Positions 1 through 19,722 of a DNA stretch of 19,722 nucleotides are shown here, one piece after another (position 1 is the first letter of the stretch; each line of letters begins with the position of its first letter). The stretch comes from a virus (lineage: Duplodnaviria > Heunggongvirae > Uroviricota > Caudoviricetes). The position numbers and the translations under genes are program-made. The notes below the pieces were generated by a model. That model saw only the letters and a list, made by a program, of their open reading frames with translations. It was not told the origin of the DNA and did not search any database. Where the stretch lies: IMG/VR virus record IMGVR_UViG_3300021319_000003. One strand, written 5' to 3'.

Positions 1-31
1 GCGTAACATCGAGCTTTTTAGCTCATGCCAC

Positions 32-70
32 ATCGCCCTCCGGGCGATAAGTTGTCTTGTTTTTTATGAG
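32..70 (+). promoter_or_regulatory. Hairpin + conserved tail element, copy 1 (candidate N4-type hairpin promoter)
   Basis: ATCGCCC-TCC-GGGCGAT (32-48), then AAG and TTGTCTTGTTTTTTATGAG (52-70). The minus-strand loop reads C-GGA-G. The repeat is seen directly; promoter function is inferred. Confidence 0.6.
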
Positions 71-146
71 AAAAATGGTTTGTATTTGTTTGCAATCCGT
101 CTTTCTTGAGCACAATGTCTCCACACGTTATGCTGGTCACAAAACC

Positions 147-382
147 AGGAGGGAGTCTTAGGGCTCCCCACAGACAATATAAAGTTTCGTGCTTTGTGTT
201 GTGTGTGGGCAGTCTTAGTGGCATTAGACTGCTCCCTCCTAATAAAAAACAAAAAACAAAAAGGGAAGTTTCCAAACGGATTGTTTGGAGCCTTCTCAAA
301 GTCATGATATTTTTCTTCCCTGGGCAAGCCTTTTGTGGTTTGCCCAGTGTTTTCTTTTTTTGTTATCATGGTTTCGAGAAGG
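147..382 (+). ncRNA. Candidate structured RNA or 5' leader
   Basis: Closing stem AGGAGGGAG(147-155)/CTCCCTCCT(232-240) encloses a 17-bp stem (167-184/192-209, two G.U pairs) and CAGTCT/AGACTG. Further stems at 271-289 and 291-382. Confidence 0.5.
320..364 (+). terminator. Intrinsic terminator-like hairpin upstream of the first CDS
   Basis: CTGGGCAAGCC(320-330)/GGTTTGCCCAG(337-347) followed by TGTTTTCTTTTTTTGTT. Confidence 0.6.
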
Positions 383-416
383 TTTGTTTTCCTCTATACA
401 GAAAGGAAGAATAGCT

Positions 417-851
417 ATGATTGTTTATATTGTGGAATCCAGCAGATACTATGCTGAAATACCCGAAGTGAATACCGAAGCAGTCTTTGCCGCCCGCGAG
501 GACGCAGAGAGATTTGTGAAAAAAGCAACGCTTTATAATGCTATGCTTACAGACAGCCTCTCTTTCCGTGTTGTAGAACATGAGCTTTTGGAAAGCGAAA
601 ACTTCCGGCCCCAAAATATTGGCGTGTCCATATGGGAGGCAGAAGATGGTTCGCTTGCAAGACCATATGTATTTGCAACGGAAAGAGAAGTACATCCCAT
701 GAGGCGAAAAGAAGAGCTGAACTGTATGAATTACGCCGCCAGCTGGTATGGTGTGTTCCCCTATCAGGAGAGTATGTCCCAAAACGAACTGATTGAAATG
801 GCGCTTGCCCAGTGTGAAGAGCAAAGGAGTATGCACAATGACAAAAGATGA
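417..851 (+). CDS. Hypothetical phage protein, 144 aa
   Basis: GAAAGGAAG RBS before ATG 417. The N-terminus MIVYIV...VFAAREDAERFV resembles a common small phage early-protein motif. Confidence 0.8.
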   Translation: MIVYIVESSRYYAEIPEVNTEAVFAAREDAERFVKKATLYNAMLTDSLSFRVVEHELLESENFRPQNIGVSIWEAEDGSLARPYVFATEREVHPMRRKEELNCMNYAASWYGVFPYQESMSQNELIEMALAQCEEQRSMHNDKR

Positions 852-1269
852 ATTAAGAAACAAACTCAATGAAGAGCGTGGCTCGATGACAGGACTCTGC
901 TCCACCGAACTTGCTTTGGAAGTATGCAATATAGTGATGGATGAATGTAGCGCGCCTACGTTTGCAGGAAACAGTATTGCAGAAACTGAAGTGGGTCACT
1001 TTGCCATAAGTTTCGACGCAAGGGAATTTAGTGGCTGGCTCCGTGAATACGTCGCTACGGACATGTCATTTTACATGACAGAAAGGATGAGCCGGCTACT
1101 GGAATACTTTGGTATCAACCACACGGTATGGTCTGCCTATAAGGGAGTCCGCCAAAAGGACTTCCGGCATATCAGTCTGCCTATGTCCAAAATCCGCAAG
1201 GAATATCCGTACCTCTGGAAAACATGGAGCGGAGAGCCTATTTATCCAGAGGAAACGAGTGTAGCGTAA
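838..1269 (+). CDS. Hypothetical phage protein, 143 aa
   Basis: AAAGGAG RBS before ATG 838; overlaps the upstream stop; ends -SVA. Confidence 0.8.
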   Translation: MTKDELRNKLNEERGSMTGLCSTELALEVCNIVMDECSAPTFAGNSIAETEVGHFAISFDAREFSGWLREYVATDMSFYMTERMSRLLEYFGINHTVWSAYKGVRQKDFRHISLPMSKIRKEYPYLWKTWSGEPIYPEETSVA

Positions 1270-1288
1270 TCAGAAAGGAAGATTTGCT

Positions 1289-1681
1289 ATGAAAAAGTAT
1301 GCACTCAAAATCATCCGTGACAACGTTGTGGTAGTCCCAAACTGGGAAGTAACGCCCGTTAAGTTTGCAACGCTGGCGTTTGAAATGGTTATCCATAAAT
1401 ACCTGCCCGGTTCCTTTGACCGCTGGAAGGTGGTATCCCAACATGGCTGTTCCGTTAAGTATAAAGATGTGCTTACGGGAGAAACTGCATACTGCTGGCT
1501 GATGAAAAACGGCCGCATGGTAACGGACTTCGATGCGGAAGATAAACCGCAGGGGAGTCCGCTTACTGTATTTGCCGGCGGTAAGGCTGTACCGTGTGAT
1601 GACGCGCGCATGGCCGCCCGCATGACTGTTCATGCCATCTTCGAATCCCTTCGCCGGCCCACTGCACGCCGTGCTTCATAA
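1289..1681 (+). CDS. Hypothetical phage protein, 130 aa
   Basis: GAAAGGAAG RBS, MKKY start, tight packing. Confidence 0.8.
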   Translation: MKKYALKIIRDNVVVVPNWEVTPVKFATLAFEMVIHKYLPGSFDRWKVVSQHGCSVKYKDVLTGETAYCWLMKNGRMVTDFDAEDKPQGSPLTVFAGGKAVPCDDARMAARMTVHAIFESLRRPTARRAS

Positions 1682-1695
1682 GAGGAGGTTATCAA

Positions 1696-1848
1696 ATGGA
1701 AATTATCATTGTTGGCATGTTCTTTGCCGCCTTTTGTTCTGTTGCCGCGCTCATCGCATGGGGAATCATTTCCCTTGTGATAGATTGCATTAAGGGCCTG
1801 TTCACGAGCAGTGAGCCCAAGAAGAAACCCTACGGCTATAGAAGGTAA
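1696..1848 (+). CDS. Small single-pass membrane protein, 50 aa (not in ORF track)
   Basis: GAGGAGG RBS. MEIIIVGMFFAAFCSVAALIAWGIISLVIDCIKGLFTSSEPKKKPYGYRR has a hydrophobic N-terminal half and a basic tail. Confidence 0.75.
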   Translation: MEIIIVGMFFAAFCSVAALIAWGIISLVIDCIKGLFTSSEPKKKPYGYRR

Positions 1849-1855
1849 TGCCATT

Positions 1856-1890
1856 TCGCGCTTCGCGCGATATTGTCTTGTTTATTTTGA
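1856..1890 (+). promoter_or_regulatory. Hairpin + conserved tail element, copy 2
   Basis: TCGCGC-TTC-GCGCGA-TA-TTGTCTTGTTTATTTTGA; about 40 nt upstream of the RBS and ATG 1928. Confidence 0.65.
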
Positions 1891-1927
1891 GATGGTTTAA
1901 GGACGCATTGTGAAAGGAGCGTTTATT

Positions 1928-2071
1928 ATGAAAAAGACGTACATCTCGATTGAATGGGGCGACACTCGTACCCGGTTTGAACGGGCCGAAGCAATCAAGA
2001 AAGCCTTGGAGCTTGTAGCCCGCAAGGCAAAACCGAATACCCAGGAAGAAGCCGCCCGCAAAGCGGCTTAA
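1928..2071 (+). CDS. Hypothetical protein, 47 aa, ends -KAA (not in ORF track)
   Basis: GAAAGGAG RBS; MKKTYISIEWGDTRTRFERAEAIKKALELVARKAKPNTQEEAARKAA. Confidence 0.75.
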   Translation: MKKTYISIEWGDTRTRFERAEAIKKALELVARKAKPNTQEEAARKAA

Positions 2072-2085
2072 TTTTTTTGTTTTGT
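2049..2085 (+). terminator. Intrinsic terminator-like hairpin overlapping the stop codon
   Basis: AAGCCGC/GCGGCTT stem followed by AATTTTTTTGTTTTG. Confidence 0.55.
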
Positions 2086-2118
2086 TTGTTGTTTGTTGAA
2101 AAAAGGAGATTGAAAACC

Positions 2119-2535
2119 ATGGAAATTAAAATGAACTTCACGAAAAACGAAATGGCAACCATAGAGAAACTGCACAAGGCCTACAACCAGGCCTTCGGCC
2201 GCGATGACCACTACGAGGTAACAGGCCCTGTCCGCTTCTCCGTAAACCATATGCGCGGCGAAGCTACGGTTACGCTGGCCTTCAATGAGTTCTCCACTTG
2301 CGACATCATGGATATCGCAATCCGCAACAGCCACCTCGTCAAGAGTCTGGGTGCAACGGCAAAAGCACTGTTCGAGCTGGGCAAGAGCACGCTCAACATC
2401 CTGGAAGGCGAGCTCAAGTCGGTATGTGCCAAGTACAAGGAGAAGCCGAAGGCACAGGAGACAAGCGAGAAAAAGCCCTTTGGAAGTTTCGTTTCCAAAG
2501 AAGACATCGATGAAATGAATAACAAGGCGGCCTGA
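2119..2535 (+). CDS. Hypothetical protein, 138 aa, ends -KAA
   Basis: AAAGGAG RBS before ATG 2119; by eye, codon bias typical of high expression. Confidence 0.85.
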   Translation: MEIKMNFTKNEMATIEKLHKAYNQAFGRDDHYEVTGPVRFSVNHMRGEATVTLAFNEFSTCDIMDIAIRNSHLVKSLGATAKALFELGKSTLNILEGELKSVCAKYKEKPKAQETSEKKPFGSFVSKEDIDEMNNKAA

Positions 2536-2594
2536 CCCGAGCAGTCTGTCGCCTTACGGAATAACAAGATAAATGATAAAGGGAGATTGGGAAT

Positions 2595-2768
2595 ATGAAG
2601 AAACTGTTGAACTGGTATTTTGGAAATGGTATTGCGGCAGACGATAAAAGTATTCTGGCGCGAAGGCAGAAGATAAGCCAGGAAGCCAGAAACGTAATGG
2701 GCCAGGCAGTAGACGTGATTGCAACCGGTGCAGTCGTATTCTATGCCGTGGCTAAGAATATGCGCTGA
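2595..2768 (+). CDS. Hypothetical protein, 57 aa (not in ORF track)
   Basis: AAAGGGAG RBS; MKKLLNWYFGNG...VIATGAVVFYAVAKNMR with a moderately hydrophobic C-terminus. Confidence 0.65.
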   Translation: MKKLLNWYFGNGIAADDKSILARRQKISQEARNVMGQAVDVIATGAVVFYAVAKNMR

Positions 2769-2790
2769 TAAGAAAGGCAGGTTGTTAATC

Positions 2791-2958
2791 ATGTTGAATA
2801 CCAATGCAAATATTGAAAAAATCCGCAAACACAATCGTATGCACAGCGAGGGGCAGGAGCGTCGTATCCGTGACCGCGCAAAGCGGAAAATGACCCGCCG
2901 TGATTACGAACGGCTTGCGGAAGAAAAAGAATACGCCGGCTACAAAATCGCCGCGTGA
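2791..2958 (+). CDS. Small basic protein, 55 aa, ends -KIAA
   Basis: AGAAAGG upstream of ATG 2791; Arg/Lys-rich. Confidence 0.7.
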   Translation: MLNTNANIEKIRKHNRMHSEGQERRIRDRAKRKMTRRDYERLAEEKEYAGYKIAA

Positions 2959-3032
2959 TAAATTCTCGATAGAGACGCCGCAGGATAATATCCTCTTGTC
3001 TGGATAGTGCCGTCTCCGTCGATACACCCTCT

Positions 3033-3067
3033 TCGCCCTTCGGGCGATATTGTCTTGTTTATTTTGG
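3033..3067 (+). promoter_or_regulatory. Hairpin + conserved tail element, copy 3
   Basis: TCGCCC-TTC-GGGCGA-TA-TTGTCTTGTTTATTTTGG. Confidence 0.65.
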
Positions 3068-3134
3068 GCTTCCCGGTAATCCCCTGAAAACATCCCCCAT
3101 GCTTTTCACTTTCTCGCTGGGAAGCCTATTTTTT
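3066..3134 (+). ncRNA. Candidate small RNA or terminator with a C5 apical loop
   Basis: GGGCTTCCCGG/CTGGGAAGCCT 11-bp stem (two G.U pairs), inner TGAAAA-CAT/ATG-TTTTCA, loop CCCCC, followed by ATTTTTT. Confidence 0.45.
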
Positions 3135-3164
3135 ATTGATTGAACAGTAAAGGAGTTAATCATC

Positions 3165-3428
3165 ATGTTATTTTGCAGTGATATCGAAACGTTATTTCCT
3201 GGTACGTATCACCGTCACATCAATGCGCACAGACTGACTACTTTGTGCGACAGCTTCCACAGTGTCAGCCATGACAAGCTGGATACCATCCGCAAGGATA
3301 CCCGTGATGGCGAGCTGGTTATCGCCGCCCGCCTGAAAACCGACTATGGTGAAACCATCTTCTTTACCGATAACACGACTTTCAACGACCTCGTGGCTCT
3401 TAGCGAGGAGGCTAAAGTCGCCGCATAA
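3165..3428 (+). CDS. Hypothetical protein, 87 aa, ends -KVAA
   Basis: AAAGGAG RBS and ATG 3165. Confidence 0.8.
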   Translation: MLFCSDIETLFPGTYHRHINAHRLTTLCDSFHSVSHDKLDTIRKDTRDGELVIAARLKTDYGETIFFTDNTTFNDLVALSEEAKVAA

Positions 3429-3556
3429 ATCCCCACCTTGGCAAACGAGGAGCATTAAGCTCTTCGTTGTGTGCTAAAGAGTGCCCCCTATCACTTTTCA
3501 GCATACAACGAAAGGCTTAAATCTTACAGCCACGGCTACCCTCTCATCAAGAGCTT

Positions 3557-3592
3557 GTCTGCTCCGCAGACGATTGTCTTGTTTTTTATGAG
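3557..3592 (+). promoter_or_regulatory. Hairpin + conserved tail element, copy 4
   Basis: GTCTGC-TCC-GCAGAC-GA-TTGTCTTGTTTTTTATGAG. The stem sequence differs from copies 1-3, but the fold, loop type and tail are kept. Confidence 0.65.
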
Positions 3593-3789
3593 GGATTTGG
3601 ACCTCGGACATACAGGCTATATACTAATAATTCATGCCTGTCAACCTGTCCCGTCCTACAGCTACAGCTGGATTATCCTTTCATCGTATACCCTACCCAG
3701 AAGGACAGCGCGTCCAGAAATGTTAACATGTATCCCGCCAAAGCGAAATGCTAATAAATGAGCGGGGCAAGAAAAGGAGAATGATAATT

Positions 3790-4734
3790 ATGGCAACCAA
3801 TGTAAATGTAAACGCAATCGTAAAAGAACAGGCTCAGGCACCGGTATCCCGTCGCGCCGCAATGCTCGCAGGTCTTTCCAAGCAGATGGAAGCAGTAAAT
3901 ATCCTGACTGACAAGGCCCGCGCAAAACGCGAAGAAGAGCTCAAGAACAACACCGTCATCATGTCGGTTGTTTCCTCCCGTGGTTATGTTGGCTTCGTAG
4001 CAGGCGATATCGCAGAGAACATCGTAGAACCCGCGCTGGTTTGCCCTGCAGTAAATACCAAATCTGGTGAGCGTCTGTCGGCTCCCGTTGCTACGCTTAT
4101 CGGCGCCAGCAAGGCTATTGCCAAGGCCGAAACCTATGGCAAGGAACATCTGGTTCTTTATGTCAACGACTTTGAGGCCCGCCGTCTTAGTGGTATGCTC
4201 TCCCGCATCAACAAGGGTGACAACACCGTGCTGACGCCTGCAGAAAAGGAACATATCAACGATGAACGCAACAGCGCGAAATATGGTCAGGCCTACATGG
4301 CAACGGCAGGCACGGTATTCAAAATGCTCCAGGACGCAAAACAGAAGTTTAAGTCCGTACGCGTTATGGGCCACAGCTCCATCTTTGGCTGGGAAACCCG
4401 CTACAACCTTCCGCTCGACATGGAAAACATGGAACTGACCTTCGTGAAAGGTTTGGCTTCCACCATGCACAAAGGGCGCAACTACCGCATCACGCTTGCT
4501 TCGGGCTTCAAGCTCAATGGCAAGCATAAGCTGGTTAAGGCTAACGGCAACCTCGTGGTAGAGCGGGAAATCAAGGCAGGCTCCGAACAGGAAACCGCCC
4601 GTGACCTCTTGTCCATCGCCAACCAGACGATTATCATTGAGGACGCCAAGAACCGCAATGAAGAATTCGTCGGCGACATGGAGGCTGTTGCAGAACCGCA
4701 GGAAGAATCCGCAGGTTTCGACTTTGCCGCATAA
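3790..4734 (+). CDS. Hypothetical protein, about 314 aa, ends -DFAA
   Basis: AAAAGGAG RBS, ATG 3790 (alternative 3781), strong codon bias; weak RNase H-like pattern in the middle. Confidence 0.88.
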   Translation: MATNVNVNAIVKEQAQAPVSRRAAMLAGLSKQMEAVNILTDKARAKREEELKNNTVIMSVVSSRGYVGFVAGDIAENIVEPALVCPAVNTKSGERLSAPVATLIGASKAIAKAETYGKEHLVLYVNDFEARRLSGMLSRINKGDNTVLTPAEKEHINDERNSAKYGQAYMATAGTVFKMLQDAKQKFKSVRVMGHSSIFGWETRYNLPLDMENMELTFVKGLASTMHKGRNYRITLASGFKLNGKHKLVKANGNLVVEREIKAGSEQETARDLLSIANQTIIIEDAKNRNEEFVGDMEAVAEPQEESAGFDFAA

Positions 4735-4748
4735 GTGAATGAAACAGG

Positions 4749-4781
4749 CTGGACTGCTCAAGGCGGGCAGTCCAGTTTTTG
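4749..4781 (+). terminator. Intrinsic terminator
   Basis: CTGGACTGC/GCAGTCCAG 9-bp stem followed by TTTTTG, 14 nt after the stop. Confidence 0.7.
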
Positions 4782-4806
4782 TCGTCAAGAAAGGACGGAA
4801 AGAAAA

Positions 4807-5100
4807 ATGATTATGAATAAAGTATGCCCGAAATATATCGTATTCCCGAAATCCAACAACCGCGCCAATTCCAAAGTAACCTGGACGCTTCGTAAGAACC
4901 TTACGAATGGCTGGGTAAATATTTCCGCCAAAATTCCGCAGACCTGCATTGACGCATATGGTCTGATTGACCCCGAGGTTATGCACCTGCTTCGTACACC
5001 GTGCACAAAGAGCCGTTTCGCTCTCCGTTCCCTGTACAGGGTAGAGGTCAGTTATGATTACCACCTTATCGAAGACGCGGTTATGCCGATTGCCGCTTGA
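4807..5100 (+). CDS. Hypothetical protein, about 97 aa, ends -PIAA
   Basis: AAGAAAGGA upstream of ATG 4807 (alternative 4813). Confidence 0.75.
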   Translation: MIMNKVCPKYIVFPKSNNRANSKVTWTLRKNLTNGWVNISAKIPQTCIDAYGLIDPEVMHLLRTPCTKSRFALRSLYRVEVSYDYHLIEDAVMPIAA

Positions 5101-5132
5101 TAAGGTAACAGCCCCTTGAGGAGGGATTTTGT

Positions 5133-5867
5133 ATGGCAACCGAAAAAGACAAAACAACTGCCCAGGGGGCAAATGACCCTGTTCTCGATTTCCTGGGCGG
5201 TACTCTGGAAGCAATGCTTGGTCCAGACCTGAAAGAAGAACCGCCACAGGAAAAAATCGAGGACGCAGAGATTACAAAAGACGTACAGGAGGAAGAAAAG
5301 ATGAGTAAAGAGAATGTGACGACGATTGACAATGAAACGGGAGAGGTTCTGCAGGATAAGTTCAGCAAGAAGTTTGAATCCCGTCAGGAAGCGAACAACC
5401 TGCTGGATTTGCTCGACAGCCTCGGCTATGAAGACAGCTATGAAACCAGCGATGGCGGTAAGACGGTTATCCTCTCGGGTGTTTCCGCAGAGGATTTACA
5501 GCTTATCCAGCGCAAAGCGAACATCAAGCTCTGGTCTGACCGTACGCAGGCGGTAGCAAAAGCCGTCACCACGTTTGCAACGGATGTTGCTGACTATGCC
5601 CTGAATGGCGCACTTGCACCGACGGCTGGTGCAGTCGTAAATGCTGGTATGACCACGGGCCGTGTTGTGGCCACCGCCGCAGTTTCTGTTGGCGCCGCAA
5701 CGCTTGCAACGACTATCCGCAATGGCCGTGCCGCCGCCCGTGAGCTTTCCCGCAACAAGGATGTTCAGGATGCCTGGAATGAAGTAAAGGGTCTGGGCTC
5801 CGACATTGGCGGTCTGCTCTTCGGCTCCAAAGGCAGTTCCAAGTCTGATTGGACTGCTTGTGCCTGA
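5133..5867 (+). CDS. Hypothetical protein, 244 aa, acidic N-terminus and Ala/Gly/Val/Thr-rich C-terminal half
   Basis: GAGGAGGG RBS; a second in-frame start with AGGAGG at about 5301 (MSKENV...). Confidence 0.85.
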   Translation: MATEKDKTTAQGANDPVLDFLGGTLEAMLGPDLKEEPPQEKIEDAEITKDVQEEEKMSKENVTTIDNETGEVLQDKFSKKFESRQEANNLLDLLDSLGYEDSYETSDGGKTVILSGVSAEDLQLIQRKANIKLWSDRTQAVAKAVTTFATDVADYALNGALAPTAGAVVNAGMTTGRVVATAAVSVGAATLATTIRNGRAAARELSRNKDVQDAWNEVKGLGSDIGGLLFGSKGSSKSDWTACA

Positions 5868-5880
5868 TAAGTAAAGAAAC

Positions 5881-5917
5881 GTCCGTCCGCTATTTTTTTG
5901 GCGGGCGGATTGTTTTT
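5881..5917 (+). terminator. Intrinsic terminator
   Basis: GTCCGTCCGCTA/TGGCGGGCGGAT stem of about 12 bp with G.U pairs, followed by TGTTTTT, directly after the 5867 stop. Confidence 0.7.
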
Positions 5918-5944
5918 ATAAGTTACTCAAAGGAGGATACCGTT

Positions 5945-6082
5945 ATATTTGCTTTATTGTTTGCCTTATTCGAGTTAGGTTCTGAAGTGAACCAGTTTAT
6001 CGAAATAGAAGTTGAAAAGGACGAGCGCGAAATCAGAAGACTAAAAGGCGAACAGCAAAAAGCGCGCGCCCGTAAATCCTAA
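5945..6082 (+). CDS. Possible 45-aa protein with a non-canonical ATA start, or a decayed gene
   Basis: Perfect AGGAGG (5931-5936) 8 nt before an in-frame ATA; reads (M)FALLFALFELGSEVNQFIEIEVEKDEREIRRLKGEQQKARARKS. Confidence 0.35.
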   Translation: MFALLFALFELGSEVNQFIEIEVEKDEREIRRLKGEQQKARARKS

Positions 6083-6403
6083 TCCGAAATTCATGCTTAC
6101 GAAAGGAGTGAGATAAGCACCATGGTAACTATTGTGACATATTTAAGCAAGCTATACAAAACAAACGCTTCCAGAAATATGACATATTCAAGAAACATAG
6201 CTTATGTCACAAACGCCTGTAAAAATACCAGCCCCTTCCCCACCCATAAACAAGAAGAAAGACCACTTACTTATCTCATGGGTAAAAAGGCTGATAAGTG
6301 CCCGAAGGATTTCCGCCCAGGACTTATCCATGGCCGTCCCCATACCTACCCCTCGGGAGGGATTAAGGCACCGCCCGCTAAATTGGCTCCAGGGATTTAG
6401 CTT

Positions 6404-6457
6404 AACCTTATGAGCGCAGATAGACTGTATTCGGTTAGCAAAACCTTATGAGCGCAG
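6404..6457 (+). repeat. 16-bp direct repeat AACCTTATGAGCGCAG x2, with a third variant at 7217-7232
   Basis: Exact copies at 6404-6419 and 6442-6457; AACCTTGTGAGCGCAG at 7217-7232. Confidence 0.85.
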
Positions 6458-6533
6458 TCTTATCAGCAAAACAAAGATAAGACAAACATAAAGGTTAAGA
6501 TAAAGAACATAAAGAGCTTATTTATATATACAA

Positions 6534-7184
6534 GCGAGCGAGCGAAGCGAGCGAGCATAATAACAAGCTAAAAAAAAGAAATAAATAGAGCTTGTTTAAA
6601 AAAGCGAGCGTAGCGAGCGTATATAAAATAAGACAAAAAAGAAAACAAGAAAGAAAAAAGATTTAAGATACAAACTTTTACAGGAACAGTAAAAGTAGTT
6701 CAAAGTATATTAAATCAAAAAAGATAAGACAATGACAATATCTTAAATAAAATAAAAGATATTAAGTCATGTCCTTATCAAGGGGCGAGCGAAGCGAGCC
6801 CCGTTAAACACTACAAAAGGGCGTTACATCATTCTGTCCCAAGTAAATTCCCTATCTACTGGATACAGAATTATCCCATTTCTCCCTTCTCGTGTATATA
6901 CAAATATATATCCCCATATATATTCCCCTCTTTATACCGCAAGGGGAGAAAGAGTATTCACATACTCCGCCCGCTACTACCCGCGCGCGACCTCCGGCGC
7001 GCAAATTGTATCGTTCTTTATGCATATATTAATTATATCATTCACACACACCTCTAACAGGATATACATATATATACTACACACTCCCCATATATAGGAG
7101 TGCTGTTCGATATATATATACCAATATACACATAAAGAGCCATATAATTTAGGGCTTCAGGCGGGCGAGCGTAAGCGAGCCCGC
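6534..7184 (+). repeat. Four GCGAGC-GN(N)A-GCGAGC hairpin repeats
   Basis: Copies at 6534-6556, 6604-6618, 6782-6802 and 7161-7184; a CGC-GAA-GCG mini-hairpin at 7276-7284. Confidence 0.85.
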
Positions 7185-7435
7185 AATACAACAAGTGTGC
7201 TAAGAACGGTTACTTGAACCTTGTGAGCGCAGCACACGTATCTTTGCCTGACATACCCAGGAGCAAAAACCAAAACGCGAAGCGCAAAATTAATAAAATA
7301 TAAATCTGTAAACCAAGTCCATAGAAAGAGTACACAAGTATTACAATAAAAATACAAGTGAACGAAATTCAAGAAAAAGATATATTCTCCCCTATAGGGA
7401 AAATAATACTTTTTGAAAGACAGGTTTACACTTTG

Positions 7436-7548
7436 GACAAATTTTGCAAGACAAATTTTTCGCGGTGCAGATTTTTGAAAACTCCGGGACAAATTTTTTA
7501 CTGCAGTCCACCAGCAAAATTTCTGAACTGGATTTTGCGGACAAATTT
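7436..7548 (+). repeat. GACAAATTT(T) direct repeats x4, with a fifth at 7995-8004
   Basis: Copies at 7436, 7450, 7488, 7540 and 7995. Confidence 0.75.
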
Positions 7549-7805
7549 GCGGAAGGCAAACCAAAAACGCCAGACACATCTGAAATACAGATTTTCGAAG
7601 TGGCATTTGTAAAAAGTTAGTTCCAAAACGCCCGCTACACCCGTTATCTTTAACGTAGCGCGACGATAGCAGGATAATTTTTAAAAAGTGCCACAAGGAA
7701 ATTGGAGCTTCATATGAGGCTAATTTGGCCCATACAGGGGAGATTCGATGAGGTACGATTCAAGCTCCGTTTTTCAAAAAGCGTTATATTATCGCTTTAA
7801 TTCTA

Positions 7806-7834
7806 TTGATGTACCTAGTCCGCCCCATTATTAT
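7806..7834 (+). promoter_or_regulatory. Candidate sigma70/sigmaA promoter
   Basis: TTGATG-17 nt-TATTAT. Confidence 0.4.
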
Positions 7835-8123
7835 AGTGTCTTTTACCCCTCTATCGTGTTCCTTGTTCCTCTATCCTTCCCCTTGTTGTAGCATGCTATG
7901 TAGAGTCCGTTGCCGCAGGCAAGTATCCGAGTTATCCCCTTGATAATGCTGGAGGTAGACGAGTTAGAGCGTAAAGAAAAAGAGGTAAGTTTTTGACAAA
8001 TTTTTTGGAGCGAGGTTGCACCGAGGCATGTAAAAGATTGTTCTGAACGGTAAGGAGAAGTACCCTAATACCGATTTATTTTTCCTTAATTACAAGTTCT
8101 TGAGATTTTTATACACCCCTTAC

Positions 8124-8153
8124 TTGACAATGAGGTGGTTATCCGTGTATATT
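8124..8153 (+). promoter_or_regulatory. sigma70/sigmaA-type promoter for the downstream gene run
   Basis: Perfect TTGACA, 18-nt spacer, TATATT; 85 nt upstream of ATG 8238. Confidence 0.7.
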
Positions 8154-8237
8154 ATGTTAGGTAGATTAAGAATACGTTAGTAAGATTAGAGAGATTGAAT
8201 AAAGAGATAGAGAGATAAGCAAGGAAGGTGTATACTG

Positions 8238-9002
8238 ATGAAGGTATATGAACTGATACGCGAACTGGCCAAGTGCGACCCCAACAAAGATGTGGAAGGT
8301 AGCATGAAGAATAAGGATAACATCCCTGAAAGCTATAGTGTTAAGCGTGTAAGAGACTCAGGTTTATTAGATACAGTCTGGGTTGAGTTTGAGCCACACG
8401 CATACAAAAAGCAGCGCGCGGTAAAGAATAGCAGTAAGACTGCGCCGGAGAAGATGACGAGAAAGCAGTTCTTCTATCGGATGGTTAGAGACAACTGGAA
8501 TGAAGAGTTCCAGGGCGTAGCCCGGCATGTCTGTGGAAGAATGCCATACTATGTACTTGCTGATGTAGATATATTCCTGGAAGCGTTCTCGAAGCTGTCC
8601 GATAAGGAACAGATATATTATATTGAACACATGGCAGAGTACGAAGGTTCTTTTCACCAGCTTAGTGAACCTCATCGGCATCAGTTAAGCTGCATCAACG
8701 AAGATAACTACAATAAGAGCGCTAAGTATCTGGTTACGGTTATGTTCAAGTGGCATAATACGGAGGCGCCGAGTGATGACCACATTACGGAACAGAAGTT
8801 TATCTCGGACTATTATATTGATAGTACGGAAGATAAGACTGTAAAAGAGATTGTTAAGAACGTATGGAAATGTTGCAGCGGACACTATGAAAACGAGCCG
8901 CCGCGCAAATATAGAAATGGCCTTGAGTTCCGGTACAGCAGTTGGTGCTGGTGTTACATCGCGGTAAAATCAGAGCCATTGCTTATCGAGACAGATGAAT
9001 GA
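8238..9002 (+). CDS. Hypothetical phage protein, 254 aa
   Basis: AAGGAAGG RBS; MKVYELIRELAKCDPNKDV is a typical phage small-protein N-terminus. Confidence 0.85.
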   Translation: MKVYELIRELAKCDPNKDVEGSMKNKDNIPESYSVKRVRDSGLLDTVWVEFEPHAYKKQRAVKNSSKTAPEKMTRKQFFYRMVRDNWNEEFQGVARHVCGRMPYYVLADVDIFLEAFSKLSDKEQIYYIEHMAEYEGSFHQLSEPHRHQLSCINEDNYNKSAKYLVTVMFKWHNTEAPSDDHITEQKFISDYYIDSTEDKTVKEIVKNVWKCCSGHYENEPPRKYRNGLEFRYSSWCWCYIAVKSEPLLIETDE

Positions 9003-9027
9003 TTGAATAAGACAGGAGAGATATAAA

Positions 9028-9459
9028 ATGGCAGAAGTTAAGACTATGGCAGAGAATATGGCATTTGACTGGAGAGACTTTGAAAAGTACGGAGTAGAGG
9101 CGGTTGTTCTCTGCAATGTAGAGGATGAAGATAAACCTGTACTCGGCATCTGCGCAAAAGGTATGGGAACCTATGGAGGCGAAGAGTATATTCTTGAGCG
9201 CTTGAGCTATGACTATGCCGAGAGAGAAGGAGAAAGTGACCTGAGCCTTGAGAAGTGGATGTATAAGCATGCAGACAAGCTCGCTTCTCTTATCTGGAGA
9301 TACATTAACGAGGGCCTGTACTTGGACTCGAAAGAAGATGTATGGTATGCAGATAAGGTATGTCTCTATACACCCGCGAGCAAAATTCCGTGGCCGAGAA
9401 TGCCCAAGGGCTTTAAGGTGCGGAAAGAGAATGAGAATATAAAGCTTATCATGCATTAA
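9028..9459 (+). CDS. Hypothetical protein, paralog of 9930-10295
   Basis: AGGAG RBS; shares FDW.DF, E.YI..RL and WMY.HADKLAS motifs with the paralog. Confidence 0.85.
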   Translation: MAEVKTMAENMAFDWRDFEKYGVEAVVLCNVEDEDKPVLGICAKGMGTYGGEEYILERLSYDYAEREGESDLSLEKWMYKHADKLASLIWRYINEGLYLDSKEDVWYADKVCLYTPASKIPWPRMPKGFKVRKENENIKLIMH

Positions 9460-9496
9460 GTAAGTAAGAAGAATAAGAAGGAGAATATATAGAGCT

Positions 9497-9913
9497 ATGT
9501 CTTATACATTAACTGTTAATATCAATCTGGAGAGTATGGATATAGAATCGCTTAAAAATCTGCGCGCCGAAATTGATAAGCTGCTCGCAAAGAAACAGCT
9601 TGCCAGTAACCTGCCGAAGTTAAGTGGCAGCCTGAAGCAAAAAATGCAGAACAACCCAACGCTTGCTCCAGAGCTCAGCAAAAGGTTTTATGCAGTAGGC
9701 TGTAAAAACCTGGAAGACATATATAACTATCCGCCCGAAAAGATGGTCTGGCTGGAAAAACTTACCCTGTCAAGCATTGACCATACCCTGTATGTATTAA
9801 AAGCCCATGGGTACGATTACGAAATGCGCTGGATTACCACTGTAAATGAGATGAAGGATAAGCTCCGGCAGATTAAGAAAGAGAAGAAGGACGGCAGATT
9901 TTCAGTAGCTTAA
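9497..9913 (+). CDS. Protein with a degenerate RNAP alpha-CTD-like (HhH) domain, paralog of 13273-13821
   Basis: AAGGAG RBS; shares G...DIY..PP...L.K...L...GYDYE..W..T..EM with the paralog. Confidence 0.7.
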   Translation: MSYTLTVNINLESMDIESLKNLRAEIDKLLAKKQLASNLPKLSGSLKQKMQNNPTLAPELSKRFYAVGCKNLEDIYNYPPEKMVWLEKLTLSSIDHTLYVLKAHGYDYEMRWITTVNEMKDKLRQIKKEKKDGRFSVA

Positions 9914-9929
9914 AAGAGGAAGAGACTAT

Positions 9930-10295
9930 ATGATGTATGAATTTGATTGGGAAGATTTCAGAGAAGACGGCATCGTGGCCTTTGAGCTGACAACAGAAGG
10001 TGTGACGGTCGTCGGATTAAAGCATGCGCACACTTTTGTGGATGAGGACTATATCATTAAGAGACTGCAGGAAGAATACAGTAAGAGAAACATGGTTCTC
10101 GAAGAAGAATTAACCTTTGAATACTGGATGTACTTCCATGCAGATAAACTTGCTTCTTATATTGTACAGTATGTTAAAGAGGCAGTAGAAAAGAATGATA
10201 CAGGAGTTAAGTATATATATATACTACAGGAAGAGCGGCCTAAGAATAGAAAGCCGTCAGAATATTGTGATTATAATTTATGCGCGCGGAGGTGA
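9930..10295 (+). CDS. Hypothetical protein, paralog of 9028-9459
   Basis: GAGGA RBS; WMYFHADKLAS motif. Confidence 0.85.
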   Translation: MMYEFDWEDFREDGIVAFELTTEGVTVVGLKHAHTFVDEDYIIKRLQEEYSKRNMVLEEELTFEYWMYFHADKLASYIVQYVKEAVEKNDTGVKYIYILQEERPKNRKPSEYCDYNLCARR

Positions 10296-10301
10296 AGTAA
10301 C

Positions 10302-10625
10302 GTGACACTTGAAGAAAAGATGGAAGCTGTTGACAGGGTGGTCACTGAGATGGATGTGACACTTCTGGACGCAAAAAGAAAGCAGGAACGCCTCAGGAAT
10401 ATTATGAAAAGGGTCCGGGAACTGACAATAGCCATTGACGCCAATAAAGACTGGTCTACTGATGCAACGCTCTATACAGAGAAACACGGCAAGTTTACTG
10501 CAACCGGCGATTGGAAAATGATCGGAGTGACGGTTGAACGGAAGAAATTGATTGAGTTCTTAAAAGCTCAGAAAGAGGACTACCTGAAAGAGGCAGCCGA
10601 AATCACAGAGGAATTCATTAGGTAA
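10302..10625 (+). CDS. Hypothetical coiled-coil phage protein, 107 aa
   Basis: GGAGGTG RBS with GTG start; shares a G..V.....I.FLK.QK motif with the next gene. Confidence 0.8.
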   Translation: MTLEEKMEAVDRVVTEMDVTLLDAKRKQERLRNIMKRVRELTIAIDANKDWSTDATLYTEKHGKFTATGDWKMIGVTVERKKLIEFLKAQKEDYLKEAAEITEEFIR

Positions 10626-10661
10626 CGTTTACAGTACATGTAAAAAGGAGAGAAAATTGTT

Positions 10662-10937
10662 ATGGAAAATATTGAGCAGAAACAGAATGCAGACTCCTTA
10701 AGTGCAGCAAGGGATATAAGATACCAGCTGCAAAGAGCAGTCAACTGTAATACCGCTATAAAGAATGCAGAAGAAGTGGCGGGCGATGATATCGTAATTG
10801 CACTCATTGAAAACGGCACGTTCGGATTCTCTGTTGATAAACAGGACTTCATTAAGTTCTTAAAGAAACAGAAAATGAAAGCATTTGCAAAAACCTGCGT
10901 ATTCCGTGAGCAGTCGCTGAAAAATGATGAAAAATGA
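10662..10937 (+). CDS. Hypothetical protein, 91 aa, related to 10302-10625
   Basis: AAAGGAG RBS; GFSVDKQDFIKFLKKQK. Confidence 0.8.
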   Translation: MENIEQKQNADSLSAARDIRYQLQRAVNCNTAIKNAEEVAGDDIVIALIENGTFGFSVDKQDFIKFLKKQKMKAFAKTCVFREQSLKNDEK

Positions 10938-11088
10938 GCGCCCGATAACCAAAAGAGATGTGGAGCACTTCCTTTGGGATTGCTCGGATAACGACCTGTT
11001 AAAAGTCTTGCTCTGGGCAGTTGGTGAGGTATGTGTAAGGTTCTATAAAAGTAAGCACAATAACACTGAAGAAGAAAGGAAGTCGTAA
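10927..11088 (+). CDS. Small hypothetical protein, 53 aa (not in ORF track)
   Basis: Fills the gap between 10937 and 11092 and overlaps the upstream stop; MKNERPITKRDVEHFLWDCSDNDLLKVLLWAVGEVCVRFYK... Confidence 0.55.
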   Translation: MKNERPITKRDVEHFLWDCSDNDLLKVLLWAVGEVCVRFYKSKHNNTEEERKS

Positions 11089-11091
11089 AGC

Positions 11092-11670
11092 ATGAGCGTT
11101 TTTATACAGAAGATGATGACTTGTGTAGACGGCCGTGATATTAAGGAAGTGCTGGGTGATGTTGCGCGCCCAATGGAAAAGGTTAGCTACAAACACACCC
11201 AGGAATATATTTCCGGAAAGTACGAATATGTCTTTGGGATGGTGCGCTACAATCATTTGGCAATCGACCTGTATGAAATTGCCCCACACCTGTTCGATAA
11301 AAAGAAGGATATGGAAGAAGGCTTCCTTATCCATGATATGAATGGTCATTTTGACGCAGAGGAAAAGTATCTGCGCTTTGGCTTCAAGGTTTTGAAGAAA
11401 GACGAAACCTGGACGACCTTCTCGCATCCGTTTTATAAAGAAGTGCTTGATACCTACTATCAGGAGGAAGTACACTTTGGTGACCACAATGAAATGTGGT
11501 GGTGTGGCAATTACCACATCAATGAAACGGTTGACTTTGCGGTTTCTTACAGATTCCCCGATACCGAGTTCGAGGTAAAAGAAATCTGCGAAAACGACCT
11601 GGTTGCGCATTATATCTTAAAAGCCGGCCGTATCGTCAAGAACCTTCTCAAAGAAAAGCAGGCAGCTTAA
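11092..11670 (+). CDS. Hypothetical protein, 192 aa, ends -KQAA
   Basis: AGAAAGGAAG RBS. Confidence 0.85.
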   Translation: MSVFIQKMMTCVDGRDIKEVLGDVARPMEKVSYKHTQEYISGKYEYVFGMVRYNHLAIDLYEIAPHLFDKKKDMEEGFLIHDMNGHFDAEEKYLRFGFKVLKKDETWTTFSHPFYKEVLDTYYQEEVHFGDHNEMWWCGNYHINETVDFAVSYRFPDTEFEVKEICENDLVAHYILKAGRIVKNLLKEKQAA

Positions 11671-11687
11671 TAGCAAAAGGAGTAGTC

Positions 11688-12353
11688 ATGGTAAAAATCA
11701 AAGAACTTAGTTTGTGGCAAAAGATTAAGGCGTTTATTCATGCACAGGCGCGGAAACATTTTGATGTGTTTCTTCTATCATGTCTTCCATTAAGAGGAAA
11801 GTTGTACCCTCTGGAAATGCAAGAGGTAAGAGTCTGTGACATTCCTTTTCAGTTTGAAGAAACAAAGACCTATCTACAGAAAATAGGATATGAAACGTTA
11901 TGGGATGTTGTTGCTAGGCTCTGCTTTAGTTATGACTTACTGCAGCACGCAAAGATATTTACAGACATATTGGATACTCTTAAGAATGAGTACAATGAAG
12001 ACCCATTACGGTATGACACCCTCCTGAATGAATACAAGGATACCTTATACAGGTCTCCTTATACTGGGTTTCTCGAAGTTGTTCAGGAAACTGTCTCGCT
12101 TTACAGAGAACTCGGGATGGAAAATACAGTTATGCCCGAGGAACGCTTTTGCCTGTGCTGCGATATGTGGTGGAGTGAAAACAAACTGGACTTTATCATG
12201 GATGAGTTCAATATTGTAAAAGGATATAAGTCTTTACAGGAGGACGTCTGGGAAAAGGCAAAAGAGTATGAAGCCGAATGGAAAGCATCAGTAAAGGCAG
12301 TTGAGAACTGGGATAAAGAGCACTATTGGAATCTTGGCAAAATGTATGTATAA
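11688..12353 (+). CDS. Hypothetical protein, 221 aa
   Basis: AAAAGGAG RBS. Confidence 0.85.
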   Translation: MVKIKELSLWQKIKAFIHAQARKHFDVFLLSCLPLRGKLYPLEMQEVRVCDIPFQFEETKTYLQKIGYETLWDVVARLCFSYDLLQHAKIFTDILDTLKNEYNEDPLRYDTLLNEYKDTLYRSPYTGFLEVVQETVSLYRELGMENTVMPEERFCLCCDMWWSENKLDFIMDEFNIVKGYKSLQEDVWEKAKEYEAEWKASVKAVENWDKEHYWNLGKMYV

Positions 12354-12380
12354 TAAAACAAGAAGAGGAGAAACGAGAAT

Positions 12381-13256
12381 ATGTTTGAAAAGATTGCTGT
12401 TCATAGCGGAGTATTTCACGCGGACGATGTAGTAAGTGTGGCCTTTATTAAGGAACTCTACGGAGAGAATATCCGGATTGAGCGAGTGAGCCAGCGGGAT
12501 GCGGAAACGCAGGGAAGACTTGCCGCCCGCGGATATACGCTTATCGATGTCGGCTGCGGAGAATTTGACCATCACCAGCCAGAGCACAAAACAGATGAAT
12601 ACAAATATGCAGATAACGGCATCCTGAAGAGCGCGCTGGGTCTGGTTTTGGACCAGTGCGTTGCGGATGGCAAGCTTCTGGCCGAAGAAGTAAAGTTTCT
12701 TCTCGACAAAGGGTTGTATACCCTGCAGGCAAAAGATAACGGCCAGGATGTAAAGAAGGACAGTCTCACGGATAGTCCTTTTGAATACATTGCCTGGCTC
12801 AACTGCGATGATATTTACAGTGAGGACCAGGACGAATTTTTCCTGGGCGCCGTGGATATTACGCAGGTTGTTGTACACCGTATGATTCTTGATGCCCGCA
12901 AGGTGGTAAAGGAGCATGAGGAATGTATTGAGGCGCTGCAGAATGCAAAAGACGGTATCGTAAACTTCCCACACTATATGACCAACGGCGTAAAAGAATG
13001 TCAGCGCTGGAATGAAAAACATACGCCGGAAGAAAGAATTCTGTTCATTACGTTCCCCGACGAAAAAGGTGGCGGATACAAAATCCGTGGTATCAATAAG
13101 CCTGGTAAGATGGAGGTTATTCAGTCTTTGCGCTTCTGCGGACTTCGCGATGAAGAACTCAATGAAGCTGCCGGTATCAGTGATGGTATCTTTGTACATG
13201 CCAATGGCTTCCTGGGAGGCGCCGGCAGTTTGGAGAGTTGTTACAAGCTGATTTAA
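12381..13256 (+). CDS. myg1: MYG1/UPF0160-family DHH-superfamily metal-dependent hydrolase (exonuclease-like)
   Basis: Motifs in the canonical MYG1 order: N-terminal HSGVFHADD, IDVG, FDHHQ, SALGLV, and C-terminal FVHANGFLGG. Confidence 0.85.
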   Translation: MFEKIAVHSGVFHADDVVSVAFIKELYGENIRIERVSQRDAETQGRLAARGYTLIDVGCGEFDHHQPEHKTDEYKYADNGILKSALGLVLDQCVADGKLLAEEVKFLLDKGLYTLQAKDNGQDVKKDSLTDSPFEYIAWLNCDDIYSEDQDEFFLGAVDITQVVVHRMILDARKVVKEHEECIEALQNAKDGIVNFPHYMTNGVKECQRWNEKHTPEERILFITFPDEKGGGYKIRGINKPGKMEVIQSLRFCGLRDEELNEAAGISDGIFVHANGFLGGAGSLESCYKLI

Positions 13257-13272
13257 GATGAGGACGATTAGC

Positions 13273-13821
13273 ATGGCAGAAAATAAGATGGCTACAATTG
13301 CCGCTATATACGGCAAGGAGCTTGGTGAAGACGTAATTCTGTTCGACACAGAAAGAGACAGCTATGTAAAGAGCAGGTTCTTAGATTCCGGCCTTCAAAT
13401 CTATGATGTGCCGAATGAAAAATGGATAGATGCTCCTTATGCATTGACCCATTTGTTGACTGGCCGGCTCGAAATTGCTGCAGAGAAGTCAAAAGAAAAG
13501 AGTACCCCTTTGCGCGTGAGAACTCCTGCGCGCTTAAACTTCTCTGTGGAGAAGATGTTTGGTGGCCGGATGAATACGCGGGCCAGAAATGTCCTGGAAA
13601 GAAATGGCTTTCTCGATATAAAAGACATTTACGACACGCCGCCGGCGGAATTAATGCGCCTGCCCAAGATGGGCGACAGTGTTATGACCTGTATTATCAC
13701 CAAGTTAAATATTTGTGGTTATGACTACGAAGGCCATTGGGGCATAACACTTAAAGAAATGTGGAAGCAGATGAAAATCATGCGGAAGGGGAAAAAGGAA
13801 CGTGACAGAGGAAAAATTTGA
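13273..13821 (+). CDS. Protein with a C-terminal RNA polymerase alpha-subunit CTD-like domain
   Basis: MNTRARNVLERNGFLDIKDIYDTPPAELMRLPKMGDSVMTCIITKLNICG matches the alpha-CTD pattern R..N.L..AGI....DL......L...PNLG.KS...I...L...G. Start chosen at ATG 13273 (GAGGA RBS); alternative 13258. Confidence 0.7.
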   Translation: MAENKMATIAAIYGKELGEDVILFDTERDSYVKSRFLDSGLQIYDVPNEKWIDAPYALTHLLTGRLEIAAEKSKEKSTPLRVRTPARLNFSVEKMFGGRMNTRARNVLERNGFLDIKDIYDTPPAELMRLPKMGDSVMTCIITKLNICGYDYEGHWGITLKEMWKQMKIMRKGKKERDRGKI

Positions 13822-14032
13822 AACAGCAAAGACGCTTATGATGCGCATTTGTGAAATGGAAAAACTTATCAAAGGGCTTAATAATGGAAACACCCCGGCA
13901 GAGATAATCGTTAAGGGTGTAGGGTTCTCCAGAGATACACAGATGGAACTTGCCCCTGAGATGAGAAAGACTATCGCAGGCGTGTTCAGCGAGCAAGTTG
14001 CGAAAGACAAAGAAGAATTCAAAAATCTGTAA
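13802..14032 (+). CDS. Small coiled-coil phage protein, 76 aa
   Basis: GTG start after AAAGGA; MTEEKFETAK...KEEFKNL. Confidence 0.75.
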   Translation: MTEEKFETAKTLMMRICEMEKLIKGLNNGNTPAEIIVKGVGFSRDTQMELAPEMRKTIAGVFSEQVAKDKEEFKNL

Positions 14033-14050
14033 GTGAAGGGAAGTCAATAG

Positions 14051-14647
14051 ATGCTTGATACGATTTTGAGTATGCTGCTTGGCATAGACCCGGAAAGAAT
14101 CAATAGACCAAAAAAGCCAACAAAGAATGAACTCAAAGAAGGTATTATCCGTCCTTTTCCTGACGCTCCAGTAAAGATTGATTTCTTTGAGGACAGACTG
14201 TACGGAAGATGCACCCCGAAATATGTTGCTGTACCATACGGAAGAATGTTCACGCGGAGTGAGGAGACAGTCCTTGCAAATGCAATGGTTGACACTTGCG
14301 TCTCTTTCTATGGTGAGCGTATGTATAAAGAAACTCTTGATGGCTTCAGGAATTTTATCATAAGAAAATGCAAGTTAGCTGGTCTGCGGGAGAACCACAA
14401 CACTTCTGATTCATACGGCACGCCACAGGAACAGCTGGACGCCATAAACAGTTATGTGGAAAGAGAGTTCTGTGGGCGGGAGCTTAGAGAAACGCCGATG
14501 GACAGATATTACGATGCTTATCGTGACGTTCAGGCAATTCATAAGATAACTATGATGGAAGAAAGCCGAAAGGCTGTAAGAATGGCGGAAGAGGAAGAGA
14601 AAAAACGTAAGGAAGAATACCAGAAATATAAAAATATCTGGTATTAA
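14051..14647 (+). CDS. Hypothetical protein, 198 aa
   Basis: GAAGGGAAG RBS; charged C-terminal helix. Confidence 0.8.
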   Translation: MLDTILSMLLGIDPERINRPKKPTKNELKEGIIRPFPDAPVKIDFFEDRLYGRCTPKYVAVPYGRMFTRSEETVLANAMVDTCVSFYGERMYKETLDGFRNFIIRKCKLAGLRENHNTSDSYGTPQEQLDAINSYVEREFCGRELRETPMDRYYDAYRDVQAIHKITMMEESRKAVRMAEEEEKKRKEEYQKYKNIWY

Positions 14648-14667
14648 GGCGAAAAAGGTGATAGAAT

Positions 14668-14844
14668 ATGAAAGTAAGAGACTTACGTGAGATTCTGGAA
14701 CATATGCCGGATGAATATGTCATCTCGGTGTCCAAAGAGAATGCATATGGCTGGTACAAAAAAGATGGCAGTAAGCGTACAGGCTGCGTAGTGTTCCTGG
14801 ATGACGAGAATGCAATCGTTATCGAAAAGGATACGGCAGCATAA
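14668..14844 (+). CDS. Small hypothetical protein, 58 aa, ends -DTAA (not in ORF track)
   Basis: AAAGGTG RBS; MKVRDLREILEHMPDEYVISV is a typical phage N-terminus. Confidence 0.75.
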   Translation: MKVRDLREILEHMPDEYVISVSKENAYGWYKKDGSKRTGCVVFLDDENAIVIEKDTAA

Positions 14845-14871
14845 GCAAATAGAGAATAGGAGTCAATAACC

Positions 14872-15228
14872 TTGAAGAAAAAGATTTTAGGCATTTTAGG
14901 CGCAATCGTTCTTGCAAGCGCGAGCGTAGCGAGCGCAGGAGAAGTTATATCCCATGCAGAAATGCGTGGTGTCATTAAGGCGAATCATGCAGATTTTATC
15001 TACTGTGTGGAAACCTACCGAGCTAATATTTTCCACGCAGAGTCTCTGGATGATATTGTAGAATACTACATGCAGAAGAATACCTACAGCATCCGCGAAC
15101 ACAATGAATTCAAGGAAGGTATCATGGAGGCAAATCCGTGGCTTTACGACCGTGAAAATGCGCGCGGCCAGATTATGGTAGACGCCGGCGAAGAAATTGT
15201 CGTGTACTACTGGAAAAAATGTAAATAA
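14872..15228 (+). CDS. Exported protein with a signal peptide and a probable degenerate LysM domain
   Basis: AGGAG RBS with TTG start; signal peptide MKKKILGILGAIVLASASVASA; ESLDDIVEYY...IMEANPWL...GEEIVV resembles LysM (GDTL..IA..Y...I...N......G..L.I). Confidence 0.6.
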   Translation: MKKKILGILGAIVLASASVASAGEVISHAEMRGVIKANHADFIYCVETYRANIFHAESLDDIVEYYMQKNTYSIREHNEFKEGIMEANPWLYDRENARGQIMVDAGEEIVVYYWKKCK

Positions 15229-15243
15229 GGAGGGAGAAAGACA

Positions 15244-16026
15244 ATGACAGAGGCGCAGAGAAAATTATGCATTACGGCCATGCCCTATATTGGAAGAGAC
15301 CGCGCTTACCAAGCTCTTCGAGACGCAGTTCTCTACGATGTAGAACTGAAAGATGACATGGAAATTGACGATATACTTCAAGAAGCCGCCAATTATACAG
15401 CCGAAAAACTCCTTTGGGATGAGGCTGCGTATGATAAGCTCATCGGCAACAAAACTTTGATAAAAATCCTTATGACAGTAGGAATTCCAGTCCTTTTGGA
15501 AGAAAAAGGCGGGTATACTGCATTAAATATGGCATACCATGCCCCCGATGAAGATGAGGAAAACGGTACGCAACTGGATAACATGATGAGAGATGTATTA
15601 TCTTTAGTTCTGTATACCTATACTTACATCTACAAAACAAACATTTCTTTACTCAAAGGGTTTATCCATAGGAAATATCATGAGGCGAAGCTAAGAGAAG
15701 AAAGCGTCCTTACCGAGTACCCGGAAGCTGAAATCGATGAGCTTGTGAATAATTTGAGCGATTTCCATGTTAATGCAGCGGAGTTTATGGAATGCTGCGA
15801 GAAAGCTTTTACGGGGCGGAAAGATAAAGTTGTAACTTTGTCCATTGTAGTGGATGAAGATGCTGACGCAACAGAAATTCATGATGCGCTAAGTTCTTTG
15901 GATTGGATTCGTAGCGTTTGTGTTAAAGATGAGGCCACGATTCCTATTACAGCCGTAAAAACAGACAAGGAAGAACATGAAAAGAGCATCTTTGATAGTC
16001 AGGATATAGTAAGTGTATCACTGTGA
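15244..16026 (+). CDS. Hypothetical protein, 260 aa
   Basis: AGGAGGGAG RBS. Confidence 0.85.
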   Translation: MTEAQRKLCITAMPYIGRDRAYQALRDAVLYDVELKDDMEIDDILQEAANYTAEKLLWDEAAYDKLIGNKTLIKILMTVGIPVLLEEKGGYTALNMAYHAPDEDEENGTQLDNMMRDVLSLVLYTYTYIYKTNISLLKGFIHRKYHEAKLREESVLTEYPEAEIDELVNNLSDFHVNAAEFMECCEKAFTGRKDKVVTLSIVVDEDADATEIHDALSSLDWIRSVCVKDEATIPITAVKTDKEEHEKSIFDSQDIVSVSL

Positions 16027-16060
16027 GAGTATACAGCTTCTGAGAAAGGTGTAAGTAAAA

Positions 16061-17357
16061 GTGGCAAAGAAGTATTTGTATAAAGGTAAGGAATACCGTT
16101 TTGGTGAATTAGCGAAGCTTGCTAAATGCAGTAAGAAAGCACTCGAATCCCGTTTAAAAAAAGGCTGGGACGTTGAAAAAAGCTATTAACACGCCTCAAC
16201 TCAGAGATGTTAAAAGGCGCGGTTTTAAGCTTGAGTATAACGGAAAAATGGTTTCTGTATCACAGCTATCAAAAGAGACTGGAATTAGCACACACCTTAT
16301 ATGGAAACGGATTGATGAAGGAAAGACTGTAGAGGAGATTATAGAAAAACCATATACTAACACAAAAGTGTATGAAATAAAAAAAGGACTTTGTACCCGT
16401 CACGAAATTAATCAGATGGCCAAGGATAGCTCATTAAGCTATAACACAATCGGTAAGCGCTTGTTTGATGGCTGGAGTATTGAAGAAGCTTTGAATACGC
16501 CGGTTCTTCCCGGCGTACGCCGGGAAATGCGATTCCGTGTAATGTACAAGGGAAAAGACTACACAATGAAGGAACTTTCCCAGTTACCAGAATGTGTAGT
16601 GAGTGCAGACCTACTTACCTCCAGGATTAAAAATGGAGGATGGGATGTAGAAAAAGCTATCACAACCAAACCTTTGTCAGGGGCAGAGCGTATGCAAATG
16701 GCACGAGAAAAAGGAATGTTATTAGGACGTACTGCAAAAAAATACACATATAAAGGTAAGGAATACACATTAAGAGAGCTATTGGCCTTGCCGGAATGTG
16801 AAGTACAGCAATACAACACTCTTTGTAGTAGAATCAACCAAAGGGGATTAAGCGTCGAAGAAGCATTAAAAGTAAAGCGCGGAGAAAAGTATAGATATCA
16901 TGGAAAACTGTTGACTGTAAGTGAGCTTGCCAAATTACCTGAGTGTAAAGTATGCGTAAAGACCTTAAGAGACAGACTCCGGAATGGAATGGCGGTAGAA
17001 AAAGCGCTTACACTGCCACGAGAAGGAAAAACATACGAATACAAAGGGCGGTATTATTCAATCAAAGAACTTGCAGAATTGCCAGAATGCAAAGTACAGC
17101 AACAAGTGTTGTATAAGAGACTAAAAACTGAATGTGCAGAAGAAGCTATTAGTCGCCTCCCTGACCGTAGTGGTCCAAAGGGCAATAAAGTGTATCGGTA
17201 TAACGGTGCCAGCTACACAGTCACCGAATTGGCTGCTATGCCTGAATGTCAGGTAAGCATGCCAGCGCTATATGCAAGGCTCAAAAAAGGAGATAGTGTT
17301 GAAGGTGCAATGGGGGCTTTACGCAAAAGAGGATGTAAAGCCAAGAAAACATCTTGA
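16061..17357 (+). CDS. Tandem 8-repeat HTH-like DNA-binding protein, split by one extra A at 16176-16181
   Basis: GAAAGGTG RBS with GTG 16061. Repeat unit Y.Y.G..YT..EL..LPEC.V....L..RL..G..VE.A...P. Repeat 1 (16061-16189) is one base out of frame with repeats 2-8. Confidence 0.75.
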
Positions 17358-17376
17358 TGGAAAAATGGAGGTAGGC

Positions 17377-17574
17377 ATGAGATATGAAGATTTAACGGAC
17401 AGGCTTATGGAGGCAAAAGATATGACGCTTACCGGCCATGAAGCATGGCACCTATACCTCAAACTTTGCCAGTTGGAGGAGTTAAAGGAGCAGAGCCGAA
17501 AGCTGCATAAGATTTACCATAAAATCAAAGCCGTAACAGATGAAATGGGCGAAATAAATGGGTGGGTAAGTTAA
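17377..17574 (+). CDS. Hypothetical protein, 65 aa
   Basis: GGAGGT RBS before ATG 17377; MRYEDLTDRL... Confidence 0.7.
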   Translation: MRYEDLTDRLMEAKDMTLTGHEAWHLYLKLCQLEELKEQSRKLHKIYHKIKAVTDEMGEINGWVS

Positions 17575-18012
17575 TTGGCCACATGGAAAATCACCACTCC
17601 ATCCGTATATTGGAGTAGCGCAAAAGAAAAAGAAGATAAAAGAAGAGAGCAGGCGGCAAAGACCGCCAAAAGACAAAGAAATATTCAGGCTAAAGCTGTC
17701 CGCGCAGCGAATAGGCGCAGCCGTGAAGCCGATGCACAGGCCAAAAAGGTTCGCGCATTGGTAGAAAAAATAAAAGAACTCCGAGAACGAAAGTTCAAAT
17801 GGAAAGAGATTGACATTTTAATACAGAAACCGCGCAGCATCGACTTCTATCGCAAGAATAAATATCTGTGTGAAGAAGGTGTCGTGCTGCGTGAGTTTAC
17901 ATGTGCTCAATGCAGAAAAACCGTTAGTGTTACTAACAAGTTTGATAAACGTAGAAAATTTTGCAGTACCGTTTGTGAAAAAAGATACTGGAGACATAAA
18001 AGAGGAAAATGA
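17575..18012 (+). CDS. Basic protein with an HTH-like segment and a C-terminal C4 zinc finger (putative transcription regulator)
   Basis: IKELRERKFKWKEIDILI, then FTCAQC...KRRKFCSTVCEKRYW; TTG start directly after the upstream stop. Confidence 0.7.
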   Translation: MATWKITTPSVYWSSAKEKEDKRREQAAKTAKRQRNIQAKAVRAANRRSREADAQAKKVRALVEKIKELRERKFKWKEIDILIQKPRSIDFYRKNKYLCEEGVVLREFTCAQCRKTVSVTNKFDKRRKFCSTVCEKRYWRHKRGK

Positions 18013-18013
18013 A

Positions 18014-18772
18014 ATGGATTATTGTATAGTTCAGGGTAAACTTCCGAATGAAATTTTAGAACTTGACAAAGCGATTATGGAGATGGCAGACAGCTTGGAT
18101 CTGGAAGCCTATACAACCGTAAAAAGTGCTTATCAGGCGGAAATTGATATCCTAAATGAAATGGTTTTTAAAAGCGCCCAAGAATATTGTGAACTGAAAA
18201 AGGAAAACGAAAAGCTCAAAAAAGAAAAAACGGAGATTAAGATTTGTGGTCCGGAGAGTGCAAAACGACAGACTTTCTGGGCAGACGAAGAGCAGTGGAA
18301 GTGGGTAAAAGACTTTGCTTACACAAAACGCGTTCATATCGCGGACGTAATGTGTACAGCAATTAAGCTGTTGCAGGAACAGGTGAAGGATGAAGATATC
18401 CTAACGAAGGATGAACCAAAACGTCTGGATGACCAAGGATGTTTCATCTTTTGGAATAAGCATGCCGTTATCGGCCGCACTTTGAAGCAGTGCACGAAAG
18501 CAAGCTACAAGAAAAAGAGTTATCCCATTGATGTTATTAGAAACTCAATTGACTGGTATGATGAGACAGACTTTATTCCGCAGATGCTTAAAACAGGAAA
18601 AACGCTGACGTGGGCATATAGAACAACCATTCGGCATATTGAAGAGGTCTTAAAGGAAAATAGACTGGACATCGTGCGTAAGCACAGAAAAGAACTCAGA
18701 GAGATTGTGCAGAGATTCAAAGAAACAAAAGACTGGATTCATGGAAAAGGCGTTATCCAGCTTGAAGATTGA
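18014..18772 (+). CDS. Protein with a coiled coil and an internal ribbon-helix-helix-like domain
   Basis: GAGG RBS before ATG 18014; RQTFWADEEQWKWVKDFAYTKRVHIADVMCTAIKLLQE resembles CopG/RHH beta-alpha-alpha. Confidence 0.7.
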   Translation: MDYCIVQGKLPNEILELDKAIMEMADSLDLEAYTTVKSAYQAEIDILNEMVFKSAQEYCELKKENEKLKKEKTEIKICGPESAKRQTFWADEEQWKWVKDFAYTKRVHIADVMCTAIKLLQEQVKDEDILTKDEPKRLDDQGCFIFWNKHAVIGRTLKQCTKASYKKKSYPIDVIRNSIDWYDETDFIPQMLKTGKTLTWAYRTTIRHIEEVLKENRLDIVRKHRKELREIVQRFKETKDWIHGKGVIQLED

Positions 18773-18789
18773 TAGAAAGGAAGGTAAAA

Positions 18790-18975
18790 ATGCTTGATAT
18801 CGTTAAGAATTTAAAGCGGCTTACTTACCGCATTCAGCCGGTATCACATATTCAGAAACGTGGTAAGCGGAAAAAGGAACGAGAAAGCAGACAGGTATAC
18901 CACGAAATCAACAACTATATCAGCAAGGTCAGGAAAGACCTGGGATATGGCGAAGGCCAGGAATGGCAGGCATAA
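18790..18975 (+). CDS. Small basic hypothetical protein, 61 aa
   Basis: AAAGGAAGG RBS before ATG 18790. Confidence 0.7.
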   Translation: MLDIVKNLKRLTYRIQPVSHIQKRGKRKKERESRQVYHEINNYISKVRKDLGYGEGQEWQA

Positions 18976-19004
18976 AAAGTGAATAAAAAATAGGGGAGAT
19001 TGAA

Positions 19005-19709
19005 ATGCCAAAGGAAATTACTCGCAGCGAAGCGATTGCATTGATAACCGCAGCAGTTGGTACGGTTTACAGTGAATGTTTTAATGACAATAAGCGTGAG
19101 TTGAGTAACAGTGTGCGGCGGGCAATGATGGTTGCCGGCCAGGTAAGAAACACGGATGAGAAGAGTCGGTCTTTGATTAAGCAGATGACTGAACTCAACA
19201 CCCAGATTGGTGAACTTAGCAGTGAAGCTACACAGGTGCTAAAAATCTTTGATGATATGGTTGCCATGAGCAGTGAAGGTGCAGAAAACCTTTGGAGCAG
19301 GATTCATGACTTGGAATGCGAGATTGCATCCAAAGATAGAGTAATCGCCTCCGGACATGGTGATAAAGAACGGTTGAAGGATGCGCAGAAGGATTTGGGG
19401 CTTTTACAGATTAAGCACAGAGAGCTCCAGGAATCAAACGACCGAATGAGCGAAAGCTTTCAGAGCAATGCGAATAAGTTAATTGAGCGGGTGAAAGAAG
19501 TAAACCAGCTCAAGGCAGAAAACGAACAGCTCAAGAAAAAAGCCGAGGAGCTTTACGCAGAAAATTGCGGGCTTAAGTGCAAAGTCGGCAGCGAAGATTA
19601 TGCACGTAAGGAATGGAAACGCAAATATCTTGCGATTAAGGGAAAATATGACGCTTTGGCTAAGGCTTGCGGGTTAATTACAAAAGGCCGCAAGAAGTAT
19701 GTAGCGTAA
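19005..19709 (+). CDS. Long coiled-coil hypothetical protein, 234 aa, ends -YVA
   Basis: GGGGAG RBS; heptad-like L/E/K pattern. Confidence 0.85.
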   Translation: MPKEITRSEAIALITAAVGTVYSECFNDNKRELSNSVRRAMMVAGQVRNTDEKSRSLIKQMTELNTQIGELSSEATQVLKIFDDMVAMSSEGAENLWSRIHDLECEIASKDRVIASGHGDKERLKDAQKDLGLLQIKHRELQESNDRMSESFQSNANKLIERVKEVNQLKAENEQLKKKAEELYAENCGLKCKVGSEDYARKEWKRKYLAIKGKYDALAKACGLITKGRKKYVA

Positions 19710-19722
19710 CTTTAAAAGGAAA

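Follow-up and report, generated by a model that had tools for sequence, protein, structure and literature searches.

We analyzed a window of 19,722 nucleotides, part of the 235,547-bp record of an uncultivated gut phage (IMGVR_UViG_3300021319_000003), in which seven plus-strand genes at 1928-5100, all with a good Shine-Dalgarno sequence upstream, include six whose proteins end in Ala-Ala; every C-terminus cited in the original prediction was present in the sequence. The six are a 47-aa basic protein (1928-2071, ending ...ARKAA, codons GCG GCT TAA), a 138-aa protein (2119-2535, ...NNKAA, GCG GCC TGA), a 55-aa very basic protein (2791-2958, ...EYAGYKIAA, GCC GCG TGA), an 87-aa acidic protein (3165-3428, ...AKVAA, GCC GCA TAA), a 314-aa protein with a predicted RNase H-like core (3790-4734, ...FDFAA, GCC GCA TAA) and a 97-aa protein (4807-5100, ...MPIAA, GCC GCT TGA), and the sole exception among the seven is a 57-aa peptide (2595-2768) ending ...KNMR. 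The flanking genes had been described as ending in SVA (793-1269) and ACA (5133-5867), and they do, the second encoding a 244-aa acidic protein (...WTACA) and being the final gene of the cassette, but the description omitted two genes between the SVA gene and position 1928, one at 1289-1681 (...RRAS) and one at 1696-1848, which lies directly upstream of the Ala-Ala genes and encodes a 50-aa membrane peptide ending ...GYRR. Termini reported for later genes were likewise correct: SVA for the gene at 9497, YVA for that at 19005, and QAA and TAA for two additional members of the Ala-Ala class in the window, a 192-aa protein (11092-11670, plus strand, ...EKQAA) and a 58-aa protein (14668-14844, plus strand, ...KDTAA). 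Positions quoted in that prediction are gene starts. Pfam and PHROG searches returned no significant family for any of the ten cassette proteins, megablast of the window against phage and plasmid collections gave no match, and cultured phages yielded none by tblastn for the 314-aa or the 244-aa protein.

The cassette is also marked by RNA features. At 1856-1890 lies a hairpin whose loop is 3 nt long and which is trailed by the conserved tail ATTGTCTTGTTTATTTTG. The genome has six elements of this kind, every one on the plus strand, and three more of them fall in the window, at 32-70, 3033-3067 and 3555-3595. They delimit the cassette's transcription units and are kept in relatives with different stem sequences. 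A strong terminator-like hairpin follows the 244-aa gene at 5881-5910, and the last codons of the gene at 1928 lie inside a terminator-like hairpin (2049-2069), of which they form the 3' arm. One metatranscriptome run contains the window, as assembled contigs covering all of it that are silent on level, timing and strand and could reflect DNA carry-over. The Ala-Ala genes may belong to an early or middle expression class; a virion RNA polymerase was sought as support for early genes, and the search was uninformative either way, with a 3,081-aa protein having no PDB sequence match, a 2,234-aa protein matching only an HNH motif, and a 2,907-aa protein matching a giant "endolysin" PHROG.

Both small cassette genes that do not end in Ala-Ala encode hydrophobic membrane peptides. 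The 57-aa peptide has a hydrophobic C-terminal segment (KD19 1.67 at residues 33-52), is a probable membrane peptide, and has relatives that keep ending NIR or NMR, and the 50-aa peptide reaches a KD19 of 2.67. The exceptions therefore fit a tag carried by soluble proteins.

A genome-wide count of C-terminal dipeptides, proposed along with the prediction, showed that 18 of the 296 called genes end in Ala-Ala where 1.6 would be expected (p about 1e-13), the frequency of the dipeptide inside proteins being 0.54% and that of Ala-Ala endings on non-gene ORFs 0.3%. Within the cassette the ending occurs on 6/9 genes (binomial p 2e-12). The cassette at 1928-5100 was confirmed, and the observation proved stronger than first described. 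It extends beyond these 3 kb, and the endings cluster across about 28 kb of non-structural genes at genome 153-181 kb (14/49 genes versus 4/247 elsewhere, Fisher p 4e-9), a region where about one third of non-structural proteins end this way. As external controls, none of 49 early and middle genes of phage N4 and one of 91 genes in the non-structural region of SPO1 end in Ala-Ala. Bearers outside the cassette are all cytoplasmic and non-structural, and include a Dda-like helicase, a PcfJ-like protein, a weakly Mor-like protein, the C-terminal part of PolIII-alpha, a KilAC antirepressor and PhoH. The helicase, at most 31% identical to any in a cultured phage, carries the tail on a 15-residue extension past the portion alignable to helicases of cultured phages. 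Paralogy among the Ala-Ala-ending proteins was looked for and not found, and common descent was rejected as these proteins are mutually unrelated.

Failure of homologues to conserve the ending had been named as evidence that would count against the prediction, and we found the opposite: Ala-Ala is retained in all six families and four lineages with a single A-to-V change, which gives good support to selection on the terminus of the protein. Among close relatives (50-94% identity) all 15 lineage comparisons agree at residue -1 and 14/15 at residue -2, with positions -3 to -10 identical in just 4-8 of 15. The Ala codons show synonymous third-position variation and the stop codons vary too, with each of the four third-position bases and each of the three stop codons represented at Ala-Ala ends. 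The earlier argument from varying Ala codons to selection on the protein is backed by this conservation of -1 and -2 through synonymous change, and the alignments demonstrate that selection acts on the Ala-Ala tail. The 47-aa protein retains it in relatives L001, L002 and L008, orthologues of the 138-aa protein at 51-70% identity end ...DKEAA or ...DKKAA with other Ala codons, and relatives of the 55-aa protein end ...AEYKIAA. Orthologues of the 87-aa protein end ...AEAAA and ...ERIAA, with ...AAVA in one lineage, those of the 97-aa protein end ...MPVAA and ...DERLAA, and five of five close homologues of the 314-aa protein end FAA. Further afield, 21 of 72 genes across five loci of distant relatives have the ending, including 5/5 genes at locus L023, where four neighbours have no homologue in this phage, 4/7 at L026, which is at 37% GC, 7/27 at L027 and 5/29 at L028. 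Remote relatives retain Ala, or hydrophobic-Ala, at the C-terminus: of 18 remote homologues of the 314-aa protein, 14 have a final Ala (four AA, three VA), and genes syntenic to the 97-aa gene end EVIAA, GKEAA, EEVLA and YREVA. In some lineages Ala-Ala is replaced by -MA, -LA, -VA or even -AG, which fits a reader of looser or different specificity.

The 314-aa protein was modelled with AlphaFold2, giving a pLDDT of 80-93 in the core (about residues 53-199) and a whole-model mean of only 62. As modelled, the core is RNase H-like, with a five-stranded mixed sheet, flanking helices and superposition on RNase H1; VIA-align matched it to 4e19_A (Z 10.9, rmsd 2.8 over 111 residues), 13/13 of its top chains with Z of at least 8 were RNase H domains, and Foldseek gave E 1.5e-4. 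Read by eye, without residue-level superposition on the DEDD carboxylates, the first strand is ...IMSVVSS with no Asp, and, again by eye, the family has an invariant N126-D127-x-E129 after strand 4. The acidic C-terminal tail (residues 288-314) has no predicted secondary structure and, with a pLDDT below 50, is probably disordered and may be accessible, a check that covers this protein alone of the six Ala-Ala-ending cassette proteins.

The tail is probably a built-in degradation or recognition tag. The explanation we favor, with moderate confidence and from sequence evidence, is that the Ala-Ala ends are a selected, class-wide, ssrA-like (ClpX C-motif-1 type) C-terminal degron recognized by a protease of the host, with ClpXP as the likeliest candidate. 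This AAA+ protease would capture proteins by the free ...x-Ala-Ala-COOH tail and destroy them, such that tagged phage proteins would be intrinsically short-lived and their levels would drop once transcription of the region stops. The strength of the tag is probably graded by the residues preceding Ala-Ala, with I, V, F or L on one side and K or E on the other. The free Ala-Ala (or hydrophobic-Ala) C-terminus by which such degrons are recognized is present on the six cassette proteins and on 18 proteins genome-wide. With the ssrA tag and natural ClpX C-motif-1 degrons (...LAA-COOH; PMC10862746) these tails share the free C-terminal Ala-Ala, often after an aliphatic or aromatic residue (IAA, VAA, FAA, LAA), but about 18 unrelated phage proteins have the tag encoded in their own genes, whereas ssrA is added by trans-translation. 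An unbiased screen in E. coli found terminal Ala-Ala on 91% of the 100 top-ranked C-terminal degrons, and the strongest tags were ClpXP-dependent with consensus [LFYW]-[LAR]-L-A-A (PMC10862746); FKLVA was the top-ranked tag there, and VA ends are likewise common in this phage genome. Terminal Ala-Ala is insufficient alone in E. coli, where 39% of tags ending in it were weak and upstream polar or Gly residues weakened them (PMC10862746). Recognition in E. coli is weakened by Lys or Glu at -3 and by an acidic tail, features that several of the phage tails show; residue -3 is I, V, F or L in 4/6 families and K or E in 2/6 (two of the six cassette tails have Lys there), although the rule comes from E. 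coli. The proposal of ClpXP degrons is partly supported, by selection on the terminus, compatibility with the published ClpX preference (PMC10862746) and a phage tmRNA tag ending YRLAA, while ClpXP as the reader and degradation as the outcome are what we infer from these. A pure "short pulse" design sits oddly with the tail on stable enzymes (the helicase and the polymerase part). Domains of ClpP, AAA_2, AAA, Lon_C, SspB and S41 were not found in the phage genome.

The phage has a canonical tmRNA gene at genome 202,719-203,117, which scores 90.7 bits against Rfam RF00023, over the gathering threshold of 47 bits, and has a stop-terminated tag ORF read by ARAGORN as DEVEYRLAA*. One relative also encodes a tmRNA (85.7 bits, tag DEAEYRLAA), and a search of the phage genome for an SmpB domain was negative. 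The phage tmRNA would add a tag, ...EYRLAA, of the same type as the built-in tails, and because of this likeness both kinds of tag may feed the same reader. The tail of the 55-aa protein in relatives, ...AEYKIAA, resembles the tmRNA tag (...AEYRLAA or ...VEYRLAA), but in this phage the likeness is no more than chance could yield once multiple testing is allowed for (18 tails, about 0.9% per 5-mer), and mimicry of the tag by this protein is therefore kept only as a lead. Genes for tmRNA have been reported in huge phages (Al-Shayeb et al. 2020; PMC7162821), with which the canonical tmRNA of this phage and one relative agrees; in the portion of that report considered here, tags are not linked to encoded termini, whereas here the ...EYRLAA tag and the encoded tails are of one type. 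A wider scheme, offered tentatively and with considerable doubt, is that huge gut phages of one clade operate a coordinated "tag economy" of C-termini, in which the tmRNA-added ...EYRLAA and same-type tails on about one third of early or middle non-structural proteins, one of them a near copy, would jointly program or jam host ssrA-reading proteases, its dialect (AA, VA, LA/MA or AG) co-evolving with the host of each lineage.

Textbooks describe C-terminal Ala-Ala degrons on tmRNA tags and on a few single regulators, such as Caulobacter CtrA, whose natural Ala-Ala end is proposed or shown to place its stability under ClpXP, and a change from AA to DD is the standard test of such termini. Phage proteins read by ClpX include MuA transposase (C-motif 2, ...RRKKAI) and Mu repressor, to which the present proteins would be analogous as phage-encoded proteins with short C-terminal peptides engaging host ClpX, although Mu differs in motif class, in involving single proteins, and in remodelling besides degradation. 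In Firmicutes ribosome quality control RqcH adds alanine tails that are a proteolysis signal in Gram-positive hosts; C-terminal alanines are common to both systems, but RqcH tails are added after stalling and the phage tails are genome-encoded. The strong Shine-Dalgarno sites suggest a Gram-positive host. Streptomyces sigma-AntA is similar in having a conserved encoded Ala-Ala terminus on a cytoplasmic regulator, with stability control by ClpXP proposed or shown, and changing its natural end to DD led to higher target-gene expression (PMC3933326). Sigma-AntA and CtrA are individual proteins, whereas here a whole viral gene class bears the ending across a phage clade, and our searches of open-access papers found no virus described as encoding Ala-Ala on a whole gene class kept across a clade. 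Were the tails degrons, the phage would regulate its genes through programmed protein lifetimes as well, or would have a means to occupy host proteases; a simple sequence rule could predict unstable or early phage proteins in metagenomes, and phage-encoded tmRNAs would gain a concrete role.

An alternative explanation, which we regard as rather unlikely, is that Ala-Ala docks these proteins on a reader that is not a protease, some protein of host or phage origin without a recognisable family, for sorting, assembly, localisation or regulation in the manner of the acidic C-terminal tips of SSB or T7 gp2.5. A conserved class-wide tag would be expected here too, the 314-aa protein has an SSB-like layout (folded core, probably disordered acidic linker and conserved hydrophobic tip ...DFAA), the -AG, -MA and -LA variants suggest co-evolution with a reader, and many proteins of this phage have no known family. 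But the motif matches exactly the best-known bacterial C-terminal degron, the tail is on very different proteins, from the helicase to 47-aa peptides, with no other common feature, and no candidate reader was identified.

It is also possible, though we think it improbable, that the tails engage proteases as decoys rather than as timers, with abundant Ala-Ala-ended proteins and tmRNA-tagged products competing for host ClpXP or other ssrA-reading proteases and so slowing the breakdown of proteins, whether host or phage, whose loss would hurt the phage, e.g. abortive-infection antitoxins. This draws on the same sequence evidence as the degron reading, in which nothing separates competition from simple turnover, and is encouraged by the many tails grouped in one region, the phage's own tmRNA, and the close imitation of its tag by the tiny 55-aa protein in relatives; against it are the chance-level resemblance in this phage and the presence of the tail on enzymes with clear functions of their own.

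An effect at the level of RNA or translation, in which GCN GCN stop favors efficient termination, avoids stalling or overlaps a terminator stem, is very improbable as a general explanation. RNA-level constraint may contribute at gene 1928, because its last codons sit in the terminator-like hairpin, and GCC GCA TAA is invariant throughout the 314-aa family. Most Ala-Ala ends, however, lie away from hairpins, all third-position bases and stop codons are used, the bias is restricted to one gene class (14/49 versus 4/247), and replacements are conservative for the protein (A to V; AA to LA or MA). Chance or base composition is effectively refuted and of negligible probability, since although the cassette is richer in GC (48-51% versus 40-42% nearby) and Ala (11% versus 7% elsewhere), 11% Ala predicts an Ala-Ala end on about 1% of genes rather than the 6/9 observed (p about 1e-12), the ending recurs in the 37%-GC relative, and conservation is specific to -1 and -2.

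Six of the seven Shine-Dalgarno-led genes at 1928-5100 end in Ala-Ala (AA; ARKAA, NNKAA, YKIAA, AKVAA, FDFAA and MPIAA), as the original prediction held, and the sequence bears out the Ala codon pairs listed there, along with the stop codons. Its gene inventory had the termini right and skipped two genes between the gene ending SVA and that at 1928, namely 1289-1681, ending RRAS, and 1696-1848, ending GYRR. By the Kyte-Doolittle 19-residue measure all six AA proteins of the cassette are soluble; hydrophobic peptides are encoded by 1696-1848 (maximum 2.67) and by the non-AA gene 2595-2768 (maximum 1.67). Gene 1928 finishes with GCC GCC CGC AAA GCG GCT TAA, a stretch that supplies both arms of a terminator-like hairpin (2049-2069) with a T-run after it, each arm being an Ala-Ala-coding segment. 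A genome-wide count of C-terminal dipeptides, which the original prediction had called for, used the calls of a self-trained ORF caller, corrected by hand at two points in the cassette, and gave AA at the end of 18 of 296 genes, where internal AA dipeptides, at 0.54%, predict 1.6 (binomial p 1e-13). Six of the nine cassette genes are AA-ended (p 2e-12), and the excess was concentrated at genome 153-181 kb, where 14 of 49 genes end AA vs four of the other 247 (Fisher p 4e-9). Chance or composition as the cause is effectively excluded. AA ends 0.3% of non-gene ORFs, none of the 49 annotated early and middle genes of coliphage N4, and one of 91 across 50 kb of non-structural sequence in Bacillus phage SPO1. 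Ala at the last position is raised generally (48/296 genes), with -VA the second commonest ending. The AA-ended proteins are not paralogous to each other, and those of recognisable family are all cytoplasmic and non-structural: a Dda-like helicase, a PcfJ-like protein, a protein weakly like Mor, the C-terminal part of PolIII-alpha, a KilAC antirepressor and PhoH.

The original prediction had staked itself on homologues conserving the terminal AA, and they do so in six families and four lineages. The cassette is shared, at 50-94% protein identity, by relatives of 211 and 224 kb in IMG/VR and by three metagenome contigs, these five and the window representing those four lineages, and AA is kept in all six families with a sole exception, ...AAVA, in one lineage. 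When relatives were aligned to the window from the C-terminus, position -1 matched in 15/15 comparisons and -2 in 14/15, with just 4-8/15 at -3 to -10. Third positions of the Ala codons and the stop codons vary freely (GCG GCC TGA, GCC GCG TAA and GCG GCA TAA within one family). Non-AA termini (GVA, RAS, NIR and TCA) are likewise kept in relatives, so each gene has a stable ending of its own. The same holds upstream of the window, for the helicase (KDIAA here, KDMAA in relatives) and for a 159-aa protein whose EKIAA becomes EKVAA in one relative. In this Dda-like helicase (L010:7036-8331, genome 153,035-154,330), cultured-phage helicases align only to residue 415 of 431, and the last 15 residues, ending KDIAA, are a clade-specific extension past the alignable region. 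We consider it very probable that there is selection for an Ala-Ala (or hydrophobic-Ala) end as a tag shared by soluble non-structural proteins.

The ending also recurs at greater distance. A profile of the family of the 314-aa protein (3790-4734) found 24 relatives among 1.8 billion representatives, and 14 of the 18 full-length remote ones end in Ala (four AA, three VA, the rest IA, MA, SA, EA or QA), always preceded by an acidic, variable tail. Across five remote contigs 21 of 72 genes are AA-ended: 5/5 in L023, where four neighbour genes have no detectable homologue in the window's phage, 4/7 in L026 (37% GC), 7/27 in L027, 5/29 in L028, and 0/4 in L025, which has -MA and -LA ends instead. 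AA ends are therefore a trait of a gene class and a phage clade rather than of particular protein families. The exact form of the ending differs among lineages; in L028 three cassette genes end -AG (GFAG, PVAG and AYAG, at L028:5477-6927), seemingly that lineage's own version of the common ending. Four genes directly precede the RNase H-like gene there, and these are three of them.

The simplest mechanism, which on sequence grounds we hold to be somewhat better than an even prospect, is that the Ala-Ala tail would act as a degron of the ssrA kind, recognised by ClpXP of the host or by some other protease that reads ssrA tags, so that the phage proteins bearing it would be short-lived. The earlier ClpXP-degron interpretation is partly supported, selection on a shared tail being well supported and the degron reading modestly favoured. 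An unbiased C-terminal screen in E. coli gave [LFYW]-[LAR]-L-A-A as the strongest degron consensus, with Ala-Ala terminal in 91% of the top 100 tags, FKLVA ranked top, and ClpXP needed for action of the strongest tags (PMC10862746). The phage encodes a canonical tmRNA (genome 202,719-203,117; L003:1501-1899; Rfam 90.7 bits) whose tag, by ARAGORN, is DEVEYRLAA, and DEAEYRLAA in the relative genome G001; its last five residues, YRLAA, match that consensus. In relatives the 55-aa basic protein (2791-2958) terminates in ...AEYKIAA, and the window's copy in ...GYKIAA, resembling the tag's ...AEYRLAA, and the PcfJ-like protein ends ...EYKEAA, a likeness that is suggestive and in the window's own phage falls within chance after multiple testing. 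No ClpP, ClpX-type AAA_2, AAA, Lon, SspB or S41 protease domain was detected in the phage genome, and any reader of these kinds would need to come from the host; SmpB, the tmRNA partner, was likewise absent from that genome. The degron reading has weak points: Lys occupies -3 in two of the tails and several tails are acidic, features that weaken recognition in E. coli, and the tag is also on long-lived enzymes. Sigma-AntA is a natural precedent in a single protein, where changing AA to DD raises target expression (PMC3933326). Searches of the open literature turned up natural AA degrons for single proteins only, and tmRNAs noted in huge phages with no connection drawn to encoded protein termini; the tail described here is genome-encoded and ssrA-like, spans a whole gene class, is conserved across a clade, and belongs to a virus with its own tmRNA.

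Alternatively the tails could be a docking peptide for a non-proteolytic reader, which we regard as unlikely, with both the -AG endings and the SSB-like layout of the 314-aa protein fitting such a role. The core of that protein is RNase H-like (VIA Z 10.9, Foldseek E 1.5e-4) and seems to be without the first catalytic Asp, and its tail is probably disordered and exposed, as the last 27 residues are modelled at pLDDT <50. That the tails compete for or jam the protease, as the original prediction also allowed, is doubtful. Ala-Ala ends produced by RNA or translation effects are very improbable; a hairpin overlaps the tail only at gene 1928.

The window occupies bases 156,403-176,124 of a single 235,547-bp IMG/VR virus record (44.5% GC, CheckV completeness 96%) from an uncultivated huge phage of animal faecal metagenomes; no cultured phage or plasmid matches it closely. 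The minus strand at 0-146 kb encodes giant proteins of 2,200-3,100 aa and the DNA polymerase, and from 146.5 kb the genes are mostly small and lie in a plus-strand block. Strong Shine-Dalgarno sites at every cassette gene suggest a Firmicutes-type host. No good sigma-70-type promoter was found in the cassette. Four hairpins (5-8-bp stem, 3-nt TCC/TTC loop), each followed by the tail ATTGTCTTGTTTATTTTG, partition it, at 32-70, 1856-1890, 3033-3067 and 3555-3595; with copies at genome 155,869 and 195,578 there are six in the genome, all of them plus-strand. The element persists in relatives although the stem sequences differ (six copies in the related locus L001), and it could be either promoter or terminator. 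A strong terminator-like hairpin (5881-5910) closes the cassette, followed by a 2.3-kb AT-rich, gene-poor spacer (5900-8230); next comes a strong sigma-70-like promoter, TTGACA-18-TATATT at 8124-8153, the sole one within the window's first 8.5 kb. The cassette genes may be early; a search of the phage for a virion RNA polymerase identified none. AA-ended genes are likewise present beyond the sigma-70-like promoter, at 11092, 14668 and genome 176-180 kb.

Distant phages keep the synteny around the RNase H-like gene, with a 1,100-1,400-aa protein of no known family preceding it and, downstream, a gene of ~97 aa and then one of 220-270 aa ending ...W-T-A-C. At 16173-17357 the window encodes a 394-aa protein with about six repeats of a ~45-residue unit (...ELAxLPECKV...) and a weak PVL_ORF50-like Pfam match. 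Bro-N domain proteins in related phages are AA-ended too (L008:7130-9127, ...KKFAA; L027:19176-20501, ...CKYAA), and a HicA/HicB toxin-antitoxin pair lies at L028:9293-9765, within the equivalent region of a distant relative.

Follow-up and report, generated by a model that had tools for sequence, protein, structure and literature searches.

A position-conserved, gene-free block with G·A-core hairpins lies between two sets of early genes in a 235-kb gut phage

Almost everything known about giant gut phages comes from metagenomes and, to our knowledge, no cis-acting site of theirs, be it an origin, a packaging site or a polymerase signal, has been mapped. The closest described counterparts come from elsewhere. 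The oriV of RSF1010 combines iterons, an AT-rich region and the opposed sites ssiA and ssiB. Promoters of the N4 virion RNA polymerase (RNAP) are hairpins with a 5- to 7-bp stem and a 3-nt, purine-centered loop, on the template strand and upstream of an early gene, and REP/BIME elements are short, stable, imperfect hairpins clustered between bacterial genes, often at the 3' ends of transcripts. The injection-stop region (iss) of phage T5 lies at the inner edge of a ~10-kb terminal repeat, contains eight DnaA or DnaA-like boxes paired in inverted repeats, and is preceded by the pre-early genes dmp, A1, and A2 (Davison, 10.1101/866236). Finally, DNA mini-hairpins of the consensus GCGNAGC/GCGNNAGC have been described by Hirao and co-workers at the complementary-strand origins of G4, St-1, and alpha3, at RSF1010 ssiA, and at N4 virion RNAP promoters (PMC13037366).

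Here, we analyze a window of 19,722 nucleotides (IMG/VR record IMGVR_UViG_3300021319_000003, Caudoviricetes) in which a gene-free stretch of 2.1 kb, at positions 6083 to 8237, separates two sets of early genes in a gut phage of 235 kb. A preliminary description had proposed an injection pause, a terminal-repeat boundary, a packaging signal or a replication origin. Our best explanation, which we hold tentatively, is an internal, position-conserved non-coding control region between two transcription units of the early plus-strand arm, which would combine hairpins at transcript ends with a site of cassette insertion and the right operon's leader.

Layout and borders of the block

The tripartite layout reported earlier is confirmed, with a GC fraction of 0.484 in the left genes (1-6082), 0.387 in the block (6083-8237), and 0.425 in the right genes (8238-19722). 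The Ala-Ala C termini noticed in the left genes are likewise real, being present in 5 of 10 left ORFs and 1 of 17 right ORFs. No long ORF is found in the block under table 11 or with stop-codon reassignments, and alternative codes (TGA=W, TAG=Q, TAA=Q) opened no convincing frame. The ORF at 6122-6400 shows 50% protein identity at ~74% nucleotide identity to relatives, and is not coding-like, since its substitutions are spread evenly over the codon positions (22/22/28, versus 10/6/21 in the neighboring small gene). A minus-strand ORF (7157-7696) was also rejected, having a Cys/Phe/Leu-rich product and a frame that is not preserved in relatives. ORF scans and codon-position tests thus leave no credible gene in 6083-8237, as had been claimed. 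No tRNA or tmRNA genes are present, Rfam 15 gave no match in the window at gathering thresholds, the sole Rfam match on 5800-8400 is a chance plant-miRNA hit (E 0.62), and megablast of 5500-9000 against phage records gave no match.

On the left, the cassette is closed by an intrinsic terminator on the plus strand (5881-5918; 12-bp stem and T run, identified by scanning) behind a 244-amino-acid (aa) gene. Its sequence is kept in relatives L001 and L002, and L099 and L078 carry positional equivalents behind the homologous gene. A plus-strand gene of 45 codons follows (5945-6082), recognizable by its substitutions by codon position; it starts with ATA (ATT in relatives), 8 nt behind GGAGG, and encodes a peptide with a hydrophobic N terminus and a charged tail that is 78% identical to that of L001/L002, with similar peptides in L077 and L079. 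As this small gene ends just to its left, the block start at 6083 was placed correctly. On the right, the TTGACA-18-TATATT promoter is borne out as a predicted sigma-70/sigma-A-type promoter on the plus strand (8124-8153; 11 of 12 consensus positions), 84 nt before the ATG at 8238 and within an island that is 84% identical in L002. The block thus starts right after a terminator and a tiny peptide gene and ends at a host-type promoter, and the conservation of both terminator and promoter argues for a control region.

The flanking genes gave few functional clues. For the 244-aa protein, Pfam (15 family members) and the ESM Atlas gave no function and a JGI metagenome scan found nothing; a protein upstream of the L075 block was considered as a relative and rejected by BLASTP and profile comparison. 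The ten left-hand ORFs matched no PHROG family at E up to 0.01, genes neighboring the block had no Pfam or PHROG match, a pattern search of IMG/VR gave no relatives of the right-flank gene, and the 1100-aa early protein has no sequence relative in the PDB. Pfam also gave nothing for genes beside hairpins in other phages.

Relatives with no more than 55 to 62% identity in the flanking protein show the same layout: a gene with its intrinsic terminator, then the small peptide gene, the box, the array of hairpins, and 2 to 4 kb of AT-rich gene-free DNA. The window, L002/L096 and L079/L099 share the succession of box, first hairpin, further hairpins and later box copy, which L077 and L078 show in part. 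Distant phages, which share only a capsid homolog (28 to 43% identity), also carry the hairpin together with a gene-free block of repeats, at a single site in each genome. The multi-copy direct repeats of the equivalent block differ from lineage to lineage, and nhmmer finds no homology between the block and other hairpin-bearing phage loci (including L065-L076) beyond the hairpin itself. Position and internal order kept across a broad phage lineage mark the block as a conserved functional boundary element and not junk. Two of the outcomes named beforehand as refuting, absence in close relatives and an assembly junction, did not occur: independent relatives are collinear across the block, and a DNA contig of run X1, possibly the source sample, bridges it (5462-8720).

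Hairpins, boxes and repeats within the block

The block carries four G·A-core mini-hairpins, H1 to H4, all on the plus strand. Within 6534-7184 lie 4 of the 7 matches to the hairpin pattern in 471 kb (both strands), all in plus-strand orientation, against a background of 0.4 per 100 kb. H1 (6534-6556) closes a GAA loop with 10-nt arms (GCGAGCGAGC) that include two tandem G·A steps; relatives carry it unchanged, and the same long form opens the hairpin array in L077 and L078. H2 (6604-6618; GCGAGC-GTA-GCGAGC) was recognized by pattern match and alignment, and the same AGAGCTTRTTTA box precedes both H1 and H2. H3 (6781-6803; GGGG-GCGAGC-GAA-GCGAGC-CCCC), also a pattern match, has a G-C pair that becomes A-T in L001/L002 via changes in both arms. 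Because such compensatory changes preserve the stem, these elements are genuine hairpins. H4 (7161-7184; GCGG-GCGAGC-GTAA-GCGAGC-CCGC) stands behind a conserved TATAAT (7143-7148), and in relatives this pair lies directly upstream of a Bro-N gene. A shorter plus-strand mini-hairpin, CGC-GAA-GCG (7276-7284), matches the DNA mini-hairpin consensus. A hairpin-like sequence at 14920-14934 is a coding coincidence within the signal-peptide part of ORF 14872-15228 (Ala-Ser-Val-Ala-Ser-Ala). A literature search found no paper with these exact hairpin sequences.

Upstream of the array, a plus-strand box, AACCTTATGAGCGCAG, occurs twice, at 6404-6419 and 6442-6457, 38 nt apart. This 13- to 16-nt box has a third copy at 7217-7232, and all three genome copies of CCTTRTGAGCGC lie inside the block. 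The box is kept in L002 and L096, and takes the form ACCTACCGAGCGC in L077, L078, L079, and L099, always a short way upstream of the first hairpin. Searching IMG/VR with the pattern ACCTTRTGAGCGCAG returned, beyond two known relatives, single copies on unrelated contigs that were judged chance. Farther right, a conserved plus-strand island (6949-7029; 78% identical) has a GC-only stem (GCGCGC...GCGCGC, ~6981-7002) followed by a T-rich tail.

The segment at 7185-7330 (plus strand) is a cassette junction with its tail, and includes the third box, a conserved GCCTGACATACCCA and the short mini-hairpin. At the equivalent position, L002, L096, and L097 hold a Bro-N gene of 663 to 670 aa together with a 3' G·A hairpin of its own; the insertion in L002 and L096 consists of this gene, the downstream hairpin and an 85-nt tail. 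This unit looks like a self-contained cassette with its own 3' element, which counts in favor of the control region. The right half of the block then contains five same-strand copies of GACAAATTT on the plus strand (7436-8003; starts at 7436, 7450, 7488, 7540, and 7995) out of six in the genome, within which GGACAAATTT occurs three times at 52-nt spacing; the palindrome TCTCCCCTATAGGGA (~7386-7400) lies just to the left. Hairpin, box and GACAAATTT copies are concentrated in the block, and its richness in repeats and palindromes is therefore above chance, as stated earlier.

Part of this conservation may reflect RNA. The plus-strand segment 6083-6460 is non-coding, ~74% identical to relatives with invariant blocks in the alignments, and contains a long interrupted stem in which 6132-6157 pairs with 6195-6212. 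It is conceivable, if quite improbable, that structured noncoding RNAs, one or several, are made from the left half (6083 to ~7190) and act in trans, for example as a regulator or decoy, whose terminal stems would be the G·A hairpins and whose processing or binding site would be the box. The segment is as conserved as the neighboring genes without showing codon periodicity, its RNA fold z-score is -2.67 with a conserved interrupted stem of 16 bp, its elements are strand-specific, and it is covered by RNA-library contigs. Against this, Rfam searches with E values of up to 1 gave no family, covariation is weak (5 pairs, several of them broken, from only two effective lineages), nhmmer finds no homolog in the distant loci L065-L076, no clear promoter was found, and RNA depth over 6240-7330 is low compared to neighboring stretches.

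Genome ends, DNA entry and the comparison with T5

Like the T5 iss, the block is a gene-free region of 1.6 to 2 kb behind a cassette of small early genes, with an order of repeats and palindromes that is kept among relatives (here the window, L002/L096 and L079/L099). A feature of virion DNA, be it the inner border of a terminal repeat, a site where packaging begins or a T5-like injection stop after the left cassette, would fit this layout. It would also fit the position of the block 12 to 19 kb downstream of the point where the gene arms diverge in G000 and G004, and the ends of about half of the relatives' contigs, which fall in or beside the block. We nevertheless consider such a feature very unlikely. 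The G000 contig has no terminal repeat and ends 71 kb and 162 kb from the block, and six assemblies cross the block (G000, G002, L078, L096, L097, and L099) with end distances that all differ. The contig breaks fall at strain-variable junctions and in DNA of 22 to 38% GC, either of which breaks assemblies; that contigs of relatives often break here, at such junctions, counts in favor of the control region. In run X1, DNA contig depth is ~4 to 6 on both sides of the block and not doubled on either, which is weak evidence. One contig, G001, ends inside the block, but its other end has no similarity to the 235.5-kb genome and it has no nucleotide match to 8238-19722; it is a fragment and uninformative on termini.

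The comparison with the T5 iss also fails on the sequence features that define it, as no terminal repeat, coverage step, DnaA boxes or A1-, A2- or dmp-like genes were detected. DnaA boxes (TTATCCACA, at most 1 mismatch) number 0 in 6083-8237 versus 0.85 expected by length, with 93 in the whole genome, and none of the left genes has a PHROG match. The cumulative GC-skew check suggested in the preliminary description places the minimum at 143 to 146 kb, 17 to 19 kb from the block. By that description's own refutation test, which named a location far from genome ends and skew inflections, the two functions tied to genome ends fare badly. We conclude that the block does not look like a genome end, and that the data support neither this reading nor a T5-type injection stop.

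Hairpins as possible transcript ends or initiation sites

A role in transcripts, which had not been considered before, is slightly favored by the placement of hairpins in other phages and by the gene cassette. In 8 of the 9 phage lineages seen, every hairpin shares the orientation of the genes that flank it; on the 35-kb contig L076, hairpins occur on both strands. G004-type phages carry a single hairpin 15 to 20 nt past a same-strand stop codon, in two gene contexts, and in L078 and L066 the hairpin overlaps the stop codon; in L065, a canonical terminator lies downstream of the hairpin. RNA nearest-neighbor folding favors the plus strand by 2 to 4.5 kcal/mol, whereas DNA nearest-neighbor folding, which includes neither sheared G·A pairs nor mini-hairpin bonuses, could not separate DNA from RNA. 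The plus strand is also purine-rich and transcript-like, with 49% A in 6461-6850.

RNA-library contigs cover the block, in agreement with transcription; as contigs, they give no information on strand or transcript ends. In run X6, the depth along the window differs by up to 16-fold, and its signal is therefore not only DNA. One X6 contig extends from 7333 into the right operon; another runs into adaptor sequence at 7039, which hints, if weakly, at a defined RNA end. In RNA run X12, the left cassette is silent whereas the bin 7239-7896 and the stretch beyond it are covered, with the caveat that uncovered parts of the window in X9 and X12 are no evidence of absence.

Under the control-region reading, the hairpins would act in the plus-strand transcript as 3'-end elements, either stopping a polymerase that disregards ordinary terminators or holding off exonucleases. 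Each gene cassette would bring one hairpin, and arrays could grow at sites of cassette turnover. The hairpins and the terminator may jointly insulate the left cassette from the right operon, and the right 0.9 kb would serve as leader and regulatory region of the latter. Several observations nonetheless speak against it. A U tract is absent from H1-H4, whose 3' flanks are A/C-rich; a GC-rich hairpin with a directly following U tract, which defines an intrinsic terminator, is found at 5881-5918 and not at H1-H4. The hairpin core has seven invariant columns over 39 instances, in phages down to 28% capsid identity, and such conservation exceeds the need of a plain terminator. G·U pairs are nearly absent (4 of 254 paired cells), and the hairpins are confined to one place per genome, in keeping with a cis site that is unique, for instance an origin. 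The loops seen (GAA, GTA, GTAA, GAAA, GCAA, and GTTA) fit the DNA mini-hairpin consensus, and GTTA does so without being a GNRA loop. The lineage-specific direct repeats in AT-rich DNA are, in addition, typical of origins.

Such points would suit an origin of phage replication, a reading that is compatible with the data but that we regard as unlikely. The AT-rich DNA would unwind, the lineage-specific direct repeats would bind an initiator, and the plus-strand mini-hairpins would be single-strand initiation signals, at which a primase or an RNA polymerase begins a primer after the duplex has opened. Hairpins of this type have that role at the complementary-strand origins of G4, St-1, and alpha3 and at ssiA of RSF1010 oriV. 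The apexes GC-GAA-GC, GC-GTA-GC, and GC-GTAA-GC are exact matches to a consensus documented at priming sites, and, like the described DNA mini-hairpins (PMC13037366), they fold on one strand only in the non-coding DNA of a phage. They differ in that a constant tandem G·A step, Y-G-A-R in both arms, and further pairs underlie the mini-hairpin, that they form arrays of four to six, and that they lie on the coding-sense strand, in other phages directly behind stop codons. With RSF1010-type iteron origins, the block shares same-orientation direct repeats (five GACAAATTT copies, three of them at 52-nt spacing) beside AT-rich DNA (GC 0.31 to 0.38) and strand-specific hairpins with mini-hairpin apexes (H1-H4 and 7276-7284, the stem being supported by covariation), all in one unique non-coding region. 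Scarce G·U pairs, direct repeats in the equivalent block of every lineage, a RecD-like helicase gene 8 kb upstream and a NAD ligase gene 20 kb downstream agree with an origin. However, the skew shows only a change of slope at the block and its minimum lies elsewhere, DnaA boxes are absent, and Pfam and PHROG searches identified no initiator or primase gene among the neighbors, with the DNA polymerase III alpha gene ~146 kb away. Furthermore, the GACAAATTT copies are mostly missing, only partly kept, in the 74%-identical relative L002, all hairpins lie on one strand, in contrast to the opposed ssiA/ssiB pair, and the fixed distance of hairpin to stop codon in other phages lacks an obvious meaning for an origin.

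A broader possibility, which we consider improbable, is that the tandem-G·A mini-hairpin array and its upstream 13-nt box are the deeply conserved start site of a so far undescribed system that initiates replication or transcription throughout a lineage of gut and rumen jumbo phages, down to 28% capsid identity. The hairpins would then extrude, or form on an exposed plus strand, and be read by a phage primase or a single-chain RNA polymerase. The GAA and GTA loops do resemble those of N4 virion RNAP promoters, but here the hairpin strand is the sense strand and no minus-strand gene lies to its left; Pfam gave nothing for three proteins of 2,234 to 3,081 aa considered as candidates for an N4-like virion polymerase. 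Short, stable, imperfect hairpins in intergenic clusters also recall REP/BIME elements, and the 18-nt hairpin GGCGAGCGTAAGCGAGCC itself occurs in multiple copies in several bacterial genomes, where its flanks are specific to each family (one rabbit-gut Clostridia MAG has at least 8 copies), the same hairpin having a T run in some bacteria, e.g., L119. Unlike REP/BIME, however, the hairpins occupy a single locus per phage genome and not many.

The block is a concrete candidate for a cis-acting site, with a position and internal order that are kept while the surroundings diverge beyond alignment, and every conserved base of its hairpins is explained by a specific non-Watson-Crick fold. It explains assembly breaks in these phages and is thereby useful to genome curators. 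Under any reading, it supplies a short oligonucleotide for binding-partner tests and a defined locus for end-mapping and replication assays. If the initiation system proves true, this jumbo phage lineage would have, in the block, its first origin or single-strand promoter cluster to be mapped.

Genomic setting of the gene-free block

The window spans positions 156,403-176,124 within one virus contig of 235,547 bp (G000), in which Pfam scans of large ORFs outline two arms. The minus arm (0-133 kb) carries DNA polymerase III alpha (15.6 kb) and the structural genes for sheath (~113 kb), capsid (121.6 kb), portal (126 kb), and tail lysozyme (130 kb). The plus arm begins near 146 kb with genes for 1,100-aa and 622-aa proteins and includes a RecD-like helicase (153 kb) upstream of the window, as well as a PcfJ-like protein (178 kb) and an NAD ligase (184 kb) downstream. 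The gene-free block (window 6083-8237, genome 162,485-164,639) is thus internal to the plus-strand early arm, with the divergence point 17 to 19 kb away and the nearer end of the contig at a distance of 71 kb. The two early proteins (G000 147702-152967, L092) jointly match one 1,336-aa protein of relatives (L079 4251-8261), so this gene occurs both split and fused. In relatives with the fused form, it lies only 2.4 kb before the block, while G000 has ~8 kb of additional small genes in between. We also observe a DDE transposase (DUF772 plus DDE_Tnp_1) at G000 1370-2854 (L086), 1.4 kb from the contig start, where an insertion sequence common to bacteria of the sample may have caused the assembly break.

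The tripartite layout noted in the preliminary description is confirmed: GC content is 0.484 in the left genes, 0.387 in the block, and 0.425 in the AT-richer right genes, and Ala-Ala ends occur in 5 of 10 left ORFs versus 1 of 17 right ORFs. The block also holds up as gene-free, with no convincing open frame under the standard code or stop reassignments and no credible gene. ORF 6122-6400 (92 codons) differs from relatives evenly across codon positions (22/22/28), with only 50% protein identity at ~74% nucleotide identity; the corresponding values for the small gene just left of the block are 10/6/21 and 78% protein identity. The minus-strand ORF 7157-7696 (179 codons) would encode a Cys/Phe/Leu-rich product, and its frame is not kept in relatives.

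That the block is a genome-end, packaging, or injection-stop site, as had been proposed, now seems very improbable. Five contigs (G001, G003, L077, L098, and L100) terminate within the block and a sixth (L079) just past it, far above chance. However, these breaks fall in DNA of 22 to 38% GC across the compared phages and, wherever a close relative permits a check, exactly where strains begin to differ; both factors, strain variation and low GC, are causes of assembly breaks. G001 is a fragment, with no relation to the G000 genome at its other end. Six assemblies (G000, G002, L078, L096, L097, and L099) continue across the block, which lies at a different distance from the contig ends in each. 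An assembly junction can be set aside, as one contig of the DNA run X1 bridges 5462-8720. Contig depth in X1, a weak measure, is ~4 to 6 on both sides, with no indication of the doubling that the edge of a terminal repeat should produce. No terminal repeat was found on the G000 contig. Its cumulative GC skew has a minimum at 143-146 kb and a maximum at the contig ends; the block lies 17 to 19 kb from this minimum and is kept in relatives. The injection-stop region of phage T5 lies at the inner edge of the terminal repeat and has eight paired DnaA boxes (bioRxiv 10.1101/866236), whereas the block has none at ≤1 mismatch, its contig lacks a terminal repeat, and a PHROG search of the left genes matched no family; these features do not bear out the analogy to T5, and nothing positive favors any of the genome-end readings.

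Strand-specific hairpins within the block

Reading rightward, an intrinsic terminator conserved in relatives (5881-5918, plus strand) precedes a conserved 45-codon peptide gene (5945-6082, plus strand), which appears to start with ATA here and ATT in relatives, with GGAGG 8 nt upstream. The peptide has a hydrophobic N terminus followed by a KDEREIRRLK-type tail, and the L077 version starts with ATG. A conserved noncoding segment of 380 nt follows, with a long interrupted stem (RNA fold z-score, -2.67; weak covariation). The box AACCTTATGAGCGCAG occurs in two copies 38 nt apart and a third 775 nt further, the only three in the genome. By pattern search, four plus-strand hairpins (GCGAGC-loop-GCGAGC) were located at 6534-7184, and the hairpin-bearing tract of 390 nt at 6461-6850 is 49% A. 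Also conserved are a GC-only stem that leads into a T-rich tail (6949-7029) and a TATAAT immediately 5′ of the fourth hairpin. A short hairpin (CGC-GAA-GCG) lies between the fourth hairpin and five same-strand GACAAATTT repeats, which occupy the right part of the block and comprise five of the six genome copies. The predicted promoter TTGACA-18-TATATT is found at the right end (8124-8153; score, 11/12), within an 84%-identical island of a relative.

The hairpins are real and strand-specific. The two middle bases of one arm, G and A, oppose A and G of the other, so that the plus-strand stem closes only with tandem G·A pairs and the complementary strand would carry C·T mismatches. The general fold pattern has seven matches in 471 kb (both strands), four of them within 6534-7184, against a background of 0.4 per 100 kb measured on unrelated viral DNA (490 kb). 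Base pairs counted on an alignment of 39 instances from nine phage lineages display compensatory double changes in seven of eight Watson-Crick pairs, a covariation reached in none of 500 shuffles; the four inner pairs are unbroken throughout, and G·U occupies only 4 of 254 paired cells. The conserved bases match the needs of the fold exactly: each G·A step is preceded by a pyrimidine and followed by a purine, a C-G pair closes the loop, and G and A are the terminal loop bases.

A literature search for the hairpin sequence gave no match in the searchable literature. The apexes do fit the DNA mini-hairpin consensus GCGNAGC/GCGNNAGC known from primase start sites of G4, St-1, and alpha3, from ssiA of RSF1010, and from N4 virion-polymerase promoters (PMC13037366). 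A contig of the DNA run X9 joins unrelated sequence at 6562, six bases past the first hairpin, and thus represents a strain variant with its junction right at this hairpin. A fifth exact hairpin sequence, GCGAGCGTAGCGAGC, at 14920-14934 is probably a coincidence; it lies in the signal-peptide coding part of ORF 14872-15228 (Ala-Ser-Val-Ala-Ser-Ala).

Conservation across phages and occurrence in bacteria

Two IMG/VR relatives, whose 244-aa flanking protein is 73 to 74% identical (tblastn; 105 homologs found), align across 5272-6812, with further conserved islands at 6949-7029, 7109-7185, 7329-7448, and 8077-8157. Near relatives carry, between the equivalents of 7185 and 7330, a gene for a Bro-N protein of 663 to 670 aa that the window lacks (L002 12205-14217; L096 12241-14232), followed by a 3′ G·A hairpin belonging to this gene and a tail of 85 nt. 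In some relatives, not including L096, a two-gene cassette (L002 15466-16970) separates the promoter from the homolog of 8238-9002.

In four more diverged relatives (L077, L078, L079, and L099; 244-aa homolog 55 to 62% identical), the homolog is again followed by a gene-free AT-rich block (2.6 to 4 kb) with four to six same-strand hairpins. An intrinsic terminator lies 3′ of the homolog in both relatives scanned (L078 and L099), and L077 and L079 have a small peptide gene. The box form ACCTACCGAGCGC stands just upstream of the first hairpin in all four and recurs further on in L078, L079, and L099. Apart from AT-rich ones, k-mers common to all six compared blocks derive only from the hairpin, and nhmmer detected no homology between the block and the hairpin-bearing phage loci L065 to L076. 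In distant phages (G003 to G006; capsid homolog at 28 to 43% identity), the hairpin is confined to one place per genome. It follows a same-strand gene's stop codon by 15 to 20 nt in L065, L068, L069, and L070 (L065-type loci with full flank) and in L067/L074; in L065, a canonical terminator comes next, then a gene-free stretch of at least 1.6 kb that is rich in AT and in repeats. This recurrence in near, diverged, and distant phages marks the block as old and as conserved in position across a broad lineage. About 9 kb downstream of the block in L099, a 172-kb relative, Csf3-like (faint) and Cas6 C-terminal Pfam matches (19772-20684) suggest a putative phage-borne type IV-like CRISPR-Cas module.

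Outside phages, bacteria from many phyla carry the exact 18-mer GGCGAGCGTAAGCGAGCC at no fewer than 120 loci, often in multiple copies per genome with family-specific conserved flanks. We find at least eight copies in the rabbit-gut Clostridia MAG Lapin-024 bin30 and five in a Hoeflea MAG; the hairpin therefore emerges as a widely reused structural module. Many Alphaproteobacteria carry it in a GGGAGGGT...GGGTGAGGGG context, an Ignavibacteriales MAG (L119) has a terminator-like T run after it, and in a Patescibacteria contig (L145) it adjoins a tRNA gene.

Possible DNA-level and RNA-level roles

A replication origin with single-strand initiation hairpins, to which the GTTA loop (not a GNRA loop), the scarcity of G·U pairs, the single locus per genome, and the adjoining AT-rich DNA and lineage-specific direct repeats would point, is unlikely but the foremost alternative. 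Other observations lean toward a transcript. The hairpins lie solely on the sense strand of flanking genes in eight of nine phage lineages (both strands in L076), their distance to the stop codon in other phages is short and fixed, and the Bro-N cassette has one at its own 3′ end. In addition, the plus strand is purine-rich and favored by RNA folding energies (2 to 4.5 kcal/mol), and RNA-library contigs, which show neither strand nor ends, cover the block. A locus encoding trans-acting structured RNAs is a reading that we consider improbable, ahead only of the genome-end, packaging, or injection-stop site.

The RNA-library run X6 shows 16-fold variation in depth over the window, so the signal is not just contaminating DNA, and one of its contigs extends from 7333 into the right operon; X12 is silent over the left cassette, with cover beginning in bin 7239-7896. 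These contigs, blind to strand and ends, hint that the right-operon transcript, or another RNA, begins upstream of the consensus promoter. X6 contigs enter Illumina adaptor exactly at 7039 (3′ side) and 2582 (5′ side), and position 7039 is 37 nt past the conserved GC stem at ~6981-7002. Such adaptor run-in is possible when many fragments share one end.

We tentatively place first, ahead of the origin, an internal inter-operon control block. It would combine a terminator with transcript-end hairpins that travel with gene cassettes, and may serve both as a site of cassette insertion and as the leader of the right operon.

Follow-up and report, generated by a model that had tools for sequence, protein, structure and literature searches.

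Why does a gene-poor spacer in the genome of a large gut phage carry several copies of what look like short direct repeats of GCGAGC, and in which nucleic acid would they act? The spacer lies in a 19,722-nt window (the whole stretch of DNA that we analysed), is 2.1 kb long and AT-rich (GC 0.36), and is bounded on the left by a canonical intrinsic terminator (5881–5910, +) 3′ of a gene for a 244-aa protein (5133–5867) and on the right by a strong sigma-70-type promoter (TTGACA, 18 nt, TATATT; 8124–8153, +) 5′ of the gene at 8238. Between these two signals stand four + strand elements: E1 (6534–6556), a double unit, GCGAGCGAGC-GAA-GCGAGCGAGC, that reads (GC)(GA)(GC)(GA)(GC)-GAA-(GC)(GA)(GC)(GA)(GC); E2 (6604–6618), a minimal GCGAGC-GTA-GCGAGC without Watson-Crick flank; E3 (6782–6802), GGG-GCGAGC-GAA-GCGAGC-CCC; and E4 (7161–7184), GCGG-GCGAGC-GTAA-GCGAGC-CCGC. 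Direct reading finds all four where the original prediction had placed them, and the right-hand end that it gave, 7284, is that of an extra plain mini-hairpin, C-GCGAAGC-G (7276–7284, +; core copy at 7277–7283), which has no GA step.

These elements are rare, and they lie almost entirely on one strand. The pattern GCGAGCGN{1,2}AGCGAGC, which had been proposed as a search motif together with the elements, occurs five times in the window, always on the + strand, with 0.00 expected from 200 shuffles; the fifth (14920–14934) belongs to E5, GC-GCGAGC-GTA-GCGAGC-GC (14918–14936, +), which lies within the signal-peptide codons of ORF 14872–15228. The same five are the only matches in the whole 235,547-bp genome, none of them on the − strand. 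A scan for structure only, which accepted any Watson-Crick arm pairs together with GA/AG and a G..A loop, returned these five elements and two AT-rich chance matches (0.85 expected). Every one of the five, like the plain copy at 7277–7283, has a GC-GNA-GC or GC-GNNA-GC apex, and in the window 5′-Py-GA-Pu-3′ faces 5′-Py-GA-Pu-3′ as C-GA-G on both arms. Within the spacer, GCGNAGC and GCGNNAGC motifs number six on the + strand and none on the − strand; an imperfect − strand copy of the family is located left of the early cassette.

The family is held in common with other phages. Ten related phage contigs carry it in the same 2–7-kb gene-poor gap, giving 55 copies, 52 of them on the sense strand, and 50 of 53 lie between genes. 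In L115 and L116, E1 is identical though its flanks diverge, E4 is identical at 24 of 24 nt, E2 is kept with an added ATATA/TATAT flank, and the plain mini-hairpin is conserved as GCGCGAAGCGC. The E3 orthologue there is GGG-GCGAAC-GAA-GTGAGC-CCC, a compensatory G-C to A-T change at a predicted pair. E5 is identical over 21 nt in the G002 homologue, where adjacent codons differ, including at synonymous sites. Because the hairpins form islands of identity within a diverged spacer, and because E5 is kept nucleotide-exact within a diverged coding region, they appear to be under selection. They mark a conserved genomic address in widespread large gut phages that have almost no annotated genes, and offer a handle on how such phages organise the border between the early genes and the remaining genome. 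The richness of the + strand in purines around the clusters was dropped as an argument, since it reaches 0.60–0.72 in some lineages and not in all.

The original prediction held that the GCGAGC arms pair in antiparallel fashion as G-C, C-G, G.A, A.G, G-C, C-G, and the comparison of copies bears this out. Across an alignment of 47 copies, pairing holds in 100% of cells at the four Watson-Crick arm positions (GC44/CG2, CG42/UA3/UG1, GC38/AU8 and CG46); three of these positions show compensatory double changes (G-C to A-T, C-G to T-A and G-C to C-G), and a G.T wobble is seen in only 1 of 184 arm cells. Arm changes are mirror images rather than parallel: GCGAAC goes with GTGAGC, GTGAGC with GCGAAC, CCGAAC with GTGAGG, and CTGAGC with GCGAAG. 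The flank pairs take four or five pair types each, the tandem GA/AG columns are invariant in 47/47, the closing pair is C-G in 46/47, and at least 90% have G as the first loop nucleotide. The score for covariation, 0.329, exceeds the 0.129 of shuffles (0 of 500 reach it) and the 0.04–0.18 of slid registers. Since the arm pairs covary, the flanks covary freely and the GA/AG step stays constant, these sequence comparisons lead us to conclude with high confidence that the elements constitute a conserved hairpin family rather than direct repeats. The architecture is very probably a 2-bp GC apex with a G..A loop (GNA or GNNA), an invariant tandem G.A/A.G and two more G-C pairs; with similar assurance, the outermost part can be described as a variable Watson-Crick stem of 0–6 bp or an additional GA+GC unit. 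A second GA/GA step followed by GC/GC is found in 8 of the 19 copies whose first flank is unpaired.

Only the purine-bearing strand should fold well, because its complement would carry T.C mismatches. This part of the original prediction agrees with nearest-neighbour folding, in which the proposed fold is the minimum for E1–E4 and the + strand is predicted to be the more stable in all four. For E4 the predicted energies are −18.0 kcal/mol as RNA and −9.6 kcal/mol as DNA (z −4.5 and −2.9), and the RNA model puts E3 and E4 at −13 to −18 kcal/mol and E2 at a marginal −3.7 kcal/mol (z +0.24); the DNA values, which span only −1 to −9.6 kcal/mol, come from generic parameters without special loop terms.

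Both ingredients of this fold belong to classic nucleic-acid chemistry, and their documented roles in biology are few (N4 promoters, ssDNA-phage origins and ssiA). Duplexes of the (GGCGAGCC)2 type with tandem sheared G.A pairs in a 5′-Py-GA-Pu-3′ context have been studied by NMR, and 5′-C-GA-G-3′ is the most stable tandem G.A context in both DNA and RNA; in contrast to these model duplexes, the block described here is natural and conserved and repeats as (GC)(GA)(GC)(GA) units. The stable mini-hairpins d(GCGNAGC) and d(GCGNNAGC) are reportedly the work of Hirao and co-workers. Our elements share with them the apex in which a putatively sheared G.A closes the loop, are likewise strand-specific and lie in non-coding phage control DNA, but are extended by the invariant tandem G.A/A.G and further GC pairs. 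Both of these DNA mini-hairpins melt at about 76 °C, bind SSB poorly, and occur at the complementary-strand origins of G4, St-1 and alpha3 and at RSF1010 ssiA (PMC13037366). The present family is found instead in a 235-kb double-stranded phage, not in an ssDNA phage or a plasmid. It provides a natural, evolutionarily tested element that joins mini-hairpin and predicted sheared G.A, with clean covariation and strict strand polarity, of a class that palindrome- or RNA-centred annotation overlooks.

The spacer contains further repeated signals. A box, AACCTTATGAGCGCAG, occurs three times in the genome, always within the spacer: at 6404–6419 (+), at 6442–6457 (+), 38 nt after the first, and, as AACCTTGTGAGCGCAG, at 7217–7232 (+), 33 nt after E4; the relatives have GACCTACCGAGCGCA ahead of their hairpin clusters. 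At 6985–7022 (+) there is a degenerate early-type element, a bulged hairpin with a TCC loop and a tail related to TTGTCTTGTTT, which is conserved in L115 and L116. Two sets of iteron-like repeats are present, among them three GGACAAATTT copies at an exact 52-bp spacing (7435–7548, +). Searches outside this group of phages were negative within their scope: blastn of 6000–8000 against a phage collection gave no match, protein patterns recovered no relatives from metagenome contigs, a 15-mer box pattern found only chance matches there with no blast similarity to the window, the 254-aa downstream protein had no match in IMG/VR, and a search of one literature library with exact 15- and 16-mers of the hairpins retrieved no paper. 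A tRNA search of the window and the relatives' gaps found nothing in the gaps.

We favour, as a tentative and inferred reading, a role for the hairpins as landmarks in single-stranded DNA within an origin-like control spacer, with action in sense-strand RNA second and nearly as likely. The general idea of a signal in the single-stranded state, part of the original prediction, is the best fit overall; its version as leftward promoters is disfavoured. According to the favoured model, the hairpins would act in DNA at moments when the + strand becomes single-stranded, whether as a displaced non-template strand, as a lagging-strand template or as DNA extruded from the AT-rich, easily melted spacer. 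The G.A step would be the device that gives strand-specific folding, and the folded strand would present SSB-resistant landmarks where the early cassette gives way to the next operon, in a control region of origin-like character. Such landmarks could be a landing site for a primase, a helicase loader or another phage protein; alternatively, they might act as a lock that holds a transcription-made bubble or R-loop open. Joints for the gain or loss of gene cassettes could arise as a by-product.

Several observations argue for DNA over RNA. C-G-closed GNA triloops, which follow the rule for extraordinarily stable DNA mini-hairpins, account for 26 of the 55 loops; counts for single loop sequences among the 55 are GTAA 16, GTA 14, GAA 9 and GGA 2. 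GTA and GTAA exchange at one orthologous site (L243 10563 vs L247 10584), and G.T wobble is nearly absent. Minimal 15-nt copies such as E2 are weak as RNA. No copy has Watson-Crick pairs in place of the G.A pairs, which is sensible if the complement must not fold, and contigs sized like small circular ssDNA viruses contain the same 15-mer between complementary flanks. We also count the context for the DNA reading: the spacer is AT-rich with iteron-like repeats, GRA-loop hairpins lie on the opposite strand, L246 and L250 each have one − strand copy left of their + strand copies (as does, imperfectly, the present genome), and mini-hairpins bind SSB poorly and mark the G4 and RSF1010 ssi priming sites. 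Compared with the ssi and primosome hairpins of G4 ori-c, RSF1010 ssiA/B and ColE1 pas, those described here are strand-specific hairpins in an AT-rich spacer with two iteron-like sets.

A bolder, joint reading would combine these elements into a dedicated one-strand-only DNA hairpin code, in which the tandem G.A was selected so that the + strand becomes an SSB-proof landmark while the complement stays open. A phage protein, for which the conserved RNase H1-fold protein encoded just upstream (3790–4734) is a candidate, would read the landmark and so trigger replication or the changeover to it from early transcription, and the building block would have been adopted independently by unrelated viruses, including those behind ssDNA-virus-sized and giant-virus contigs. 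We consider this whole rather unlikely. If the single-stranded DNA reading is true, non-Watson-Crick pairing would offer a general means of confining a DNA signal to one strand.

The landmark model has difficulties of its own. General lagging-strand priming would call for more than five copies in 235 kb, and the loops of L249, the most distant relative, are GTAC, GTAT and GTAG, which obey the loop rule of neither DNA nor RNA. Just 5′ of E3 there is a possible competing hairpin that keeps its pairing via G.T wobbles on the + strand and so looks RNA-like. The remaining objections amount to arguments for the principal rival, in which the hairpins act in + sense transcripts as sites for a phage or host protein (nut/boxB-like antitermination, or a translational or stability regulator), as an exonuclease block or as a processing mark, with the tandem G.A as the recognition feature. 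This is a possible explanation that we hold somewhat less probable than the DNA one. Copies on the sense strand, mostly intergenic, are also present in any sense transcript, and some stand in short intra-operon gaps or at gene ends (L249 9710; L245 14001, where TAA in the loop is the stop codon); in the unrelated contig L019, sense-strand copies occur near gene 3′ ends, including a convergent pair. The loops GTAA, GAAA and GGAA are GNRA loops, GTAA and GAAA being good RNA tetraloops, flanked copies such as E3 and E4 are predicted to be stable by RNA folding, and tandem G.A in the form 5′-CGAG-3′ is very stable in RNA, too. An in-gene copy such as E5 would be harmless for a factor-loading site. 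In L249, and only there, a CTCTTA-containing box, CTCTTACAA, follows three of the hairpins and resembles boxA. Contigs from an RNA-library run span the spacer, which we count for the RNA reading only in a limited sense: over 5000–9500, RNA- and DNA-run contigs cover the spacer at a stated depth below that of the flanks and break at E1, but they reveal neither strand nor ends, and DNA may be present in the library, so that they allow no conclusion on transcription.

What holds the RNA reading back is that GNA triloops, which gain no special stability in RNA, make up about half of the loops, that unflanked copies are weak as RNA, and that G.U pairs are nearly absent. E1–E4 lie between the terminator at 5881–5910 and the promoter at 8124, where a carrier transcript is not evident, and the − strand copies of L246 and L250 have no − strand gene nearby. 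Intrinsic termination was considered for E1–E4 and dropped, because none is followed by a T tract (no U-tract in RNA); a terminator scan of the + strand flagged 5881–5910 only. Rfam 15 gave no gathering-level match in the window or in the gaps of seven relatives, only noise with E up to 5. A 55-aa arginine-rich early protein (2791–2958) was rejected as an N-like partner, being conserved in the closest relative only. Among known systems, the lambda-type nut boxB and rrn boxB-boxA sites are alike in having short sense-strand hairpins with GNRA-like loops and, in L249, a box; here, in contrast, copies are many and clustered, triloops are common and the box is lineage-specific. The ops element read by RfaH is a 12-nt sequence that contains GCGGTAGC, a GCGNNAGC motif, and forms a small non-template hairpin in the transcription bubble. 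It shares with our family the GCGNNAGC-type hairpin, the non-template strand, a specific orientation and an association with long leaders and occasionally the inside of operons. However, ops is small enough for the bubble, whereas a G.A hairpin takes up 15–30 nt of single-stranded sequence and shows covariation in as many as 12 pairs.

It seems improbable that the hairpins serve some strand-specific DNA transaction apart from priming. They could direct localized nicks of the kind described for T5, tf and phiKMV-like phages, or could form the hairpin ends on which a cassette-moving single-strand transposase or recombinase acts. IS200/IS605-type elements do occur in these phages, and in L115 and L116 a 670-aa Bro-N gene is inserted between two same-orientation G.A hairpins; yet the cluster has no linked Y1 transposase or nickase, many clustered copies have no cargo between them, and recombination between repeated hairpins explains cassette gain equally well. 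In flanking inserted genes such as that for Bro-N, the repeated intergenic hairpins recall the PeSL cassettes of T4-type phages and REP/BIME, but the stems of PeSL and REP are ordinary Watson-Crick palindromes scattered throughout their genomes, whereas those seen here contain G.A, are strand-specific and are confined to one region. Few copies per genome, all on one strand, would suit nicking, as in phage tf, whose nick motifs occupy 14 sites on the top strand only, and in T5 (PMC3517423); known nick motifs, however, are plain sequences and not hairpins.

Still less probable is the specific proposal of the original prediction, that the hairpins are leftward N4-type promoters, with the + strand as template, for the same virion-type polymerase as the elements at 32–3592. 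The early, virion RNA polymerase promoters of coliphage N4 are similar in being small DNA hairpins with C-G-closed 3-nt purine loops and strand asymmetry, the GNA loops here would lie on the template strand for leftward transcription, and the same genome has six hairpin + TTGTCTTGTTT elements that are N4-like, with perfect hairpins and GRA loops on the opposite, template strand. Yet N4 promoters have 5-bp stems with GGA or GAA loops, within a class of perfect 5–7-bp stems with 3-nt loops, whereas the G.A stems have two mismatches and 35 of the 55 loops begin with GTA, mostly as GTA or GTAA. Nor do they precede a transcription unit as template-strand hairpins: they are on the sense, non-template strand of all neighbouring genes, and neither the spacer nor the region to its left has leftward ORFs. 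The conserved early-element tail is not beside them, neither it nor any common box was found on their left, and the family is present in relatives entirely without the TTGTCTTGTTT tail. In addition, E5 is inside a + strand gene, and the copy at L245 14001 supplies a stop codon. Promoters of the N4 type go with a giant virion RNA polymerase encoded by the phage; the present genome encodes three proteins of 2234–3081 aa that have no Pfam or PDB sequence match, two of which contain a DKDGD motif.

Binding of a protein to GCGAGC direct repeats in double-stranded DNA, with no hairpin at all, is largely refuted and hardly credible, since the strong conservation (both arms exact in 43 of 55 copies) and abundance of GCGAGC (19 in the window vs 8.6 expected) come with mirror-image, compensatory arm changes and with flanks whose sequences vary but remain inverted complements. 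We also dropped hammerhead, K-turn, CRISPR-repeat, CsrA-sponge and attC readings, the required bulge, core, spacing or GGA loops being absent.

Direct reading of 6300-7500 recovered four G.A hairpins on the + strand, exactly as the original prediction had described them: E1 (GCGAGCGAGC-GAA-GCGAGCGAGC, 6534-6556), E2 (GCGAGC-GTA-GCGAGC, 6604-6618), E3 (GGG-GCGAGC-GAA-GCGAGC-CCC, 6782-6802) and E4 (GCGG-GCGAGC-GTAA-GCGAGC-CCGC, 7161-7184). A plain mini-hairpin, C-GCGAAGC-G, lies at 7276-7284 and ends where that prediction had ended the region (7284). The pattern GCGAGCGN{1,2}AGCGAGC matched five times in the window, always on the + strand, and in none of 200 shuffles; the fifth match is E5 (14920-14934). 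The window corresponds to 156403-176124 of a 235,547-bp virus record, and the whole genome contains the same five matches only, with none on the - strand. A structure-only scan, which allowed any Watson-Crick pair at the four arm positions but demanded a G..A loop and a GA in each arm, returned these five plus two AT-rich matches, with 0.85 expected by chance.

The family extends to related phages. A 244-aa protein encoded at 5133-5867 has two IMG/VR relatives with 74% identity (loci L115 and L116) and 105 relatives in a large protein collection; eight more loci, L243-L250, were taken at 42-62% identity. In every locus, the gene for the 244-aa homologue is followed by a gene-poor gap of 2.5-7.4 kb, and the same hairpins occur in every gap. 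The resulting catalogue comprises 55 copies, 52 of them on the + (sense) strand, and 50 of 53 are intergenic once two doubtful copies are dropped. L246 and L250 each carry one - strand copy, to the left of their + strand copies. A hairpin with GCGC/GCGC flanks in L245 (13997-14020) overlaps the end of a 470-aa gene, whose stop codon is the TAA of the GTAA loop.

These copies support the prediction that the arms pair as a hairpin rather than standing as direct repeats. E3 in L115 and L116 reads GGG-GCGAAC-GAA-GTGAGC-CCC, in which base 5 of the 5' arm and base 2 of the 3' arm have both changed, so that the predicted G-C pair is now A-T. Other lineages combine GTGAGC with GCGAAC (C-G to T-A), CCGAAC with GTGAGG, and CTGAGC with GCGAAG. 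Such mirror-image arm changes are impossible if the elements are direct-repeat binding sites in duplex DNA, a reading that we consider very unlikely. In an alignment of 47 copies with six flanking bases per side (A3), the four Watson-Crick arm pairs were paired in every sequence (GC44/CG2, CG42/UA3/UG1, GC38/AU8, CG46), the GA and AG columns showed no variation, and the four inner flank pairs, which take four or five pair types apiece, were formed in ~60-70% of sequences. The covariation score was 0.329, compared with 0.129 ± 0.014 for shuffled alignments (0/500 reached 0.329) and 0.04-0.18 for slid registers. Of the 19 copies with an 'unpaired' first flank pair, 8 continue as E1 does, with another GA/GA step and then GC/GC; the grammar is thus one of alternating (GC)/(GA) units atop a variable Watson-Crick stem.

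In nearest-neighbour folding, the structure of minimum free energy was the proposed pairing for each of E1-E4, and the folding upheld the + strand as the better folder with both RNA and DNA energies. The values for the + and - strands, in kcal/mol, were -7.7 and -3.2 as RNA and -1.6 and -0.7 as DNA for E1, -3.7 and -1.4 (RNA) and -1.0 and -0.3 (DNA) for E2, -13.4 and -11.3 (RNA) and -6.1 and -5.3 (DNA) for E3, and -18.0 and -14.4 (RNA) and -9.6 and -8.6 (DNA) for E4. A second small hairpin is possible directly 5' of E3 (window 6766-6785, CCTT-ATC-AAGG; L115 7724-7741, CCCCT-ATTA-AGGGG). Its GGG(G) doubles as E3's 5' flank, which makes the two folds mutually exclusive; in the L115 register, the window copy is still paired via G.T wobbles.

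When the window is aligned with L115 and L116, E1, E2 and E4 stand out as perfectly identical islands, the rest of the spacer being much diverged. E5 lies 48 nt into an ORF (14872-15228), at A-S-V-A-S-A of the signal peptide; 21 nt there (AGC GCG AGC GTA GCG AGC GCA) are identical in the homologue from the related genome G002, whereas nearly all neighbouring codons differ, including synonymous sites of conserved residues. Selection therefore acts on the nucleotides at E5. The hairpins are, moreover, joints for cassette gain or loss: L115 (8167-10347) and L116 (8158-10331) contain a 670-aa Bro-N gene between two G.A hairpins (flanked by GCGG/CCGC and GCCG/CGGC), whereas a single hairpin, E4, occupies this place in the window. 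This insertion is the sole structural polymorphism seen, and recombination between repeats would explain it.

The genome changes coding strand at ~145 kb, with - strand genes before that point and + strand genes after it. Small + strand genes occupy 417-5867 of the window, interspersed with hairpin-plus-TTGTCTTGTTT elements (six in the genome). A canonical intrinsic terminator (5881-5910) follows these genes, and a strong sigma-70-type promoter (8124-8153) precedes the gene at 8238; between them lie two small ORFs and then ~1.8 kb of gene-free sequence with a GC content of ~0.36. This spacer holds three copies of the box AACCTTRTGAGCGCAG (6404-6419, 6442-6457 and 7217-7232), found nowhere else in the genome, a degenerate early-type element (6985-7022), and three GGACAAATTT repeats at an exact 52-bp spacing, or five helical turns (7435-7548), which look like iterons or operators. 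More copies of GACAAATTTTT occur at 7450 and 7995, in addition to these three repeats. The box motif is kept across lineages, as AACCTTATGAGCGCAG in the window and GACCTACCGAGCGCA elsewhere, each ahead of a hairpin cluster. In its general form it is non-palindromic, (R)ACCT-N3-GAGCGC(A), occurs also in relatives (L243 9378, 9424 and 10192; L245 9181 and 9870; L248 9595 and 9628; L244 9524), usually lies 20-190 nt before the cluster, and could be a phage-polymerase promoter or an iteron. Searches of the window for tRNAs and Rfam families matched none.

On balance, we think it somewhat probable that the hairpins act in DNA; action in RNA is the less likely reading, without being far-fetched. GNA triloops with a C-G closing pair make up about half of all loops (GTA 14, GAA 9, GGA 2, GCA 1), in keeping with the rule for extraordinarily stable DNA mini-hairpins. 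GTAA, GAAA and GGAA are GNRA loops and would also suit RNA. The DNA forms of GCGNAGC and GCGNNAGC have the same stability (~76 °C) and are poor SSB binders (PMC13037366). GTA and GTAA are swapped at one orthologous site (L243 10563 and L247 10584), and G.T wobbles are nearly absent (1/184 arm cells), both of which argue for DNA. Tandem G.A in 5'-CGAG-3' is a very stable motif in RNA too. As RNA, copies that lack a flank have marginal stability; E2, for example, reaches -3.7 kcal/mol and is not better than shuffles. The G.A step never becomes Watson-Crick though its neighbours covary freely, as expected if the complement must not fold; for RNA, that constraint would be meaningless. Perfect hairpins with TCC/TTC loops on the + strand, and hence GRA on the - strand, are common in the early regions of all lineages (for example, L246 5429 and 5471; L250 6015; L248 422 and 11366), which means that loops on either strand of the same phages follow DNA-type rules.

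Unrelated viruses also point to DNA: the identical 15-mer with complementary flanks recurs in unrelated IMG/VR contigs, some the size of small circular ssDNA viruses. The GCGAGC-GNA-GCGAGC core has 3-11 bp Watson-Crick flanks in unrelated viral contigs, among them 2-3.5 kb contigs and giant-virus MAG fragments (L007, L010, L011, L030, L066, L070, L077, L084 and L085), which suggests repeated independent use of this building block. Flank complementarity in unrelated contigs is enriched for GAA loops (mean 0.83 bp, control 0.23; 2 bp or more in 15/70, control 2/70) and for GGA loops, but not for GCA. For RNA speak the sense-strand position (52/55), which puts the hairpins into any sense transcript, the short gaps within operons that hold several copies, and the sense-strand copies near gene 3' ends in an unrelated contig, L019. 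In L249 (9249-9262, 9730-9745 and 11185-11198), three hairpins are trailed by a CTCTTACAA box, A(A/G)(C/T)TCTTACAA, which resembles the boxA (CGCTCTTA) found in antitermination sites of the nut and rrn type. L249 is the most distant relative; in other lineages the boxes differ but are A/C-rich, for example ACATCAAA or AACAAG. RNA-library contigs cover the spacer, but they show neither strand nor ends and so are no evidence of transcription.

If the hairpins act in DNA, we tentatively infer, as for function throughout, that they may be SSB-resistant single-stranded landmarks in an origin-like control region. They might, for example, be where a primase or loader lands, or might lock a bubble that transcription has opened. 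Several features fit such a region: the spacer is AT-rich, has two sets of iteron-like repeats and a box motif shared across lineages, and keeps its address beside the early cassette in all relatives. An imperfect G.A-type hairpin on the - strand (155541-155571 of the genome, 2541-2571 of its part L254; GAA loop, two GA steps, GGCC/GGCC outer stem) lies to the left of the early cassette, at ~300 nt from the first early-type element, and is kept in the related genomes G001 and G002. This copy, like the - strand copies in L246 and L250, is expected if hairpins mark the single-stranded strand on each side of a start site. The suggestion that the hairpins are leftward promoters now looks unlikely: there are no leftward genes, the shared tail is absent, the stems are mismatched, the loops are mostly GTA or GTAA, and the family persists in relatives without the TTGTCTTGTTT tail, which is found only in the window's own lineage. 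Localized strand-specific nicks, modelled on T5 or tf (PMC3517423), and a role in single-strand transposition are both improbable.

The components of the element are already known, since the mini-hairpin and sheared tandem G.A are textbook chemistry, and functional DNA mini-hairpins have precedents in N4 promoters and ssi signals. A literature search with the family's 15- and 16-mers found no paper in the library searched, and the family has no Rfam match. The novelty lies in the combination: a family of composite, strand-polar elements that covary and occupy a conserved position in a group of large gut phages.

Directly upstream of the spacer in all relatives is an early gene (3790-4734) for a 314-aa protein that had no match in a Pfam search. 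VIA-align and Foldseek (E 1e-5 to 3e-4) both match residues ~50-290 of its structural model (mean pLDDT 82.8) to RNase H domains of type 1; the top ten VIA-align rows are all RNase H1 or retroviral RNase H (Z 10.3-11.7, rmsd 2.6-3.9 Å, 113-151 residues), and the next fold is NurA (Z 8.4). The DEDD catalytic residues are not conserved in a nine-sequence alignment, so we describe it by its predicted nuclease fold alone; it is a candidate partner but does not count as evidence. Rfam matches in relatives are a type II hammerhead ribozyme in L243, within its early region (2081-2165; 44 bits against a gathering score of 37), and a RAGATH-18 RNA beside an IS605 OrfB/TnpB gene in L244 (902-976). Elsewhere in the genome, two of three adjacent giant proteins on the - strand (76624-85347 and 85410-94655; 2907 and 3081 aa; L118 and L119) matched nothing in Pfam or, by sequence, in the PDB. 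Both carry a DKDGD motif, which may be a two-barrel RNA polymerase signature of the kind seen in crAss-like virion polymerases.
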